Assembly: GCA_903934015.1 (NCBI GenBank)
Contig: CAIZMI010000034.1
Coordinates: 20,378 to 84,377 of the forward strand
DNA: 64,000 nt
Direction of reading: 5' to 3'
Origin: an uncultured bacterium
Lineage (GTDB): Bacteria; Patescibacteriota; Andersenbacteria; UBA10190; CAIZMI01
Shown here: piece after piece, positions 1 to 64,000 of the stretch
How positions within the stretch are numbered: the stretch's first letter is position 1
How the letters are laid out: each line of letters starts with the position of its first letter
The notes under the pieces: model-generated
Seen by the model: the letters and a program-made list of their open reading frames with translations, nothing else
The model's database searches: none
Told to the model about the DNA's origin: nothing
Translations under genes and position numbers: made by a program

Positions 1-1830
1 ATCGGCCTCGCTCAGCGTATCGCCAGTGGCAAGGTTCCGGTTAATCTGATCGATAAACGTATTCTTTCATTAGATTTAGCAGCTGTATTGGCAGGCACAA
101 CTTTTCGCGGTGAATTTGAAGAACGTCTAAAAGAAATTCTGCGCGAAGTAAAAGAAACACCAAATATTCTTCTTTTTATCGATGAACTACATACTATTGT
201 TGGCGCAGGTTCCGCCGGTGGTTCTTTAGATGCCGCCAACATTCTCAAACCGGCCTTGTCGCAAGGAGATATTCAAGTAGTGGGTGCCACGACACTGGAC
301 GAATATCGAAAACATATTGAAAAAGACGCTGCCCTGGAAAGACGCTTTCAGCCGATTGTAGTACGCGAATCAACCGAAGAAGAATCAATCAGTATTTTAA
401 AAGGTGTTCGCGAAGCCTACGAAACGCATCACGGATTAGAAGTCACCGATGACGCCATTGAGGCCGCCGTTGCTTTATCCACTCGCTACATCACAGACCG
501 ATTCTTGCCGGATAAAGCTTTGGATTTACTTGACGAAGCCGCTTCCCTTGCCCGCCTAAAACTTGGAACTGAATCCAAAACCGATACCAGTGAATTACAG
601 GAAACCAAAGAAGAGCTAACGGAAACACAATCACAAAAGAATCGCGCGATTGAAGAAGAGCGCTATGAAGAAGCATTGGTTTTGAAAAAAGAAGAAAAAC
701 GGCTTGAAGAAAAAATCCATTCCCTACACACAATGCCCAAGGAAAAAAATCACGTTCACTCCATCACGCGCGATGATATCGCCTCCGTTATTGCCGAAAT
801 GACAGGCATTCCAACAACACGTCTTCTAAAAGCCGAAGAAAAAAAATTATTGCATCTCGAACGCACCATGGGCAGTCGCATCGTCGGTCAAAAAGACGCC
901 ATCAATACTGTCGCTCGTTTTATTCGTCGCTCTCGCTCCGGTATCGCCAATCCAAATCGCCCCGTCGGTTCTTTTATTTTCCTCGGTCCAACCGGTGTTG
1001 GAAAAACTGAACTGGCGAAAGTTTTAGCGCGCGAAATATATGAAGACGAAGACGCCTTGATTCGTGTTGATATGTCCGAATTTATGGAAGCACATGCTGT
1101 TTCTCGTTTGATTGGCGCCCCGGCCGGCTATGTTGGCTACGAAGAAGGTGGCAAACTCACAGAAAAGATTCGTCGTCGCCCCTACTCTATTGTCCTATTT
1201 GATGAAATTGAAAAAGCCCACCATGACGTTTTCAACATTCTTCTTCAAATTATGGAAGAAGGAGAGCTTACCGACACGCACGGGAAAAAAGCGAATTTCC
1301 GTAACACTATTGTTATACTAACCTCCAACATTGGTTCACAAGAACTGGCAAAAGAAGCAAAGATGGGCTTTGGCGTTACGGATGAAAAAGAAAAGAAAGA
1401 ATCGCAAGAACGTTACGATGAAGTAAAACAACGTGTTATGGGAAACTTGCGCGAAGAAATGGCCCCCGAACTTCTTTCCCGCATTGATCAAATAGTAGTT
1501 TTCCGCCCACTCGGTCTACCGGAATTACGTCGCATCACTGCTCTCAATTTGGAAGAACTCAAAGAACGTCTCCGCAAGCAACGTCTTGAGGCAACAATTT
1601 CCAATGACATCCGTGACCAAATTGCCGAACGTGCCTTTCAAAGCGGTGAAGGCGCTCGACCAATTCGTCAATTTGTCCAAGAATTTATCGAGGACCCGGT
1701 AGCCCAAAGCATTATTGAAGGGTCTATCCCCAGTGGCAATAAATTTAATATCATTTGGGAAGAAGGCAAAACCAAAATTGTCCCAATTGAATTAAAAAAA
1801 GAACAAAAGCAAAAAGTCGCCGCCTTGTAG
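1..1830 (+). CDS. clpC: ATP-dependent Clp protease ATP-binding subunit ClpC/ClpB family (5'-truncated by window)
   Basis: Open frame from base 1; [32 protein letters not shown]-like coiled coil, second Walker [18 protein letters not shown]. Confidence 0.93.
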
Positions 1831-1880
1831 GGGCAATTCCAGCCGTCGCTAAAGCTATGGCCGGCAGGCATGAATTGCCC
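1827..1880 (+). repeat. GTAG-type REP palindrome (GTAGGGGCAATTC-ATGAATTGCCC) interrupted by a second palindrome; supplies the clpC stop codon
   Basis: Uninterrupted inverted copy at 57113-57136; 30-bp insert at 1840-1869. Confidence 0.75.
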
Positions 1881-1945
1881 ACATAGATAGCATAAAAATT
1901 TGTAAACATTTATTAAAAAAATCCACCAGTATCAACTGATGGCAT

Positions 1946-2383
1946 TTAGCGCCTCTGTCCGCAAAGCTGTTGCAGTTGCACTTCTTGGCGTGCGATATTT
2001 TCAACCCGCCTTAATTCCGGTTGCTTCAAATGTTCTGCTTCCTTCCAAATTTCAACAAGCTCCCTGAAACCATAGATACCGTCCCGCCACATGCGCACCA
2101 ACATCAGTATCGCGTTGTCGCTAGCTTTTTGAATACCCACAATTTCAGGATCACATTCAACAAAGCACTCTTGATCCATTCCCACCCCACTCAACCGGAA
2201 ATCGAAGGCGATATAATCCATTACCGCCGTCAGGTTGCGTCGCCTAATCATGCGACCGTCTTGCTCATAATAAGAAAGTTGCAGTATGGGCGATCCGACT
2301 CTTGGTAACCGCATCACGACATAAAGTTCACCGAGCGTCGGCTTAAAACTCTGCAAATCCGCTTGTAAGAAAATCTTGGTCAC
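1946..2383 (-). CDS. orphan hypothetical protein (probable GTG start 2383)
   Basis: ORF with AAGGG SD, upstream GTTCTTT motif and downstream hairpin+T tract. Confidence 0.55.
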   Translation of the reverse strand: MTKIFLQADLQSFKPTLGELYVVMRLPRVGSPILQLSYYEQDGRMIRRRNLTAVMDYIAFDFRLSGVGMDQECFVECDPEIVGIQKASDNAILMLVRMWRDGIYGFRELVEIWKEAEHLKQPELRRVENIARQEVQLQQLCGQRR

Positions 2384-2483
2384 GTGAGAAACCCTTTTCA
2401 AAAAAAGAAAGAACCAGTACCAAAAACCCGCCACCATTTATTAGCATATAATAATAAAAGACACAAGCCAAAAATACTGCTGA

Positions 2484-2519
2484 TTCCCTTCTTTACCAAG
2501 GAAGGGTGTGGGTAGATTT
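2484..2519. repeat. CCCT..AGGG REP-like palindrome
   Basis: TTCCCTTCTTTACCAAGGAAGGGTGTGGGTAGATTT resembles 60572-60607 and 47067-47100. Confidence 0.55.
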
Positions 2520-2557
2520 TGTTGGTAATTTGTCATTATTGTGTTAAAAAATTAACA

Positions 2558-3286
2558 ATGACCACACACGCCACCGTCAAAACAGTAAAAAAACTTCACA
2601 ATATTATTATCGACCTTCTTTTCCCGCCCGCTTGTGTGGGCTGTGATAATTTTGGCCCCTGGCTTTGTGACGATTGCCTTAAAAACATCGGCGCCCCGAT
2701 TGAAACCTGTATTTTTTGCAATGAAAAAACATTGCACGGACTTACCTGTGGTGATTGCCGGAAACACAACAGCTTAACAGGTATCATCAGCATTGGTGGC
2801 TACAAAAATCCGGTATTAAGAAACAGTATCCATGCCCTTAAATTTTCAGGCGTGCGCGATATCGCCGAACCATTAGGAGATTTGTTAGCTAAGAGCATCT
2901 TAAAAACTTTAGGGAGCGATTTAAACGGTTTTTCCATTATTCCCATGCCATTACATAAAAAACGGGAAAGAGAACGCGGTTTTAACCAATCGGCATTACT
3001 CGCCGACAGAATCTCTTCCTTGCTTTCCATTCCAGTCGCCAACCTTTTAATCCGCGAAAAAGCCACGACGCCTCAAGCGTCTCTCAATTCAAAAATGTTA
3101 GACTTGCGCCAAGAAAATATTGCTGATGCATTTATTATCAACCCGGAATATACGGCAATAATGCCTAAAAAAATAATTATCTTAGATGACGTAGCAACCA
3201 GTGGCTCAACCCTCAACGAAGCAACAAAATTATTAGGTGAAAAAGGAGTAAAAGAAATCTGGGGCGCGGTGGTTTGCCGAGGATAG
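2558..3286 (+). CDS. comF: ComF family competence protein (double zinc ribbon + PRTase)
   Basis: LLFPPACVGC, CxxC pairs, RERGFNQS, IILDDVATSGSTL. Confidence 0.9.
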   Translation: MTTHATVKTVKKLHNIIIDLLFPPACVGCDNFGPWLCDDCLKNIGAPIETCIFCNEKTLHGLTCGDCRKHNSLTGIISIGGYKNPVLRNSIHALKFSGVRDIAEPLGDLLAKSILKTLGSDLNGFSIIPMPLHKKRERERGFNQSALLADRISSLLSIPVANLLIREKATTPQASLNSKMLDLRQENIADAFIINPEYTAIMPKKIIILDDVATSGSTLNEATKLLGEKGVKEIWGAVVCRG

Positions 3287-3301
3287 ATTAGGAACGTTTC
3301 G

Positions 3302-3446
3302 CCCACTTCCGATGTGGTGCCGAGGCACTTCATCGGAAGTGGTGTAGGTTAGTAGCGTCGTAACGACGATACGCGAACCTAAACCACATCGAAGGAGATG
3401 CTTGACCCTGCGAGGGTTGCCGATAAAGCACCACCTTCGATGTGGC
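3302..3446. repeat. cluster of three hairpins (CCACTTCCGATG/CATCGGAAGTGG; TAGGTT/AACCTA; CCACATCGAAGG/CCTTCGATGTGG)
   Basis: Direct inspection; related hairpin at 5186-5231. Confidence 0.6.
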
Positions 3447-3580
3447 TACTACGCCCAATATCCTCAACCGTTGAACGGATATAAAAACGCAAGTATTGTA
3501 TAACTAGCTTTAACATGGCAATCTTGAAAAGCGGTTCGTAGTTATCCGATTTCCAATCTCTGATATCCGAATTCCGCGCT

Positions 3581-3711
3581 GGAGAGGTGCCAGAGTGGCC
3601 GAATGGGCGTCCCTGGAAAGGACGTAAGTCCGAAAGGGCTTCGCGAGTTCGCCCACGCACCACGCAGGGTGCGGGGCGCCCAGAACCCAACGTGGTTCTG
3701 TGGCGAATCTC
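3581..3711 (+). pseudogene. tRNA-Ser(GGA) duplicate interrupted in the T-loop by a double-hairpin insert; 3' acceptor strand lost
   Basis: 3581-3651 identical to 3752-3822; insert 3652-3705; sequence resumes AATCTC then diverges. Confidence 0.85.
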
Positions 3712-3751
3712 CTACCTATTCTTTAAAACTTTAGAAAAAATAATCAGCTTT

Positions 3752-3838
3752 GGAGAGGTGCCAGAGTGGCCGAATGGGCGTCCCTGGAAAGGACGTAAGT
3801 CCGAAAGGGCTTCGCGAGTTCGAATCTCGCCCTCTCCG
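3752..3838 (+). tRNA. tRNA-Ser(GGA), no encoded CCA
   Basis: GGAGAGG/CCTCTCC acceptor, CGTCC-CTGGAAA-GGACG anticodon arm, long variable arm, GTTCGAATC. Confidence 0.96.
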
Positions 3839-3964
3839 CAAAAATAATGAAACGCCCTTGCGGCGTTTTGTTATTTTGCCTGAGCAACCAACTGCTTGGC
3901 TCACGGCGAGATTTGAACGGCAAGCGATATCTCGCTCGACTGAATACGAAGTATCGCAATCCCT
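3839..3964 (+). ncRNA. structured tRNA trailer with antisense T-arm copy
   Basis: Hairpins, AACTGCTT loop, GGCGAGATTTGAAC (3905-3918) complementary to the tRNA's GTTCGAATCTCGCC with one G-U. Confidence 0.55.
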
Positions 3965-4046
3965 AAAATTTGACTGAAATCGAGGGACTAGACACACTAA
4001 AACAAGTTGTTCTATTAGAAAATCCTTGAACAGGAGGCTGTTGATC

Positions 4047-4322
4047 ATGTATAGAACACTCTTTTTGTGGTGGGTTGGGCAAAAACGCAAATTTCAAGCC
4101 TCGTTCGTCCACATTCGGCAACTTCTCTGGTTTCACGTGCGATTGCGCGGTAACGACTTTCATCCGTCACTACAACTTAACGCGAAGCGACGTTCTTCAA
4201 TGACACAGAGCGAACAAGATGGTTACGATTTGGAACTTACTCGGCGTCGCAGTTTGGCTCGCGAACTTGAACTGAAAAATGAAGACCTTGCCCGCACGCG
4301 CTTAGCAAACACTAAGACCTAA
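4047..4322 (+). CDS. orphan hypothetical protein
   Basis: AGGAGG SD at 4032-4037, TTGACT-17-CACACT promoter-like, terminator-like hairpin. Confidence 0.55.
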   Translation: MYRTLFLWWVGQKRKFQASFVHIRQLLWFHVRLRGNDFHPSLQLNAKRRSSMTQSEQDGYDLELTRRRSLARELELKNEDLARTRLANTKT

Positions 4323-4398
4323 TCTCTCAGTGTTTTTTTAACTTCCCTTTTTGCTTTATTTATCCTACGCTGGCCATATCAATCCTTAATCAAAATTA

Positions 4399-5157
4399 AT
4401 GTTTTACTACATTTTAATCGCCATCGTCGTCCTAATTTTCAGCTCTCTACGCATCATCAAAGAATACGAGCGTGCGGTAGTGTTCTTCCTTGGTAAATAT
4501 CAAGCCGTCCGTGGCCCCGGTCTCATCTTTCTTATTCCTGTTTTGGAGAAAATGAACAAGACCACCCTTCGCACAATCACGATGAATATTCCATCGCAAA
4601 AAATCATTACCCGTGACAACGTCTCTATCGATATCGCAGCGGTTGCCTACTATCACATTGTCGACCCGATGAAATCGGTAATTGCCATCGAAAACGTCTA
4701 CGATGCCGTGAATCAAATCAGTCAAACGACCGTTCGTAATGTTGTTGGTCAGTTTACACTCGACCAACTGCTCGCCCAAACCAGCGCCATCAATGTCCAA
4801 ATCAAGAACGTAATCGATGAACACACTGAACCATGGGGAGCGCAAGTAACAGCAGTGGAAATAAAAGACATCGTTCTGCCGGACAACATGCAACGCGCAA
4901 TGGCGAAGGAGGCCGAAGCCGAACGCGAACGTCGCGCCAAGGTTGTTGCTGCCGAAGGTGAATTCCAAGCTGCCCAAAAACTCGGCGAAGCGGCGGATTT
5001 AATCGCCGCCCATCCGGTGGCATTGCAATTAAGAACACTCCAAACAATGGCGGAAATCAGCGTGGAGAAAAATTCCACAATCATCTTCCCCGCCCAATTT
5101 ATGACAACAGTCCAAGAGGCAGTAAAAATGATATCCAATGACGGAATAATTAAATAA
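4399..5157 (+). CDS. SPFH/band 7 (stomatin/slipin) membrane protein
   Basis: N-terminal TM, EYERAVVF, ITRDNV, AEAERERRAK, LQLRTLQT. Confidence 0.92.
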   Translation: MFYYILIAIVVLIFSSLRIIKEYERAVVFFLGKYQAVRGPGLIFLIPVLEKMNKTTLRTITMNIPSQKIITRDNVSIDIAAVAYYHIVDPMKSVIAIENVYDAVNQISQTTVRNVVGQFTLDQLLAQTSAINVQIKNVIDEHTEPWGAQVTAVEIKDIVLPDNMQRAMAKEAEAERERRAKVVAAEGEFQAAQKLGEAADLIAAHPVALQLRTLQTMAEISVEKNSTIIFPAQFMTTVQEAVKMISNDGIIK

Positions 5158-5318
5158 CCGCGACAAACACATCAATACTAACCCACACCACTTCCAATAA
5201 AGGCCATCCGTGGTCACATTGGAAGTGGGTGCGACAATTCAAATTTGCCTTAATTTATAAGCACTTACATATTTTTTACCTGTTCAACTAATTAAAACAT
5301 CTGTGCTATTATTATGGC

Positions 5319-5888
5319 ATGGCAAAACCAACACTGGATTTGCGCCCAAACAGCACAAATGAAACAGAGATTGATGAAGAAATAGCACAATCACCCGCTC
5401 GTTCTGGTGGCAGCTTAAGCCATGGCCAAATTTATTTGGAATGGGAAGCGCCGGAATATGTTATTTATAAAAAAACTACTGTTTGGTATATCGGTTTCGG
5501 AGTTATGTTGGCGTTACTTCTTTCCATTGCGTTTATTATGCAAAGTTTCCTTACCGGAATTATTTTCCTGCTATCTGGTATACTAATCTTTTTTCACAGT
5601 GAACGACCGCCAAAAATCGTTTCATATGATCTGCGTACCACAGGAATAAGAATCGATTCCCGCATTTATCTTTATCGCGAATTATCAGCCTTCAATATTG
5701 TTGAACACGGTTCCAGTATTTACTTGCTATTAAAAAGCAAGCGCCTTTTAATGCCGTTAATCCACATTCCTCTCGCCGATAACCTTAACCATGAAGAAGT
5801 TTTGGACGCCATTTCTAATCACCTGCCCCAAGATCCGGATTTTGTTGAACCGTTAGCGGATGTGTTAGCGCACTGGCTGGGATTTTAA
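5319..5888 (+). CDS. conserved two-TM membrane protein (DUF5673-like, tentative)
   Basis: WEAPEY motif followed by two TM helices. Confidence 0.7.
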   Translation: MAKPTLDLRPNSTNETEIDEEIAQSPARSGGSLSHGQIYLEWEAPEYVIYKKTTVWYIGFGVMLALLLSIAFIMQSFLTGIIFLLSGILIFFHSERPPKIVSYDLRTTGIRIDSRIYLYRELSAFNIVEHGSSIYLLLKSKRLLMPLIHIPLADNLNHEEVLDAISNHLPQDPDFVEPLADVLAHWLGF

Positions 5889-5966
5889 AAAAACAAAACA
5901 TACAACTAACAACAAATGAAGGTTGTATTTTTTCATAAAATAAAGCAGAATAGGTTATCGTTTTAC

Positions 5967-6084
5967 GCGCTCGTAGCTTCCCACTCCGCTCAATCTCTGG
6001 ATTGAGCTACGAGGGACAAGTATTGGAATAATAAACCATTGCCTGTCCACCGTAGCTCCGTTCCGCAGAATGGAGCGAAGGTGG
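5967..6084 (+). repeat. tRNA-Lys 5' fragment plus two CGTAGC..GCGAAGG-family palindromes
   Basis: GCGCTCGTAGCT (5967-5978) equals tRNA nt 1-12; hairpins at ~5980-6020 and ~6042-6085. Confidence 0.6.
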
Positions 6085-6157
6085 GCGCTCGTAGCTCAAT
6101 TGGCAGAGCAGGGGCCTCTTAAGCCCAAGGTTGAAGGTTCGATTCCTTCCGAGCGCA
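6085..6157 (+). tRNA. tRNA-Lys(CTT), no encoded CCA
   Basis: GCGCTCG/CGAGCGC acceptor, CTCTTAA loop, GGTTCGATTCC. Confidence 0.95.
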
Positions 6158-6426
6158 CTCTCGTTGATTAGTTTTGCGAAGCAAAACAATCCAAACGTAC
6201 ATAAAATAGCTCCACGTCCTGTGGAGCTATTTTACACAAGAATCAATGAACTCCGAAAGTTTGCGACAAGAGACGCAAAATTTCGGAGCTACCTTTGATT
6301 GCAACACAACTGCTTGTGTTGCGTGAAGGAATCGAACGGCGAGCGATGTTATGCAGAACCGCTCGCCGATGGCCAGATACTTGCGTATCAACGCGAGTTT
6401 CGAGGCCGATTCCTTCCGAGCGCACT
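6158..6426 (+). ncRNA. structured tRNA trailer element ending in a direct repeat of the tRNA 3' end
   Basis: Antisense T-arm 6325-6337; direct repeat CGATTCCTTCCGAGCGCACT 6407-6426; motifs shared with the Arg and Glu loci. Confidence 0.7.
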
Positions 6427-6478
6427 AATATTAAACAAGCGCAGACCAAAGTCCGCGCTTATTTTTTATTTTAAATAA

Positions 6479-6691
6479 CTATTTTACGAGCTCAACAACA
6501 GATACTTTCAATACCGCGGCAATATTCTTAAGCGTCAAAATTGTCGGGTTTCCATTATCACCGGATTCAATCTTAGAAATTGTAATGTTTGATACATCCG
6601 CTTTTTTTGCCAATTCCGCCTGAGAAATCTTTCTTTCTTGTCGAAAGGCTCTGATACGCTTAGCGAATGGTTGTAGGGGCTTTTTTGCCAT
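6479..6691 (-). CDS. XRE-family HTH transcriptional regulator
   Basis: ISQAELAKKADVSNITISKIESG..NPTILTL. Confidence 0.9.
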   Translation of the reverse strand: MAKKPLQPFAKRIRAFRQERKISQAELAKKADVSNITISKIESGDNGNPTILTLKNIAAVLKVSVVELVK

Positions 6692-6789
6692 ATGTTTTAT
6701 TTGATAAATTATAAAATGGTACTGCTTATAGTATTAGAGTGTTCCAAGTGTGTCAACACTCCTGTATGTAACCACCCACAGGTTAAAGC

Positions 6790-6833
6790 AAACAACGCAT
6801 TAAGGTCCGACCCTTGCAAAGGTCGGACCTTAA
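6790..6833. repeat. REP-like palindrome TAAGGTCCGACC-TTGC-AAGGTCGGACCTTA
   Basis: Near-identical inverted copy, including flank, at 50798-50843. Confidence 0.75.
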
Positions 6834-7022
6834 TCACGAAGAACACAACACGACGGCAATATTTGCTGATACAAACAAAATTCCTCCACCCGTGAACGGT
6901 TACTCCCGTATCTTCTGTTACAAACCGAAACCGACGGGGCGACAAAACAAACCCTCGCTATCCCTGTGACTAAGCGTCAAAAAACGATAAATTTTTTTAT
7001 TATGTCTGCCCCCCAACCTCTC

Positions 7023-7436
7023 CTATTTAATAATGTCTCTTTTTATTAAATCCGGTAATATTTTATTTCTGATAATCGGCGATACCCTATCTGTTACCAA
7101 ACCTTCCCTTCCCAACCAACTGAATTTCACTATCTCGTGCGAAGGAATTGGAACACCTACTATTTTACCAACATACAGCCGTATCGAAACGTCCTTGGTT
7201 GCATCTCCGGCGGCCACATCAACATATTCACCAACAAACTCCAAACTTTCTTTATCCAGCCGAACAGCAAGCTCTTCTCTGATCTCGCGAGCCAGACAAA
7301 CAATATCAGATTCACCATCTTCAATCCGCCCTCCAGGCAAAATATAGTCCGTGGTAAAATTATCCTTTTCACAAACCATGAACATTTTCTGATCTTCCGA
7401 CAATAGAAGTAACCCCACCTTGTTAAAATAAGCCAT
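7023..7436 (-). CDS. Nudix hydrolase
   Basis: PGGRIEDGESDIVCLAREIREEL. Confidence 0.9.
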   Translation of the reverse strand: MAYFNKVGLLLLSEDQKMFMVCEKDNFTTDYILPGGRIEDGESDIVCLAREIREELAVRLDKESLEFVGEYVDVAAGDATKDVSIRLYVGKIVGVPIPSHEIVKFSWLGREGLVTDRVSPIIRNKILPDLIKRDIIK

Positions 7437-7466
7437 TTATTAAAGTATAATAGACAAATAATTTAA

Positions 7467-7712
7467 CTATTTTCCCTTATCCCCAATATTATTTTTTGGA
7501 ATAAACATGGAAACACCGCATCGCGCGCATATCCTACCGATTTTATCCTGCACCAACAAACGAATACCCAAAATTTCCAAACCTATAAATATCACCCATG
7601 ACCCTGGCACCAACGGTATTAGATGAATAATCAAACCAAAAACAACCAGTGAAAGACCAAGAACAACCCTTAGCTTGGACCTTTCCTTTATTTGGTCATA
7701 TATTTTACCCAT
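7467..7712 (-). CDS. small membrane protein (PGPGW-like)
   Basis: Hydrophobic hairpin with IPLVPGSW. Confidence 0.6.
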   Translation of the reverse strand: MGKIYDQIKERSKLRVVLGLSLVVFGLIIHLIPLVPGSWVIFIGLEILGIRLLVQDKIGRICARCGVSMFIPKNNIGDKGK

Positions 7713-7716
7713 GATT

Positions 7717-8517
7717 TTAAAGTAAGCAATCGTCCAATCGTTGCTCAATCCTCTTTTTTGCGTCCAAAACAGGCTTTAAGGAAACTTCTTCAACCAAGTG
7801 ATCCTCCACACTATACCCAAAAGGATTATCAAGATCCTTAATAAAATAGATCATATAAATCAAAATAAAACTAACGAAAGAAACAAAAAACACACTTTCG
7901 TAAAATGGATCCATTTTAATAAAAATCAAACCAATCACAAGTACTGCCGTAATTATCTCGGCGATAGCATAACCTGTCCCCAGAAACGATGTTTCCCTTA
8001 TTGTGTGGATACGAATAATCATTTTCCTTAACATATTCTGCTCCTGCTTCAAACGAACAATAAAATTGGCTTGCGTCAAACCTTCAAAAACTAAAAAATT
8101 ATCATTAAATGAAGACAATAACTTCATCACATTATCCGTACGTTCTTTTTTATAAAACCATTTTATCAATGTCTCATTAAACAGCGCCAATTTCCTTAAA
8201 TAATTCTTCGCCTCTTCGTTCTTTTTTCCGGCAAAAATAATCGACCCTTCATCCGCCATTGTTTCCAGACTCGCAGCCAAATCGCCCGGTAATTTTTCGC
8301 TTTCCTTATAATCAACCAGAGTTCCCGAAATCAAAAAACCGATTAAAAATATATTGGCGGAAATAATTGCCGTAAACAACGAGTTTAAGGTTAAAAACTC
8401 GAAAGCCGAATAATGCACGACAAATTTTACCAAAACAATTGCAACAACCATTGGAATTGTTTTCAATGCCAAACGCCAACGCGAATTTAAGGGGATTTTA
8501 TTGAGAAGTTTTTGCAT
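7717..8517 (-). CDS. four-TM membrane protein, bestrophin-like
   Basis: 2+2 TM pattern, C-terminal DLDNPF motif. Confidence 0.65.
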   Translation of the reverse strand: MQKLLNKIPLNSRWRLALKTIPMVVAIVLVKFVVHYSAFEFLTLNSLFTAIISANIFLIGFLISGTLVDYKESEKLPGDLAASLETMADEGSIIFAGKKNEEAKNYLRKLALFNETLIKWFYKKERTDNVMKLLSSFNDNFLVFEGLTQANFIVRLKQEQNMLRKMIIRIHTIRETSFLGTGYAIAEIITAVLVIGLIFIKMDPFYESVFFVSFVSFILIYMIYFIKDLDNPFGYSVEDHLVEEVSLKPVLDAKKRIEQRLDDCLL

Positions 8518-8538
8518 TATTAATTCGAGAACAATTAA

Positions 8539-9192
8539 CTACTTGCCGACTTCCCGATTTTTACCTAACCTTGTTTTAACAAATTCATAAATAATCGGCA
8601 CCACCGAAAGACCAATAATCACCAAGATCACAAGTGAGAAATTTTCTTTAACTGCGGGAATGTTCCCAAAGAAATACCCGATTAGTGTAAAACTAAACAC
8701 CCACACAAAACCCCCCGTTGCATTATAATAAATAAATTTTCGATACTCCATCTGCCCAAGACCAGCCACAAATGGAGCAAATGTCCTGACAATCGGCACA
8801 AAGCGTGCCAAGAAGATTGTTTTCCCGCCGTGCTTTTGGTAGAAGGCATTAGTTTTATCGATATGCGCTTGATTAATCGGAATCCTCGGGCTATCAATCA
8901 ATTTCTGCCCAAAATAGTAGCCGATCCAATAATTAACCGTATCACCCAAAAATGCTGCCCCCCAAAGCAAAAACAAAAGACCAACGATATTAAACGACCC
9001 AATCGCCGCAAAAGCCCCGGCAGCAAAAAGCAACGAGTCACCAGGAAGCAACGGTAAGAAGACCAAACCCGTCTCCGCAAAAACAATTAAAAACAGAATC
9101 AAATATGCAAAAACACCATATTGAGTAATTATTTCTCCCAAATGAGTATCAATATGCAAAATAAAGTTAAATATCGCCGAAATTATACCCAT
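8539..9192 (-). CDS. dedA: DedA family membrane protein
   Basis: FAETGL..LPGDSLLF, LARFVPIVRTFAPFVAG. Confidence 0.93.
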   Translation of the reverse strand: MGIISAIFNFILHIDTHLGEIITQYGVFAYLILFLIVFAETGLVFLPLLPGDSLLFAAGAFAAIGSFNIVGLLFLLWGAAFLGDTVNYWIGYYFGQKLIDSPRIPINQAHIDKTNAFYQKHGGKTIFLARFVPIVRTFAPFVAGLGQMEYRKFIYYNATGGFVWVFSFTLIGYFFGNIPAVKENFSLVILVIIGLSVVPIIYEFVKTRLGKNREVGK

Positions 9193-9282
9193 GGAAATAT
9201 TGTTCGTGAGAGATAAAAACTATGCACACTTTTCAATTTTTTAAGGATATCATGACCACCCCATTTGGCCAACGCACCCCAA

Positions 9283-9828
9283 TTAACCACCAAACTTGAT
9301 TACCCACTGTTTAAACTTAATAACACCATCTTTATTGTGTTTTTTAATTCCCGCCAATATTTCTTCACTACTTTTTTCCACTGCCCCACCGTCACCTTTT
9401 TTAGAAAAAAATTTATCAGAAAAGCAAATAATCTCTTCCTCTATCGTGACCGGTTGCATATTACGTTTTGGCAATTTCAATTTCTGATTTTCAATATCTT
9501 CAACCGACAACCCCACACCAACATGTCGCTCACAAACAAGAGCGTGCTTTGCAAGACCTTCTTTTTCCAACAACTCTCTTCCTAAGTAGCCGTGACAAAT
9601 GTAGGGCATCGTTCCATGACAATCAATCTCAGGAGCACTGGTTAAAAATATCCCCACGTCATGCAACATCCCCGCTTCTTCAATAAACTGCATATCGGGA
9701 TTAAATTGTGGTACCTTCCTTGCAACCTCAAGCGCCTTGTTTGTCACCGCCAAACTGTGCGCCAATAAAATCGAATAAGCCCGCGAATCGGGCAAGTAGT
9801 ATTTTTGCAGTAATTTAATGGGTTCCAT
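9283..9828 (-). CDS. HD/HDIG-domain phosphohydrolase
   Basis: HS..V, GMLHDVG, CHGYLG, ERHVGVG, SDKFFSK; start moved to MEPIK. Confidence 0.88.
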   Translation of the reverse strand: MEPIKLLQKYYLPDSRAYSILLAHSLAVTNKALEVARKVPQFNPDMQFIEEAGMLHDVGIFLTSAPEIDCHGTMPYICHGYLGRELLEKEGLAKHALVCERHVGVGLSVEDIENQKLKLPKRNMQPVTIEEEIICFSDKFFSKKGDGGAVEKSSEEILAGIKKHNKDGVIKFKQWVIKFGG

Positions 9829-9883
9829 TTTTAAATTTTTCAGAACCATAAAATCGACTTCTTTTCGAATAACAAAAAATTTC

Positions 9884-11053
9884 CTATCGATTTCCTTTTG
9901 CCCGATTGTGCGTCTTACACAACATCTCACAATTTTTAGCTGTTGTTTTACCACCCTTGCTCCACGCCGATACGTGATCGGCTTCCATTTCACCAAAACT
10001 CCAAATTTTACACTTGTTAGCATCATGGCCAATTACACAATTTGAGCAATTTGATTGACCTTTTTTCTCTGCTTTAGCGGTCTGTGTTGAGTAAATACTT
10101 CTCTTTGTTGCTTCATCAAAGATTCGAACGTCAAGCAATTTTGTGTCAGTGGAGCCGCCGAGAATATACTCAAAAATGCCTTTGCGATTTTTGACGTACG
10201 GATCACCATAGAGCTTTCGTACCTCGCCTGTCACCTTAACGGGATCATAAGCTTTCTTATGGTATTGCTCATATAGTCGCCCCCACTCCAGTCCTCGCAT
10301 CTCACTTTCAACATCTATAAACACACTTGAAACCCAATCAACTACACTACCGAAATACCTTTTCAGCTCGGCAACATTTTTATCAAAACGATGTCGGCTC
10401 ATATAATCGCCAACGTTGCCTTTGCTTACCCAATCAAGCGCACGCTCCAAAAAATCCTGCCTGTTAACACTACCCGCTACATACGCGCCCCATTTTTGGA
10501 TGTTGGCATTTTGGCTATTGCTAAACTCTTCTTTACCAAGCGTCACAAATGGCCCAGAATACACGGCGTTAAGCAACTCCTGATTATTAAGTGGAACTCC
10601 GGCGATGTTGATTGTTTTAAACCATTCTTTTATCTCGCTTTCTTTCCCTTCGCATTCGTAAATAAGCAATGTTGTTATTAAAATTTTATCCTGCTTGTCT
10701 TTTGCCATACCACTAAAATTTTGTGGATTGCCGTTTTCATCTTTGATGGCAAATTTATCAGTCACAAAACGTCCAATACTTGTTATACGTTGTTGCCCAT
10801 CCAAAACTTCCAGCCCATCGTCATCGACTTTATTAAAATAAATTAGGCCAATCGGATAGCCCTTAAGGATTGACTCAATAACAGCTACTTCTTTTTTACC
10901 GCCGTCGGAAGAATATATGTAGTTGCGCTGATATTCTGGCTGAATCGTTAATTTGCCAGACAAGCCAAACAACCCCTTGCCCTCCAATTCGTTATAAACG
11001 AATCCTTCGCAAATAGCTTTGATGGTAATTTCGATTTTCAAAGTAGTTTTCAT
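9884..11053 (-). CDS. DUF262 + C-terminal HNH nuclease (GmrSD-related)
   Basis: IQPEYQR, LDGQQR, F..IN; EADH...[10 protein letters not shown]. Confidence 0.85.
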
Positions 11054-11054
11054 A

Positions 11055-12230
11055 TTATTTTTTTTTATGTCTAATGAGTACTCTTTGATAAACTTTTTCA
11101 TGTAAACCAGCTCGAATAACTACTCCACTTGCATTCAAATCATAAACTCCCCTTTTTTTGAATTTATCTAAATATGCTTGCTTACATTCCGTTGATTTGT
11201 ACACTTTTGTTTTTAGTTTATATAAATCTTCGTTTTCACACATCCCAACAATACCAAACTGTTCTGGGGAGTGTTTATCAAGAAAACTAATCGGTACACC
11301 CATTAATCCGTTGTAATCACTTGGAATATTTTTTACTAAAGATACTTCTAAGGCATTATAATTATCGTATTTTTCAAATGGTTTTTTCGTTACAAACTTA
11401 ATAATCTCGGCTTCAGTCATGAGTGGCAACGGCTGATGACGACGTCCATGATCAAGATTGGTGAACCAACGAACACCTTGCACTCGGGTGATATAAACTT
11501 TCTTACCTCTCTCATTTGTTTTAATTTCACGAACTTGATCCAAATTAGCAATCTTTTCGGGTATCTCAAAAAACATCGCGCCAGCATTGACTTTGTAATT
11601 GTTGCCCAACCACACTTTATTCTCTTTAATTAGTGGAAATATTTCTTTGTAGGTAATTGCATTCAAGTTGCCAATGATCAAAAACTTTTTATCATAATCA
11701 ACAAGTTGTTTTATATACTCGCGAAACAGGCTAAACGGAGGATTTGTTACCACAATATCAGACTGCTTCAGAAATTCTATAGATTCATTGCTACGGAAAT
11801 CGCCGTTTCCTTTAAGCAGAGTTGTTACATTTTGATCCTGCCTCAACAAACACTCTATATCCTCAAGGTTTACTGCACCATCATTATTTAAATCTTTTAC
11901 CTCATTGATTTCAATTTTGAACGGCTGTTTTCTAGTGAACCTTCTTAATCCTTCTATCCCAGACAACGGAAATATAGTGCCGGTAATAGGTGATGGAACA
12001 TAACTTGTAGTAATAAGTTTTTTAAGTCCAATATTATTGAATTTTAATACAAAGTATTTGAAAAAATTACTTTCATACGGATCGTCACAGTTGCAATACA
12101 CTACTTTGCCTCGAAACACATCAGGATTGTATTCCAAATACGCTTCAATCTCTTTCTGGATATCTACGAATTGCGTATAGAACTCGTCGTTCTTTACTCT
12201 TTTTGCGTTAGTAAGATTTTTGTTTGCCAT
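11055..12230 (-). CDS. adenine-specific DNA methyltransferase, EcoRI family
   Basis: [42 protein letters not shown]. Confidence 0.9.
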
Positions 12231-12245
12231 AATTTTATTCCTATT

Positions 12246-12443
12246 CTACGGATAAAATTCAAATTCGCTCATTATTTTTTTATTATCGACAATCTGCTCC
12301 TGTATCGCATCTCGAACAGAAGCAATCATCTCGATATCCCACTTTATTTTTTTGGACGAAGGAATAAAACTTTGCATCAATTCGAAAATTTGATTATCAA
12401 CAAAATCCTGCCTTTCTATTTGCTTATTAGTTAATTTGGACAT
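12246..12443 (-). CDS. small hypothetical protein
   Basis: ORF RQDFVDN..WDIEMI..EFYP directly upstream of the MTase. Confidence 0.6.
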   Translation of the reverse strand: MSKLTNKQIERQDFVDNQIFELMQSFIPSSKKIKWDIEMIASVRDAIQEQIVDNKKIMSEFEFYP

Positions 12444-12475
12444 TTTTATCATTTTTCCGTTTATTATTTCATTTG

Positions 12476-12562
12476 CGGAGAGGGTGGGATTCGAACCCAC
12501 GAAACCCTTGCGGGTTTAATGCATTAGCAAAGCATCCTCGTAGGCCTCTTGAGTACCTCTCC
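12476..12562 (-). tRNA. tRNA-Ser(GCT), no encoded CCA
   Basis: GGAGAGG/CCTCTCC acceptor, TTGCTAA loop, long variable arm, GGTTCGAATCC. Confidence 0.93.
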
Positions 12563-12580
12563 TTGCGTAAAAACCATACC

Positions 12581-13588
12581 TTATTTGTTCATCTTTCTCA
12601 AGTGCTTTGGATTATGAGAACCAATAAGTTCTATGTATTGTTTTACAGCTGCCCTACTCTCGATAAAAATATCTCGATCCCGCATATTTGCCCAAACACC
12701 GATTTTGCGGAGAGATTCGTGAACTGAATTAAGCAAAGGCGGAGAAGCGGATGTAAAACTAATCTTTTTGTAGCGATAATCTTTGCCTCTTATACGATAT
12801 TGATGCCAATAAACCGAACCATCCGTATCAAAAAGACCTCGAATACAAGGAATTAAATAATTCCGCTTTCTCTTGATCCACATTGGAATATCTATTTTTT
12901 GTCTAATTTTGTTTCCCTTAACCAGACCCAAGTGTTCTATACAAAAGTGAACCATCTCCGTCCGGCTTACGCGATAATCGTTTGCTAAAGCATCTTTACT
13001 AATTATCACGCTCGGTCTAACTCCAAACAATTTCTGAATTAAACTGCATACAAAGATACCGTATTCATGATCATCATACCTGTGTAACGTAACAGTTAGT
13101 TGATAACGGGTTATTCCACCATCACCAAGCATCAATCCGACAAACTCGGCTAATTCCGGTGATTTCATAGGCTTTCTAAACGGCAAACTTTTCCAAAGTA
13201 TTTTGTGTTCTTGATATTTCCCTTTCTCATTCCACCATTTTGTCCACTGCACTCGGCGATAATCCTCATCCATACCAATCCGTCCATATTTTTTAAACAT
13301 TGCTTTACCACCCAAACTGCCAATTTTTTCAAGGCGTTTATTCCATTTTAATAAACTGGCAGAGGTAGGTATTTGTACTCCGCTTTTTTGAGCTAGCGTT
13401 TTAGCGTGGATAAATGACATGTGATACTTCTCTCTCTTCCAATCACAAAGCGTACGCCTATTAATGGCCAACAAACCGGCTAAGAATGGTGTTGATACAT
13501 TTAATTTTGAAGCAACGTTTTCAATAAATTTGCGTTGCTCTTCAGGTTCAAAAATGATCCTGTCTAACTTATCCACTTCATCTATCAT
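12581..13588 (-). CDS. free-standing double-motif LAGLIDADG protein with N-terminal HTH-like region
   Basis: AEFVGLMLGDGG and IRGLFDTDGS motifs; start moved to MIDEV because the upstream part overlaps the tRNA trailer. Confidence 0.8.
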   Translation of the reverse strand: MIDEVDKLDRIIFEPEEQRKFIENVASKLNVSTPFLAGLLAINRRTLCDWKREKYHMSFIHAKTLAQKSGVQIPTSASLLKWNKRLEKIGSLGGKAMFKKYGRIGMDEDYRRVQWTKWWNEKGKYQEHKILWKSLPFRKPMKSPELAEFVGLMLGDGGITRYQLTVTLHRYDDHEYGIFVCSLIQKLFGVRPSVIISKDALANDYRVSRTEMVHFCIEHLGLVKGNKIRQKIDIPMWIKRKRNYLIPCIRGLFDTDGSVYWHQYRIRGKDYRYKKISFTSASPPLLNSVHESLRKIGVWANMRDRDIFIESRAAVKQYIELIGSHNPKHLRKMNK

Positions 13589-13646
13589 GTGGTAATTATA
13601 CAACAAATACGAACATTTTACGAACGTCATTGTTTTTGCACAATCC

Positions 13647-13889
13647 GATTCTTGTGCAAAACAGCATTCGCGTTTAGCGAATGCTGTTTTGTGTACATTT
13701 TTTTGTTTCACTAAGCGAAACAAATCTCGAGTGTCCCCGGCAGGACTTGGCCTCGCCTCAAAAATACTGATGTATTTTTGGGCTGGCCACCGCCTCGTGT
13801 TATCTTCGAATAACACTCCGGCGTTCAAGTCCTGCCGGGGGATTTAGAAAAAAGACAATCGCACCGCGATTGCCATTTTTCTAAATCTG
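13647..13889 (-). ncRNA. structured tRNA-Arg trailer element with antisense and sense T-arm copies
   Basis: Antisense copy 13823-13840, direct repeat 13731-13749, module 13647-13731 near-identical to 63660-63742. Confidence 0.72.
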
Positions 13890-13963
13890 TGTCCCCGGCA
13901 GGACTTGAACCTGCAACCTTCAGCTCCGCAAGCTGACGCTCTGTCCAGTTGAGCTACAGAGAC
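13890..13963 (-). tRNA. tRNA-Arg(GCG), no encoded CCA
   Basis: TCAGC-TTGCGGA-GCTGA anticodon arm; GGTTCAAGTCC. Confidence 0.92.
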
Positions 13964-14021
13964 ATAATTAGTCTCTTTTTTGTAATGATATCATTTTAAT
14001 TCTTTTTTGAAATCTACCAAG

Positions 14022-14206
14022 CCGGCAGGACTTGGCCTCGCCTCTCGGAGTGTTGATACACTCCTCGGGCTGGCCACCGCCTCGTATTGCTTGCGAGCAA
14101 TACTCCGGCGCTGAAAAACCATTAAGGGTTTTTCAGCCTGCAACCTTCAGCTCCGCAAGCTGACGCTCTGTCCAGTTGAGCTACAGAGACATAATTAGTC
14201 TCTTTT
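14022..14206 (-). pseudogene. tRNA-Arg(GCG) duplicate (with 16-bp leader) interrupted in the T-loop by ~102-bp hairpin insert
   Basis: 14137-14206 identical to 13910-13979; resumes CAAGTCCTGCCGG at 14034-14022 then diverges. Confidence 0.85.
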
Positions 14207-14270
14207 GACCTCTTCTTGATTACTTGCTAACAGATAATGACACAAATATCTCAAACCGGCAATATCAATA

Positions 14271-14828
14271 TCAAACTCTGGGATTAGCCTTATTTGGCAT
14301 CCGACTTCGTCCCTTATTTCCCGATGCCACTGCGCGAAGAACAATATCACGATCAGTTGCATAAGTAATTTTTCTTAATGCTTCCCTGACTGGCATCCAA
14401 CGCGCTTCAAGCAACCCTTCTTCCGCCTGCGCATGCAATTCACCATCTAGTGATTCCATTAAATAATAATGAACGGTCTTTGTAATTCGTCCGCGTTCAG
14501 TAAAAAAATGATAACGAGTAGAACCAAGTTGACGCTTAAGAACAAGATTGCTAAGACCCAACTCTTCCTGACTTTCGCGCACAGCGGCTTGATCCTGTGT
14601 TTCTCCTAACGCAATTTCTACGTGACCCTTAGGCAAAATCCACACTTCGCCACGTGCGTGCTCTGTTCTTAAGAGCGCAACATGCACCCTCCCATCAATC
14701 CTGCGCACAACAACACCACCGGCAGACTCTTCCGACACACCCGCCACTTTGCAATGTGGTTTTTTGAGTAGCCGTGAAGAACCAGTTTCATTTTCCGGCG
14801 GTTTTGTTGTCCCCAATAAATCATTCAT
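14271..14828 (-). CDS. Nudix hydrolase (Ap4A-hydrolase-like)
   Basis: SAGGVV, WILPKGHVE...AAVRESQEELG. Confidence 0.88.
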   Translation of the reverse strand: MNDLLGTTKPPENETGSSRLLKKPHCKVAGVSEESAGGVVVRRIDGRVHVALLRTEHARGEVWILPKGHVEIALGETQDQAAVRESQEELGLSNLVLKRQLGSTRYHFFTERGRITKTVHYYLMESLDGELHAQAEEGLLEARWMPVREALRKITYATDRDIVLRAVASGNKGRSRMPNKANPRV

Positions 14829-14832
14829 ATAA

Positions 14833-16626
14833 TTAATTTGTTTTTATTATTACTGGTTTTACCGGAATAACGATCTTTGGTTTAGGCGTCGACAATGGAA
14901 GAGGTGTTGGTGTCGGCGCCACAACAACTTTTTCCGCGTTAGCCGCCACAACGTGAGGAAATAGCGCCGGTGATTTATATGAACTTAAAATTATATCTTC
15001 CCTAACCATCTGCCCCGCTTTATAAACTTGCTGCACTAAACGCGCTTTTACAGAACCACTCGCCGTTCGATCATAAGAAGTTGGTCCTACAATTTTAACT
15101 TCCCTGCCATCCGATGTACCCCAAAATTCAAAAAACAATTTCGTTCCCTCAACTCTTGTCTGAATAAGAATATTAGCCGGTGTGTCGTTAACAAATTTCA
15201 AATCGGTCCCGTCTTTCCAGGTGCGCTGATTAGGATAAATCGTTGCGTCAAAACCGGGCGCGCCATAATACGCTACAGGATAAGCGTGATTACTGCGTTC
15301 TACTATTTGCAAACCCGACAAAATGGCAGCACGAAAAGCCGTCGTTGATACCTGACAAAGACCGCCACCATATTCCGGCGTTGTCACATTTTCCTTAATT
15401 ACTAATTCCGGTTTGTATCCGGTGGCTTTACCAACCGGCCCCAAATTTTCATTAAAAGCGAAAGTTGTACCCGGTGGAATCAACACACCGTTAAAGCGTT
15501 CCGCTCCCACTTTGATATTATGAACGCGATTAACCGGGCTTCCGCGAAAATTAGTTTCCCCGGTGCTCAACAATGTCGTAATCCCAAGGCGATCTATATC
15601 CACCGTTGATGCCACCTTAGACTTACTGACACTAAGCGCCAAATTAGCCTCCGTTTGACCACTTTCCACTGCAGACCGAATAGTAACGATACTTCCTTCT
15701 ACGTTTAATTCTTGACCTTCCTGGGCTGGCACAAATACTGTTACCCGATTATTCTCCATCGCAAAACTAGCATCTCGTGTTTCTTTTTGAACCTGCGAAA
15801 CAATTGTGCTTTGTAAATAATCCCTTAATAAATTTTGGGAAAAAGTCACCACTGGCTTACCGTCAACACGTTCCAATAAAAGTAATTGCGCAAAATTCGC
15901 TTTCGGAACTTCAATTGTTTGAACACCCGCCTTTAAAACAAAAGTACTCGCAAGAATTTTCTCAACCTTAGGTTTTAACTCAAGCGCCTGTTGATCATCA
16001 ACCTCAGGTTGCGTAGGTAACAAAGTTAGCTCCACCGGCGCAATATCACCCGCGTTATAACGCGCCAGAACGTCAGACGCGAGTTTTCGCCGATCAATCA
16101 GTTCACCTGATTGTGAAGAAGTAAGTTGTAATTTTCCGGAATCATCCACCACCCAATTAGCTGATTGCGGAGTTTTAATCTGGCCATTTAAAACATCTTC
16201 TAGATATTTATCAAAAATCGGCTTATAAACCAACACCTGCAAAGGTACTTTTTTATTCACAAAACCACTAACTGATTCATTTAACCAAATCGCTCCAGCG
16301 CGTGGCTTTCCAAAATTAATTGCTGTTGTAACCGCCGTTTTTACCTGCGGACTGACACCAATTTCAGTAAATGTTGGTTCTGCCACCAACACACCGCCAA
16401 TATTTAACTTAATCCTTGCCGTATACCTCTCTCGCTCTTGCTCACGCACCTTTGCCTCAGAAAAAACGGCATCTAAATTGCCAACAAAAACGTCGTTTAT
16501 CCAAACATGAGGCAAAATACGTGTTTTATAATAAGAAGTTACAAAACCCAAAACTCCAAAACAGAGTACTAAAACCCCAATCACGCCAAATATTCCCCAA
16601 TAGATTATTGCTTTTTTTCGCTTCAT
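14833..16626 (-). CDS. VanW family protein with PG-binding repeats
   Basis: N-terminal TM; NRVHNI, FAFNENLG, YGGGLCQVSTT, DATIY, DLKFVND. Confidence 0.9.
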   Translation of the reverse strand: MKRKKAIIYWGIFGVIGVLVLCFGVLGFVTSYYKTRILPHVWINDVFVGNLDAVFSEAKVREQERERYTARIKLNIGGVLVAEPTFTEIGVSPQVKTAVTTAINFGKPRAGAIWLNESVSGFVNKKVPLQVLVYKPIFDKYLEDVLNGQIKTPQSANWVVDDSGKLQLTSSQSGELIDRRKLASDVLARYNAGDIAPVELTLLPTQPEVDDQQALELKPKVEKILASTFVLKAGVQTIEVPKANFAQLLLLERVDGKPVVTFSQNLLRDYLQSTIVSQVQKETRDASFAMENNRVTVFVPAQEGQELNVEGSIVTIRSAVESGQTEANLALSVSKSKVASTVDIDRLGITTLLSTGETNFRGSPVNRVHNIKVGAERFNGVLIPPGTTFAFNENLGPVGKATGYKPELVIKENVTTPEYGGGLCQVSTTAFRAAILSGLQIVERSNHAYPVAYYGAPGFDATIYPNQRTWKDGTDLKFVNDTPANILIQTRVEGTKLFFEFWGTSDGREVKIVGPTSYDRTASGSVKARLVQQVYKAGQMVREDIILSSYKSPALFPHVVAANAEKVVVAPTPTPLPLSTPKPKIVIPVKPVIIKTN

Positions 16627-16736
16627 TGAGCGTAAACTTATAAGTCAGATCTAAATATAATTTACATAGAAACTACATAAGACGCAAGACAAGAGTCGCG
16701 AATAAAAATACCATCCGTGGTCTTGCCTAGTGTTTT

Positions 16737-16916
16737 AGGCAACTGACTTAAATAAATTGTCAATATTCTGTTCAATACGCTTTGAATACGAGTACTGCGA
16801 CCGAACGAAAGCTTGAAGCGTACTAGCAGTACGTTAAGAGATTTAGTGACCGAGCAGTGCTTGTAGTCAAAGATGTATAGAAAATAAGATGGATAGGTTA
16901 TTTACGTCAGTCGCCT
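16737..16916 (+). repeat. 180-bp long imperfect hairpin element, copy A (MITE-like or ncRNA)
   Basis: Terminal inverted repeats; homologous same-length copy at 57719-57898. Confidence 0.75.
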
Positions 16917-16920
16917 TAGC

Positions 16921-17307
16921 CTAAAGATACTTTTCAATTAACATTTTTGTTGCGTCTGTAATAGCGATTCTAAATAGTTCATCTTTAGTAAAATAACCCG
17001 CACCGGCCCCTTCTTGCACGGTGATATCACTCCACTCAACCGGTTTATTGTAGTGCACAACATATACTGCTCTATCATCCTTTGGACGCAATTCTCCCAC
17101 TAAATTAAAATATTCTGATCCAGCATAAATATTCAACTCTTCTTTAGTTTCTCGAACCGCACCAACAATAGGATCCTCATCTTCTGTAAGACCACCACCA
17201 AAAAAATTCCACTTTAGAGGATTACAAATACCTTCCGAGCCATCTCGCATTTGAACAAGGTATTTTCCGCTTGAATTTTGCATAATCGTATTTACACTCT
17301 TCTTCAT
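16921..17307 (-). CDS. Nudix hydrolase
   Basis: WNFFGGGLTEDEDPIVGAVRETKEEL. Confidence 0.85.
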   Translation of the reverse strand: MKKSVNTIMQNSSGKYLVQMRDGSEGICNPLKWNFFGGGLTEDEDPIVGAVRETKEELNIYAGSEYFNLVGELRPKDDRAVYVVHYNKPVEWSDITVQEGAGAGYFTKDELFRIAITDATKMLIEKYL

Positions 17308-17464
17308 ATCAATAACAATTGTAAACCCCATTAAACATAAAAAAAAGAGAAAGCATTTGTTCCTTATCTAAGTATTCAGATGAAGATCGAAGCAAGATCG
17401 AATAAAAAAGCGCACTCGATGAATTGAGTACGCAAGAGGCGAAAGAACGGCCAGTCTCCATGTT

Positions 17465-18223
17465 TTACGATGTAGGTGAAGTTGGTGCTACCACACCAAA
17501 GCGAAAACATGGTTGGTAAAGCTGATCTGGATTTTCTGTCAAAAACAAACTTCGCCCCATGAATTCTCGCCTAGCAACCAGTTTAAGCACAATGTCTGTG
17601 TATATGGGGTTTTCTTCAAAAGGAACCATCTTCAGGACATTGACCAAACCTCGACTGCTCAAGTTTTCAATGAAGTGGGAAACTCCAGGCTCTTTGCGTG
17701 GAATCTCGTGTATTTCTGGTTTGAGCCGAGAAATATCAGATCTACTCGTAATAGCCCTCTCCAGGTTTTCCAGAAACGAACGCAGAAGACGTGATGAATG
17801 TTGTGAAAAAACCTCCTTCCATTGTTCAGGAATATTTTCAGGGTGTACTACCCCACTCCATGACTGAGACAGAGAATGACACCATACCATAGCATCATAC
17901 TTTTTTGCTTCGTTCACGGTTGCAGTGAGTTCCAATGTCGGCAGTCTTGCAACGGCTGCTTGGATATCTGCAAAAGCAACGATTTCAGATGGGTACTTGA
18001 AATCTGGAATCCGGCCGAACATTTCATGGATGCCGAAGAGCCACTCTAGGTACTGCCCGACGTGTTCGGTCTGTCTGTTATGAACACAAACTAGCGTATC
18101 AACGTCCGAGTACCTTTTGTCTTTTTCAACAGCGAAGCTGCCGAAGATGTAGGCAAAAACCAGTTGGTCTCCAAAAATGCGCTGCACGGCTTCCTGAAAT
18201 TGAGCCGTTATGACTTCATGTTC
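17465..18223 (-). pseudogene. C-terminal nucleotidyltransferase (Pol-beta/MNT fold) part of an IS3-interrupted gene
   Basis: FGSFA....SDVD motif; joins 19474-20721 in frame once the IS and one TSD copy are removed. Confidence 0.8.
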
Positions 18224-18269
18224 TATAGTGGTACCCAGAAACTGGACAGCCAGCTAAGATACAAAAGTT

Positions 18270-18566
18270 ATGCAAAATACTATAAAAAGACAGCACTCAC
18301 CAGAGTTCAAATCGCAAGTAGCAATAGAGGCGATAAAAGAAGTTGAGACGATTGCACAGATCGCATCCAAGCATTCAATCCACCCGACCCAAATCAACAA
18401 GTGGAAAAAAATAGCACAGGATGGTTTGGCCATATTGTTCTCCGGCAAACAAGATGTCGAGCTGAAGAAAAAAGATGAGCTGATTGAACAGTTATACAAA
18501 AAAATCGGTAAACGTGAGGTCGAACTTGATTGGCTTAAAAAAAAGACTGGCCTTCTCGACAACTGA
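18270..18566 (+). CDS. IS3 transposase OrfA (HTH)
   Basis: HSPEFKSQVAIEA..IHPTQINKWK; ends WLKKK over an A8 run. Confidence 0.9.
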   Translation: MQNTIKRQHSPEFKSQVAIEAIKEVETIAQIASKHSIHPTQINKWKKIAQDGLAILFSGKQDVELKKKDELIEQLYKKIGKREVELDWLKKKTGLLDN

Positions 18567-19386
18567 AAAACGCAGTTTGATCGAGCAAGAAAACCCCGCG
18601 CTTTCCATCGCTTCGCAATGTTCTTTATTAAAACTTCCGCGTTCCACATTCTACTTTCCGCCTAAGTTAATTCTGCCGGAAAAGTCCGTTACGCTGATGC
18701 ATAATATCGATGAGATCTATACTGATTTCCCGTACTATGGTGGCAGAAAGATTAAGGTGGAATTGGTAAAACGTTTCAAGAAGATTGTCGGTCGCAAAAC
18801 AATCCGCAAGCTGATGCGGATCATGGGTCTGGAAGCGATCTATCCGAAGCCAAACACGAGCAAACCAAATCAGCAACATGCTACTTACCCGTATCTCCTG
18901 AAGGGTATCATCGCCGCTTATTCCAATCATATTTGGGGCACTGATATCACATACATCCGGGCTGGCAAATACTGGTTTTATCTTTCGGCAATTCTTGACT
19001 GGCATTCCCGTTATGTTGTCAGCTGGACGCTGTCCGAAAATATCGATACCGCGCTTTGTTTGGAAACTCTGGAAAAAGGACTGGCAATTGCCAAACCCCT
19101 TATCCACAATTCCGATCAAGGCAGTACATATACGGCGGAGGAATATCTAAACCATCTCAAGCAAGCCGAGGTGCAAATCAGTATGGATGGTGTTGGCAGA
19201 TGCATGGACAACATCTTCACGGAACGATTATGGCGGACGGTGAAATACGAAGAAGTCTATCTGCACGCGTACGGCAGTTTCAAAGAAGCTATGCAATCGT
19301 TGAAATTATACTTTAATACATACAACGAAAAACGGGTGCATCAAGCACTCGAATACCGCACACCGGCAGAAGTGTACTTTAAATAA
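18484..19386 (+). CDS. IS3 transposase OrfB (DDE), probably expressed by -1 frameshift
   Basis: WGTDITYI, HNSDQGSTY, DNIFTERLWRTVKYE. Confidence 0.92.
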   Translation: MNSYTKKSVNVRSNLIGLKKRLAFSTTEKRSLIEQENPALSIASQCSLLKLPRSTFYFPPKLILPEKSVTLMHNIDEIYTDFPYYGGRKIKVELVKRFKKIVGRKTIRKLMRIMGLEAIYPKPNTSKPNQQHATYPYLLKGIIAAYSNHIWGTDITYIRAGKYWFYLSAILDWHSRYVVSWTLSENIDTALCLETLEKGLAIAKPLIHNSDQGSTYTAEEYLNHLKQAEVQISMDGVGRCMDNIFTERLWRTVKYEEVYLHAYGSFKEAMQSLKLYFNTYNEKRVHQALEYRTPAEVYFK

Positions 19387-19473
19387 TAAGTTAAATTTTA
19401 CTCAAGAAAGGAGGTGGTGAAAATTCTATCTTAGATTTGCCCAAATACTGTCTTGACACTGGTTACCACTTTA

Positions 19474-20721
19474 TTCCCAGCTTCCTTTTGTTCTAGAAAC
19501 ACCGGCAAACATTTGTTGTCCACGAGGAGATAAAAAGTTGTAAATCTCACGAGGAATTAACAGGGGTTTGGCAATCCGTAATCCTCGGTACGCAACTGAC
19601 GATGCTCCAGGACTGTAACCACCAAACTCTTCAGTACCTCGTTCAATGTCGTGGATAGTACGATCTTTTAGGATGATGCTTCCACATACTCCAGTGACGT
19701 AATCACTTTCGCCAAACAGGGAAACATACATCTCCTTTTCTTGATAGCGAGTATTAGGATCGCTGAAGTAGAGAGCCAGTTCACGATCATGTTCATACTC
19801 GGTTACCAGAAAGAGCGGGGCGTACAACTCCGTGAAGTTCTGCAGTTGACGGAGGGAGACTCTGACAACACATGGGCACATGACATTATGTTTCAGATCA
19901 ATCTGTCCACCGTATATAATCTCTCCTCCTTGTTGTCGCATTTCAGAGATCAGATTTGCGACATCAAGCAACGAGGAAGCTTCAAACAGTGGACCCACAA
20001 CGACATCATCTGCTGTGTAATCTTTATCGCAGCGTACCTGAGCGAGTTTTTTCAGCAAGCTCTTTACGTAGGCATCGACGATTGAACTGTGTACTAAGAT
20101 AATATCTGGACCAGCACAGTCTTGCCCGTTGTTGAACAACTTGACCTGCAGTGTTTTTTTGACAGCAAGGTCAAGATCTGCGCTAGGAGTTACCACCAGA
20201 GGGTTGTGACCCACACCGCTGAACAAAAGCAGTGTATCTTTGCTACAGGCTTTTCGGATACGCAGGAAGTTCTCGTACTTACCAGTAAAAAGAACAACAG
20301 AAGCATTTGCACAGTGTTCAATAAGAAAATCATCTCGTGAACCTTCAAAGGCTTGAATGTTTGAATAATACTCCCCGAGGGAGAGCCGTTCAAACAATTC
20401 AGCAAATAACTCTTTCATCCGCTGAGGAGGACGAACCATCAGCGACACAGATTGGTATGCAGGGAGGGCTGCAAATAGAACGAATGAATACAGAGGAAGG
20501 TTCAGAGGCAGGAAGGTTGCAGTTTTTTGGGCAAGAGGAGTGATTGGGAAGTACTGTTGGATTTCTCCGATACTTCTCAATGCTTCAATAGAACGCCTCA
20601 CTTCATCATCGACGACTTCTTTGCTTTGGTACTTGCGAAGAATTTCGTGAATTATAGCAACGTTCAATTCCAGGTGACCAGCAAAAGACTGAGCATGATC
20701 GACCACATTGGTGTACAGCAT
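19474..20721 (-). pseudogene. N-terminal aldehyde dehydrogenase-family part of the IS3-interrupted gene
   Basis: PLNLP, FTG, GHNP, FNNGQDC catalytic Cys, ELYAP; its apparent stop codon lies inside the IS end. Confidence 0.82.
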
Positions 20722-20855
20722 CGAATTTCTCCCTTGGTTGTGAATGAGCTTTCAGTAACTGAATACATAGAGACACCTAAAACCTATTTTCAAGTCATTT
20801 TGCTTGACTATTAATCATAATCATTTTATAAGTTAATGCAAATCAACCTATTCTT

Positions 20856-21626
20856 ATGATGAAGCTTACATTTATTGGCAGTGGTTGCTGGCAAGGAATT
20901 CCAGCGCCTTTTGGCGATGATGAAATTAGCAAAAAAGTAGAATGGGGTTCGAAGGATTTTCGTTTTAGAACATCGCTTCATGTCGAAACTGAAAATGCAA
21001 AAAGTATTATTCTAGAAGCAACACCAGATATTCGATTACAGTCTTGGAAATTCAAACTGAAGAAACCAGATGCTATCATTATCTCACATTGGCATTGGGA
21101 TCATTTGTTCGGCTTACTTGATTTAGACTGGTTTGTCTCAAAAAACCCACTTGTTGTATATGGAAATAGTGTAACAAAAGATTGGTATGACAAGAGAATG
21201 GGTCATATTAAGGTTGATTTTCAGGTATTCAAATCTTACAAATCATTCCAGATCGATAATATTAAAATTACTCCCCTAGAGGTGAATCACGTCGACAAAA
21301 CTGACGGCTTCTTGCTTGAAGACATGAATACGGGGAAGAAAATGGCATATCTTTCTGACCTTCATGGAATACCAGAAAGAACTAACCAGCTTATTAAAAA
21401 TAGTGATTTAGTCATCACCGATGCCACCTACTTAGCTTCGTATATTAATGATGATCCAACGCATTTACAGAAGGATCAGATTGTTCCCTTTCTGGAAAAG
21501 TTAAGTGCCAATGAGATTATTCTTACTAATATAGGTTCATATCAAGGCATGACACATGACGACTTTGAAAAAAAGTTTTCGCAATATACGATTGCATACG
21601 ATGGGATGGAACGACAATCCTCATAA
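20856..21626 (+). CDS. metallo-beta-lactamase fold hydrolase (PhnP-like phosphodiesterase)
   Basis: FIGSG..GIP, SHWHWDH, VNH, YLSD, ITDAT. Confidence 0.85.
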   Translation: MMKLTFIGSGCWQGIPAPFGDDEISKKVEWGSKDFRFRTSLHVETENAKSIILEATPDIRLQSWKFKLKKPDAIIISHWHWDHLFGLLDLDWFVSKNPLVVYGNSVTKDWYDKRMGHIKVDFQVFKSYKSFQIDNIKITPLEVNHVDKTDGFLLEDMNTGKKMAYLSDLHGIPERTNQLIKNSDLVITDATYLASYINDDPTHLQKDQIVPFLEKLSANEIILTNIGSYQGMTHDDFEKKFSQYTIAYDGMERQSS

Positions 21627-21734
21627 ACATTTCATATAAAACAATGAATCTCCCCCGAGCACCACACCCGGAGCATTAGAAAAAAATCAAACAAACAACT
21701 AATTTATTTTGTTATTTCGATTCCACGCTGAAAC

Positions 21735-23252
21735 CTAGTTTTCTCCCGGTTTATAACCGACAGTTACGTTCGTTCCTACCGGCAGAGCATCTTTTGAGCC
21801 CTCAATCGGTAAGCGCACAAAGAAAGTTGAACCACGACCAAGCCCCGGACTGTCTACCCAGATATCACCATGATGTTCACGACAAATTTTGCGCGCTACG
21901 TACAAACCCAACCCTGAACCATCAGTGTGGTACTTTTCCGCTCCACCCACACGGGTGAATTTCACGAACAAACGACCAATATCCTCTGCGGTCACCCCCT
22001 TGCCAGTGTCCTGAACTGAAAAAGTAAGAAAATCATCTTCTCGAATCACCCTAACATCGACTTGTCCTGAATTTGTGTACTTAATTGCGTTATCCACGAC
22101 ATTTAATACAACTTGTCGAATACGTTGAGAGTCAGCAACCACATGAGGCATACCAGCTTCGGATTGGTGAAAGTTCAAAACCAAATTCTTTTTCTTTGCG
22201 TTTGGCGAAAGTTCTGTGACAATTTCTTGTGCCATTTTTGCCAAATCCACCGACCGAAGCGACAGTTCCAACCTCCCACTTTCGATCCGCGACACATCCA
22301 AAAGATTTTTAATAAGCTCAATCAAACGTTCACTCGACTGGTATAGAATTTCCATAATCGGTTGTTGCTTAACACTCACTTTTCCATAATCCCCTTCTTG
22401 CACCATCGAAAGATAGCCTTTAATCGCCGTTAACGGTGTGTAAAGCTGATGCGAAGCAATGCTTAAAAACTCACTCTTGGCTTTATCCAATTGGGCCAAA
22501 CGATCATTTGCTTCACGTAAGTCTTCAGTGGTTTTTTGTAAATCCTCATAAATTTTGGATTTGTAAATTGCCAACGAAACAAGACCAATAATACCGGAAA
22601 TAGCTTCCCTCTCGTATTGTGAAAGATTATTTAGATCACGACTGGCTGTGAGAATTAAAACGCCTAATGCCTGTTTACTTTGCGAAAGAGGATAAATCAG
22701 CGAACTCTTAAGATTTTTCCCCACCGATGTTTTGGCCACCTGCTCAACAAAAGAAACAGGATAAACACTGGAATATCCATCGATAACATGGGCTTGATGT
22801 TCCCGCATTGCCTCCTTGGCGATATCCACATTCTGCAGTGACTCTTCAAAATTATCTAATGTTTTCTTCTTCAGAATCTTATTTATTTCCGACACGGGAG
22901 ATGTAACCGAAAGCCAACGCATCTTGTCATCATTATTATCATTTCTAAATACGGAAATAGCAGCCAATTCATAACCGAGCTCTTGCCCAATAGCGATTGT
23001 TACCCTTGATGACATATCTTCCATACCAATAGATGTCATAGAAACTTCATCCAATTTTCTAAGTAAAGCCAGTGTCTTGTTACGAATAGCTAATTCCGCG
23101 TTGCGCTTATACAACTCGCGATTTACCTGAGACAGCAAACCTCCCTCACCATCAATTTGCTCATCGTTATTTTCCTTCTTTTTACTTTTCGGATACTTAT
23201 CCACACGCATAAAAAGTAGCTCTTTTATTTTTCCAAGGAAACCGTTACTCAT
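21735..23252 (-). CDS. GAF-domain sensor histidine kinase
   Basis: IASHQLYTPL H-box, NVVDNAIKY, DTGKG, GSGLGLY. Confidence 0.92.
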   Translation of the reverse strand: MSNGFLGKIKELLFMRVDKYPKSKKKENNDEQIDGEGGLLSQVNRELYKRNAELAIRNKTLALLRKLDEVSMTSIGMEDMSSRVTIAIGQELGYELAAISVFRNDNNDDKMRWLSVTSPVSEINKILKKKTLDNFEESLQNVDIAKEAMREHQAHVIDGYSSVYPVSFVEQVAKTSVGKNLKSSLIYPLSQSKQALGVLILTASRDLNNLSQYEREAISGIIGLVSLAIYKSKIYEDLQKTTEDLREANDRLAQLDKAKSEFLSIASHQLYTPLTAIKGYLSMVQEGDYGKVSVKQQPIMEILYQSSERLIELIKNLLDVSRIESGRLELSLRSVDLAKMAQEIVTELSPNAKKKNLVLNFHQSEAGMPHVVADSQRIRQVVLNVVDNAIKYTNSGQVDVRVIREDDFLTFSVQDTGKGVTAEDIGRLFVKFTRVGGAEKYHTDGSGLGLYVARKICREHHGDIWVDSPGLGRGSTFFVRLPIEGSKDALPVGTNVTVGYKPGEN

Positions 23253-23466
23253 GTTTTTATTATACATGATTATTCTCCAGCAGTCTTCGTTTAAGAAAAA
23301 GAAAAAACCAGCCACAAACTGCCATGGCTGGTTGTTGTGTTGTGTTGTTGACTTTTAATATAAAGATACTATGATAACCTATCGCCTTTAAGTTTGACCT
23401 TTAACAATCACAAAATTTCCTTGATACAATACGCAGGTCAAGGACTTCCCAAATGGAGAATGTACA

Positions 23467-23943
23467 ATGACACGTTTTATTGAGATTCCTGGGCAGGTCG
23501 TTATAGGCACACAAGCCGCTTCCGGAACTAAATATTTTTCTGAACATGGAGGAACAATAGCGCTTCAAAGAACTCATTTCGAGCAAGCGGGAGTCGACTT
23601 GACTAGAATCCATAACGGAACTGTTAATGTTGATATAAAACCACTCTCGTTTTATATCAAAAAGCCAACAATCATTGTTCCAAATGTTTACTGGCATCCA
23701 ATTTACAGAGACAGGTCAGAAACATTCTGGTTCGTTGAATGCATACTTCATTTTCAAGATAATGAGTATGAAGGCTTCGTATATTATCCACATCCTAGCA
23801 CAAAGATAGGTATCTCTCCTGGAAAATCAGTAATCGAGACACTAATACCGTTCATTTCAAATTTGAATTATGGAAGTTTAGTTGCACTAAAACTTCCCGA
23901 CGATCGGATAGAGATAGAAAGACAAAACGAAAGTATCATATAG
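23467..23943 (+). CDS. hypothetical protein, CTP-dependent riboflavin-kinase-like fold (tentative)
   Basis: G.V..G...AS, GTVNVD, Y.PHP..K, VIE pattern. Confidence 0.5.
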   Translation: MTRFIEIPGQVVIGTQAASGTKYFSEHGGTIALQRTHFEQAGVDLTRIHNGTVNVDIKPLSFYIKKPTIIVPNVYWHPIYRDRSETFWFVECILHFQDNEYEGFVYYPHPSTKIGISPGKSVIETLIPFISNLNYGSLVALKLPDDRIEIERQNESII

Positions 23944-24001
23944 TCTTTCGATTTGCTCTACCCCCTTGCGTATTTGAGGGGGATTTTTATTAACCATAAT
24001 C

Positions 24002-24889
24002 ATGAATATGAAATTAGACAAACAGGCCAATGTGGAAAAAGTAATAATTCTACCCTTCTATGGTGAATTTGGTTGGTTTTTAAATTCACATATTAGGCTT
24101 GCCCATTATTTTATTGCTTCAAACAAAATAGTATGCTGTCGAAAAGGCGAAGAGGTCTACTTCCCCTCTGCGAATAACTTTTTCTATGACTGGAAGGACA
24201 TATTTGAAGACTATGAAAAGTGTGGTTTTCGGAATACGTGGCCAATTAGCCCTTCATTCAAAGCAACTGCCGAAGAAGAAAGACTTAAAACAAAACTTAA
24301 AAGTTTATATCCAGAACACCGATTATTAGACTTCCAATATGCAATCCCCCCAGAATTAGTACAATATTTTCCCATACCGATACAATTCAAAAAGAAATAT
24401 GGTATTAAAGTTGATATCGTTATTTGCGCACGCAAAAGACACGCCACAGGCAATTTCGGTGACCATGGAATAAGAAATTTTGAAAAATGGCCACAAGTAA
24501 TTGTTCCCCTGCTACAAAAAGGATACAGAATTGGTATTGTTGGAAAAAAAGAGACATCTTATGACTATTCAGTTTTTGATACACGTAGCTGGGAATACAA
24601 AGACAACAACAGTGCAATTTTTGAAATGCTAAGCTCTGCCCGCATATATATCGGAACAGATACTGGGCCAACACACCTAGCAGCGCTATTAAAAACACCG
24701 ATGATTCTCTTCCGTAACGAGAATGAAACCTTGAGTCCTAATTTGCTTAATAATTGTATATTACCCATCGCACGCAACCAAAATTTTTACGCTGAAATAG
24801 TGTCAGATGGCTGGAACAATCCTACAAAAGTTGTAGAAACCACTTGCAGATATTTAAACAAAACTACTTCCTCTCAAGAATTTCTCTGA
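24002..24889 (+). CDS. glycosyltransferase family 9-like protein
   Basis: YIGTDTGPTHLAALLKTP. Confidence 0.7.
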   Translation: MNMKLDKQANVEKVIILPFYGEFGWFLNSHIRLAHYFIASNKIVCCRKGEEVYFPSANNFFYDWKDIFEDYEKCGFRNTWPISPSFKATAEEERLKTKLKSLYPEHRLLDFQYAIPPELVQYFPIPIQFKKKYGIKVDIVICARKRHATGNFGDHGIRNFEKWPQVIVPLLQKGYRIGIVGKKETSYDYSVFDTRSWEYKDNNSAIFEMLSSARIYIGTDTGPTHLAALLKTPMILFRNENETLSPNLLNNCILPIARNQNFYAEIVSDGWNNPTKVVETTCRYLNKTTSSQEFL

Positions 24890-25622
24890 TCTGTAATAAT
24901 TTACTTTGCGGTATTGCAATTAATGTTTGTATGCCAGAGTCCCATTGGTAAGGTTTCTGCCCACTGCCCATTACACACAATCCATATTCTTCAAAACAAA
25001 GACTGATTGGCGATAAATCCCATATTTTCGCAGTTTTATTAAAGTAGGCATTATTTTCTTGCGACACGATAGATAACGCATTATCAACACAAGACCAACG
25101 ATCACTTACTATGAAGTCTTGTTTTTTTAGAATTGGGGCAAACCCATTATCGTCAGCAATAATACTCAAATCCTGCGTCTTGTCTAAATTAATATGCTTT
25201 CTTTGTCCATTAACAAAAACTCCTTTATTGCGTTGTGCGGTAACAAGCATATCTTTAAAGGGATTATAAAGAACAGATAACTGAACTTTATCTTCCGTGA
25301 TACGCGCGATCATAACCCCACAATCTTTTACACCATGCGTAAAATTATGCGTGCCATCAAGCGGATCAATAATCCAAATATTTTTTGCGTCAATCGTTTT
25401 TAACAATCCCTTTTCTTCCGCTATAATTCCATCTTCCGGGAAATTTATTTGAATTTGTTCAATAATATACGCTTCTGAACGTAAATCCGCGTCAGTAGCA
25501 AAATCGTTTGCTCCCGATCCTTTAATGTGTCGTTTAAGCTTTTGCCCAAAATAATTCTTGATTATTTCTCCAGCCTTACTCGCCATCTCAACGGCCAGTT
25601 CCAATGGTGTAATCATAATCAC
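24864..25622 (-). CDS. inositol monophosphatase family protein
   Basis: TDAD, IIAEE, WIIDPLDGTHNF, IWD. Confidence 0.88.
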   Translation of the reverse strand: MIMITPLELAVEMASKAGEIIKNYFGQKLKRHIKGSGANDFATDADLRSEAYIIEQIQINFPEDGIIAEEKGLLKTIDAKNIWIIDPLDGTHNFTHGVKDCGVMIARITEDKVQLSVLYNPFKDMLVTAQRNKGVFVNGQRKHINLDKTQDLSIIADDNGFAPILKKQDFIVSDRWSCVDNALSIVSQENNAYFNKTAKIWDLSPISLCFEEYGLCVMGSGQKPYQWDSGIQTLIAIPQSKLLQIREILERK

Positions 25623-25660
25623 GCAAGAAACTAAAGACGATTTTTTTACAAATTATCTAA

Positions 25661-25942
25661 CTACTTGAGAATCTGTGGAATTTCTTCCTGGGAAGCAAAT
25701 TGGAGCAAAGGACGCACAGCATCTCGACAAACCTCACGAGAAAGTTTTCCGAAAAGTTTTTCGTATTGACCGACCAGATTTTCCAAAACAACCTTAGCAT
25801 CGCCATCAATGTGCACTTCATGTGTTTGTGCATTCAAATTTAGACCCTTTACCTTCTTAGCCTCCGACCAAGCCACAGGACCAATGATAGCAGCTTGTTC
25901 TTCAATGATCTTATTAACGATTTTTTCTACAGCTTCAGTCAT
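25661..25942 (-). CDS. small conserved hypothetical protein of a signalling locus
   Basis: IIEEQAAIIGPVA..LVGQYEKLFG; overlaps the upstream gene's end. Confidence 0.7.
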   Translation of the reverse strand: MTEAVEKIVNKIIEEQAAIIGPVAWSEAKKVKGLNLNAQTHEVHIDGDAKVVLENLVGQYEKLFGKLSREVCRDAVRPLLQFASQEEIPQILK

Positions 25943-26747
25943 TTGAACCATCCGTTAATTTCTTAAAGACAAAACCAAGATACATTAGAGCAATAGTCAT
26001 TAATGTATATGAAAGTAAATATATATAATCGCTAACTCCACCAGAGTACACCATTTCCCTGCTAGCCCTAAAAATAAAAACATAATCAGCAATTGCCTGT
26101 GAAAAAACCGCCACCATAAGAAATAAAACAGGAAACTTCATGATTCCACCCAGAAACTTCTTTGACAACAAGTAAACCAAAATAATCAAGGAAATGTACA
26201 CTCCATCGATAATTGGTGACGCTAAATCTAAAATTATAACAACGGGGCTTGACCAGTCAAAAACATACCCTCGCAAAAAGAAAAAATAAGACGAAAAAGC
26301 CCATAACAATGGAATCAAAATCGCACCAATTCGTCCTTGATACGTTTTAAGAGCAGGTCGAATACCAAGAGAGCGAATCAACTGGATAGAACCAAAAGCA
26401 TACAAAAAACCAGTACTAAAAAAAGCAAAATCACCAATAGACGGATATGGCACTTCCATACCCAACACAATAATATAGTAAGAGTAACAAATCTGACCAA
26501 CAAATTGAGCCAATAATCCAAGAGCAAATGATCCAAAAGCTTTTCCTAAAATACTTTTAAATCCACCCCATTTTTTCGCTATCACCAATCCTGCAATACC
26601 GCCCCAGAACGCTACTGCCCCATAAACAGACGTAAAAATATCATTCTCCGTTCCACTTTGCTGACCACGAACAAACAAACTAATCCACCAAATAGTAATA
26701 ACTACAAAAAACACTATCGTAAACAAAAACAATTTCTTATTTTTCAT
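25935..26747 (-). CDS. multi-TM membrane protein, putative sensor module
   Basis: About 8 TM segments, PYPSIGD motif. Confidence 0.75.
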   Translation of the reverse strand: MKNKKLFLFTIVFFVVITIWWISLFVRGQQSGTENDIFTSVYGAVAFWGGIAGLVIAKKWGGFKSILGKAFGSFALGLLAQFVGQICYSYYIIVLGMEVPYPSIGDFAFFSTGFLYAFGSIQLIRSLGIRPALKTYQGRIGAILIPLLWAFSSYFFFLRGYVFDWSSPVVIILDLASPIIDGVYISLIILVYLLSKKFLGGIMKFPVLFLMVAVFSQAIADYVFIFRASREMVYSGGVSDYIYLLSYTLMTIALMYLGFVFKKLTDGSND

Positions 26748-26790
26748 TTCTGTAAGTGAATAATTGACTGTGTACATCTTTTTAATATCA

Positions 26791-27732
26791 TTAATATTGT
26801 ATCATACTCTTCAACCACTGCAATACACCAGTTTTTTGTTCCAACGAATACTTTCTCATAAAAGATATTGGACGATACTGCTCTTTCATGAGCCTTATCT
26901 GACCCAGGCCCAAATCTTCTTCAAGATTTAATAAATCACAATTTCTTTCTCTCAATTTTTTCGAAGCCTCCCTCATCAAAAATGAAAAAACTCCCGTAAA
27001 GTGATAATCTGCTTTTCCAAAATGACTTACAGCTGTAGATTCGTTGCAAATTTGCGCAATCATAAACGCAATTGGTTTTTCTTGAACAAAAACCACAATA
27101 CTAATTAAATTAAAATTATCCACATACTTAAGCAGTTTTAAAAGTGCTTTTTCTTCACGTTTCGAATATGACTCTCGCACAGAATTCCACTTTTCCCAAA
27201 CATTAGTAATTACACTAAGCTCAGCACTGTCATTGAGCTCAACGACCTTCACTTCACAAGAATCGCCATATTGAGACTCAAACCTTTTTGCCAAACGCCT
27301 TTGTCTAGAATATTTTCCTCCCTCCAAAGACGCAATTTCATTAACAGAATATACATAATCAAAATTATCTCGATCTTCCTTGATTTCGACCCTCAATTCT
27401 TCGGCAGAACAAAAATTGATTGTTTCTTGCGGAATCATCCTTAAAATCGGACGAATGTTTTGTTTCTTCGCATATTTAAAAATTGATCGAATTGTTTCAG
27501 GAACCTGATTGTTTCCCAAAAATGAAAAAAATTCTTTCCCTGAAATATCATCCGTTAAACGGACCACCAAATTGTTATTCAACATTGAAAATTGACGCCT
27601 GTCATCCGTATCCCAGCAGAATAGTGAGATGAAATTAAAATCCGAATAAACCGGATAATTTTTCGTAAAATTAGTCACTTCTTCCTGATCTGTAATTTCA
27701 ATTTTCTTAAACTCCGGGAATTGTGGGATCAT
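26791..27732 (-). CDS. DUF2156 / phosphatidylglycerol lysyltransferase C-terminal-like GNAT protein
   Basis: YSDFNF, DYVY....L.G.KY, HFGKAD, LNLEEDLG..K..YRP. Confidence 0.8.
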   Translation of the reverse strand: MIPQFPEFKKIEITDQEEVTNFTKNYPVYSDFNFISLFCWDTDDRRQFSMLNNNLVVRLTDDISGKEFFSFLGNNQVPETIRSIFKYAKKQNIRPILRMIPQETINFCSAEELRVEIKEDRDNFDYVYSVNEIASLEGGKYSRQRRLAKRFESQYGDSCEVKVVELNDSAELSVITNVWEKWNSVRESYSKREEKALLKLLKYVDNFNLISIVVFVQEKPIAFMIAQICNESTAVSHFGKADYHFTGVFSFLMREASKKLRERNCDLLNLEEDLGLGQIRLMKEQYRPISFMRKYSLEQKTGVLQWLKSMIQY

Positions 27733-27791
27733 TGGTTATTATAGTATAGCGTATTAACAATTTAATAAAAAACCCGACACGTGCGCTTACG

Positions 27792-28160
27792 CTAACACGG
27801 ATCGGGAGGAACAGGGATCGGCACAGGCATATGCCATTGCATGTATACAACGCCCAGGATCGCTATTACCGCTCCAACGTATACCTGTCGAGGCAGAATC
27901 TCTGAAAAAATGAACCGGCTGGCAAGAATCAGCAATACGTTGGTGCCGACGTCATAGAGGATCGCCGCTTCGAGCAAGGTCCCCTTCTTTAGCGATGCCG
28001 TCCAAATCGACAGGGCGACGTTGCAGAGCAGAAAGCCGACAACAAGATGCCAAAGCCTGCCACTATTCTTTGCCCAGTGGTTCAGGACAACATCCCCAAC
28101 CACCGCGAAAATGATCAAGACCAGAGCAAGAAAATAAAAAGCAGTTCGGGTTCCAAACAC
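27792..28160 (-). CDS. SMR/DMT-like four-TM protein
   Basis: Four TMs, AAGGAGG SD, TTGACA promoter. Confidence 0.7.
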   Translation of the reverse strand: MFGTRTAFYFLALVLIIFAVVGDVVLNHWAKNSGRLWHLVVGFLLCNVALSIWTASLKKGTLLEAAILYDVGTNVLLILASRFIFSEILPRQVYVGAVIAILGVVYMQWHMPVPIPVPPDPC

Positions 28161-28450
28161 AGCAACCTCCTTTAGTGACTAGGTATTTCACTTGAAAAGA
28201 ACCAAGCATTATTACACCTATATCTTTTTTTGTCAACAGCCCGTTAGTGTAACTTGCTCAATAACCAAATGACACTTAGCCATAATAAGCCAAATTTTAT
28301 AACACAAATATGGTTTTTTCAGAATGTCGTTACCTAAAATTGGCTTAATAAAGCCAAATGTATCCATGACCAGTAAGCAGTTTCTTGATCGAAACAATAA
28401 TCAAAAGACACAGCAAATATGTTTCTGTGCTATATCCTATTTCCTAGATA

Positions 28451-28873
28451 TTAATATCGAAAATTCACCTTTACATCCGCGCTTTTGCCTTGAAAAAAGT
28501 CTTGGCAAAACTTCGCTGCCTTATACGGAGGATATGCTTTACAGCTGAAAATATCTAAATAGACCGCATTTGTTTGATTTGCAAAATGACCGGAGATTAG
28601 CGATGTTTCAATCAGTTGAGTCATCGAAAAACCGGACACGCGCGGGTCTTCACCAAAATCTACCACTGTGGTTTCACCAAAGGTTTTCATATCAATAAGC
28701 ACGCAAAGTTCGCGGACAAAATCTTTTATTTTTTGCGCATCTCTGATTATTTCCGGATTACACTCCTTTAAATCCACGCAAGTAGACATCCCCCACGGGT
28801 TCTCGTTACCATACTTTTCAACAATTTCTTGGTCTTTCGATACAAAATCACCACTCAATGAATTATCATTCAT
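28451..28873 (-). CDS. speD: S-adenosylmethionine decarboxylase family protein
   Basis: GFSMTQLIETSLISGHF, YLDIFSCK. Confidence 0.8.
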   Translation of the reverse strand: MNDNSLSGDFVSKDQEIVEKYGNENPWGMSTCVDLKECNPEIIRDAQKIKDFVRELCVLIDMKTFGETTVVDFGEDPRVSGFSMTQLIETSLISGHFANQTNAVYLDIFSCKAYPPYKAAKFCQDFFQGKSADVKVNFRY

Positions 28874-29454
28874 AATACTAACAATAAATAATTAATAAAC
28901 TGCGCACAACGATTATAGCAACCAGCTCGATAATATTCAACCCAACTGTATAAAAAAACACTTCACTTTTTGGATTGTTTAGCCGGATTTTACATTAACA
29001 AAAAAGTCGGCCCCTTCTGTATCCTTAAACGATTTCGTATCTTTTTTATTGATCATAAAAATCCTGCCAGTAGTACCTCCGGCAGGTTAAATGAAAAACT
29101 ATGTTCCTGTGCGAGAACGGTGAATCAAAGAACATAGCATTGATTGCGAAATCATTACGTTCCCTTGTTGCGCAAGAATTGCTTCCTCGCAAAAATTAGG
29201 CGTCTCCAATACATTCCTTTGTTGAAAACGTGAAGCATCCCAAGACGCGACTATGTAACATGTATGTTGCACCGGATTTGTCCATCCCCCAAAATCAGCA
29301 GAATGATCGGCAATAACAACGATTGTGTCGTTTTTGGAAATGCAACCCTTCGATTTATGGTGATGTCTCCGTTTATTGCTTAATTATTTGTGAAAAGTTC
29401 CAACCCGCTTTACATTATTAATATCTATGAAAAAAATGGGAAGTTAGTCAGACG

Positions 29455-30234
29455 ATGAAATTTTTCCTTTCAACCGGAATATTTTCAAAAATCTGCTCCC
29501 CCGACATTGCCGAAAAGATTGCATTAGATGCCGGTTATGACGGAATCGAACTTATGCTACCACCTCGTTATGTTTACCATCAAGAAGATACCGGCGATCT
29601 CTCTGCACTGCGCGCAACGACAATCATTCACTCAGCAAACGATTACTATGACGAATCACGATTTCACGCGGCATTAAGCGATGCGGTGAAAACAGCGCAT
29701 ACCATTAATTCCAAGCTGATCATCATTCATCCACCTTCCGCATATTTTAGTGGCCGTGAAAATATCCGCAGAGGCATCGCGCTCATTCAAAAATTACAAC
29801 AAGATACGGAACTGATAATTGCCTATGAAGTGCTCGGCATTTCATCACCAAAGACGCCAGACTCCTACCTCCACGGTTTAAAACAGCAAGGATACAAAAC
29901 ACCGCAAAAATGGGTAGATGATGTAAAACACTATAATTTAGCCGCAGTGCTCGACACCTCCCATGTGGCAAGTTGGGGAATCAATCCAACAACATTCCTT
30001 TCTCTTCTCGGTTCAAATGTCCGCCATATCCACCTTAGCGACTTCGACCCGAATACCAAAACAACCCATCTCCTGCCCGGTACGGGAAACATCAACTTAC
30101 CTGATTTCTTCCATACACTGCAGAAAGATTACCAGGACATTACTGTGACAATCGAAGTCAATCCAGTGAAGACGATGGCTGAAGGAGTAGAAATTGCAGA
30201 TAAATGTTTTACCTTCCTAAAAAAATATCAATAA
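29455..30234 (+). CDS. sugar phosphate isomerase/epimerase (xylose-isomerase-like TIM barrel)
   Basis: GYDGIEL, LDTSH, HIHLSD, HLLPGTG, TIE. Confidence 0.85.
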   Translation: MKFFLSTGIFSKICSPDIAEKIALDAGYDGIELMLPPRYVYHQEDTGDLSALRATTIIHSANDYYDESRFHAALSDAVKTAHTINSKLIIIHPPSAYFSGRENIRRGIALIQKLQQDTELIIAYEVLGISSPKTPDSYLHGLKQQGYKTPQKWVDDVKHYNLAAVLDTSHVASWGINPTTFLSLLGSNVRHIHLSDFDPNTKTTHLLPGTGNINLPDFFHTLQKDYQDITVTIEVNPVKTMAEGVEIADKCFTFLKKYQ

Positions 30235-30244
30235 TTCCAATGTT

Positions 30245-30937
30245 GTGCTAGACCACCCCGTAACCATTGGTGTCATGCAAAGAACATATCCTTTACACGC
30301 AAAAACACTGGAGGCGCTTCATCAGATTCCGAGCAATACGATTATTGTTGATTCAACACCGGGAAGACCGATTGTCAAGAAGAACGAAAAAATAAAGGTT
30401 ATACACACGCCGGACAAAAATGGTTTTTTTGCGATAGCTCTCCTTGTCCCATTATTTACAGAATTTCTCAATACGAAAAGCGAAAAACTATTTCTGATCG
30501 AAGGCGATCTTGTTCTATCGATGGAAAATATGATCCGCGCCGAACAATGCACGGTAAACACAAAAGTATTTTACGCCGAATCCGATCCAAAAAGTCGGCA
30601 CGCATACATTCGGAGAGAAGGGTTGGCTGGTGTCTTATTGCGCAATGAGTGCGAAAAAATACTTCACTGGATGATCTCTAAACCACCTTCAATATTTAGA
30701 AAATACCAGGGATATTGCGACACTTTTCTTTGGTATGCTGTTTCCAGCGAAACGACAGGATATTCAGCATCAACAAGCGGTCCAGACTGGATACCTGTTG
30801 TACACATGACACATGACGACTACACGCGGGTTACGAAAGTTCAGCGAAGAGATATGAAAGTATACCGCGCACGCATGGCAGAGATAATTCGTTTAGCCAT
30901 AGAATGCAATCAATTTACCTATCCAAAAAGTAACTAA
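30245..30937 (+). CDS. hypothetical protein (weak GT-A-like features)
   Basis: Long ORF co-oriented with the epimerase; IIVDS, LIEGD. Confidence 0.6.
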   Translation: MLDHPVTIGVMQRTYPLHAKTLEALHQIPSNTIIVDSTPGRPIVKKNEKIKVIHTPDKNGFFAIALLVPLFTEFLNTKSEKLFLIEGDLVLSMENMIRAEQCTVNTKVFYAESDPKSRHAYIRREGLAGVLLRNECEKILHWMISKPPSIFRKYQGYCDTFLWYAVSSETTGYSASTSGPDWIPVVHMTHDDYTRVTKVQRRDMKVYRARMAEIIRLAIECNQFTYPKSN

Positions 30938-30949
30938 AAGTATTTCCTG

Positions 30950-31028
30950 CCACCCGCACGAAAAACCGTTTGCCTTTTTGGATCACTTGGCCGCTTCCGA
31001 CTTTTTTGATTAATGAGTTTAACAACTT
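30950..31028 (-). repeat. displaced tyrS 3'-end copy 1
   Basis: Encodes VGSGQVIQKGKRFFVRVA versus tyrS VKTGNKIQKGKRFFVRVG. Confidence 0.88.
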
Positions 31029-31313
31029 ATACCACAACAATACTCACTGTTTCACCACTTCAATGAAATAATTAAAAAGCTCTATTACTCTCAGGAAAAG
31101 AGCTGTCGTTTCCCGCTTATTGCTTGCGTGATGAGGAAGCATAGTAAGAAAGTGACAACTCTCCAACAACAAGGAATTAATAAAGACACGATCAGTAACG
31201 CTAGTCGGAAACACTTCTAAGGGGTTTTCCCAAAAATTAAACTTCGTATCAATATTAAATATGAAATTTTTTTGAATATTTTCTCCAGACATATCAAATT
31301 TGTCCGCGTGAAT

Positions 31314-31878
31314 CAAACACCCCGCGGCAAGCCGCGGGGTATGACAGGAGGCATGGCCGTCATGTGAGGAGACGTAACTGCGCTGGGTTACCGCTCGTCT
31401 TTCCCTGGTTTTGGACGTATTGCTCAACCACCTTCCAATTACCCCGCTCGCCCACTGTGGCGAGATAAAAACCGTCACTCCAAAACTCTCCACCCCACAG
31501 ATCCTTCTTGAGCGCGGGAAATCGACGGAACAACTGTATTGCCGTGACGCTTTTGAAAATTCGGACCGCTTGTGAACCACTCATCTTTGGTGGAAAAGAG
31601 CAGAGCAGATGGATGTGATCACCGTCTGTACCTATTTTTTCAAACGTAATTTCGAAGCGTTCCGTGATTTCCCGCGCGATCTGCACAATGGCGAGCGGGA
31701 TTTCGTCAGTCAGTAAAGCTTTTCTGTATTTAACAGGAAAGACGAGGTGATAGTGAGAGGTATAGACATGATGATAACCATGAAGGACGGCCATGCGTTA
31801 ATTCTATACTGGAAACCAATGGTTTCCAGACCTTCCTTTACAAGGACCCCGCGGCAAGCCGCGGGGTAAGATAAAAAT
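31314..31878 (-). mobile_element. IS200/IS605-family element (tnpA only), ~565 bp
   Basis: Identical subterminal hairpins ACCCCGCGGCAAGCCGCGGGGT at 31319-31340 and 31846-31867. Confidence 0.9.
31360..31794 (-). CDS. tnpA: Y1 HUH transposase TnpA
   Basis: YHLVFPVKYR, DHIHLL, LWGGEFWSDGFY, YVQNQ. Confidence 0.95.
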   Translation of the reverse strand: MAVLHGYHHVYTSHYHLVFPVKYRKALLTDEIPLAIVQIAREITERFEITFEKIGTDGDHIHLLCSFPPKMSGSQAVRIFKSVTAIQLFRRFPALKKDLWGGEFWSDGFYLATVGERGNWKVVEQYVQNQGKTSGNPAQLRLLT

Positions 31879-32671
31879 ATAATCATATAATCCGTGAAAC
31901 GAATGAAGTAGCTTCCCAAGATCGTATTCAATCGGCATCCTGGTTGCGCCATTTGGATCCACAAACTTCACGGAATCACCATTAATCAATATGTTTCCGA
32001 AATGTAAATCACCATGGATAAATCCGACACTTTGCGGTACAAATTTTTCTAAATATCTTTCTTGAGAAATTTTTTCCATTATCAGCGGTACGCCCAAATA
32101 TTCACAGCCATTAATAACAACATTCTTTAGGGCTAGTAATTCTCTTAACCATAAGATGCATTTTGCCTCATTCATTCTAAGACTTATCTTTCGCCAATAT
32201 AATCGTTCAATTTCGACTGCACCCAGAGTGAAAATATTTTTCGAATTATACAGTTCAAACAATATTTCCACGCTCTTTGCCACGTATTTTTTCAAATCAT
32301 CAAAACCAATATTATTATCACAAAAGACGCTTCCGAGAGAACGAAACTGTTCCAAAAATTCCAGCTCATAAATCGCCAAATACTGATCATAAAAGCCACC
32401 ATGAAAACATGGGGCAACATTATTATTAGCACCCAAAGACCGGTACCATTCGATTTCTTTAGAGGTTGTATCCGGCAGATATCCACTCTCCGCTTTCATA
32501 ACCCTCAACCCAAAGCGACTTTTGAAAACAACCAAAAGCGCCTTTGTATTATCTTCTTCGATAAATTTTACGACTCTTTCGCCAAGTATCCTATTAAAAC
32601 TCAGTTTAAGTTCGTCTTTGGTTAAGTGTGTTTTGGTTGATTTCAGCGATTCAATGGCCTCACAGTAAACA

Positions 32672-33217
32672 TCAGACGTAGCCATAAAATTTGGCCGTAT
32701 GCCAAGCAATAAGCAGTGTCGGGTCCACAATGGCACCCCTCTTTAGTAAATCATCCAATTTTTCTTTTCTGACGATCCTTTCCTGTACCCTTTCCACGGA
32801 AGATGTTTGCCTCCCACTGACTTTTTCCATCTCATTCGAGAAAAAAATATGCAACATTCCATCAGATCTTCCCGGACGCATATAATAACTAACCAGTTTC
32901 TTAATTTTTTTGGGCTTATACCCCGTTTCTTCTATACATTCCCTGATTGCGGTTGCTTTGGGGCTTTCACCGGCATTTACCTTTCCTCCAGGAAGGTCAT
33001 AAATCCAAGAATCAATAGGAAATCTGTATTGATACGTCAAAAGCACGTCTCCCTCTTTCGGAACCAATAAAACCGCAGCTGCATCTTTTGAGCGATTTAC
33101 GGCATATTTTATTGTCTCCCCGTCGGGTAATTTCACAGTTTCCTCATAAAGGGGAAAGGGTTCGCCGTATATTGGCTGACTATGCACAATTTTCCATTTC
33201 TTGTTGATTGACTTCAT
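32672..33217 (-). CDS. Nudix hydrolase (ADP-ribose pyrophosphatase-like)
   Basis: QYRFP, LPGGKVNAGESPKATAIRECIEETG. Confidence 0.9.
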   Translation of the reverse strand: MKSINKKWKIVHSQPIYGEPFPLYEETVKLPDGETIKYAVNRSKDAAAVLLVPKEGDVLLTYQYRFPIDSWIYDLPGGKVNAGESPKATAIRECIEETGYKPKKIKKLVSYYMRPGRSDGMLHIFFSNEMEKVSGRQTSSVERVQERIVRKEKLDDLLKRGAIVDPTLLIAWHTAKFYGYV

Positions 33218-33311
33218 TTCAATGCTTGTTAATATACAATAATATTAAAGTTCGCTATCCGTAAACTATAGAACATTACACCAACTCCTTACAAGCATTA
33301 CTCAAAAGACC

Positions 33312-34421
33312 ATGCAAGAAAGTCTATCATTCAACTATAAGAAGAATTTCAATAAAGAGATTAAAATATACTTTTCGCAAGATAGTGCGAAAATTGTTGC
33401 TGACATATGTGGGTATTTAGGTACTGACCGAATTTTTATTGTTGCCGACAACGGCTTTAAAAACAACCACTCACACCGCCTTAAACAAAATCTATCAATT
33501 AAATTCCCCACTAAAGTACTAAATATAACCGCAAAAGAAATTAAGAAAAAATTATCCACCCTTCACAATTTGTCAGAAAAGATTATTGCCAATGGAGCGA
33601 CAAATAAATCAGTAATAATTTCGTTGGGCGGAGGACTGGTTGGAAATATCGCCGGCATGTTGGCGGGATTATTGTTTAGGGGCGTCCCGTTAATTCACAT
33701 ACCAACAACAGTTCTTTCGCAGGCGGATAGCGCAACGGACGTAAAACAGTCCGTCAATTGTGAAAACATAAAAAACGGGATGGGAATATATTATCCGCCT
33801 GTTGCCGTAATTATTGATGTGAATTTATTAAAAACACTCCCTGAACGCGAAGTCAGATCGGGTTTGGCGGAAATAATCAAGCATGCCCTGGCACAAGATG
33901 AAGATCTTCTTAGGTATTTATACAGAAAAGTCCCCACTCAAAAAATAAATGCGCCCACGCTTGAACGAATAATTGCCAGAACAATATCGCTCAAAATCGA
34001 ACACTGGAAAAACACGCCGGATATGTGGAGCGAGGAAGCAGTCAAAAAACCGGAAAGATTAACTCATCTTGGACACACGACGGGGAAAATTTTAGAGATT
34101 CTTCAACAAGATAAAATAACTCACGGCGAGGCAATCAGCCACGGAATGATAATCGAAGCCATCGCATCAAAAAAACTTGGAATTGGAAACGAGCAAATAA
34201 TTACCGAGATGAAAAAAGTATTTGGACGCTTTCAATTGCTTTATCCCCTCAAGAAAAACATTAATAGCTCTTCAGTTATTTATGGTCTTTATGGAAATAA
34301 AAACAAACAAAAAAATCCGATATTTGCTTTATTAAAAAATTTGGGTGTTCCAAAAACCGTTTCAACTTCAATAAATCCAGATATATTAAAAGAAGCACTG
34401 CTTGAATATGGAATCAAATAA
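33312..34421 (+). CDS. sugar-phosphate cyclase, 2-deoxy-scyllo-inosose synthase-like (DHQS superfamily)
   Basis: GGGLVGNIAG...FRG, PTTVLSQADS...KQSVN, GLAEIIKH, GHT, HGEAI. Confidence 0.75.
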   Translation: MQESLSFNYKKNFNKEIKIYFSQDSAKIVADICGYLGTDRIFIVADNGFKNNHSHRLKQNLSIKFPTKVLNITAKEIKKKLSTLHNLSEKIIANGATNKSVIISLGGGLVGNIAGMLAGLLFRGVPLIHIPTTVLSQADSATDVKQSVNCENIKNGMGIYYPPVAVIIDVNLLKTLPEREVRSGLAEIIKHALAQDEDLLRYLYRKVPTQKINAPTLERIIARTISLKIEHWKNTPDMWSEEAVKKPERLTHLGHTTGKILEILQQDKITHGEAISHGMIIEAIASKKLGIGNEQIITEMKKVFGRFQLLYPLKKNINSSSVIYGLYGNKNKQKNPIFALLKNLGVPKTVSTSINPDILKEALLEYGIK

Positions 34422-35190
34422 GAAAATAGTCATCTTATCAATACGCCGAAAACATTTTCCCAATACCACTCATATTGTTGAAAAACTGAAACGAGCAGGC
34501 GTGAATGTAATACACCCAAAAACGATAAGAGATTTTGAAAAAGCATGCAAAGTGATCAGTTCAAACGATATTATAATCACACTTTATTTTTCGAAAAATA
34601 ATAGCTTTAGAAAACAACTGGTAGCACTAGAAAAGAAGGGGTGCATGTTAATGGATCATCCCAACAAAATGCGGCTTACGGAAAACAGAAAGAAAACTAT
34701 GGAGTTATTGTCAAAGTCAAATATCAAGATTCCAAATTTCTATTTTGGACACCCTGACTGTATTCCAAATCATTTAGGAAATAAGCTGGTAATCAAACAT
34801 CCATTTGGACTTGCTATTGGTTTTATCGATACTAAGAGAGCTAGAGAAATTAACCAAAAGAACATTTACGTCGAAGAAATCCTTTTAAATCCCAAAAAAA
34901 CCGTCCGTTGTATCACTTACGTGTTTGGTATGGTGTTCACAAGAATCAAAAAGGACAAATTTGATATTGGTTTTGCCGATATACCGGGAACAGAGCCAAA
35001 AACGAGCACTTCGAAAAAAGATAGAATACTGGCGCAAAAGGTGCACAAACTTACCGGTATGGAATTATTCAACGTGGATTTAATCGACGAAGTTGTTATC
35101 GAGATAAATTGTTGTCCAAATTTTTTCTTGTACGACTCCATCGTCAAACATTTTGTTAAAAGAATTATAGAACTTTCGCAGAAACAATGA
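34408..35190 (+). CDS. ATP-grasp (RimK-like) protein
   Basis: LVIK, YVEE, FNVDLI..VIEINCCP. Confidence 0.7.
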   Translation: MESNKKIVILSIRRKHFPNTTHIVEKLKRAGVNVIHPKTIRDFEKACKVISSNDIIITLYFSKNNSFRKQLVALEKKGCMLMDHPNKMRLTENRKKTMELLSKSNIKIPNFYFGHPDCIPNHLGNKLVIKHPFGLAIGFIDTKRAREINQKNIYVEEILLNPKKTVRCITYVFGMVFTRIKKDKFDIGFADIPGTEPKTSTSKKDRILAQKVHKLTGMELFNVDLIDEVVIEINCCPNFFLYDSIVKHFVKRIIELSQKQ

Positions 35191-35993
35191 CGAACAATTA
35201 TGTAAATAACAAAAATGAAGTAAGGATGGTTTCAAAAGTAAGAAATAATTATTTCAGAAAATTTGTCGATTTTATTATCAAACAATCCTGCCTTAAAATG
35301 GATTCTGTCGTTGTTGACACCCCTTGTGGTACGGGAGAAATGACACAGTTATTGTTGAAAAAGGGGGTCGGAAAGAAATATTATCTTCTCGATATAAACC
35401 CATTTATGACAAAGGAGGCGCGAAATCGTTTACCGAAAAAATCAACCATTATTACCGGCGATGCCAACAATATTGCAAACTTTATTCCTGAAAGAGTCGA
35501 TACTATCTTTTGCTTAAACGGATTTCATATTTATCTATCCCGAAAGCGACAGTTTCTAAAGGGGTGTTACAAAATTCTAAGGCCCGGAGGAACTCTGATT
35601 TTTGACGTGTCAACAAAGGGATTAAACAATGAACAATCAAAAAGGTTTTTAGTGAAAGAAAACGCTGAAATGCGCATCCTATCCAGAAACAAATTTATTA
35701 AATATTGCGCGCTCAAATTGGCTAACCATAATACTTTGAAAAATTACCAAAACCTTCTCAGAGAAGCAGGCTTTTCAATTAAGACAGTAAAAATGTTTGA
35801 CACATGGAAAAGTGTCGATGAATTGGTGGATGAAACCACAAAAATACCTGGACGCCTACGCTCTCGACTATTGAACACCACAGATAAACAACGTGTGACA
35901 ATCTACAAGGAAGCCAACGAGGTTGCAAAGCAAGAAACCGGAATAAAACGCATCGAACACAACAGAATATTTTTTGTCGCAAAAAAACCATAG
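35187..35993 (+). CDS. class I SAM-dependent methyltransferase
   Basis: VVDTPCGTG, GDA, LRPGG. Confidence 0.85.
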   Translation: MTNNYVNNKNEVRMVSKVRNNYFRKFVDFIIKQSCLKMDSVVVDTPCGTGEMTQLLLKKGVGKKYYLLDINPFMTKEARNRLPKKSTIITGDANNIANFIPERVDTIFCLNGFHIYLSRKRQFLKGCYKILRPGGTLIFDVSTKGLNNEQSKRFLVKENAEMRILSRNKFIKYCALKLANHNTLKNYQNLLREAGFSIKTVKMFDTWKSVDELVDETTKIPGRLRSRLLNTTDKQRVTIYKEANEVAKQETGIKRIEHNRIFFVAKKP

Positions 35994-36022
35994 CACGGTG
36001 ATCAACACACTTTGTCTAAAAA

Positions 36023-36112
36023 TTATGTCTTGCCCCGCCCGCGCGAAAACCTTTTACCTTTTTGGATCACTTGGTCACTTCCGACTTTTTGGTCGATTGT
36101 TTTCGCGACTTC
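36023..36112 (-). repeat. displaced tyrS 3'-end copy 2
   Basis: Encodes EVAKTIDQKVGSDQVIQKGKRF, then a 1-nt deletion. Confidence 0.85.
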
Positions 36113-36270
36113 CCCACTCATTTTTTATCCAATTTGCCGGCATAAAAAACCGGAATCAGGGACTCCGGCGAAACCATGCCACCATTCTCCGTGACGTTCC
36201 AGAAGATATCCACAAAGACTACAGTGACGCCCAGTAGCTTTTTCTAAATCAAAATGTTATAAATATAAAC

Positions 36271-36669
36271 ATGAATAAGAAATTAGTGATTTGTGCAAGT
36301 GCTTCATTTGAAAATGAAATTGTGGATTGGAAAAACAAGTTAGAAAACAATGGTTATGAGGTAATAAAATACCCCACGAAAATTAATGATGATCTCGTTA
36401 ATAAATACAAAAAGGAGTTTTCTGAACACTACGAAGCTATTACACGGACAGATGTTCTCCTTGCACTTAATTTAGATAAAAAAGGAATACCTGGTTATAT
36501 CGGAGCTGGTGTCTTTGCGGAAATTGCTTTTGGCATCGGTCTGAATCGAGCACTAAAAAAGAATATAGAGATCTATTATCTAAACTCATTCCCCAAAGAC
36601 GCCTTTCCCTATTCGGATGAATTAAAACTTTGGCAGGAGTTGGGCTGGATAAAACAGTTCCGCCCATAA
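36271..36669 (+). CDS. hypothetical protein, nucleoside-deoxyribosyltransferase-like fold (tentative)
   Basis: ICAS.., D.LL.LN..K.GI.GYIG..VFAEI pattern. Confidence 0.6.
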   Translation: MNKKLVICASASFENEIVDWKNKLENNGYEVIKYPTKINDDLVNKYKKEFSEHYEAITRTDVLLALNLDKKGIPGYIGAGVFAEIAFGIGLNRALKKNIEIYYLNSFPKDAFPYSDELKLWQELGWIKQFRP

Positions 36670-36715
36670 ATAAAAACCGTACACGTTGTACGGCTGATAT
36701 TTTTTTGCGTCGATC

Positions 36716-38005
36716 TCACTGCCAATTTTCGACAAGGAATTGTTCTAGCACCCCGTAAGACCCTTCAAGTTGCGCAAAGTCTTCATCATCACCCCACCAG
36801 TGATAGTTGTTATGGTGGATATGGTATCTTTCCCAGCTAGACCCATTGTCGGGAATGTTGAGATTGAAAGCCTTCGCATTCCTGAAAACATACGAACCCG
36901 GTAATGGCACAAAGCGGAACAGGGATACCCTGTCAACCATCGGCGCAATATCTTTCAGGAGAGAAATTGTCTCATTTGTACTTTCCAGATTTTCACCGGG
37001 AAAGCCATGCACTAGAAAGATCTTGACCATCAAACCTACTGATATGGCAAGATTAACAGCTCTTCTGATTTGGTTAGTCGTCACATTCTTACCCATTGCC
37101 TGCAACATTCGTTCACTGCCGGATTCCACCCCAAATTTCAACTCAATACATCCCGCATCGTGCAAACACTCAAGCAGTTCATAATCAACCGTATCAACTC
37201 TGGAAAGCGCAGACCATTTCAGATTGAGACTTTCTACGGCTCTGCAGATTTCCCTCACCATCTTTTTGTTGATAATGAAGTTATCGTCAACTACCGCGAA
37301 GCCATCAATACCGTATCTGCGTTTGAGATGCTCGAGCTCCATTCTAACATTCTCGCCAGATCGACACTGAACCCTTTTTTGATAAACTGCGCAGAAATGA
37401 CAAGAAAATGGGCATCCTCGACTCATCATAATATGTGCCATTTTCATATCAGTATTTGCCAAACGATCATGCATAATTAAGTCCGACTCGTCGAGCAAAT
37501 GCCTCGCCGGAAAAGGAAGCCAATCTATCCCCTTTTCAAGAGAACGGCTTGCGGTCGTCTTTGGTGACTGATCGACCAAGTAGCCTACCCCTCTAATACT
37601 CGAAAAATCCCCAGTAGAATGTGCTCGTACGATTTCTACTAAGGTTTTTTCTCCGCTTCCTATCGCAACAACATCAGCCCGAAAATCCACAAGCGTTTCT
37701 TCTGGATAGAAACTGGCATGAACTCCACCAACCGCAATTGTAGTATTGGATGAATACATACCCCCAAACCTCGCCCTTTGGACAATCCCGTAAGTCGCCG
37801 AGGATGGGGTGCTAAACCCGACAACGTCATAACCCTGAAAATCACAACTATTTTCCCCCTCGTTAATCTTGAAGATTTTCACTTCAATATTATTTTCTTC
37901 AAGGAAAGCCGCGAGGTACAAAACACCAAACGGAGGAAATTCTTTTCTCTTTTCCTTAAAACGAGCAAGTTCGTAAACCTCTGGATAAACGAGAGCAACT
38001 CGCAT
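36716..38005 (-). CDS. B12-binding radical SAM protein
   Basis: PPFGVLYLAA, GGVHAS, SRGCPFSCHFC, GVESGS, GFPGE. Confidence 0.9.
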   Translation of the reverse strand: MRVALVYPEVYELARFKEKRKEFPPFGVLYLAAFLEENNIEVKIFKINEGENSCDFQGYDVVGFSTPSSATYGIVQRARFGGMYSSNTTIAVGGVHASFYPEETLVDFRADVVAIGSGEKTLVEIVRAHSTGDFSSIRGVGYLVDQSPKTTASRSLEKGIDWLPFPARHLLDESDLIMHDRLANTDMKMAHIMMSRGCPFSCHFCAVYQKRVQCRSGENVRMELEHLKRRYGIDGFAVVDDNFIINKKMVREICRAVESLNLKWSALSRVDTVDYELLECLHDAGCIELKFGVESGSERMLQAMGKNVTTNQIRRAVNLAISVGLMVKIFLVHGFPGENLESTNETISLLKDIAPMVDRVSLFRFVPLPGSYVFRNAKAFNLNIPDNGSSWERYHIHHNNYHWWGDDEDFAQLEGSYGVLEQFLVENWQ

Positions 38006-38174
38006 GTTAGACCCTTTCTACTTATTCAATTATTGAAAATGCAATCAGAGCCACAGAACTTGGCAACTTACAATATTATATGCGGATGATCAAGGCTTTC
38101 TACTTACAAGGTGTCAACGCTAAATGACAGAATATCAATCAGTTACCACCTCTCAGTTAATTGTTGGCACCTGA

Positions 38175-38591
38175 TCAGATTTTTTTCTTTTCGGAAAGCC
38201 ACCCAATCAACATCGTCTTTAAACTTTCCGGAAGTAATTTAACTTTATTCAACGACTTTATTTCAATAAACTCGAAACTTATGTGATTTTCCCTGCTCAC
38301 AATTTTTTCTGTACCAATTTCGACAACAAACACTAAATTTAATTCGTGATGTTTCGTTCCATTCTGTTTAAATATGTTTTCGACTACACCAACAGATTCT
38401 CCTAATTTCGCAACAGTTCCTAATTCTTCTCTAATTTCCCTTGCAAGCGCTTTTTGGGCCGACTCCCCAAATTCTATATGACCACCCGGTAAAAAACACC
38501 AGTCGGCCTCTTTGGCCTTGCACACTAACAATTTATCCCCCGAAACAATCACCGCGCGTACAATATTCTCGATAAAAAGATGGCTATCCAT
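38175..38591 (-). CDS. Nudix hydrolase
   Basis: LPGGHIEFGESAQKALAREIREELG. Confidence 0.9.
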   Translation of the reverse strand: MDSHLFIENIVRAVIVSGDKLLVCKAKEADWCFLPGGHIEFGESAQKALAREIREELGTVAKLGESVGVVENIFKQNGTKHHELNLVFVVEIGTEKIVSRENHISFEFIEIKSLNKVKLLPESLKTMLIGWLSEKKKI

Positions 38592-38702
38592 ATTTTATAC
38601 CCTAGCAGATATTAACATTCTTTTCACTCGAGGATTTTTACAAACTTGAGATATCACCCTCAAACTTGTAATGTACTAATACAAGCATTTTCATTAGATT
38701 AA

Positions 38703-39263
38703 ATGGCCACGAAATATACAAAAGACGAAAATGAAATAATTGAAAAAGCAATTCTTTTTCTTGTTACCGAATATGAAAAAACTGGATCCAATGAAAAACC
38801 GGTAATATTTCATAGTCTGCGCGTCGCTTGCAAGCTTGTGGAAGTTGGCGCATCAGCCACTATTGTTACCGCCGCCATTCTGCATGATTTAATTGAAGAC
38901 ACCAATGTTGATTTTGAGCGAATAAAAAATATTTTTGGCAGTGATGTCGCAAAGCTCGTCGACGCCGTTTCTTTTAAACCAAATATCGTTGACAAAGAAG
39001 AACGATATAAAGAAATGTTCGAAAGAACAAAAAATGCCGGAACAGATGCACTTAAAATCAAATGTGCAGATATTTTAGATAACAGTAGCTATTACTCATT
39101 CGGCCTTGACCAAGAACACGAAAAACGCTTGATAAACAAGCTAAAATATTTTTTGTTTATTGCAGAACCACAATTAGACGATTTTCCCCTCTTTCAATTA
39201 CTGAATGAACGTTATCAAACATTACTCACCCAATTTAATAACGACAATAAAAAGCCAATATAA
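38703..39263 (+). CDS. HD-domain protein, small alarmone hydrolase (RelA/SpoT HD, MESH1-like)
   Basis: P.I.HSL.VA, AAILHDLIEDT, IKCADILDN. Confidence 0.8.
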   Translation: MATKYTKDENEIIEKAILFLVTEYEKTGSNEKPVIFHSLRVACKLVEVGASATIVTAAILHDLIEDTNVDFERIKNIFGSDVAKLVDAVSFKPNIVDKEERYKEMFERTKNAGTDALKIKCADILDNSSYYSFGLDQEHEKRLINKLKYFLFIAEPQLDDFPLFQLLNERYQTLLTQFNNDNKKPI

Positions 39264-39299
39264 TGTTCACACGACTTATTTTTTTAACCACACATTAAT

Positions 39300-39622
39300 A
39301 TGAAATTTAAAGATTTAATCTCTAAAGCACTAGTGATCAGAGCTACGTATGGCGAGTATGAAGAAAAAACCTATGGCAAAAGGTGGACTAAAGAAAATAC
39401 CGCCGAGGACTTTGTTGGAGACGTGGGTGATTTAATGAATTTGGTGCTGGTCAAACAAGGAGTACGGCAAATAGAGGAGATTGATAAATAATCGCGCACG
39501 AATTATCTGATTGTTTATGGTCAATTATAGTTTTGGCTCAGTTCTATAATTTTGATTTGGAGTCCGCTTTTTTAACAAACATAGATGAATTAAAGTCTTT
39601 TATCGAAAATAAGATTAAATAA
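39300..39622 (+). pseudogene. MazG-like nucleotide pyrophosphohydrolase, frameshifted
   Basis: FVGDVGDL...; shifted continuation IAHELSDCLWSIIVLA after ~39490. Confidence 0.75.
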
Positions 39623-39637
39623 AAATAATTTTGTCAG

Positions 39638-40139
39638 TCACACAGAATGAGATTTCCGTAGCCCAATTGCGAGACTGCTGATACAAAGCGCGTGATCAAA
39701 CTTTCCACTGACAATCATTTTCCACAACTTGTCCTCATCAATGAAACTGCAATTTATTACTTCCGCAGGATCTTCTTTTGGTTGAGAAATCTTAACCGGG
39801 TTTTTGACGAGAAAAACAAACATCTTATTGCTCTGTCTGGCTGGATTTGGTGACACCGTACCAACAAAAGAAAAATCTCCCGTATAACCAGTCTCCTCTA
39901 ATAATTCCCTTTTCGCGGCTTCAAGCGGATTTTTGTCTTTTTCATCCACGGCACCGCATGGCAATTCATAGCTCACTTTGCCAATTCCGTGACGATACAT
40001 AATAAGGAGAGACTTTTGTTCCGTCACTGGTCACACAATCATCCGCACGCACCTTAATCCATCGATCAGATAATACATAACGAGACCGCAGCACTTTCCA
40101 AGGCTTAATAATCTTTTTAAAATTTTTGACTAATTTCAT
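39638..40139 (-). pseudogene. Nudix hydrolase with internal deletion/frameshift
   Basis: MKLVKNFKKIIKPWKVL..RADDC..PYYV in one frame, YRHG..ELPCG..AAKRELLEETG in another. Confidence 0.75.
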
Positions 40140-40374
40140 GAACTTTCCAGGTTAGTTATTATCATTCCCTTTATGAATCATCCACTGATTTAACCCTAAC
40201 CACTTTCTTATTTTATTTCAATAACCTCGCCCTATCGGTGGTAGATACGAGCATACAGATTGAATATTTTCATTCGATGTTATCACAAAACTTAACTTAT
40301 TAAGTATAAAATTATTTGTGATACTTTTAAAAGTGACTATTTACCAAAAACGGTAATGAACCTAAAGTATCAAT

Positions 40375-40995
40375 ATGCAAAGTCATAACCCTAATCCCGA
40401 CGATAAATTAATTTGGACGGAAATATCAAGAAAACAATTATTCGAGAAATTTTCTCGTGGCATTGATGATGTTGTCTTCAAATTTCCTGATAATCAAATA
40501 CACCATTATTTTATTAAAAATGAGCCGGACACGGTCTGCACACTGGCTTTTGATCAAAATAATCAGGTTATTTTGGCACAACAATTTCGACCCGGTCCAC
40601 AAAAGGTTCTTCTCACGCTCCCTGGAGGAGGCCTAGAGCCTGGTCATGATCCCATTTCAAGTGCCACAAGAGAACTAATGGAAGAGGTTGGTTACGAAAG
40701 CCATCTCAATCTCACTGCAACCTTTTTTGATGACGGGTACTCTACAAGCAGACGCTATTGTTTTTTAGCTGTAAATTGTACGAAAACAAATATCCAAAAA
40801 CTAGATCCGACAGAATTTATCAACACTGTTCAACTGCCCATTGATATCTTTATGGATGAACTCCGAAACGGAAGTATTACTGATCCGGAAGCAGCCTATG
40901 CTGCAATAGATTTTATTAATAAAAATGCGGATTCTCGGAAAGAATACAGCGACTTAAGTGAGTTGTTCAAAAAAACAATATATACGGCTTATTAA
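40375..40995 (+). CDS. Nudix hydrolase (ADP-ribose pyrophosphatase-like)
   Basis: QFRPGP, LPGGGLEPGHDPISSATRELMEEVG. Confidence 0.88.
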   Translation: MQSHNPNPDDKLIWTEISRKQLFEKFSRGIDDVVFKFPDNQIHHYFIKNEPDTVCTLAFDQNNQVILAQQFRPGPQKVLLTLPGGGLEPGHDPISSATRELMEEVGYESHLNLTATFFDDGYSTSRRYCFLAVNCTKTNIQKLDPTEFINTVQLPIDIFMDELRNGSITDPEAAYAAIDFINKNADSRKEYSDLSELFKKTIYTAY

Positions 40996-41383
40996 AAAAC
41001 CCTCCATGTTGAGAGGGCTTGTAATAATACAATTATCAGTTTTGAATCAATGGGGTGACACAAAAAGAAAAACAAAAAAGCGTGGTAAGCCTCATCAAGG
41101 GGTTGATAATAGAAGAAATTTTCCTTAAACAAGAGTAGTTTGTCTACCGTTATATCTAGTCCAATTTCCTCTTTGACCTCGCGCTTTAAAGCGTCCTCCA
41201 TTTTTTCTCCGACTTCCATCCCGCCCCGGGAAACCAAAGTTTACCATTACTTTTGTTTCGCATCGTTACAACCTTACCTTGCTCCAAAATAATACCGTAA
41301 ACGCTGGGTCGGAAATAAAACTTCTCGAGAGGAACATCCACCATTTCGTCAAAATTATTTTTGCAAGAAATAAATTTGTCCAT
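40992..41383 (-). pseudogene. Nudix hydrolase, frameshifted at the Nudix box and probably truncated
   Basis: FRPSVYG..LWFPG / GGMEVGEKMEDALKREVKEEIG in different frames. Confidence 0.78.
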
Positions 41384-41436
41384 TAGTCAACTATTTACAG
41401 AATGGTACCAAACGTGCGTTATTGCAACTGACACCA

Positions 41437-41682
41437 TTAGTTTCCCAAATGTCTCTGCAATAAAAATTTTGTCGTTAACTTTAATTTTCTATCAATGCGT
41501 AAATCATCCACGATTACTGCCAAATTTTGCCAATCTTCTTCTGTGAAATAACGCCACAACAGACGGTTGATGAAACGACTGTAATATTGACGTTCTTCCG
41601 CCGTGTTCCGCCATGGCTGTTTGCACAACATTCCGTCTCAGTTGGTCAGTGCCTCAATATCCGAGGGCGAATAATTCATCAT
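41437..41682 (-). pseudogene. decayed copy of the 43719-43961 gene
   Basis: Near-identical peptide; TGG->TGA at 41638-41640. Confidence 0.88.
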
Positions 41683-41810
41683 AAATATAGTTTATCATTA
41701 ACGCCCGTGATATTGTTAATCTTGGCTATGCACAATTAATATTTGCATGAATTTGACAACATAGGTCTCGTCCGTAACAGCCAAATTCGCGTTAATTTTA
41801 CTGTTTTGAA

Positions 41811-41865
41811 TTATGCTTTTACAAAAAACCGCTTGCCTTTTGGGATTATTTGGCCAAATTTTTAC
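41811..41865 (-). repeat. displaced tyrS 3'-end copy 3
   Basis: Encodes GQIIPKGKRFFVKA-stop. Confidence 0.8.
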
Positions 41866-41886
41866 ACAAAAAAAGATCGGCTATCA

Positions 41887-42444
41887 CTAACCGATCTCAC
41901 AACCTCTTGATCTAAGAAAACGCATTAACGCCTCACTCGCATGAAAAAAGGTCCCGTTATTGGCGATCTCGATGTCCGCCAGTGAAACAACTTCGGCCAT
42001 TCCCGCTTCCGTCTTAAATCGGTCAATGAGACGCATTTCTGCAATCGCCACATCCAATGAACAACTCAAGCGTCGTTGCATATTAGATTGCCGACGATCA
42101 ACTGAAGCATGAATCAAAACAGTTAGGCAATTTGCACCAGGAAATGCTTCCACTATCCCCTGTTTCAACCAGGGATCGTAGCAACCATCAATCACAACAC
42201 TTACGCCTTTCTCCAGCATTTGCTGAAGAATAACGAGTGTTTTTTTGCGTGCACATTGCACTAAATGATTAGTACCGGCTTTTTTCCACCAGTCTCTAAC
42301 ATGCTTTTCCCCAGCAAACACCGCCAGTTCGTGCAACAACGCTCGTTCCTTGATTATCTGCCAACGAGGATCGGCTTCAACCAGCGCCTTCGCGATAGTT
42401 GATTTTCCCGTCCCGCTCGGTCCAGTGAGCAAAAGAATGAACAT
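41887..42444 (-). CDS. P-loop nucleotide-kinase-like protein
   Basis: LTGPSGTGKST, VVIDG, ADIEIANNG. Confidence 0.8.
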   Translation of the reverse strand: MFILLLTGPSGTGKSTIAKALVEADPRWQIIKERALLHELAVFAGEKHVRDWWKKAGTNHLVQCARKKTLVILQQMLEKGVSVVIDGCYDPWLKQGIVEAFPGANCLTVLIHASVDRRQSNMQRRLSCSLDVAIAEMRLIDRFKTEAGMAEVVSLADIEIANNGTFFHASEALMRFLRSRGCEIG

Positions 42445-42871
42445 TTCTCTTTTCCCTCCAAAAATCCGCGACTATTTGTTTTGTGCCGACAATGGTTTTT
42501 AATTTTTTCAGCTCCTTATTACTTACCCACTTGTAGACTTTGTGTTCATCGCTAAGTTGCAAAATTCCATCGCAACCAACCAAAAAAACAATACGCACAA
42601 TCAAGTAGCTGATGCCGTTTGTTTTAGTCAAAATCTGCGTTACTGTCAATGGCTCACTTTTAACGACCACCAACCCCGTCTCCTCTTTGACCTCCCTCTC
42701 CATTGCCTCTCGCGCCACCTCCCGCACCTCCAATTTGCCTTCGGGAAGTTGCCACAAACCCCTGAAAGATTTGTGATTTATACTGCGTTTCAACATCAAA
42801 ATACGACTGTTTTTATCGACAATAATCGCTGAAGCAACTAATTTAATTTGCGTTAAATCAGGTATGTTCAT
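42377..42871 (-). CDS. Nudix hydrolase
   Basis: WQLPEGKLE..AMEREVKEETG, LSDEH. Confidence 0.88.
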   Translation of the reverse strand: MNIPDLTQIKLVASAIIVDKNSRILMLKRSINHKSFRGLWQLPEGKLEVREVAREAMEREVKEETGLVVVKSEPLTVTQILTKTNGISYLIVRIVFLVGCDGILQLSDEHKVYKWVSNKELKKLKTIVGTKQIVADFWREKRNVHSFAHWTERDGKINYREGAG

Positions 42872-43697
42872 TTTGTAATTTTTGCGCATAAGTTCGCATA
42901 CGTGCGACAACCTCTCTCACCTTTAACCAATTTTCATCCAAGTTTTTTTCTGCCAAATCCAAATGCAAAAATAATTGGCGAAATGATTCTTTGTAAGGTG
43001 CCCCTTCTAACAAAGGAAATGAACTGTAACCAACCTCGCGGTCTTCTTCAACCTCGCGAATATCATCGATCAGTTGCATGGCAACGCCATACCCATTAGC
43101 AAAACCCAAGGCTTTTTCTCTGACATCTTCACGCTCGGCCAAAGCGCACCCAAATAAAGCACCAATGGAATTAAACACACAAATATGTTCTATCCCCGGG
43201 CGATAATCACTAAAGTTTGTCGCTTTGTTTTCCCAAAGCAATGAAATATTCTTCCGCTGATAATAATGGTTCAAATTAATCTGCTGTAACAATATATCCA
43301 ACGCCTTCTTCTTATCCATTTCAATCAACATCCTTGTGCCTTCAATCGCCATAATATTCCCCGCAAAAACCAGGCACGACACTAAATCCCTTTCTTTGGG
43401 CATTTCGTCAACAATGTCATCGTGTGTCGAAATCGGTAGCATTGTCATCCCCAGCGCGATCAATGCCTTATCATCAACAGATTTTCCGGTTAAATCAAAA
43501 TGAAAAGCTTCACAAATGACCATCGGCGCCAAAGCGATTACTTTTTTCGGAAGAACAATAAACAATTTTTCTAAACCGGCATCAGGATATGATTTTACAA
43601 CTTCCGCAACTACCGGAATTAGCAACTCACGATAGCGCGTAACGTCGCCGTACAAATCTCCAACCAAACTTGATGTACCACCAACTTTTGATGACAT
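42858..43697 (-). CDS. class I isoprenoid synthase-fold protein
   Basis: HDDIVD and QLIDDIREVEED Asp-rich motifs. Confidence 0.75.
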   Translation of the reverse strand: MSSKVGGTSSLVGDLYGDVTRYRELLIPVVAEVVKSYPDAGLEKLFIVLPKKVIALAPMVICEAFHFDLTGKSVDDKALIALGMTMLPISTHDDIVDEMPKERDLVSCLVFAGNIMAIEGTRMLIEMDKKKALDILLQQINLNHYYQRKNISLLWENKATNFSDYRPGIEHICVFNSIGALFGCALAEREDVREKALGFANGYGVAMQLIDDIREVEEDREVGYSSFPLLEGAPYKESFRQLFLHLDLAEKNLDENWLKVREVVARMRTYAQKLQNEHT

Positions 43698-43718
43698 ATA
43701 ATTCCTTAATTATAACCC

Positions 43719-43961
43719 TTATTTCAAATGTCTTCGCAATAAAAATTTTGTGGTGAGTTTTAGTTTTCTGTCTATGCGCAAATCATCAACGATTTTTGCC
43801 AAATTTTGCCAATCTTCTTCTGTCAAATAACGCCACAACAGACGGTTGATGAAGCGACTGTAATATTGACGTTCTTCCGCTGTATTCCGCCATGGCTGTT
43901 TGCACAACATTCCGTCCCAGTTGGTTAACGCCTCAAGATCCGAAGATGAATAGTTCATCAT
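43719..43961 (-). CDS. small hypothetical protein, putative partner of the AbiEii gene
   Basis: ATGA overlap with the upstream gene; duplicated at 41437-41682. Confidence 0.75.
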   Translation of the reverse strand: MMNYSSSDLEALTNWDGMLCKQPWRNTAEERQYYSRFINRLLWRYLTEEDWQNLAKIVDDLRIDRKLKLTTKFLLRRHLK

Positions 43962-44629
43962 AAGGTCGTACTGTTAATTAATTTATCTATTTGTGCTGTA
44001 ACTAATTCAATATTTGTTATGCCGTCACGTAAAAACATCTCCGGCCTTAATTGAAACTGCTCCCTTTTCGCAACAAGCTCGCTTAATAATTTTTCTTCAC
44101 CAATCGTTCCCAAACGAAATTTCTTTTCTGCGATTTCAGCAAGATTACGAAGAGACCAATTTTGTTTTTTTGTAAGAAAGGCAATATCGATATAATCCTT
44201 AATTTCATCTCGCGAACAAAGCGCCGACGCTTTGCCGGCGGCCGCATCTTCCAAACTCGCCGTTGCCAATGTTCCAAACACTACAAAGCTCCCAATTTGG
44301 GAAATATTATCGTGTACCGCGTCAATCACCATTCCACTGGCCTTATCCATCCAACCGCGATCAGTATCGACAATTTGATCAACACCAAAAAGCTCTTGCG
44401 CCAAACGGTGCAACCGGATCATCCGTTGGTTAAATACAAGCGCATCAACTTCCGGATAAGTAAAAAAATCAAGATCATTTGATTGTCGCGGAACAATACC
44501 CAACGCTTTTAATAATGTGCCACCGGTCAAATAAAAAGTACGCGCCAGTTCAACATCGTCAGCCACGTTTTTAATCACCTCCAATTGCGGTTCAGTTAAA
44601 TCTTGCAACTCATCAATTGTTCTAATCAT
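43958..44629 (-). CDS. AbiEii/AbiGii-family nucleotidyltransferase
   Basis: FYLTGGT, R.S.DLDFF, K..A...R...KDYIDI. Confidence 0.85.
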   Translation of the reverse strand: MIRTIDELQDLTEPQLEVIKNVADDVELARTFYLTGGTLLKALGIVPRQSNDLDFFTYPEVDALVFNQRMIRLHRLAQELFGVDQIVDTDRGWMDKASGMVIDAVHDNISQIGSFVVFGTLATASLEDAAAGKASALCSRDEIKDYIDIAFLTKKQNWSLRNLAEIAEKKFRLGTIGEEKLLSELVAKREQFQLRPEMFLRDGITNIELVTAQIDKLINSTTL

Positions 44630-44692
44630 ATTTTAAGTTTAACCTATCGCCATACGTAAGTACAGAATAAACGCGCCTGCAAAAAAAGATAC

Positions 44693-45889
44693 TTATCCCA
44701 CCCGCACGAAAAATCGTTTGCCCTTTTGGATTTTATTACCTGTTTTAACTTTTTGTTCAATTGATTTTACAACTTCTTCGTCGATTTTAACCGCGCCCTG
44801 TTCAACCAATTGACGCGCTTTTGTTTTGCTCGTGGCGATTTTACTTTCTACTAACGCATCGACAATCGTCATGCCGGCAACTTTAGCTGTTGGCATTTCA
44901 TCTGGCGTTGTTTTCTTCTGAAAAACATTCACAAAGTAGTCTTGCGCTTCTTTAGCCGCCGCTTCCCCTGCATACATTTTTACCAACTCGGAAGCCAGGG
45001 CCATCTTGATATCGCGTGGATTCGTTTTACCGGCTTTTAATTCCTTGGCATATGTTTCCACCTGTTCCATCGGTAAACGTGTGCAATGCTCAAAATACGT
45101 GACAATTAGGCCATCTGGAACACTCATCACCTTCCCAAACATGTCGTTCGGCGCATCAGTGAGATTGATCGTGTTGCCCCAACTGGAGCTCATCTTGCGA
45201 CCGTCCGTACCCAATACCAAATTTGTCATCACGATGTCTTGCGATTCTTGTCCGTAGTGTTTTTGAATTTCTCTACCGGCCAACAAATTGAAACGTTGAT
45301 CCGTACCACCTAGTTCGACATCGGATTTCACCGCCACGCTGTCATAACCTTGCATCAAGGGATATAAAAGTTCGCGCAACGAAACACGACTTCCCTCTTT
45401 CAGGCGTTTGCTGATATTTTCACGCGCAATAAATTCGGCCAAGGAAAAATAATTAGCAAGCCGACCAATTTCCGCAAAACCCAATTTCTTAAGCCAAGAG
45501 GAATTATATTGCACTTCCGCTTTTTCAAGATCCAAAATTTTCCCGGCCTGTTCAACGTAGGTTTTCATGTTCTTGGCGATTTCTTGCTCCTCCAACATTT
45601 TCCGTTCGCTTTCCTTGTCGGAAGTATCACCAATTACGCCCGTAAAATCACCGACAATGAAAACTACTTGGTGTCCAAGCTTTTGGAAATCGCGCAATTT
45701 GAGCAGTGTTACTGAACGACCAATGTGAAGATTAGGGCTAGTCGGATCAATCCCCAATTTAACCCGCAGTTGTTTTCCCGATAACAACTGTTCTTCCAGA
45801 TGTTTTTTATCGATAACCTCATTAACACCGCGTGTTAACAATTCACTAATGGCTTCTTTGTCGGTACTTAATTCCATAACATTCAGCAT
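44693..45889 (-). CDS. tyrS: tyrosyl-tRNA synthetase
   Basis: GIDPTSPNLHIGR, YPLMQGYD, GGTDQ, KMSSS, C-terminal S4 domain. Confidence 0.96.
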   Translation of the reverse strand: MLNVMELSTDKEAISELLTRGVNEVIDKKHLEEQLLSGKQLRVKLGIDPTSPNLHIGRSVTLLKLRDFQKLGHQVVFIVGDFTGVIGDTSDKESERKMLEEQEIAKNMKTYVEQAGKILDLEKAEVQYNSSWLKKLGFAEIGRLANYFSLAEFIARENISKRLKEGSRVSLRELLYPLMQGYDSVAVKSDVELGGTDQRFNLLAGREIQKHYGQESQDIVMTNLVLGTDGRKMSSSWGNTINLTDAPNDMFGKVMSVPDGLIVTYFEHCTRLPMEQVETYAKELKAGKTNPRDIKMALASELVKMYAGEAAAKEAQDYFVNVFQKKTTPDEMPTAKVAGMTIVDALVESKIATSKTKARQLVEQGAVKIDEEVVKSIEQKVKTGNKIQKGKRFFVRVG

Positions 45890-45919
45890 AGCGGATTCCC
45901 GCTTAAGCAGGAATACCCG

Positions 45920-46249
45920 TTATAAAGGATTCCTTCCTGCTTGCAACAGAACCCTTTGTTCCTCAATTATTTTTCGGAAAGATTCATCAACTCGATTCAA
46001 ATCAACCAAATCGACTTTAATTGGTAAATTCGATTCGGAAAAAACATCTGCCATTAATCCCAATACTTTCGAATCAATCGGTTTCTCACAGTCAATAGCC
46101 AAATCAAGATCAGAAGCTGGTTTTGCCTTTCCACTTATTCGTGAACCAAAAACCCAAACAGCGCAACTTGAAACATGAGTGCGTAAAATGTTATTCACAA
46201 TCTCCAATTGTTCCGAACTTAAATCAATTTTTTTAGTTGCTTCGTTCAA
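45920..46249 (-). CDS. minimal nucleotidyltransferase (MNT, HI0073-like)
   Basis: VWVFGSR..G.AK..SDLDL, KVDLVD. Confidence 0.88.
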   Translation of the reverse strand: MNEATKKIDLSSEQLEIVNNILRTHVSSCAVWVFGSRISGKAKPASDLDLAIDCEKPIDSKVLGLMADVFSESNLPIKVDLVDLNRVDESFRKIIEEQRVLLQAGRNPL

Positions 46250-46628
46250 GGTTTTCCAGTAAATATTTCGCTTCCGTTAAAAATGGTTCCGCAAAAGAAT
46301 AAACGTGCGTCGCCACCTTCACATCATATGTATGTGATGTTTGATTTCGCGCTTTTCGATATTCAAACCATTGTTCGACATTTTTAACATATCCCCGTTC
46401 AAACGCAGTTCGTAAAATGTCGTTATATATCATTTGATCAACATTGTCGTTGTGCTTCATTTCCAAAACCCTTTTAATAAATTTTACCGCCAGTTCATGG
46501 GAATATTCAAAACGCTGAATCACGCCATCGCGGGATAATTCGTTTTCCGGTTCTTTTTTCGCGCGCAAAAGCCCTTCTTCAAGCTGTTTCAGAGCATTTT
46601 TAAGTGGAGTGAGATCCAGTACGTTCAT
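46233..46628 (-). CDS. HEPN / nucleotidyltransferase substrate-binding protein (HI0074-like)
   Basis: RDGVIQRFEY, RNQTSHTY (R-x4-H). Confidence 0.9.
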   Translation of the reverse strand: MNVLDLTPLKNALKQLEEGLLRAKKEPENELSRDGVIQRFEYSHELAVKFIKRVLEMKHNDNVDQMIYNDILRTAFERGYVKNVEQWFEYRKARNQTSHTYDVKVATHVYSFAEPFLTEAKYLLENLERSN

Positions 46629-46686
46629 AAAGTCAGTGTACAACCAATTGCGCCAATGTTCCAAATTCCATATCCTGAAGAGTACT

Positions 46687-47724
46687 ATGACATTTGCCGA
46701 ATATTGCCAACAAAATAACGACGCTATACTCAAAACAATCGTGAATTATCTTCCTGAACGCGAACCGCTTGGCCATTACCAAGTTGCGCGGGAATACACG
46801 TTGCGCAAAGGGAAATATGCGCGACCAAATCTGGCACTGCTTTGGACGGAACTTTTTGGCGAATCAAAAGAAATTGTATTCCCCTTTGCTTGTGGTATCC
46901 AAATGGCAGAAGACTGGTTTTTGATGCAAGACGATTGGATGGATCAAAACGAAATGCGACGCGGAAAACCAACCGCCCATTTACTTTATGGCGCGTCCGC
47001 CACGATCAATGCCAGCAATTCGGTTCAAGCGTCGATGTGGAAGATGGTGCATGAGGGGACGTTACAAACCCACCCCCGCCCTCCCTTATCCGGGAGGGAA
47101 ACGACGACGCGACTTTTTGATAAATTCTACGACATTATTAACGTGACTATTGAGGGACAGTATCTAGATTTGAAATTAACTGAACGAAAAATTACCGATT
47201 TTACCCTCGAAGATTACTGGCAATCAATCCACGCCAAGGCGGCCTACTATTCCGTTTATGGGCCAATGCAACTCGGCGCAATCTCGGCGGGACAACCGGA
47301 AAATGTGGTAGAAAAAATCGCGGACTACGGAGAAAAAATCGGTCGTGCTTTTCAACTAAAGGATGATATTCTCGATTGTACTTCAAACGAAGAAACGCTT
47401 GGAAAAACAATTGGAAATGATGTTTTAGAAGGCACAAAGACGGCCATTCTTTGGCATTGTATTCAAAAAGCTAGCTCACAGGATTTAGAAAAACTACAAG
47501 CAATCTATGCGAAAAAACGAACAGAGAAAACTGCTGATGAAATTGGTTATGTCTTGGATTTGTTTAATACCACTGGCAGTATCACTTATGCCGAGCACTT
47601 AACCGATTCCCTGGCAAAAGAAGCGATGTTGGAATTTGAAAAACAAACGACAAGCCTCCCCGAAACGGAGTTAAAAGACACTGCTCGCGATGCGATACTT
47701 AAAATGACTCAACGAGAAAAATAA
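46687..47724 (+). CDS. polyprenyl diphosphate synthase
   Basis: GKYARP, QDDWMD...RRGKP, GQYLD, FQLKDDILD, GKTIGND. Confidence 0.9.
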   Translation: MTFAEYCQQNNDAILKTIVNYLPEREPLGHYQVAREYTLRKGKYARPNLALLWTELFGESKEIVFPFACGIQMAEDWFLMQDDWMDQNEMRRGKPTAHLLYGASATINASNSVQASMWKMVHEGTLQTHPRPPLSGRETTTRLFDKFYDIINVTIEGQYLDLKLTERKITDFTLEDYWQSIHAKAAYYSVYGPMQLGAISAGQPENVVEKIADYGEKIGRAFQLKDDILDCTSNEETLGKTIGNDVLEGTKTAILWHCIQKASSQDLEKLQAIYAKKRTEKTADEIGYVLDLFNTTGSITYAEHLTDSLAKEAMLEFEKQTTSLPETELKDTARDAILKMTQREK

Positions 47725-47727
47725 AAA

Positions 47728-48519
47728 CTACAAACTATCCGCGATTTTGCGAATAATGTCTTTGTTTTGATCTAAGAGGATACTGGTCTGCAAACTTGAC
47801 GCCTGACTCTGTTTTTTCTTGGCGATAAAAATATTCGCTTCCAAAAGTGAATCAAAAGTACCCGCATCGATCCAACGACCCTTAATGATGCCGGCCTTCA
47901 ATTTACCTTCTTTGAGATAAATGTTATTCAAATCTGTAATTTCCAATTCGCCCCGCGGAGAAGGTTTTATAGTTCTTATTTTATCGTAGACAGTCGTGTC
48001 ATAGATATAAAAACCGGGTTGTCCATAGTTACTTTTTGGGTTTTGTGGCTTTTCTTCAATCGAAATCACATTCATATCTTGATCAAATTCCACCACCCCG
48101 AAACGATGCGGATCCGGCACTTCCTTGGCAAAAATTTTCGCACCCGTTCCGCTAAAATTACGAATTTCTTCCGACAGATCATCCTCAAAAATATTATCCC
48201 CAAGAATAAAAGCAATCGGCTCATTGTCGGCAAAAGTTTCCGTTAATGAAAGCCCCTGTGCCAACCCCGCCGGTTCATCCTGAATTTCATATGTAAAGCG
48301 CGCGCCAAATTCCTTACCGGAACCAAGGTAGGCCAAAAAGTCACCGGCATGATCGGGTGCCACAACAAAACAAACTTCTTTAATCCCGGCTTTCAAGAGG
48401 ATTTCCAAAGGATAGAAAATCAACGGCCTGTCATAGACATGCAAAAGCTGTTTGCTTGTTACTTTTGTGAGGGGTGCGAGACGCGTTCCCTTTCCTCCGG
48501 CTAAAATTACACCTTTCAT
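47728..48519 (-). CDS. rmlA: glucose-1-phosphate thymidylyltransferase-like sugar nucleotidyltransferase
   Basis: LAGGKGTRL, SKQLL, LGDNIF, EEKP, RGELEITD, WIDAGT. Confidence 0.85.
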   Translation of the reverse strand: MKGVILAGGKGTRLAPLTKVTSKQLLHVYDRPLIFYPLEILLKAGIKEVCFVVAPDHAGDFLAYLGSGKEFGARFTYEIQDEPAGLAQGLSLTETFADNEPIAFILGDNIFEDDLSEEIRNFSGTGAKIFAKEVPDPHRFGVVEFDQDMNVISIEEKPQNPKSNYGQPGFYIYDTTVYDKIRTIKPSPRGELEITDLNNIYLKEGKLKAGIIKGRWIDAGTFDSLLEANIFIAKKKQSQASSLQTSILLDQNKDIIRKIADSL

Positions 48520-48532
48520 AGAAATAGATTAA

Positions 48533-49615
48533 TTAAACAGTCTCTGTTTGAGAAACATACTGCAAACTCTCTTGACGCACCAGTTCCTCGGTAAATTTGG
48601 CAATTAAATGGCGATTTTCCGGATCAGCAATTTGCGCCAACAATTCTTCATAGGTGGCAACACACGTACCCGCTTTGCGCACCCCAATACCACCGACAAT
48701 ATTGGCGATAAACGCGGCTTCAACCAACGACGCACCGGAAGTTAGGGCCAAAACACTTGCCGCGAGAATCGTATCACCGGCACCAGTCAAATCGAACGCC
48801 TCTGCCTTTTGAGTAGGAATAACTGCCGTCACATTGGTTGCTCTTTCGTGGATCACCGAGCCATCCGGACCAAGAGTAACAATCACATCACATTGATATT
48901 TATCACTCAAGATTTGAGCGACTTCTTCAGGTTTTGTTTTCACAGCATCAACTTTTGCCAGCGCACAAGCTTCCCACCAATTTGGTTTAAGAAGCGAAAA
49001 CATACCCGGACGATAATTTTTTTCATTACTCGGTTTTGGATCTAAAGCAATAATCATTTGCGGAAATTGCGCACGGATTTCCAAGAGAAAATTCATCAAT
49101 TCTCCACGAACAACACCCTTGTCATAATCCTGGATAAAAATGGCATTGGTTTTTGGCAAAAGGCTGTGAATATGATTTTTACACTCTTCAAAAATTCCGG
49201 TACCAATCGAATCCTTTGATTCGTTGCTGATCCGTAACAAGTGAAATTGATTATTACAATAACGCAATTTTGTCGTGGTGGGACGAGAAGAATCTTCAAT
49301 GCCAATCAAGTTGACGTTTTGTTTTACCGCCATCAATTTTCTTAATGAGTCAGCTTCCGGATCACGCCCGACAACACCGATAAGATGCACAAAACCACCC
49401 AGTAATCCGACATTCCAAGCCGCGTTTGCCGCACCACCGGGAACCTCTGTAAGACTGGGATTATGGAGATCAATCACCGGCGCTTCGGGAGAAAGCACAA
49501 CCGCTTTGCCTCGACGATATTGATCCAACATTAAATCACCTACTCCTACAATGGTTTTTTGCGGAAAGGAATTAACAATGCCCTCCAGGCGTTGTATTAC
49601 ACGTTCTACGAACAT
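48533..49615 (-). CDS. heptose-7-phosphate kinase-like PfkB protein (HldE/RfaE domain I)
   Basis: GDLMLD, SPEAPV, GGAANAA, DYDKG, DLTGAGDT. Confidence 0.85.
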   Translation of the reverse strand: MFVERVIQRLEGIVNSFPQKTIVGVGDLMLDQYRRGKAVVLSPEAPVIDLHNPSLTEVPGGAANAAWNVGLLGGFVHLIGVVGRDPEADSLRKLMAVKQNVNLIGIEDSSRPTTTKLRYCNNQFHLLRISNESKDSIGTGIFEECKNHIHSLLPKTNAIFIQDYDKGVVRGELMNFLLEIRAQFPQMIIALDPKPSNEKNYRPGMFSLLKPNWWEACALAKVDAVKTKPEEVAQILSDKYQCDVIVTLGPDGSVIHERATNVTAVIPTQKAEAFDLTGAGDTILAASVLALTSGASLVEAAFIANIVGGIGVRKAGTCVATYEELLAQIADPENRHLIAKFTEELVRQESLQYVSQTETV

Positions 49616-49877
49616 AAATATTGTGTTTGGAGAGTAAACTAGTGCGACTATAATGTCAATAGCAAATCACTTGACAGTGTCACAACGAGGTGGTACTTTG
49701 CGCGGTTGGCTTTGGACCCCAACGAGACCAGCGTTTTAGCCACTTTTTGTGCTTAAAACGGTGCTCTTTCACCCCGGCGACGACCCGAAAACTCGTCGCC
49801 CATTTTTTCCAGGCATCTGACCGACGTGGTCGGATGGGCTGGACGAAAATGCACTTTTGCAAGGAGAAGAAAAAGCG

Positions 49878-50723
49878 ATGATTACCGAAGTTGCCAAAAA
49901 CTGGGACGAGCTCACCAAACCCCAAAATCTCCCGCGCCTCCGGGCTATTCTGAAGCCGTCGGTACTCGAGGCAATGAACAAAGCCGACATGGAAATCCTC
50001 CTCTCACTGTTACCCAAGTACGGGCCATTGCGAGGACGAACTCCCGGCGCCTTGCGTGTTATGAGCATCGGCTACCACGCGCACATCGTCGGAACGGCGA
50101 TCGGATCGCCGTACGAAGTGGACTACGTCACCAGATTGCACAGTTGCTCGGCAACGAGCAGCATCATCCTGCGCATTCCGGAGAAATGTGGTTTTCGTGG
50201 TTTCGGTGACGTCCCCATGGGCAAAAACCTCCATTTTTTGAAAGCATTATCACTGGCGGAAGAAAAGAAACTGTTCTCCGTTGGCGAACTGGAGCTCCTC
50301 TTGCAGAAAATTTTCCGCCCGGGAACGCCCAACTCCTGGCAATGGGGTACCCCAGGTGGAGTCCACGAACCGAAGGGACCCGACGCGGTCGAGCAAGGAG
50401 TGGTCGAACTAACGGAAGAGGCAGAGGGCTTGACACTGATTGCCTCTGACGTCCTCCTCCATAACCAAATTTTCCAGTCCGGCAACATCCCGGAGTGGCA
50501 CACCATCGTGGTGATGTTGTGCAGCGGTTCCCCTGTTGTAACCGACGGCGCCCGTTCCGAGGGTATTGTGGAATACAAATCAGTACGCCTTGCACAAGCC
50601 ATCTCGGAAATCACAAACTTCGAAAGAGAAGGCGACATCAACAGCCCCAACTACATTCCGTTTGACGGGAAAATCCTCCAAGGTCTGATGATGATTGATC
50701 GCTGGACTCGGGTCATGATCTAG
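49878..50723 (+). CDS. orphan protein with degenerate Nudix box
   Basis: AAGGAG SD; WGTPGG.....ELTEEAEG; promoter and terminator present. Confidence 0.65.
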   Translation: MITEVAKNWDELTKPQNLPRLRAILKPSVLEAMNKADMEILLSLLPKYGPLRGRTPGALRVMSIGYHAHIVGTAIGSPYEVDYVTRLHSCSATSSIILRIPEKCGFRGFGDVPMGKNLHFLKALSLAEEKKLFSVGELELLLQKIFRPGTPNSWQWGTPGGVHEPKGPDAVEQGVVELTEEAEGLTLIASDVLLHNQIFQSGNIPEWHTIVVMLCSGSPVVTDGARSEGIVEYKSVRLAQAISEITNFEREGDINSPNYIPFDGKILQGLMMIDRWTRVMI

Positions 50724-50797
50724 TGATGAAGGGAAAACCGAAAACCCGAAGCCGGACACAAACTCGTGTCCGGTATTTTTTTAATATATTACGTATC

Positions 50798-50843
50798 TTA
50801 AGGTCCGACCTTTGCAAAGGTCGGACCTTAATGCGATTGTTTT
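50798..50843. repeat. REP-like palindrome, second copy of 6790-6833
   Basis: TAAGGTCCGACCTTTGCAAAGGTCGGACCTTA. Confidence 0.75.
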
Positions 50844-50844
50844 T

Positions 50845-51852
50845 CTATTTTCTCAGCCTCTCCAGATCCGCGTCTACCATCAACTTTGCCAATTCTTCAA
50901 AACTGACTTTTGGTTCCCAACCTAATTCCCTTTTGGCTTTACCAAAGTCACCGCGAGAAGCGGTTATTTCCGTCGGACGCTTAAAGGCATCATCCGAAAA
51001 AACGTGTTCTTCCCAATTCAAACCAACGTGTGCGAATGCAATCTGACAAAATTCTTTAATCGAATGCAAAGTGTTCGTCGCGATAATGTAATCGTCCGGC
51101 TTTTCTTGTTGCATAATTCTCCACATCGCATCAACATATTCTTTGGCATAGCCCCAATCACGCATGGCGTCCAAATTGCCCATGTGTACTTTACCATCGC
51201 GCACGAGCGATTGACCGGATTCGTCCAATGGCGGATCCGTGATCCCTAATTTTATACAAGCAACCGCGGTGGTAATTTTTCGACTGACAAAATGCAAACC
51301 ACGACGCGGACTCTCGTGATTAAATAAAATACCGGCACAAGTGAACATCCCAAAAGACTCGCGATAATTGCGCATCATTAAATGCGCGTAAAGCTTGGCA
51401 ATACCGTATGGATTATTTGCCAAGAATGGTGTTTGTTCATCCATTACCTCCTGATGCACGCCACCAAAAATCTCACGACTGGAACCCTGATAAAATTTAC
51501 ACGCCGGCACGAAACGACGGATTGATTCTAACAAACGTACAACTCCCAAAGCTGTCACTTCTCCGGTATAAATTGGATGGGTCCAACTATCGGCCGGAAC
51601 GGATTGAGCGGCTAAATTATAAACTTCATCCGGCTGATGTTTTTGAATGACGTTATCAAGAGAACTACTATCGATTAAATCCGCATACTCGATAACAATT
51701 TTTCCCTTTAAATGCTTAATATTCGCACGTTCACTTTCTGAAGTACGTCTCAATGTGCCCACAACCTTATAGCCTTTTTCAACCAACAGATCCGCCAAAT
51801 ACGATGCGTCTTGCCCGCTCACCCCTGTAATAATCGCTGTTTTTGTGCTCAT
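50845..51852 (-). CDS. gmd: GDP-mannose 4,6-dehydratase
   Basis: ITGVSGQD, YNLAAQS, PYGIAK, LFNHESPRRG, RDWG. Confidence 0.92.
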   Translation of the reverse strand: MSTKTAIITGVSGQDASYLADLLVEKGYKVVGTLRRTSESERANIKHLKGKIVIEYADLIDSSSLDNVIQKHQPDEVYNLAAQSVPADSWTHPIYTGEVTALGVVRLLESIRRFVPACKFYQGSSREIFGGVHQEVMDEQTPFLANNPYGIAKLYAHLMMRNYRESFGMFTCAGILFNHESPRRGLHFVSRKITTAVACIKLGITDPPLDESGQSLVRDGKVHMGNLDAMRDWGYAKEYVDAMWRIMQQEKPDDYIIATNTLHSIKEFCQIAFAHVGLNWEEHVFSDDAFKRPTEITASRGDFGKAKRELGWEPKVSFEELAKLMVDADLERLRK

Positions 51853-52145
51853 GAGAAATTTTTCACTTAAAATTAATGTTCGAATCGCCTTGGCAAATAG
51901 TCCGTTGACGCATTCGAATTCCTACCCCTAGTTTACGAAAAATGTATTAATGACGCAATTATCCAATATTACGTAAAACTATAAAAACATGACCATTATA
52001 ATACGTATTTGTCAATCACTATTGACACTAATTTTTTAAGGGGGGATAATAAAAACTCCCAACAACGTATTAGATTAACCAATTAACATAATATTTTTTA
52101 ATAATACGGCTGATAATAGTAATTAATGTTAATATTAACTGACAA

Positions 52146-52421
52146 ATGTATAACACCAATCTCCCAACTAACAACTTAAGCACCGAATACATGGCGCGTT
52201 TATTTCGCACACCCGTTAACACAATAATTGGCACCCTCGACCTTCTTCGTGAAGGTGCTTTCGATAAGCTAGATGAGGAAAAAAAGACAGAATTACTTAA
52301 TAACGCTTATGCCAAAGCAAAAAAACTGAATGAATACATCAACTACAGCATTTGCGACGATCGACACTGCATGGATAATACGTGTAAGATACACTTTCCT
52401 GACACTGCTAATAATGAATAA
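52146..52421 (+). CDS. stand-alone HisKA/DHp-like small protein
   Basis: FRTPVNTIIGTLDLLREG resembles an H-box helix but lacks the His. Confidence 0.6.
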   Translation: MYNTNLPTNNLSTEYMARLFRTPVNTIIGTLDLLREGAFDKLDEEKKTELLNNAYAKAKKLNEYINYSICDDRHCMDNTCKIHFPDTANNE

Positions 52422-52460
52422 GTTTAGAGGCTAATTACAACTTACAAAGCCCTAATCTCA

Positions 52461-52566
52461 TCAAATTTTCAATTATCAATTCCCAATTTTCAATTACGAC
52501 GTCGCACTTTGATAATTTAAGAATTGATAATTATTTGAAAATTGGTAATTGAACATTGAAAATTTT
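52461..52566. repeat. inverted arrays of degenerate 7-mers (AATTTTC / GAAAATT)
   Basis: Direct inspection. Confidence 0.65.
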
Positions 52567-52612
52567 GAGTGCAAATCATTTTTTTGCTTCAAAATTTATC
52601 GACTTCCTAATT

Positions 52613-53923
52613 TCAATCTTCTTCCACTGATATATCCGCTCCCAGATCGGCGAGTTTTTCAACTAAGTGGTCAAATCCCCTTTCCAGTTTTTCCACACCC
52701 TTAATTCGTGTTGTGCCATCAGCAATCAATGCCGCGAGTATGTAGGCAAAAGCCGAATGAATATCTGAAATATTCAGATTACCCCCTTTAAGGGCTACTG
52801 GCCCTTTTATTATCGCGCTGTGTTTTTCGCCGGTATTTTTAAAACGACACTCACTGCTTCCCAAACATTCAGCAAAAATCTGAATATCCGCCCCCATTTT
52901 TACCAAATCATCCGTGTAACTAAAATGCTGTTCATGCACCGTTTCGTGTAAAACTGATGCGCCATTGCATTGCGTTAATACAACCGAAAAAGGCGGTTGC
53001 CAATCAGTCATAAAACCGGGATGTACGCCGGTTTCCAAGTTAATGGCTTTTAGTTCACCTTCATGCGAAAAAGCAATACCCTCATCAATGACGCTAAAGT
53101 TTCCACCGATTTTTCTAATCACATTCATTAATGTTTGATTTTCATCTTGTACTGCACCTTTAATAAAAATACTTCCCTGTGTTGCGATAGCCACGCACGC
53201 AAATGAAGCCACCTCAATACGATCCGGAATAATGCTGTGTTCTGCCCCATTAAGAAAACCAACACCTTCAATCACAAACACCCTTCCGGGTTCGTGAAAA
53301 ATTACCGCGCCCATCTTCTGCAATAAATTCGTCAAATCAATAATTTCCGGTTCCACGGCCACGTTTTTTATGACCGTCTTCCCTTCCGCTAAAACAGCTG
53401 CCAGTAATAAATTCTCAGTTGCAGATACACTCGGATATGGAAGTACGATTGAAGCACCTTTCAATTTTTCGGAACGAAAAAAAAGCGTATTATCTTTTTC
53501 CTCCACTTTCGCTCCCATCGCTTTGTAACCTTCAATGTGATAATCCACCGGTTTCTCCGCGCCTTTTAACGAACCATCCAACGGAATTTCTGCGTGACCA
53601 AAACGATGTAAAAGTGGCGCCGCCAAAAGCATTGGCAAACGATTTCTGCCGTGCCACTCCACCGATGCTCTACTATCCCGTACCTCCGGCGTCGTTAAGT
53701 GCATAAACTTATTTTCCTTATCCCAAGTAATTTGGGTACCGATTTTTTCCAGCATTTCCATCGTACTCTGCACTTCTCCAATATCAGGAACATTCTTTAG
53801 ACGAATCGGATCAAACGAAAGCAGTGACGCAATCATCATTTTTGTGACTGCGTTTCTGGAACCACTGACATTTACTTGACCGTGTAATTGGTTTCCTCCT
53901 TTTATGATGTATGTTTTTGGCAC
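52613..53923 (-). CDS. murA: MurA paralog with substituted active-site residues
   Basis: Collinear with 55056-56498 (PDRIE, HPGFMTDWQPPF) but GSRN, SLKGAEKP, DIHSA. Confidence 0.8.
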   Translation of the reverse strand: MPKTYIIKGGNQLHGQVNVSGSRNAVTKMMIASLLSFDPIRLKNVPDIGEVQSTMEMLEKIGTQITWDKENKFMHLTTPEVRDSRASVEWHGRNRLPMLLAAPLLHRFGHAEIPLDGSLKGAEKPVDYHIEGYKAMGAKVEEKDNTLFFRSEKLKGASIVLPYPSVSATENLLLAAVLAEGKTVIKNVAVEPEIIDLTNLLQKMGAVIFHEPGRVFVIEGVGFLNGAEHSIIPDRIEVASFACVAIATQGSIFIKGAVQDENQTLMNVIRKIGGNFSVIDEGIAFSHEGELKAINLETGVHPGFMTDWQPPFSVVLTQCNGASVLHETVHEQHFSYTDDLVKMGADIQIFAECLGSSECRFKNTGEKHSAIIKGPVALKGGNLNISDIHSAFAYILAALIADGTTRIKGVEKLERGFDHLVEKLADLGADISVEED

Positions 53924-53958
53924 ACGTTAATATTATCACATGTGCCGATTAACCGTAG

Positions 53959-54002
53959 ACCACTCCAGGAGCGGAGCAACCTTGCTCCGCTCCTGGAGTG
54001 GT
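53959..54002. repeat. 44-bp palindrome (GGAGCAA..TTGCTCC family)
   Basis: Same length and core as 55137-55180. Confidence 0.75.
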
Positions 54003-54128
54003 GCAAAGGTTCGTTTAGAATCAATCAAACATCCCCCGTCGCCAAGGCTATGGGGGATTATCTTCTTTGAAAAGAAAAAAATCTCCCGTTCGAAGAACGG
54101 GAGAGAAAGAACACTCTGAATGAGCAAA

Positions 54129-54944
54129 CTACGCGGCCAATGAGCAGACATACTGTGCCAATGTCGTTGCGTAACGAATCGCAACTGTCGCAAGCAACAC
54201 GACTGCGGTCAGCAACTTCTTAAGCCATTGCGCAGCGCCGGTTTGTTTCTCAACATGAGCCGGATTTTTCGGATCGAGCTCGCGTTGGCGACTCCACAAG
54301 CGTTCCGATTCCCTTGCGGCCTCAATTGCGTCTCCATGACGGCCGATTTTTTCGAGAATTTTGCTTTTCCAGTGGTTCGCAGCTGCGCGATGATGAACGT
54401 TCATGTCACCGTCACCGTAACGTGCAAGGGCTCCCCCAATGAGAATTTTTGCGTGATGAAAGTGTTGTTCGGAATCAGAACCTCCTTTTTCACCAAGTGC
54501 TAAGAAAAACCGAGCGCCATTGTGCCACAAGTTGGCGGTGGAAACATCTGTTCCCTGATGACGGATAACACGCGCAAGGACATCAGACGATGCAATTGTG
54601 CTATCGGCGTCCCGCGCCCTGATTATGATCGCGTTACAAGAATTTACCGTGTCACCAAGCTCTGCGCACAGCGCAATCAGTGTTTCGTCATTTTTGTACC
54701 CTGGCGCGTATGCCGCCAGATACATCAAACACTCACGTGCCCACACAAAACTCCCAGCCTGGTTGGCAAAATCGAAAGCCTCCGCGTACTTTTTGAGTCG
54801 GTAGAAACACCACGCACCTAAGGCAAACAACTCACTCCGCTCTTGACCTTCGACCCCCCCCCGAAGCTCTTTTTCGACCGCTTCAAGGGCTTCCAAAAAT
54901 TTACTGCCGTCGTAAAGACTTGACCGAATCTCTGTCGCTTTCAT
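54129..54944 (-). CDS. orphan alpha-helical (TPR-like) protein
   Basis: AAGGAGGT SD, terminator hairpin+T tract downstream. Confidence 0.7.
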   Translation of the reverse strand: MKATEIRSSLYDGSKFLEALEAVEKELRGGVEGQERSELFALGAWCFYRLKKYAEAFDFANQAGSFVWARECLMYLAAYAPGYKNDETLIALCAELGDTVNSCNAIIIRARDADSTIASSDVLARVIRHQGTDVSTANLWHNGARFFLALGEKGGSDSEQHFHHAKILIGGALARYGDGDMNVHHRAAANHWKSKILEKIGRHGDAIEAARESERLWSRQRELDPKNPAHVEKQTGAAQWLKKLLTAVVLLATVAIRYATTLAQYVCSLAA

Positions 54945-55009
54945 GTGCGACCTCCTTTTTGTTAACGAACAACTCGCCACCTTTCTAACATTAATCTGCA
55001 CCATAGTAA

Positions 55010-55051
55010 GGTGTCAGGTACTTTTTCCCTTAAGAAAAAGTACCTGACACC
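55010..55051. repeat. palindrome GGTGTCAGGTACTTTTTC..GAAAAAGTACCTGACACC (REP-like or terminator)
   Basis: 18-bp perfect stem just downstream of murA. Confidence 0.6.
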
Positions 55052-55055
55052 CTTC

Positions 55056-56498
55056 TTATATTACAAACTCAATCGGTTCCGGGGGTAATGGAATTTGTTC
55101 TTTTTCAGAATACTCTATCGACACTTGCGAACCAGCACCACCTACGAGGTGGAGCAAGTTTGCTCCACCTCGTAGGTGGTCGGAGGCTTCATCCACCACT
55201 TGAATATCCGCGCCTAAACCGCGCAGTTTTTCGACCAATGATTCGTAACCACGTTCAAGTTGATCCACACCACTGATGACCGATGTCCCCTGCGCCATCA
55301 AGGCAGCAATGACATAAACAAATCCTGCCCTCAAATCCGGCACAACCAAATCCACGGCTTTCAAATTAACTGGACCGCGCACTGCTACGCTGTGCTGGTA
55401 ATTCATTCCTTGAAAACGACAGTTATGACCGCCTAAACAATCGGTAAATAAATTTACGTCCGCGCCCATTTTCTTCAAGCCATCAAAATATCCAAAACGT
55501 TTTTCGTGCACCGTTTCATGCACGACCGACATGCCTTCCGCCTGCATCAAAAGCAACGAAAATGGCGGTTGCCAGTCGGTCATAAACCCCGGATGTGTTC
55601 CGGTTTCCATCGTTACGCCTTTCATCTGACCGGTCGAATAAAACCAAATACCGTCATTACTAATTTCAAAAGCCCCGCCGATTTTTCGCAACATATTCAA
55701 GAACGTACGCATACCATGTTGACTTACACCCTTAACAAGAACACTTCCCTTCGTGGCAATTGCCGCGCAAGCAAAAGAAGCTGCCTCAATTCGGTCTGGA
55801 GCAACGCGATGCTCTGCTCCATTGAGTTTAGCCACTCCTTCAACAACAAATGTCCGTTCCGGTTCCAAGAAAATAATCGCGCCCATCTTCTGAAGCAAAT
55901 CAACAAGCTCAATAATTTCCGGCTCGATAGCGGCATTTTTAATAACCGTTTTTCCTTCCGCCAAAACAGCACCAAGCAATAAACTCTCTGTCGTCATGAC
56001 GCTTGGGTATGGCAATTCAATCACCGCGCCATGTAGTTTGTTTGCCTTAAACACTATCGTGTTGCCATTCTCAACTATTTCCGCGCCCATTGCCCGGTAA
56101 CCAGTGATGTGGAAATCAACCGGTCGCGGACCAATCTTGTCGCCACCTTCTATGGGAATTTCGGCATGACCAAAACGATGCAAAAGAGGACCGGCCAATA
56201 AAATTGGAATTCTGTGTTTGCCGGAAAAAACAGCTGGAACTGTACTGGTTTGCAATGTCGGAGAAACAAGATGCACAGATGATTCCTTTGTGCCGTCCCA
56301 CATTGCCTGCGCGCCAAGGGAATTGAGCAAACTCATTGTTAACTCAACTTCCCCGATATGAGGGATATTAGAAAGTTTCACCGGTTCTTTTGTTAGAAGC
56401 GAAGCCACCATCATTTTTGTAACGGTATTTTTAGAGCCACCAACGGTAACAGACCCCTTTAAAGGGTTTCCACCAGTTACGATATATTGATTTGACAT
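55056..56498 (-). CDS. murA: UDP-N-acetylglucosamine 1-carboxyvinyltransferase (Asp at the Cys115 position)
   Basis: GSKN, GGDKIGPRPVDFH, PDRIEA, DLRAG, LERGYE. Confidence 0.92.
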   Translation of the reverse strand: MSNQYIVTGGNPLKGSVTVGGSKNTVTKMMVASLLTKEPVKLSNIPHIGEVELTMSLLNSLGAQAMWDGTKESSVHLVSPTLQTSTVPAVFSGKHRIPILLAGPLLHRFGHAEIPIEGGDKIGPRPVDFHITGYRAMGAEIVENGNTIVFKANKLHGAVIELPYPSVMTTESLLLGAVLAEGKTVIKNAAIEPEIIELVDLLQKMGAIIFLEPERTFVVEGVAKLNGAEHRVAPDRIEAASFACAAIATKGSVLVKGVSQHGMRTFLNMLRKIGGAFEISNDGIWFYSTGQMKGVTMETGTHPGFMTDWQPPFSLLLMQAEGMSVVHETVHEKRFGYFDGLKKMGADVNLFTDCLGGHNCRFQGMNYQHSVAVRGPVNLKAVDLVVPDLRAGFVYVIAALMAQGTSVISGVDQLERGYESLVEKLRGLGADIQVVDEASDHLRGGANLLHLVGGAGSQVSIEYSEKEQIPLPPEPIEFVI

Positions 56499-56561
56499 AG
56501 ACAAAGTATTATGTTCCCAAAATGATTTTTTGTCAACCCCTCAAAATTACCCTTTTTGTGC

Positions 56562-57074
56562 CTATTTTACGCGATAAAGATAGACTTTCCCCACGCCATC
56601 AATACTCTTCTCTGCTTCAACCTGCCAATCTTTTATGGGAAAAGTATACGTAACAATTCGTGTGCCAGGCTTTAATTTTTTCTGCAATTCCCGCATCAAA
56701 TTTGGAAGTGTTTGAGGCATCAGAAATAAAAACAATACATTTACATTCGACATGTTGGCAGCAAAACCATCCCGCAACTTAACAGAACCTTTTACGCTAT
56801 TTCGCAACAGCGTAATTTTTGCCAACAACCAAAGGAATGGCGATAGCTCATAACCGATTACTTTTGCCCCTCGTTTGGCCGCCATCACCAAAACACGACC
56901 ATCTCCCGCACCAATATCAACTAAAGTATCCCCTGCTTTTACCTGCGCCAAATCCAATGCGACTTCCACTGCTTTTTTTGGGGTTGGAACATAAGGTGCG
57001 CCCTTCCATGCCGCCAAGGCTGTCATTGCGCCCGCTAGAAGCAAGATAAAATAAATAAACCAACCGATGGTCAT
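56562..57074 (-). CDS. class I SAM methyltransferase with N-terminal TM
   Basis: GAPYVPT, DIGAGDGR, LKPGTRIV. Confidence 0.88.
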   Translation of the reverse strand: MTIGWFIYFILLLAGAMTALAAWKGAPYVPTPKKAVEVALDLAQVKAGDTLVDIGAGDGRVLVMAAKRGAKVIGYELSPFLWLLAKITLLRNSVKGSVKLRDGFAANMSNVNVLFLFLMPQTLPNLMRELQKKLKPGTRIVTYTFPIKDWQVEAEKSIDGVGKVYLYRVK

Positions 57075-57112
57075 ATGATTTTAAATAAAATTGTCTCACG
57101 CCCGATACTAAC

Positions 57113-57136
57113 GGGCAATTCATGAATTGCCCCTAC
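57113..57136 (-). repeat. GTAG-type REP GTAGGGGCAATTCATGAATTGCCC
   Basis: GTAG tetranucleotide plus perfect palindrome. Confidence 0.8.
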
Positions 57137-57167
57137 AATAGACCCCGTTTCAATAAAAATAATTCTC

Positions 57168-57674
57168 CTAAAATCCACGAACCTTTACCTTCTTTGTGAG
57201 AAGCGCGTCGGCCTTAGGAATCCGAATTGTAAGAATTCCGTCCTTTAAAGATGCGTCAGCTTTTTCCGAAACAATATCAACAGGCAAAATAATCGAACGG
57301 GAAAAAGATCCCCAATAGCATTCGCGATAAAAATAGTCTTCTTCCGTTACTTCTTCATCGTGACGCCTGGTACCACGAATTGTCACCATGTCATTAGTAA
57401 TCGAAACGTCCAAATCATCAGGTTTTACCCCGGCAATGGTTGACTTAACAACAATGAATTCGGGTGTTTGATAAACATCAACAGTTAACTGCCCTTCTTG
57501 TTCATCCATCGCGCCATTTTTTTCTGCACGGGTTATCGGTAAGCTTTTCGATGGTTCAATTTTTTCATCGTCGGAACGCATTTCCACAACTTGCTCGTCA
57601 TCATCACCCTCGATGTCAACATCGTGGCCGGCCGAACCTGTTAGGCGTTGAAATAGTGATCTTCGTTCTCCCAT
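57168..57674 (-). CDS. Hsp20/alpha-crystallin small heat-shock protein
   Basis: VDVYQT, ECYWGSFSRSIILP, DGILTI. Confidence 0.92.
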   Translation of the reverse strand: MGERRSLFQRLTGSAGHDVDIEGDDDEQVVEMRSDDEKIEPSKSLPITRAEKNGAMDEQEGQLTVDVYQTPEFIVVKSTIAGVKPDDLDVSITNDMVTIRGTRRHDEEVTEEDYFYRECYWGSFSRSIILPVDIVSEKADASLKDGILTIRIPKADALLTKKVKVRGF

Positions 57675-57718
57675 ATAGAAACATTATAACAAAAACCCTA
57701 CAAAAATACCAACTACTT

Positions 57719-57898
57719 AGGCGACAGACATAAATAACATTTCCATATTCTGTTCAATACGCTCTGAATACGGTTACTGCGATTGAACAAAATCTTGAGG
57801 CGTACTGTAAGTACGATGAGAGATTTTGTGATTGAGTAGTAATTGTAGTCAGAGATGTAGTGGACATAAGATGGATAGGTTATTTACGTCCGTCGCCT
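57719..57898 (+). repeat. 180-bp long imperfect hairpin element, copy B
   Basis: Homologous to 16737-16916; its end overlaps the valS stop codon. Confidence 0.75.
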
Positions 57899-60629
57899 AA
57901 ATCCTCTTTATCAAAGTATCCAAAGCAGTAATCCCATTCTGTTGTTTTTCTAGATCAAGTTTTTTTGCAACAAGTAGTTCCCGCTGTTGCTGAACCACAT
58001 TAACCGGCGCCTTGTCACCCATCTGTATCAAGCGTTGCTCCAATTTAATAATTTCTTCCTGCGCTTTTTTAGTATCTGACTCCATAGTAATCAGCCTTTC
58101 CTTAAGAGGCAAAGTTGAAAGTGTCTCAGTGGTCAAAGCAATCTTTGAACAATATGTTGCCGGCAATGACACCCATTTTGCGCCATTTTCTTTTTCAACA
58201 ACTTCTGAAAAATTACTTAATTGCGCAATCGCAGGCCATAACGGTTTTAGATTCCTTTCTGTTTGTAGAAGAATCACTGGCTTTGTACCATTTGGGATTC
58301 CCAATAAATTCCTTATGCTGCGTAGCTCGCCAACAATTGCTTGGAAATATTTAATCTCCTTAATTTCTTTTTTCCTAGACTTAGCAAATTTCGGCCATGC
58401 CGTATTGATCAACATTCCTTTTTTGTCTCCAAAATCCTTCCAAAGCTCTTCAGTGACAAACGGCATAAAAGGATGCAAAAGCACCAGGCATTTTTTAAAC
58501 ACGTCTTTAGCAACATTTGCACTCGTAAGTCCCGGCACCTTACTCACTTCAATGTACCAATCGGCAAATTCATCCCAAATGAAGGCGTGCAGCATTCTTG
58601 TTGCATCACCAAAACGAAACTCATCCAGAGCCACAGTTACTTCTTCAGACACTGTTTCAAGCCGCTGCAAAATCCAATTATCAAATAAGGTCGGGGCTGT
58701 TTTGGCCTTCTTTGCCGAACCAATATACTTTCCAATATTCCATAATTTGTTAGCAAAATTTCGTCCAACCCGCACAGCATTTTCATCAAAACGCAAAGCC
58801 TGCTGATCTTGCTGTGTTTGGATCAACAGACCAAAACGCACCGCGTCTGCGCCATACTGATTAATTAAATCTATTGGATCAATCCCAGTACCCAAAGATT
58901 TACTCATCCTCTGCCCTTTCAGATTCAATACTGTTGGGTGAATAATGACATTCTTAAATGGAATTTGTTGGCTCAAATTTTTCTTGCCGTATTGTTTAGC
59001 GGGTAAATATTTATTCTTATCGGTAAATTCAAGCCCTGAAAAAACCATTCGAGTAACCCAGAGCGCCATAATATCACGCGCCGTCGCCAAAACTGATGTC
59101 GGGTAAAAACGTGCCAAATCATCCGTCATTTCCGGCCATCCAAAAACAGCAAAAGGCCAAAGAGCGGAAGAAAACCAAGTATCTAAAACATCAGGATCTT
59201 GAATAAAATCCGTACCACCACAATCCAGACACTTCTTTGGTTTTACTGAAGAAAACACAACGTGTCCGTTCGTCTTAATCATTCGTTTATCATCATTCGT
59301 CATTCTTCCAGTCTGGCAATACCAAACTGGCAACTGGTGCCCCCACCATAGCTGTCGCGAGACACACCAATCTTTCACTCCGGTTAACCAATCCAAATAC
59401 ACTTTTTTCCAACGCTGAGGTTCAAAATTAATCAAATCTTTTTCCGCAACGATTATAGCCGGTTTTGCCAACGGTCCCATTTTCACAAACCATTGCTTGG
59501 AAACAAGTGGTTGAATAACGGTACTGCAACGATCACACAACGACACATTGTGACGAATTTTTTCCGGCTCACCTTTCAATAATTGTAGTTCCTGTAATTT
59601 TTGCAAAACTTTCTCACGGGCTTCAGATGTAGGTAACCCAACATATTCCAACCCAACAGCTTGGGTCATTTTTCCATCTTCACCAATCACATTAATCACC
59701 TGCAATTTTTGACGTTCACCGATTTCCCAATCAGTCTGGTCGTGTGCCGGAGTAACTTTTACTGCGCCCGTACCAAAAGTTTTGTCGACCGCATGGTCAG
59801 CAACAATTGGAATTTCGCGGTTCGTTAACGGCAGTTTGATTTTCTTTCCAACCAATTCTTGATAACGCCCATCACTCGGATAAACTGCCACCGCCGTATC
59901 TCCCAACATCGTTTCCGGGCGCGTAGTCGCAACAACCACCGAACCGGAACCATCGACCAATGGATAAATAAGATTATAGATTAAGCCGTCACGCTCTTCA
60001 TGTTTTACTTCCAAGTCAGAAATGGATGATGCGCAACGTGGGCACCAATTTACAATGCGATCACCACGGTAAATTAATCCTTTTTTTGCGTAATGAATAA
60101 AGGCCTCTTGCACGGCGCGCACATATTCTTTGTCCATAGTGAATCGCTCGCGCGACCAATCACAAGAAGAACCAACACGACGCAACTGTTTACTAATTGT
60201 GGTTCCCGACTGCCCTTTCCACTGCCACACCCGTTCGATAAATTTTTCGCGACCCAAATCATGGCGCGTCAAACCTTCCTTTTTTAATTGTTTTTCAACA
60301 ACATTCTGCGTAGCAATACCGGCATGATCCATTCCTGGAATCCAGACCGTATCGTCCCCCTTCATGCGGTGATAGCGAATCAAGGCATCCTGCATTGAAG
60401 CATTCAAAGCATGCCCCATATGCAATGAACCGGTAACATTTGGTGGCGGAATTACAATCGAAAAAGACTTTTTTCCACGTGGTTTTTTCACGGCCGGCTG
60501 AAAAGCCTTAGCACGCTCCCAAGCTTTATAAATCTTCTCCTCGGTTAAAGAAGGATCATAAGGCCGTGCGCTTCCCCTCTTTATTAAAGAGGGGCTAGGG
60601 GAGATTTTCTCCGTGTTTTTAGTAGCCAT
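57897..60629 (-). CDS. valS: valyl-tRNA synthetase
   Basis: PPPNVTGSLHMGH, DHAGIATQ, WCVSRQLWWGH, DTWFSS, RMSKS. Confidence 0.97.
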   Translation of the reverse strand: MATKNTEKISPSPSLIKRGSARPYDPSLTEEKIYKAWERAKAFQPAVKKPRGKKSFSIVIPPPNVTGSLHMGHALNASMQDALIRYHRMKGDDTVWIPGMDHAGIATQNVVEKQLKKEGLTRHDLGREKFIERVWQWKGQSGTTISKQLRRVGSSCDWSRERFTMDKEYVRAVQEAFIHYAKKGLIYRGDRIVNWCPRCASSISDLEVKHEERDGLIYNLIYPLVDGSGSVVVATTRPETMLGDTAVAVYPSDGRYQELVGKKIKLPLTNREIPIVADHAVDKTFGTGAVKVTPAHDQTDWEIGERQKLQVINVIGEDGKMTQAVGLEYVGLPTSEAREKVLQKLQELQLLKGEPEKIRHNVSLCDRCSTVIQPLVSKQWFVKMGPLAKPAIIVAEKDLINFEPQRWKKVYLDWLTGVKDWCVSRQLWWGHQLPVWYCQTGRMTNDDKRMIKTNGHVVFSSVKPKKCLDCGGTDFIQDPDVLDTWFSSALWPFAVFGWPEMTDDLARFYPTSVLATARDIMALWVTRMVFSGLEFTDKNKYLPAKQYGKKNLSQQIPFKNVIIHPTVLNLKGQRMSKSLGTGIDPIDLINQYGADAVRFGLLIQTQQDQQALRFDENAVRVGRNFANKLWNIGKYIGSAKKAKTAPTLFDNWILQRLETVSEEVTVALDEFRFGDATRMLHAFIWDEFADWYIEVSKVPGLTSANVAKDVFKKCLVLLHPFMPFVTEELWKDFGDKKGMLINTAWPKFAKSRKKEIKEIKYFQAIVGELRSIRNLLGIPNGTKPVILLQTERNLKPLWPAIAQLSNFSEVVEKENGAKWVSLPATYCSKIALTTETLSTLPLKERLITMESDTKKAQEEIIKLEQRLIQMGDKAPVNVVQQQRELLVAKKLDLEKQQNGITALDTLIKRI

Positions 60630-60704
60630 TGACATAAAGTAAGTACCTGAGTAAGATACCTTGTTCCGCGTGTTCTTTCAATTTTTTCTGTACGGAGAAC
60701 GACA

Positions 60705-60995
60705 ATGCCTGCTCATGCAGTCGCAATCACCTGCGAGTCGAATAGCGAAGCCCTGAAAGTCGCCACAGATACGGTCAATCACCTGCGAAACGGCACTGAG
60801 GCGGTACAAATATTGTACCGAAACGCAGATGATATCAATCGGGTGAAGGTCTACATTCCGGGGATAGCCCTCGAAGATGAAGAATTCACCATTTCCGAAA
60901 CAAAAATTGGGGACCCAAATTCTTCGGAACATATTATGTGTCATGTCCTCACAATCACCCGCAAGCCCCCGAAGGACATACCACAACCCTATTGA
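60705..60995 (+). CDS. orphan hypothetical protein
   Basis: GGAG SD, upstream TGTTCTTTCAA, terminator at ~61011-61040. Confidence 0.6.
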   Translation: MPAHAVAITCESNSEALKVATDTVNHLRNGTEAVQILYRNADDINRVKVYIPGIALEDEEFTISETKIGDPNSSEHIMCHVLTITRKPPKDIPQPY

Positions 60996-61083
60996 TCCGA
61001 TGGTACTGATAAACCCCGCCGCTAACCACGCGGCTTTTTTTATTTTATTTTGCATCTGCAAAATAAAATAACCCTGCGCTTTT

Positions 61084-61196
61084 ACCCTGAGCCGAGTCGA
61101 AGGGTGTCGAAGGGTATTACGTATGCGGTATGTTGTATTTAGTATGCTGTATAAACGCGACGCCGATACCACATACAGCATACCGAATACCGCATC
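61084..61196. repeat. CTTCGAC-family palindrome plus inverted 7-mer arrays (GTATNNN / NNNATAC)
   Basis: Direct inspection. Confidence 0.6.
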
Positions 61197-62186
61197 CTAC
61201 GCCGGCATCTCAATGCCGAGTAAAGCTGCCGCGCCTATCATTGCCGCATTATCCGTACAATATTTTATCGGTGGGACAATGAATTGTGTATCACCCAAAG
61301 CCGTTTTCATTGTTTCACGCAGTTTTGTATTGGCAGCCACACCACCGGCAATGATTACTTCTTGCGCACCTTCTTGTTGTACAGCTTTTAATGTTTTTTG
61401 TATCAGAATATCGACAATCGCATTTTGTGCGCTGGCGGCCACATCTGCTTTTTCTTGCAATGATAATTTTTTATCACGAATTGCGTAATAAACGGATGTT
61501 TTCAATCCCGAAAAACTAAAATCTAAATCTTCCGAATTAAACATCGGTCGCGGAAAATCAAATGCTTTTCCATAACCTTGCAATGCTAATTTTGCCAATT
61601 CCGGACCACCAGGATATGGAAGTTCCAATAATCGTGCAATTTTATCAAACGCTTCACCGGCCGCGTCGTCTCTTGTCTGACCAAGTAATTTCATTTCCAG
61701 TTTTTCATTCAACTGAAAAAGTTGCGTGTGACCACCAGAAACAACAAGTACAGTCGCGGGAAACTTGTGAATAATTGTTTCTTTCTCTGAGGACAACCAC
61801 GCAGCAGCAATATGCCCAGCAATATGATGTACCGGCACAAACGGCTTATTCCAGGCAGCCGCCAACGCCCACCCAGCCGTTTCTCCCACCACCAACGCTG
61901 GTCTCAGCCCCGGTTGCGTAGTTGTTACAATGGCATCAATTTCTTCTTTCGTAATTCCTGCCCGTTTCACTGCTTCCGCAATTACAGGAATAATCGCCTC
62001 AACATGCGCCCGTGCCGCCACCTCTGGCACTACCCCGCCCGTAATCTTATGAATATCAATCTGCGAAGAAACAATGGACGACAAAACGACGATTGATTGA
62101 TGATTAATGATTAATGATTGATGAAGTTCAACGACCGCTACGGCGGTTTCATCACAAGATGTTTCAATTGCTAAAACGCGTTTCAT
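61197..62186 (-). CDS. tsaD: tRNA threonylcarbamoyltransferase TsaD
   Basis: IETSCDET, GGVVPEVAARAH, HHIAGH, VSGGHT, DDAAGEAFDK, CTDNAAMI. Confidence 0.96.
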   Translation of the reverse strand: MKRVLAIETSCDETAVAVVELHQSLIINHQSIVVLSSIVSSQIDIHKITGGVVPEVAARAHVEAIIPVIAEAVKRAGITKEEIDAIVTTTQPGLRPALVVGETAGWALAAAWNKPFVPVHHIAGHIAAAWLSSEKETIIHKFPATVLVVSGGHTQLFQLNEKLEMKLLGQTRDDAAGEAFDKIARLLELPYPGGPELAKLALQGYGKAFDFPRPMFNSEDLDFSFSGLKTSVYYAIRDKKLSLQEKADVAASAQNAIVDILIQKTLKAVQQEGAQEVIIAGGVAANTKLRETMKTALGDTQFIVPPIKYCTDNAAMIGAAALLGIEMPA

Positions 62187-62272
62187 AGCTGAAAATGTAG
62201 CACTAGAAACCAAAAACGAGAAATTAAAAATATAAAACTGACTTAATTTTTCTAATTTCCAACAACTCCTAC

Positions 62273-62662
62273 TTACACACCGACGCGCTCACCCACAAAT
62301 TTCTGAACGACTTTTACAAGATCAATTGGCAAAAGATCTGCTTTTAGCAAAACATTTTTTGCACCCAAAGCCAACGCTTCTTTTTCCATTCCATCAAACT
62401 GTGCGTTTGAAAGTAAAATTACCGGTCCGTTTGGAATTTTTGACGATTCGACATTTAACCGACGAAGCACGCCCATACCATCCAATTTAGGCATCAATAA
62501 ATCAAGAAGAATCACCGCGTACCCCCCACTACTTGCTTTCACCAGCGCTTCTTCTCCGTCCTGCGCCACATCAACCTCAAAACCGTTGCGTGTAAGAACG
62601 ATATTGTACATATTGCGTAATGCTTCATCGTCTTCTACTAAAAGAACTTTACTTTGAGACAT
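62273..62662 (-). CDS. single-domain response regulator
   Basis: LLVEDD, LLDLLMPKLDG, LLK. Confidence 0.92.
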   Translation of the reverse strand: MSQSKVLLVEDDEALRNMYNIVLTRNGFEVDVAQDGEEALVKASSGGYAVILLDLLMPKLDGMGVLRRLNVESSKIPNGPVILLSNAQFDGMEKEALALGAKNVLLKADLLPIDLVKVVQKFVGERVGV

Positions 62663-62771
62663 AAATTATTAGAAAAAGATTAATATTTAGCCAAAAACCC
62701 GACTATCAATTTATTATAGCTTATCACAAATCGAAGCAGTAGATACCCCGAACATAAACAAATAAATTATT

Positions 62772-63462
62772 TCAGCCTGTAGATATTCCAAAAATATACC
62801 CACGAATCATGCAAAACAATTTTCTATCGTTAACCCTAATATGAATTGTGCCAAACGGAAGCGCGTACGTCGGTCTTTTATGCTTACTTGCACGACTTAC
62901 CGCAACAGAAACCCAAAACATCTCTACCGGCAATCCGATAACGTTAGCCCAATAAACCTTTGCTTTTCCTGCGTCAACGTTTGGGTGGATAATTATGCCT
63001 GGCTTTATGTTTTCATCTTTTACACATAAAATTTCTCGCAAATATCTCATAAACACCTTCACCATACAAAGATCGGAATTTACGAATGTTACTAATTGAT
63101 ACCCCTTTGAAAGTTGTTTATTTACACCCTCCCCCCCAATACAACGACGTTCCGATCATTAATAAGTCTCTTTTTGAAAGCCTTCCGATTTCCTGTTCCG
63201 CATCCTTATAAATAATATTATTCTCACGAATAATTGCTGCGGTTCGTCTTTTATTAAATTCCGTTAAATTTTTCTCTTTTGACTGACTCGTAAGACGCCT
63301 CAACCTATTCCTTGCTTTAATCCCCAACTCAATATCACGAAACCAAAAACTTAATGTCCCTTTTGATAAAATGTCTAATTGGTTCATTATTTCGCCATAA
63401 CTCTTGCCCTGCTTTCTTAAATCAATTGCCATTTTCTTTTTGACGTTAAGTACCTTTGTCAT
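62772..63462 (-). pseudogene. HTH + degenerate LAGLIDADG-like protein, frameshifted in a G7 run
   Basis: Removing one G at 63131-63137 gives LYWGEGVNKQ..FVNSD..MVKVF, joining the two ORFs. Confidence 0.75.
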
Positions 63463-63587
63463 AACCTAATAATACCATATTCTGGAGTACTATTTTATCT
63501 TATTCAGACTATAGAATAATCATCTACGTAAAATATAACCCTTCTTGCCATAATAGTTATAATTCATTATTCTATAGTCACGATTTT

Positions 63588-63659
63588 GGCCCTATCGTCT
63601 AACGGCTAGGACACGAGACTTTCATTCTCGTAATCGGGGTTCGATTCCCCGTGGGGCTA
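63588..63659 (+). tRNA. tRNA-Glu(TTC), no CCA on this copy
   Basis: CGAGA-CTTTCAT-TCTCG anticodon arm, GGTTCGATTCC. Confidence 0.94.
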
Positions 63660-63974
63660 CTCGAGATTTGTTTCGCTTAGCGAAACTATATAATGTACAC
63701 AAAACAACCAAACATCCCGTTTGGTTGTTTTGCACAAGAATCGAAGAACTCCGAGACTCTAGGCGCTCGATAGCGCCGAGTCTCGGAGCAGCATTGATTA
63801 ATGCCCTTTACGGGTGTTTTTAAATATCTTCTGTCGAATATGGGGAATCGAACGGTATTTTGAAAACATGAACTGCTTCATGTTTTCAAAAACCGAGGCT
63901 TCGCAGGAGGAGTTGCGCATCGAGCCGAAGCGAGGCGCAGCGACGGAAGCGAAGGATTCCCCGTGGGGCTACCA
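63660..63974 (+). ncRNA. structured tRNA-Glu trailer element ending in a repeat of the tRNA 3' end with CCA
   Basis: Antisense T-arm 63842-63853; GATTCCCCGTGGGGCTACCA at 63955-63974; motifs shared with the Lys and Arg loci. Confidence 0.72.
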
Positions 63975-64000
63975 AGTAATAAAAACACCGTGCCAAAAGC

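Follow-up and report, generated by a model that had tools for sequence, protein, structure and literature searches.

Repeats that trail tRNA genes are known from E. coli, in which the RtT repeats follow tyrT (Rfam RF00391). Among GIY-YIG enzymes, SegB of phage T4 recognises a conserved motif of the tRNA T-arm (PMC2330249), and the substrate of SsnA is cut only when single-stranded, a few nucleotides upstream of the hairpin (Chenal et al. 2025, PMC11893778). Biochemical proof of a link between REP-like hairpins and a small single-strand nuclease dates only from 2025, with this Ssn system (PMC11893778). TnpA(REP), an enzyme of the HUH type, requires a GTAG tetranucleotide and a mismatch in the hairpin of its repeats (PMC3333891). 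Neither module A, the repeat described here, nor GIY-YIG leaders at tRNA ends were found described in the literature consulted (main texts, with few subscription papers). We read module A as non-autonomous selfish DNA that descends from the leader of a gene for a UPF0213-type GIY-YIG nuclease and that this enzyme likely spreads in trans, with a probability of roughly 0.58.

The window is the whole stretch of 64,000 nucleotides that was analysed; it comes from a genome (G000) of 1.34 Mb, with 64 contigs and 42% G+C. A sequence-only reading had placed in it a conserved ~85-nt module at three unrelated tRNAs, and all three copies were recovered, behind tRNA-Lys(CTT), tRNA-Glu(TTC), and a duplicated tRNA-Arg(GCG) end. 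The features of these loci are the following.

6085..6158, plus strand: tRNA-Lys(CTT), C74 included (ARAGORN, Rfam)
6159..6293, plus strand: complete Lys copy of module A (covariance model, 129 bits), with hairpin 1 at 6171-6187, hairpin 2 at 6202-6234, the head-pairing linker at 6241-6250, and hairpin 3 at 6251-6288
6301..6425, plus strand: module B behind the Lys copy, with a hairpin, an inverted T-arm copy (6327-6337), a core, and a duplicated tRNA-Lys end (6408-6425)
12581..13588, minus strand: ORF with a LAGLIDADG_3 domain (PF14528, E 3e-7), directly downstream of the truncated Arg copy, with a -10-like site
13634..13645, minus strand: fold-back, a short inverted copy of the hairpin-2 arm and linker, at the broken end of the Arg copy (sequence; DNA fold)
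13646..13730, minus strand: truncated Arg copy of module A (nhmmer E 1.9e-13; covariance model, 70 bits), with the head, hairpin 1 at 13721-13705, hairpin 2 at 13691-13657, and the linker, hairpin 3 being absent
13731..13748, minus strand: duplicated 3' end of tRNA-Arg, 18 nt (3' part of the T-loop, acceptor strand, A73-C74), onto which module A is fused
13749..13888, minus strand: module B between tRNA-Arg and its duplicated end, with a terminator-like hairpin, an inverted tRNA T-arm copy (13840-13823), and a two-hairpin core (z -10.1)
13889..13963, minus strand: tRNA-Arg(GCG) (ARAGORN, Rfam)
14020..14190, minus strand: partial tRNA-Arg copy upstream of the intact gene, with a module-B core in its T-loop
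63588..63660, plus strand: tRNA-Glu(TTC), C74 included (ARAGORN, Rfam)
63661..63789, plus strand: complete Glu copy of module A (covariance model, 146 bits), with hairpin 1 at 63670-63686, hairpin 2 at 63700-63732, the linker at 63739-63748, and hairpin 3 at 63749-63788
63843..63972, plus strand: module B following the Glu copy, with a duplicated tRNA-Glu end as its last part

The full module A is ~130 nt long. Its head starts immediately behind C74 and leads into hairpin 1; a conserved linker separates this hairpin from hairpin 2, and a further linker, which pairs with the head, precedes hairpin 3. The ~85-nt module first proposed is real and folded, but the unit extends to a third hairpin that the truncated Arg copy has lost; the continuation noticed at Lys and Glu contains this hairpin, whereas the TTGATT that follows it is not conserved in an alignment of 30 complete copies. 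In this alignment, drawn from G000, a congeneric genome (G001) and metagenome contigs, 95.3% of cells pair and both sides have changed in 23 of 44 pairs, a result reached by none of 500 shuffles. Several different sequence solutions of the head-linker helix are found among true copies. The window copies fold with z values of -5.7 to -7.6, and none of 200 shuffles folds as well. The Arg arrangement is not a mis-assembly, since assembled contigs from three of four public runs span the region 13300-13939, and hence the Arg copy, with 0 differences. The fold-back at its broken end is likely a template-switch scar, and the LAGLIDADG_3 ORF may have caused the truncation. ORFs resembling the latter by eye follow tRNA-Met, -Leu, and -Cys elsewhere in G000. 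Downstream of tRNA-Ser(GCT), the window also harbors an EcoRI-type adenine methyltransferase gene and a GmrSD-N/HNH nuclease gene (9884-12230, minus strand), likely a restriction-modification pair.

The Lys and Glu copies begin at C74, and the Arg copy begins at C74 of the duplicated tRNA end. The start had been placed at the base after the discriminator; the junction does lie at the tRNA end, but C74 is encoded in 44 of 45 tRNA calls, with or without a module behind, so that it can be read equally as N73|C or C74|T.

A covariance model (R1) was built from 30 module A copies, with the leader at the tmRNA locus (see below) excluded. On G000 it yields 35 matches, three of which were set aside as reverse-strand echoes of palindromes. 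The 32 sense copies kept comprise 15 that start 4 nt or less from C74 of an ARAGORN tRNA, one after the tmRNA (confirmed by Rfam), six after complete or partial duplicated tRNA ends, and ten that are stacked or nested; none is dispersed. Nesting involves four copies inserted at one fixed site, and all 32 share the orientation of the tRNA or tmRNA. Stranded positions within 500 nt behind a tRNA end represent 0.84% of G000 (45 tRNA calls kept, two doubtful ones dropped). These counts bear out the proposed fusion to tRNA ends, real or duplicated; dispersal independent of tRNAs, as expected of an ordinary REP family, was not found genome-wide, every sense match being linked to a tRNA or tmRNA. R1 scored 82 of 734 first-look candidates in G000, and an exhaustive nhmmer run over the whole genome, in agreement with R1, gave no dispersed copy at E <0.001. 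Module A has reached 20 of the 45 called tRNA genes.

In metagenome contigs, an ARAGORN tRNA lies just upstream of module A at 14 of 17 loci, the other three being preceded by a short tRNA-like or tmRNA-like end or by ncRNA-like sequence. Rfam returned only tRNA and tmRNA at threshold, and no other family, RtT included, reached its gathering score for module A. A 24-nt module A pattern has 0 matches in a collection of genome contigs from which close relatives may be missing. A conserved ~100-nt non-coding sequence without Rfam match, 6S-like by eye only, is found at L107 (~630-733, plus strand), L122 (~1400-1500, plus strand), and L137 (~1576-1680, minus strand), where it is followed by module A or a leader, as tRNA ends are; one loose pattern did not find it in G000.

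R1 has 34 matches in G001 (same genus) and two in G031 (another family); the remaining 38 of 41 order-level genomes have none, and BLAST with the Glu copy finds matches in G000 and G001 alone among the 41. Where they align in long HSPs (22 kb in total), the two congeneric genomes are ~80% identical. At their 39 shared tRNA loci, tallied manually with 7-8 nt remnants scored as absent, module A is found in both genomes at 10, in G000 only at 8, in G001 only at 6, and in neither at 15; its presence differs at 14 of the 24 occupied loci. Furthermore, the order of modules A and B is reversed at four of the 10 shared loci (Arg-TCT, Glu-TTC, Leu-CAG, and Trp). Seven sites that lack a C74 copy in one genome retain CCA there (Asp, Glu-CTC, Val-TAC, Leu-CAG, Lys-TTT, Arg-CCG, and, as a remnant only, Gly-CCC), and in the other genome module A sits behind C74 or behind a displaced end. 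The encoded CCA retained at several unoccupied sites fits insertion between C74 and C75. A joined (empty) form of module A sites is absent from the assembled contigs of public runs, where rare variants drop out. The earlier suggestion of separately mobile or stackable units, possibly a mobile end, gains support from the differing occupancy and order and from the 10 of 32 copies that are stacked or nested. In the simplest reading of the layers, module A would have come first at Arg and been pushed out with the old end on the arrival of module B, and it would have arrived after module B at Lys and Glu.

Module B adjoins module A at all three window loci, and is present at many other tRNAs of G000 and G001. 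It is made of a hairpin, an inverted copy of the host tRNA T-arm, a two-hairpin core, and a directly repeated tRNA end, and its arms match whichever tRNA precedes. The duplicated ends are explained by these host tRNA end copies. Partial tRNA copies (Arg, Ser, Pro) with hairpin DNA in the T-loop, upstream of intact genes, are also observed at 3581-3720 (plus strand) and in G000:C48 near 6860-7170. At the tmRNA locus of G001 (L219, ~1060-1180, plus strand), the nuclease gene is followed by the remnant of a module B and by a duplicated end of the tmRNA, which carry a further A-like variant.

The tmRNA locus of G000 consists of the tmRNA, a leader resembling module A, and an ORF of 89 residues encoding a GIY-YIG nuclease (G000:C18:1531-1797, minus strand). 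R1 matches this leader with 54.7 bits (E 2e-11), the next best match in 98 kb having an E of 0.006, and an HMM made from the leaders of other genomes (16 sequences) also matches it (E 4e-10). The nuclease is a single-domain protein matching only PF01541 (E 5e-14), with no match near cut-off in an NCBIfam search; its nearest solved relatives are the UPF0213 structures 1zg2 (E 5e-12) and 1ywl (E 2e-11). Residues Y7, Y17, G19, R27, H31, and E65 are present, and a single-sequence AlphaFold model has a pLDDT of 50.

In relatives of the nuclease gene, which show the ancestral layout, C74 is followed by a REP-like hairpin in inverted orientation; a conserved linker and a spacer separate it from a second REP-like hairpin, behind which the gene lies. 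The leader hairpins form an inverted REP-like pair, and the same hairpins flank related nuclease genes elsewhere. The gene-proximal hairpin carries a tandem G.A mismatch, and the first three bases of the leader covary with two downstream positions. With five duplicate loci dropped, a hairpin is found at most 260 nt upstream of the gene in 20 of 31 homologues of at least 54% identity (0.4 expected from shuffles), in 6 of 12 at 40-53% identity, and in 2 of 20 below 40%. A T-arm is also found upstream in 16 of the 31 close homologues, and 11 of these 31, including the second copy of G000 and the only close copy of G031, have no hairpin. Six relatives at 40-47% identity have the hairpin adjacent to the gene, in four cases on both sides. 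The close homologues group in one clade with support of 98/90 (30 rows; bootstrap not fully converged). The leader model has matches in 14 of the 42 genomes searched at class level and in 14 of the 151 at phylum level. Among the matches inspected, the nuclease gene lies downstream of 7 of 27 at class level and 5 of 15 at phylum level, and 13 of 27 and 11 of 15, respectively, are linked to a tRNA or tmRNA by manual tally. In viral contigs, the leader pattern is found at two loci, neither at a tRNA.

Several related elements lie apart from these loci. A lone canonical hairpin of the leader family is located in the window away from tRNAs (61085-61104, plus strand; E 0.01). Long-intron tRNA-Phe and tRNA-Thr genes are found at G000:C51:3091-3399(-) and C43:10257-10760(-), the Thr intron holding a leader-family hairpin. 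In genome G020, all four leader copies (L114, L126, L132, L135) are off tRNAs and each is preceded by CAC, a pattern suggestive of a short target sequence. A more distant GIY-YIG gene (G000:C55:51317-51511(-)) is located between a partial upstream tRNA-Gly copy and tRNA-Gly(CCC). Finally, a near-perfect 35-nt palindrome, unlike the leader hairpin, is present in several copies (6796-6834, 50798-50835), one of them behind the second UPF0213-like nuclease gene of G000 (G000:C48:8604-8867), which is without leader.

The covariance model of the wide leader family reaches only E 1.4 on the Glu copy and 4.2 on the Lys copy, with no Arg match, and the corresponding HMM has no match on module A up to E 1. 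Since the wide-family models miss module A, the link is transitive, via the G000 leader and an intermediate in G031, in which an A-type head is joined to a canonical hairpin, the whole being stacked behind tRNA-Lys. The orthologous leader of G001 has no A-like middle hairpin, and that of G000 may thus have acquired its own recently from module A. Hairpin 3 of module A has Watson-Crick pairs in place of the tandem G.A mismatch of the family; with this loss, module A may no longer be recognised by the nuclease. The inverted doublet layout is clear in the leader family and degenerate in module A.

Module A is read as selfish DNA rather than as a tRNA-processing signal because its presence differs between related species and because it matches a nuclease leader. 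The sequences show its position at C74 and its orientation, its gain, loss, re-ordering, stacking, and nesting, its mosaicism, and its leader similarity. By analogy with SsnA, the nuclease would nick single-stranded DNA beside its own hairpin. From there, the liberated 3' end would enter another tRNA gene end by strand invasion or template switching, and the module would be copied in after C74, the old CA and trailer being displaced or deleted. To our knowledge, GIY-YIG enzymes are hydrolases and not strand-transfer enzymes, so that the insertion step must come from host repair, which would complete it. Over many rounds of nicking and template switching, stems would stay perfectly paired, loops would become inverted, and hairpins would be exchanged among copies. 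The tRNA cloverleaf is predicted to be undisturbed by the module A trailer, and G000 encodes a protein of the PolyA_pol family (CCA-adding type); loss of CCA is therefore likely tolerated, and tRNA ends may serve both as target and, for these two reasons, as safe harbour.

A leader-derived module could also move passively from one tRNA locus to another, by ordinary ectopic gene conversion in which the conserved T-arm (left) and adjacent modules (right) provide the homology, with no dedicated enzyme. Such spread would produce mosaic hairpins, and the missing head of module B beside module A at Lys is what an overwrite would leave; the loss of the family mismatch in hairpin 3, and the blank R1 results in 38 of 41 order-level genomes though several have the nuclease, point the same way. 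A crossover in the T-loop would, however, import a foreign acceptor, which is not seen, the C74 junctions following differing acceptor strands, and the four G000 copies nested at one fixed site do not fit either. We consider passive spread rather unlikely.

The pairing of the module raises the possibility of a host-selected RNA trailer, a co-transcribed structure for processing, protection, or termination, in which the head-linker helix stacks under the acceptor stem. Every copy has the tRNA orientation, the pairing of the head with its distant linker is kept through several sequence solutions, and the predicted tRNA fold is not perturbed. In addition, no RNase Z match in G000 reaches the cut-off, which leaves 3' processing unaccounted for, and three loci follow ncRNA-like sequence in place of a tRNA. 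A selected RNA is expected to favour G.U pairs. Among 930 stem cells, however, 892 are Watson-Crick, 15 G.T, and 18 A.C, with no enrichment of G.U, and both strands of module A fold within about 4 kcal/mol of each other. Two of 29 hairpin-2 loops are inverted, their sequences being reverse complements of common ones, and the same hairpin-3 allele can occur with different hairpin-2 alleles (seven four-gamete sets, under loose clustering). Template switching is reported to homogenise the arms of inverted repeats (PMC5941160) and to invert spacers (PMC8604942). The Watson-Crick swaps, the lack of G.U bias, the inverted loops, and the reassortment together fit DNA template switching better than RNA selection. 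The covariation pointed out by the sequence-only reading, stems swapped with pairing kept, is hence real, but with G.T about as frequent as A.C and with inverted loops it is by itself no proof of selection on RNA.

A scan for a G+C hairpin followed by a U tract detects a terminator-like site on the tRNA-sense strand in none of the three window copies, and the Arg copy sits behind a separate terminator-like hairpin and the duplicated end, which speaks against a composite terminator. As a processing signal, the module is unlikely to be required, the 15 shared tRNA loci devoid of it in both genomes, and 14 more in one, being at odds with a trailer under host selection. Six G000 copies, Arg included, moreover sit behind a duplicated end and not behind the tRNA. 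An RNA trailer is in our view distinctly unlikely; the conserved head-linker helix is the sole feature that leaves an RNA role open.

Mobilisation as a REP or PATE element by an HUH (Y1) transposase would assign a role to the CTAC of hairpin 3, a GTAG foot on the other strand, and to the C|T left junction. CTAC ends 14 of 30 aligned copies and is missing from the other 16; the GTAG strand is opposite to that of the C|T junction, and no mismatch is conserved at the base of hairpin 3. G000 has five Y1_Tnp matches, but all five genes have their own hairpins, with no module A within 350 nt on each side, and we regard this route as very unlikely. In the window, an IS200-like Y1 transposase gene (31314-31871; PF01797, E 4e-34) is located between two G+C hairpin copies. 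The least probable origin, which we give almost no weight, is a scar that integrase-driven islands or prophages left at tRNA attachment sites: duplicated tRNA ends adjoin some copies and one copy lies behind an 8-nt end displaced by a 731-nt insert, but module A contains no tRNA copy (the duplicated ends belonging to module B or other inserts), the only tyrosine recombinase of G000 is not near the copies, phage and plasmid collections hold no module A match, and a 21-nt module A pattern has 0 matches in viral contigs. As to a retro-mechanism, none of the four G000 reverse transcriptases (C54, C55, C19, C29; DGR-type by eye) is at a module.

With module A taken as selfish DNA derived from a nuclease leader, its novelty lies in being a derived genus-level subfamily that stacks, nests, and swaps parts, without the ancestral hairpin mismatch. 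A bolder proposal, which we hold only tentatively, is that the minimal UPF0213 nuclease drives a mobile element free of integrase and transposase and targeting C74 of any tRNA or tmRNA, module A being its actively spreading miniature. If true, it would provide a function for the long-unassigned UPF0213 family and a new route of site-directed DNA insertion, with a miniature that occupies almost half of the tRNA genes of a streamlined genome and evolves by hairpin swaps. G000 offers a test set, having an apparently intact nuclease, its own leader, and ~30 derived copies with exact junctions, to which the sister species G001 adds empty and filled orthologous sites. A nuclease cutting single-stranded DNA at a structure-defined site by tRNA ends could be a useful tool. 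The results also carry a caution: clean compensatory changes in bacterial hairpins need not imply a selected RNA.

Compared with described systems, the locus shares features with several. With RtT repeats and tRNA-integrated islands it has in common repeats behind tRNA genes and, in the neighbouring module B, a duplicated tRNA end, but module A itself is devoid of tRNA-derived sequence. SegB spreads with tRNA-gene DNA and is a precedent for generic targeting of tRNA genes, but it cuts double-stranded DNA and homes between allelic regions (PMC2330249), in contrast with the minimal single-domain gene and the gene-less modules at non-allelic tRNA genes observed here. The REP/BIME/REPIN elements and their RAYT (TnpA-REP) partners display an inverted hairpin doublet round a variable spacer, lineage-specific expansion, mosaic arrays, and a partner enzyme inferred to act on single-stranded DNA (PMC3333891, PMC3733652), all of which have counterparts here. 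The partner is, however, a GIY-YIG nuclease and not an HUH transposase, no GTAG or CGTC tag is obligatory (the GTAG foot, as CTAC, being found in 14 of 30 copies only), the copies are located at one gene class instead of being dispersed, and flanking by the same repeat, as in RAYTs, is seen at none of the five Y1_Tnp loci.

The Ssn system (SsnA with NTS/SRM) likewise combines a single-domain GIY-YIG gene of ~90 residues with an oriented hairpin that also occurs without the gene (PMC11893778). The essential SsnA residues Y6, Y17, and E64 (PMC11893778) correspond by position to Y7, Y17, and E65, and the hairpins on both sides of four relatives' genes recall the NTS-ssnA-NTS arrangement (PMC11893778). 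In contrast, the protein described here matches UPF0213 structures, its hairpin has by eye no resemblance to the NTS consensus printed in the main text of PMC11893778, and the copies, which stack and nest, are limited to tRNA and tmRNA ends, the word tRNA being absent from that main text. Because its hairpin is not NTS-like, and because it departs from REP/RAYT in the GTAG tag and in the flanking of the transposase gene, module A is assigned to neither system; it works like an Ssn/SRM or a REP/RAYT pair.

Follow-up and report, generated by a model that had tools for sequence, protein, structure and literature searches.

Integrons carry a row of small accessory genes with related short separators, the integrase IntI, palindromic attC sites and single-gene cassettes. 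Homology-facilitated illegitimate recombination (HFIR) is known in transformable Acinetobacter, Streptococcus and Pseudomonas, where homology anchors one side of the incoming DNA while the other end needs no long homology to be joined; in the laboratory it usually deletes recipient DNA. In rhs C-terminal displacement, as set out by Jackson et al., 2009 (PMC2935791), an intact gene has dissociated 3′ fragments behind it, co-oriented and variable in length, with genes between them, and incoming tips oust resident ones among related alleles only, with no integrase. In the account of Kirchberger et al., 2017 (PMC5361080), T6SS effector-immunity modules of Vibrio cholerae are displaced by proposed HFIR from an upstream homologous anchor, ancestral material is moved downstream and successive insertions build arrays; there, HFIR is said to occur orders of magnitude less often than ordinary recombination. 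Additive flexible, tRNA-anchored islands are described in PMC5217437 as strain-variable cassette stacks at a fixed site with duplicated 3′ ends. The locus analyzed here resembles the rhs arrays, the T6SS modules and the islands in the respects named, and integrons in its row of small accessory genes with related short sequences between them.

The cargo region behind tyrS

The window is a 64,000-nt stretch from a tiny uncultured lake bacterium whose genome (G000, 1.34 Mb) is a 64-contig metagenome assembly. Four copies of the tyrS 3′ end, T1 to T4, all on the strand of the gene, split a 16.5-kb cargo region that lies 3′ of it (Table 1). A sequence-only reading had placed three copies on the strand of tyrS, bounding blocks of 2.8, 5.7 and 5.0 kb; all were found (T1, T2 and T3) with the block sizes correct, and a fourth, T4, which adds a 1.95-kb block, had been missed. 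The blocks carry 2–8 genes each, with both strands used; most cargo units end with complete genes, a hairpin precedes the tail in three of four, and promoter-like sites were not more frequent than in shuffled sequence.

Table 1. Positions in the window of tyrS, its tail copies, the cargo blocks and flanking features
Feature	Position	Strand	Description
tyrS, anchor gene, live tail	44693..45889	(-)	intact, 398 aa; ends KIQKGKRFFVRVG*; TIGR00234 337 bits over cut-off; Pfam tRNA-synt_1b, SYY_C, S4
Block 1, 2.8 kb	41866..44692	(-)	AbiEii-family nucleotidyltransferase, 80-aa ORF, weak polyprenyl-synthase-like gene, NUDIX, AAA-type kinase
Terminator-like hairpin of Block 1	41898-41873		
Tail copy T1	41811..41865	(-)	GQII(P)KGKRFFVKA*; HMM E 5e-5
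Second copy of Block 1 80-aa ORF (43725-43963)	41446..41684	(-)	89%, stop-interrupted
Frameshifted NUDIX gene (Block 2)	40992..41382	(-)	locus-specific cargo; orthologues 78-79% close to tyrS in L005 and G003
Block 2, 5.7 kb	36113..41810		NUDIX genes and pseudogenes, HD protein, MazG fragment, B12 radical SAM, 132-aa ORF
Hairpin of Block 2	36169-36149		
Tail copy T2	about 36023..36112	(-)	EVAKTIDQKVGSDQVIQKGKRF, then 1-nt deletion; HMM E 3e-10
Block 3, 5.0 kb	31029..36022		(+): AroB-like cyclase, RimK-like ligase, methyltransferase; (-): NUDIX, APH-like kinase
IS200-type element in Block 3	31314..31871	(-)	at APH-like kinase 3′ end; Y1_Tnp 31360-31794, flanked by two 31-nt hairpin repeats
Tail copy T3	30950..31028	(-)	VVKLINQ(+1 nt)KVGSGQVIQKGKRFFVRV; HMM E 2e-10
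Block 4, 1.95 kb	28994..30949		TIM-barrel protein and 230-aa ORF, both (+)
Hairpin of Block 4	29086-29063		
Tail copy T4	28937..28993	(-)	VKSG*TIQKVKCFFIQLG*; HMM E 0.011; most decayed; 12 nt in common with L005 tyrS tail
Conserved downstream genes	25661..28160	(-)	122-aa membrane ORF, LPG_synthase_C protein, 280-aa and 96-aa ORFs; bound variable slot in relatives
Conserved upstream genes	46609..48519		polyprenyl synthase, nucleotidyltransferase; syntenic in L005 and G003
ComF-like gene	2519..3286	(+)	TIGR00201 E 6e-26, under curated cut-off; context only
LAGLIDADG-domain ORF	12581-13828		15 kb beyond T4

Site-specific recombinases were found neither among the 67 window ORFs (Pfam) nor in the 33 of 42 gap frames scanned, and the four blocks, covered by the same scan, held no recombinase or relic. 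The statement that the window contains no recombinase holds for site-specific enzymes but not for transposases, since an IS3 transposase gene outside Block 3 accompanies the IS200 one; the comF gene also named there was recovered as a ComF-like gene.

Single Logan contigs from other samples span T1 (runs X1, X3 and X4), T2 (X1 and X3) and T3 (X3 and X4) with no differences; T4 was spanned by none of the Logan pieces listed. Contigs of six runs, which lose rare variants, showed no block-skipping or excision joint and no excised circle at two loci. In run X1, depth went from 22.6 to 18.9 to 15.4 moving outward from tyrS, and 27.0-31.8 kb was uncovered; neither observation was used as evidence. 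A joint at 31334-31720 in run X5 was rejected as likely belonging to another organism's IS200.

Tail copies and relatives

For a chance test, an HMM was built from the last 32 aa of nine relatives, with no window sequence, and run in six frames against the whole of G000. The live tail scored 60 bits and T3, T2, T1 and T4, the four best non-self matches, 39.6, 38.7, 22.1 and 14.6; the next match scored 6.4 (E 4.1). When DNA was compared with the live tail alone, T2 (56) and T3 (74) exceeded all of 200 shuffles (maximum 38), and T1 (34) and T4 (36) did not. Lesions were a 1-nt deletion in T2, a 1-nt insertion in T3 and a stop in T4. Synonymous and non-synonymous changes relative to the live tail numbered 5/4 in T1, 3/6 in T2 (one non-synonymous change being a frameshift effect), 3/4 in T3 and 4/5 in T4 (over 13 codons); the synonymous differences reported earlier are present, although about half of all changes are non-synonymous.

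The GSxQV variant attributed to two copies is common to T2 and T3, its Q is common to T1-T3, and the T4 TAA is one base off CAA. Few tail residues were absent from ten close TyrS proteins (1/14 in T1, 3/25 in T2, 3/25 in T3, 6/17 in T4), and GQII, KTIDQKV, SGQTIQK and FFARA each occur in TyrS P0003, P0004 or P0007. The proposal that the tails are former or foreign working tyrS alleles is supported in that most of their residues occur in relatives' living TyrS. None of 41 other genomes of the class contained the T2/T3 DNA pattern, and the tail residues occur piecemeal in P0002-P0010.

The tails fall into two border classes. T2 and T3 start within ~2 codons of one another, and outside the tail their similarity was not significant (score 16, reached by ~6% of random). 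T1 and T4 have in common a 15-nt non-tyrS leader with just three occurrences in G000, a post hoc observation equalled in score by 0.25% of random 30-mers; this rare leader suggests that some tails may have arrived already dead in donor DNA. A strict push-down order, as had been supposed, agrees with T4, the most distal and most decayed copy, but not with T1-T3, which are about equally fresh.

The content downstream of tyrS varies among relatives, as had been expected: the interval from tyrS to the fixed downstream genes holds a single gene in G003, other cargo of about 7 kb in L005 and 16.5 kb here. L005 is the nearest locus for which DNA was available; no tyrS tail copy was detectable there, and the assembly of the same-genus genome G001 is without tyrS and its neighbors. 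The Block 2 NUDIX orthologues near tyrS in L005 and G003 point to relatives' chromosomes as donors. Among 160 other tyrS loci searched (flanks up to 10 kb in most, shorter in many) one clear case of a tail, L026, was found; candidates at L040 (24 nt, bracketing core genes) and at L015 were not strong enough to be counted. TyrS P0007 and P0005 differ at 28 of 260 positions over residues 10-270 and at 4 of 45 over residues 330-375, where P0007 and the window protein differ at 13; P0002 and the window protein have the opposite pattern, 24 and then 2 differences. These comparisons show the TyrS 3′ parts in the genus to be mosaic, with swapped stretches longer than the dead tails.

Scars behind other housekeeping genes

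Comparable scars lie after hppA, nrnA and rny in G000 and after rpsJ, cca and an ATP-synthase gene in a congener; at least 10 different genes carry them, with scar lengths of 24-179 nt. Across ten events at other genes, 59 codon differences were synonymous and 13 non-synonymous (59/72; random expectation 0.22), a count that omits the hsdM-like, HD, L026 and L040 events; all 14 events give 67:27. In G001, hppA is directly joined to the sequence that in G000 comes after the dead copy, the one clean empty site, which indicates insertion without deletion; contigs of four runs contained no empty-site joint for either hppA or rny. Of 41 informative sites in 5 events, the dead copy agreed with the congener at 27 (p 0.03), with the ATP-synthase (orthologue 39%), hsdM-like (26%), HD and outgroup-less loci omitted. 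Adding the HD-gene event (7 live, 1 dead), whose orthologue has its own scar, brings this polarity to 28:21, no longer notable. The ungapped measure shortens the hsdM-like repeat.

Alignment of 14 left junctions, among which borders of old copies are blurred by decay, gave no specific common motif; the sole 5-mer in 7 of 14 was AAAAA/TTTTT, so that the shared crossover motif sought at the tail borders reduces to an A/T run. The rny cargo ORF reads through in frame to the dead tail, which is what an illegitimate join within a gene would produce. Raw counts in G000 showed no excess of downstream tail copies (7 genes against 4, 6 and 6 in controls), and by direct flank alignment gene-end duplication accompanied only 1 of 47 clean G000/G001 indels; this superseded a scan by overlapping BLAST hits that found no overlap of ≥18 nt. 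Tail matches at C19 and C55:33181, presumably DGR template/variable repeats, and those of pilin and murA-like genes, which we take to be paralogues, were set aside.

Origin of the scars and comparison with known systems

The best reading, for which belief and doubt are evenly balanced, is that DNA of relatives was captured through natural transformation, anchored by homology on one side only. Chromosomal DNA of a relative would likely be taken up by transformation and recombine into tyrS on one side only through RecA-type anchoring, and an illegitimate or microhomology join (HFIR) would probably return the far side to the resident tyrS, within its last 15-30 codons. tyrS would receive the donor tail with its cargo, the resident tail would be displaced downstream and repeated captures would leave four scars; some tails may have come within donor DNA or acted as far-side anchor. 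Since the next shared gene is 7-16 kb off, beyond the reach of a second crossover on short DNA, additions to the site would continue. Genes for ComEC and DprA are present in 6 of 6 family genomes (in G000 on contig C44), and comEC-dependent transformation of Saccharibacteria is reported in PMC10633639. No donor molecule and no strain with fewer tails was seen, and the paired borders T2/T3 and T1/T4 would not be predicted by independent random joins. Those borders, the hybrid hppA repeat and the complete cargo units fit a tentative and rather doubtful extension, in which dead tails would be working parts: as 45-180-nt far-side anchors against the recipient's live tail they would allow additive cargo insertion behind essential genes, a self-propagating, integrase-free cassette system over many Patescibacteria core genes that uses host transformation and recombination machinery only.

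The same paired borders and mostly complete cargo units would also be expected if a small circle with tyrS tail and cargo, excised between a donor's live and dead tails, entered by one RecA crossover in the tail, with borders inherited and both copies hybrid. Such a circle model was put forward for rhs arrays to account for displacement without deletion (PMC2935791). A single crossover within the repeat fits the live-live-dead-dead pattern of hppA better, and the long identical stretches of the rpsJ (68 nt) and ATP-synthase (about 110 nt) repeats agree with the circle. We nevertheless consider it unlikely: the 5′-most congener matches at nrnA lie in the dead copy, the wrong side; the swapped TyrS segments exceed every dead tail; contigs of six runs showed no excision joint; phage and plasmid blastn with the tail plus Block 1 gave no match; and the first scar is left unexplained. 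Repeats of 24-60 nt at 75-93% identity are, moreover, poor RecA substrates.

Duplicated 3′ ends are the classical sign of site-directed integration (PMC5217437, on additive flexible genomic islands), and decayed islands with attP tails, integrated in tandem and later stripped of their integrases, or a trans-acting integrase as offered by the sequence-only reading, would likewise leave synonymous differences. G000 has one tyrosine recombinase gene and three resolvase-domain genes of ~540 aa, but none is on the tyrS contig, and neither the blocks nor the cargo ORFs scanned for other events (several without family; murC, hsdM-like and L040 inserts outside the scan) held a recombinase. At least ten target genes, one-gene inserts, varying scar lengths, no common core, 14 left junctions that share no specific motif and IMG/VR searches with two exact patterns for an attP-like tyrS tail, both without a match, make this origin improbable, and homology-anchored transformation is the more likely of the two routes originally proposed. 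A free-standing homing endonuclease with a replacement tail, cutting tyrS repeatedly and dragging in cargo, could be sought in the LAGLIDADG-domain ORF, but that ORF lies well past T4 and neither the blocks nor the cargo scanned for other events yielded an endonuclease domain, so we hold it very improbable. Least credible is an assembly chimera, an objection raised at the outset and favored by the 64-contig assembly and by the breaking of Logan contigs at a 239-bp repeat, or in-place duplication with later decay: the spanning contigs refute chimeric joins for T1-T3, and allele-like residues with synonymous bias contradict neutral decay.

Patescibacteria have tiny genomes, few integrases and retained competence genes, and their route of accessory gene gain is a question on which the scars bear. 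From the scars, gene gain at essential genes can be read (resident allele, join position and rough order), and essential genes can turn mosaic at their 3′ ends by hitch-hiking with cargo, which is relevant to marker-gene phylogeny. Since Saccharibacteria are transformable in the laboratory, the mechanism is directly testable. Its significance is limited by its rarity (1 of 47 clean indels), by the same logic having been described for toxin arrays and by a mechanism that we infer.

The tyrS array is not an integron, and the integron-like label is not supported in its strict sense: the window has no IntI (the sole PF00589 match of G000 is on contig C3), the separators are coding-sequence fragments and not palindromic attC-type repeats, the blocks are multi-gene and in both orientations, and the scars lie behind many genes. 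In contrast to laboratory HFIR, they are net insertions in which the gene end is kept and duplicated. Compared with additive flexible islands, which PMC5217437 places at tRNA genes by site-directed recombination, a duplicated 3′ end also brackets the insert, but the target codes for a protein, and neither an integrase or its relic nor a fixed core was found. The V. cholerae modules described in PMC5361080 are under toxin-immunity selection that is absent here, and here scars stand behind many unrelated core genes of one genome. Against the rhs arrays described in PMC2935791, the co-oriented dissociated 3′ fragments recur without a polymorphic toxin core, toxic tips or immunity genes; an essential housekeeping gene serves as anchor, its tail is conserved and very short (45-90 nt) where rhs has a variable toxin tip, and the gain is the cargo behind the gene. 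By this analogy, the tyrS array would work like rhs/T6SS C-terminal displacement, on a housekeeping gene.

Displaced tyrS ends and their cargo

The source genome (G000; 1.34 Mb, 64 contigs, 98% complete) carries an intact tyrS, and displaced same-strand copies of its 3′ end (dead tails T1–T4) lie in the DNA behind it. Window DNA was contained in the lake-water metagenomes of two studies. Three of the copies had been named by the sequence-only reading and all were found; T4 is additional. A tail profile was built solely from the last 32 residues of nine relatives' TyrS and searched against all of G000, where its best five matches were the live tail (E = 8e-17), T3 (2e-10), T2 (3e-10), T1 (5e-5) and T4 (0.011), the sixth having E = 4.1. 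In a DNA-level comparison with only the live tail, scores of T1 and T4 were not above shuffles.

Features of the window and of other contigs and loci
Feature	Location	Strand	Remarks
tyrS	44693–45889	minus	C-terminal end KIQKGKRFFVRVG, then stop
T1	41811–41865	minus	
T2	~36023–36112	minus	
T3	30950–31028	minus	
T4	28937–28993	minus	
AroB-like cyclase, RimK-like ligase, methyltransferase operon	33312–35993		block 3
HEPN/MNT-type toxin-antitoxin pair	45920–46733		between polyprenyl synthase gene and tyrS
EPSP-synthase-family paralogues	52613–56504		two, tandem
134-nt segment	28249–28382		imperfect palindromes; 81% identity to G001:C11:1330–1462
rpsJ and insert	G001:C24 58792–66067 (L193/L194)		6.7-kb insert
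Displaced gene 5′-end copies	G000:C15 56925–59097; C22 58289–59399; C63 3395–7447		
30-nt motif	L166 (G000:C41) 476, 2191, 4250, 4850, 5507; L167 (C43) 4533, 5216, 5878, 6842; G000:C18 42616, 45351		11 copies, co-oriented
88–120-nt copies	G000:C19 165–1297; C55 33181–35380; C54 2193–8824		near gene ends
Group I intron-like match	L167 10304–10721		RF00028, E 3e-8, under gathering score

Chimeric assembly joins, against which the sequence-only reading was to be checked, were looked for in sequencing runs searched as Logan contigs: T1, T2 and T3 were each spanned by single contigs with zero differences, including contigs from runs X3 and X4, neither of which was flagged as a possible source. Contig breaks coincided with a 239-bp duplicated ORF, and among the Logan pieces listed none bridged T4.

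The tails delimit blocks of 2.8, 5.7, 5.0 and 1.95 kb (blocks 1–4, from the live tail to T4), whose cargo, on both strands, comprises an AbiEii-like gene, six NUDIX genes or pseudogenes, and HD, radical SAM, AroB-like, RimK-like, methyltransferase, kinase and TIM-barrel genes. Block 3 contains an IS200 element, and its operon possibly encodes a small-molecule pathway. Terminator-like hairpins lie ~8, 35 and 70 nt ahead of T1, T2 and T4, respectively. In agreement with the sequence-only reading, no site-specific recombinase was found in the window among 67 ORFs and 33 scanned gap frames. A single PF00589 gene (C3) and three genes with resolvase domains (C28, C43, C64) are present in G000, all away from the tyrS contig.

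In one relative (G003), a single gene lies between tyrS and a downstream block of 122-aa, LPG_synthase_C, 280-aa and 96-aa genes. At the closest tyrS locus with DNA (L005; TyrS 81%), ~7 kb of other genes separate tyrS from this block, with no tyrS tail copy detected; the same slot in the window measures 16.5 kb. Both relatives carry, near tyrS and at differing positions, a 78–79% orthologue of a frameshifted NUDIX gene in block 2, which suggests that relatives' tyrS regions were the donors. A clear tail copy was present at 1 of 160 other tyrS loci (L026, 1.4 kb downstream). The assembly of G001, the sole congener compared, is without the tyrS region. The HEPN/MNT-type pair is missing from the corresponding place in L005 and G003; thus, the upstream side of tyrS is variable too. 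The EPSP-synthase-family paralogues, which we take to be murA-like, are arranged divergently in L005.

Gene-end scars behind other genes

Tail scans covered 1102 ORFs of G000, 1058 of G001 and 1753 of the fetched loci. A layout like that of tyrS, with cargo mostly of 1–3 genes and 0.14–6.7 kb, was found behind hppA, nrnA and rny in G000, behind rpsJ, a CCA-enzyme gene, an ATP-synthase subunit gene and an HD gene in G001, and behind rnhB, rseP, leuS and murC at other loci (event genes were named from Pfam, except leuS, murC and hsdM, whose names are presumed). Raw downstream-tail counts versus controls were 7 vs 4, 6 and 6 in G000, 5 vs 7, 8 and 5 in G001, and 21 vs 9, 16 and 7 at the loci; alone, they do not show a tail bias in G000 or G001. 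Head copies upstream of genes were also found. Three contigs showed mirror images of the tail scars, in which displaced 5′ ends lie near genes or upstream of them.

In ten events, 59 codon differences were synonymous and 13 non-synonymous (against a random-change expectation of 0.22), with 14:0 for rpsJ, 4:0 for hppA, 4:0 for nrnA and 3:0 for rny; across all 14 events examined the ratio was 67:27. Repeats started 24–179 nt ahead of the stop codon and ended at it or just beyond, and an A/T run was the sole 5-mer shared by 7 of 14 junctions. G001 has the empty site of the hppA event, hppA continuing straight into the sequence that follows the dead copy in G000. In five events, 27 of 41 sites of the dead copies had the congener state (p 0.03); with the HD event included, the tally is 28 of 49. 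G000 and G001 differ by 47 clean presence/absence inserts, one of which had a gene-end scar; tail scars are a minority of inserts.

The insert behind rpsJ holds radical-SAM and GH3-type genes, and the displaced rpsJ tail (179 nt) has synonymous differences only. The G001 counterpart of the 134-nt window segment lies within the cargo of the ATP-synthase event; a run X4 contig diverges from the window at 28379 into DNA not found in G000. The 30-nt motif occurs in three arrays at the ends of small accessory genes, with similarity extending downstream and no Rfam match at its sites, and is regarded as a cassette-like repeat independent of tyrS. The 88–120-nt copies presumably resemble variable/template repeats of diversity-generating retroelements.

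Nature of the tails and route of gene gain

From their sequence, the tails are read as pieces of working tyrS alleles, in keeping with the initial view of them as former or foreign alleles: residues absent from ten close TyrS proteins numbered 1 of 14 in T1, 3 of 25 in T2, 3 of 25 in T3 and 6 of 17 in T4. The most distal copy, T4, is the most decayed and T1–T3 are about equally fresh; T2 and T3 have one 1-nt indel each. T4 and the L005 tail have 12 nt in common, and a search of 41 further genomes in the class for the DNA pattern of T2/T3 gave no match. Two relatives' proteins, P0007 and P0005, have 28 differences in residues 10–270 and 4 in 330–375, and P0002 and the window TyrS have 24 and 2, by which TyrS is judged to be mosaic within the group. 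At residues ~275–295, P0002, P0003 and P0006, which are close relatives, have differing in-frame insertions of ~12–24 residues at one site, possibly repeat-derived.

Gene-anchored host homologous recombination, not a dedicated integrase, is the probable route, because targets are many, borders variable, tails allele-like, TyrS mosaic and cargo locus-specific. ComEC and DprA were found in 6 of 6 family genomes, and comEC-dependent transformation has been demonstrated in Saccharibacteria, as outlined in PMC10633639. We give about an even chance to a form in which donor DNA would be anchored on one side in the gene, while its far side would be joined illegitimately within the resident tail. This is preferred over the unlikely integration of a circle inside the tail, since several repeats are very short and the swapped TyrS segments exceed the tails in length. 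One-sided anchoring is opposed by the hybrid pattern at hppA, the paired borders and the leader shared by T1 and T4 (3 copies in G000, compared post hoc), which point to dead tails being able to move along with the donor's DNA and perhaps serving as a second anchor. No excision or empty-site joint was found in contigs of the six runs, which is weak evidence because contigs drop rare variants. We regard the feature as real and as a clear case of a general kind of gene-gain scar formed without an integrase, whose mechanism we infer.

Comparison with known systems

In a full-text literature search judged by titles and abstract openings, with few subscription papers, no listed paper described arrays of this kind in Patescibacteria, whether behind tyrS or behind another housekeeping gene. 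The likeness to an integron drawn in the sequence-only reading did not hold when the array was put to integron tests. The array resembles the C-terminal displacement of rhs loci, for which a circle model is proposed in PMC2935791, and the displacement of T6SS effectors, for which homology-facilitated illegitimate recombination is proposed in PMC5361080; unlike these, the array does not belong to the polymorphic-toxin loci. It is similar to additive flexible genomic islands, as these are outlined in PMC5217437, but without site-directed recombination.

Follow-up and report, generated by a model that had tools for sequence, protein, structure and literature searches.

The window, the whole 64,000-nucleotide stretch of DNA that was analyzed, carries trailing elements behind its tRNA-Glu(TTC), tRNA-Lys(CTT), tRNA-Arg(GCG), and tRNA-Ser(GGA) genes, the parts of which are collected in Table 1. 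In all four cases an antisense arm complements the T-arm of the gene it follows, as the sequence-only reading had proposed. The complementarity is complete for Glu (12/12), Lys (13/13), and Arg (18/18), and covers 13 of 14 positions for Ser, the exception being a G-T pair. The direct repeats of the tRNA 3′ end that had been described at three of these genes were also confirmed, with 18 bp at a spacing of 312 for Glu, 20 bp at 267 for Lys, and 19 bp at 158 for Arg, and the units contain no open reading frame. The Ser unit in the window is without a distal copy, and its core stops after ~25 nt; a complete Ser unit is present on contig C36 and in a same-genus genome (G001; the genome of the window is G000). 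Because single Logan contigs span the Lys unit in four of four runs and the Arg and Glu units in three of four, the repeats are real, and assembly artefact is ruled out as their explanation. The four runs are lake-water samples from one study, two of which may be the source of the assembly, and one Lys contig has one differing letter.

Table 1. Coordinates of the tRNA genes, trailing units, and adjoining module in the window
Feature	Coordinates	Strand	Basis or remark
tRNA-Glu(TTC), intact, no encoded CCA	63588..63660	+	
3′-abutting module (type A), separate, between tRNA-Glu and the RtT-like unit	63661..63789	+	42 matches in genome
Spacer with putative remnant of terminator-like hairpin	63790..63841	+	Same hairpin precedes the arm in the orthologous unit
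Antisense arm of Glu unit	63842..63853	+	Complement of tRNA-Glu positions 53-64, 12/12
Two-hairpin core of Glu unit, type B3	63854..63954	+	Nine-copy covarying alignment and fold
Distal copy in Glu unit: tRNA-Glu positions 57-73 plus CCA	63955..63974	+	
tRNA-Lys(CTT)	6085..6158	+	
Type A module variant 3′ of tRNA-Lys	6159..6296	+	Sequence; same grammar as other copies
Lys branch hairpin, apex AACTGCTT	6301..6322	+	Predicted fold
Antisense arm of tRNA-Lys	6325..6337	+	13/13
Lys core, type B2	6338..6406	+	57 bits on model R1, outside its training set
Distal copy of tRNA-Lys 3′ end	6407..6426	+	
tRNA-Arg(GCG)	13889..13963	-	
Terminator-like hairpin, tRNA-Arg to arm	13841..13888	-	Sequence
Antisense arm of tRNA-Arg	13823..13840	-	18/18; follows rarer A57 loop
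Arg core, type B1	13750..13822	-	84 bits on model R1, outside its training set
Distal copy of tRNA-Arg 3′ end	13731..13749	-	
Upstream 5′ copy of tRNA-Arg, 70 bp identical	14022..14206	-	T-loop holds second B1 core (67 bits), then 13-nt stub of 3′ arm
tRNA-Ser(GGA)	3752..3839	+	
Truncated Ser unit: hairpin, branch hairpin, arm (3905-3918), first 25 nt of B2 core	3840..3945	+	

Closer inspection modified several features of this picture. The interval 63660..63974, previously taken as one element, does contain a real unit, but it holds two nested elements, the type A module (63661-63789) and the arm, core, and distal copy (63842-63974). The spacer that separates them shows a 77% match to the Glu trailer of G001, and at the tRNA-Glu of that genome the order is reversed, with type A following the distal Glu copy. 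The core grammar thought to be shared by the Lys, Arg, and Glu trailers persists as a three-helix junction common to core types B1-B3, but the Glu core is of another sequence type than those of Lys and Arg, scoring 21 bits on one core model compared with 57 and 84 bits. Similarly, the AACTGCTT apex is found in Ser, Lys, and Glu, but not at one position: in Ser and Lys it belongs to the branch hairpin 5′ of the arm, while in Glu it is located inside the core. The presence of CCA on the distal copy alone does not extend beyond the Glu unit as a rule, as CCA follows neither the tRNA nor the copy in 32 of 59 perfect copies, both in 19, only the distal copy in 4, and only the tRNA in 4.

The same arrangement recurs throughout the genome. 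ARAGORN called 47 tRNAs, two of which were dropped as spurious, and 17 of the remaining 45 have an arm matching at least seven of eight of their own positions 57-64, compared with 0.1 in random draws (maximum 2, 200 draws). One gapped pattern applied to GTDB genomes gave 103 loci; the pattern fixes arm positions 53-58, and hence the match to the host was scored at positions 59-66. Seven chance matches without a tRNA-like arm (L010, L013, L029, L061, L064, L102, and L108) were dropped before all counts. Among the 80 locus titles listed, most are Patescibacteria or uncultured metagenome-assembled genomes. The pattern loci and further loci together provided 116 distinct cores, 92 of which have a tRNA within 400 nt upstream on the same strand, and these hosts represent 17 amino-acid types. 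In the 92 units, the arm forms Watson-Crick pairs with its own tRNA at 529 of 736 positions, far above shuffled pairings (374 ± 10, maximum 412), showing that the arm matches the adjacent tRNA in the wider family as well. The distal copy is identical to the host tRNA at 1126 of 1288 positions between 59 and 72 (619 when shuffled) and is perfect in 59 of the 92 units. The order of parts is the tRNA, a terminator-like hairpin in most units, a branch hairpin in many, an antisense arm that ends in GAAC or GAAG, the two-hairpin core, and a tRNA copy. Complementarity of the arm covers host positions 53-64, the core meets the distal copy at tRNA positions 56-58, and the upstream gene stays whole.

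Four core types are present in G000, B1 at Arg, B2 at Lys, B3 at Glu, and B4 at Val, Thr, and Gln; folds were computed for B1-B3, and B4 was recognized by eye. These core types occupy up to 40% of the tRNAs in a genome. The covariation within them is strong: in 60 B1 rows, 87% of 2180 cells are paired and 28 of 37 pairs change on both sides, and in the nine B3 copies that align, changes on both sides are seen in 26 of 42 pairs. A single core pair for which the pattern permitted all four combinations is C-G in 55 of the 116 cores, T-A in 59, T-G in 2, and C-A in none. The Glu-type B3 core has a narrower distribution, with matches in 3 of 81 genomes, and all three out-of-sample matches fit their own tRNA. 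Among 127 matches no case of a core inverted between its arms was found, the orientation always being tRNA-sense. Searches with the B1 pattern in viral contigs, with B1 in plasmids, and with B3 in phages returned no match.

Comparison of relatives reveals rapid turnover. Among the orthologous loci listed, a unit is present in only one of G000 and G001 at Leu(CAA), Leu(CAG), Val(TAC), Arg(TCT), and Tyr, and different core types are found at orthologous Pro(TGG), Met, and Trp, the last without a flank match. Within one family, 19 of 61 genomes hold 1-10 copies and 42 have no match; in five of these negative genomes, an arm was sought at 50 tRNAs and found at none (0/50). Cores that are 92-95% identical are located at different amino-acid types, in one such pair within a single genome. 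Nearest cores share their amino acid in 27 of 94 cases, with 7.9 expected by chance, which suggests that units mostly stay with the same tRNA type and are sometimes refitted to another; the excess also fits vertical descent. Tandem cores, up to three in a row, reside inside the T-loop of upstream tRNA copies (as at window 14022-14206), and units remain intact 4-7 kb from their tRNA after islands displace them. At mismatches between distal copy and tRNA, the arm agrees with the tRNA in 23 cases and with the distal copy in 3; thus, the closing stem is not repaired once the distal copy decays.

The view that no described family has such a layout did not hold. The RtT repeats of E. coli tyrT/tyrV and of Salmonella tRNA-Pro share it: in K-12, four units with a Tyr-matched arm are located behind tyrT and tyrV, and in Salmonella, the units behind tRNA-Pro are in tandem, with a terminator hairpin and an arm matched to Pro. 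As in the units described here, RtT repeats are found behind a tRNA, are often in tandem, have an arm that complements the T-arm of their own tRNA, contain a core of ~95 nt, and carry a distal copy, which begins at positions 58-59. The RF00391 consensus closes its core by pairing the arm with the distal copy, as the present units do, and the RtT arm form GA-GAAC is also found in some CPR units. There are differences between them, however. The RF00391 core has an interior loop before its junction, whereas the cores here form a direct three-helix junction. In the window, the units have no Rfam match at the gathering cut-off (45 bits for RF00391) and no RtT match even at E 10, and at E 0.1 RF00391 found no match in five of five carrier genomes, while the E. 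coli control gave a match. The units were not filed as RF00391 because this test failed. The core models of the present units did not match RtT either. With a common layout and models that do not cross-match, the design is known and the sequences are new. According to PMC4986893, RtT of E. coli came to light as an RNA that is released from the tyrT transcript, and in Actinobacillus, Northern signals were obtained for RtT matches close to Asn and Lys tRNAs; a later preprint calls the mode of action of rttR unknown (bioRxiv 2024.07.17.603846). In these portions of the literature RtT is described as a regulatory RNA, not as mobile, and our search of publications returned neither a description of the Patescibacteria units nor a report of RtT mobility.

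Collectively, these data establish real, widespread, gene-less units of RtT design that are gained, lost, and swapped at tRNA genes. We favor, at a probability of roughly 0.6, the explanation that they are mobile but non-autonomous, with the T-loop as the insertion site and single-stranded DNA as the probable folded form. Gain and loss, core swaps, tandems, near-identical cores at different tRNAs, and the patchy spread all support the tRNA-targeted mini-element that the sequence-only reading had put forward as one of two options. The ratio of G-T to A-C is 24:17 in core stems compared with 52:2 in host tRNA stems (Fisher 9e-6), a comparison made on an automatic alignment whose mistakes inflate the A-C count and whose related rows lack independence. 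The missing G-T bias in core stems points to DNA, an indication weakened by alignment noise. Tandem G-A/A-G pairs occur in 40-41 of 60 rows, where they interchange with Watson-Crick pairs, and only the tRNA-sense strand can form these conserved tandem pairs.

In such an insertion, pairing of the arm to the sense strand of the targeted tRNA gene would set the place of the cut, and the core end would be joined to the target at positions 56-58. The unit would thereby provide the new 3′ third of the gene, with the old third pushed behind the core. Refitting to another tRNA would likely proceed by fold-back copying of the tail of the new host; this step is thinly supported, because the match to the acceptor strand is weak (27/79 vs. 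16.5 ± 3.2) and minimal units contain no hairpin at all. The enzyme would act in trans, a small GIY-YIG nickase being a first guess made only by analogy with two neighboring tRNA-targeting families. No excision joint was seen in the four runs by means of their Logan contigs, which drop rare forms. A bolder and more tentative proposal, possible rather than probable, is that units of RtT design from E. coli to Patescibacteria are guide-bearing mobile DNA, in which the 12-nt arm reads the target tRNA gene, T-loop insertion is carried out by a trans-acting enzyme, and each new host gene serves as the source from which the arm is rewritten.

The strong covariation of the cores and the constant tRNA-sense orientation also speak for a second explanation, that the unit is kept for its RNA. 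Transcription together with the tRNA would be followed by processing that frees a structured RtT-like RNA with a tRNA-like 3′ end, and the unit would spread among tRNA loci by recombination between tRNA tails. The RtT RNAs released or expressed in E. coli and Actinobacillus, as given in PMC4986893, point the same way. However, the core stems are without a G-T bias, four unlike cores replace one another at one locus, and the arm keeps to the tRNA rather than the distal copy (23 vs. 3), leaving the closing stem unrepaired; we regard retention for the RNA as unlikely. Less likely still would be a cis switch, the other option of the sequence-only reading, in which pairing of the arm with the real T-arm blocks maturation and pairing with the decoy copy releases it. 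On folding energy such a switch is possible: in folded full precursors the arm pairs with the real T-arm at a probability of 0.86-0.93, or 0.97-0.99 without the decoy, the tertiary structure of the tRNA being outside the model. The arm also covers positions 53-56, which the decoy lacks, and it follows a GTCC loop variant in two hosts, with one discordant case, Arg(CCT). Yet the switch gained no positive support and leaves the turnover unexplained, as none of the 50 tRNAs in the five negative family genomes has an arm and units vary between same-genus genomes. Moreover, the decoy is often decayed (perfect in 59/92) or missing (Ser), units are intact 4-7 kb from their tRNA, and no input signal is apparent.

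An origin of the units from integrase islands, for example the large ones with a serine recombinase that occupy the same tRNAs, is very improbable, whether as island ends or as reduced remnants. Cores do lie at the far end of islands in G000 (C43), G344, and L022, and they bound a 5-kb block of restriction genes in G366. But the intact recombinase junction on C43 shows crossover outside the T-loop, in the acceptor strand at the 3′ end of the tRNA. In G108, the stretches examined of the Asn and Trp islands have no core. The serine recombinase island merely displaces the trailer.

No mobilizing enzyme was found in the scan of upstream open reading frames, which covered 67 of 84 and contained one serine recombinase. 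Serine recombinases were rejected as movers, given that the island crossover is in the acceptor strand and the unit joint at positions 56-58; the large serine recombinase genes of G000 (C43 21380-25390 (-), C28, and C64) all read into the antisense of a tRNA. On C43 an intact attP-like junction is present in inverted orientation at ~23690, and the distance from its T-loop-like motif to the crossover exceeds that in the tRNA by 5 bp. Tyrosine recombinases, which Williams is said to have described in 2002 as integrating islands in the T-loop of tRNA genes, occur once per genome in five of five carriers and do not track the units, the G000 copy being ~12 kb from the nearest tRNA. T-loop integrase islands resemble the present units in that the gene is restored and a 3′ fragment from the T-loop is repeated downstream. 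In contrast, the units have no integrase gene, measure 80-250 bp, harbor an antisense arm, and have a copy beginning in the middle of the loop (56-58) rather than at its edge.

REP/REPIN and IS200/IS605-type ends are short non-autonomous hairpin elements moved as single-stranded DNA, and IS608 chooses its target by base pairing with the element's own sequence. The present units are likewise short hairpin elements. Their strand is fixed by the tandem G-A pairs, and the missing G-T bias suggests DNA. They differ in their 12-nt host-specific arm and target copy and have no flanking cognate Y1 transposase. Y1 transposases are absent in two of five carriers (G108 and G344, which hold 7-8 copies), and the seven Y1 loci viewed have other flanks. 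IS110 bridge-RNA elements also carry a target-matching sequence; here, in contrast, the match is one contiguous arm, and there is no IS110 gene in four of five carrier genomes, this genome included. Finally, a GIY-YIG gene lies beside a half core behind tmRNA (L185, G000 C18), and it was rejected as well: its clade has a core at 0 of the 42 loci examined of 64 relatives found. Because four of five core-negative genomes also have short GIY-YIG genes, counts of these genes do not discriminate.

These findings link a long-known E. coli repeat that has lacked an explanation to a Patescibacteria family that is widespread and turns over fast, and the question of whether RtT is a regulatory RNA or a mobile element becomes testable in K-12. 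If the arm is a guide, the unit would represent a small, programmable device for integration at a site that is both safe and universal. Were the guide-bearing proposal true, it would amount to a self-reprogramming, DNA-guided insertion system that would explain the E. coli rttR repeats. New here are the recognition of two elements in the Glu interval, the swapping of cores, the G-T comparison, and the exclusion of serine recombinases. In these streamlined genomes, no fewer than four kinds of small selfish element compete for tRNA loci.

The type A module is ~130 nt long, starts exactly at tRNA 3′ ends, is often in tandem, and comes without a target copy; 38 of its 42 matches in the genome are within 700 nt of a tRNA. 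A clade of ~85-aa GIY-YIG proteins (L185:777-1046; L201-L252), with a conserved hairpin leader, is encoded directly behind the 3′ ends of many tRNAs and of tmRNA. This clade is a possible autonomous partner of type A. The type A profile gave no convincing match to the GIY-YIG leader, the likeness being at motif level only. Two sibling families, the upstream T-loop inserts and the 3′-abutting leaders, come with small GIY-YIG genes. At window 3580-3715 (+), in L146, and at G000 C55 51300-51700, upstream 5′ tRNA copies are broken in the T-loop by a short GC-rich insert, and in L146 and C55 a GIY-YIG gene lies between the broken tRNA copy and the intact tRNA.

Other features were noted as well. 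At window 62772-63462 (-), two open reading frames that jointly match one 230-aa HTH-led protein (42% identity) represent a single frameshifted gene, which diverges from tRNA-Glu; in L008, a relative lies between tRNA-Glu and the core. A LAGLIDADG-like open reading frame is located between the Arg unit and tRNA-Ser(GCT) (window 12581-13828 (-)). Immediately 5′ of tRNA-Lys, window 5968-6084 (+) contains sense and antisense copies of the 5′ end of the tRNA together with a hairpin that abuts the gene, a 5′-end counterpart of the trailer design. At L140:8521-13765, a 5-kb block of restriction-type and LexA-like genes, typed by eye, is flanked by two cores that have Ser arms, and no recombinase open reading frame was seen in it. 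In addition, a short palindromic repeat at window 6803-6835 and 3280-3400 has a very high summed depth in metagenome contigs and is also found beside a GIY-YIG gene on C48.
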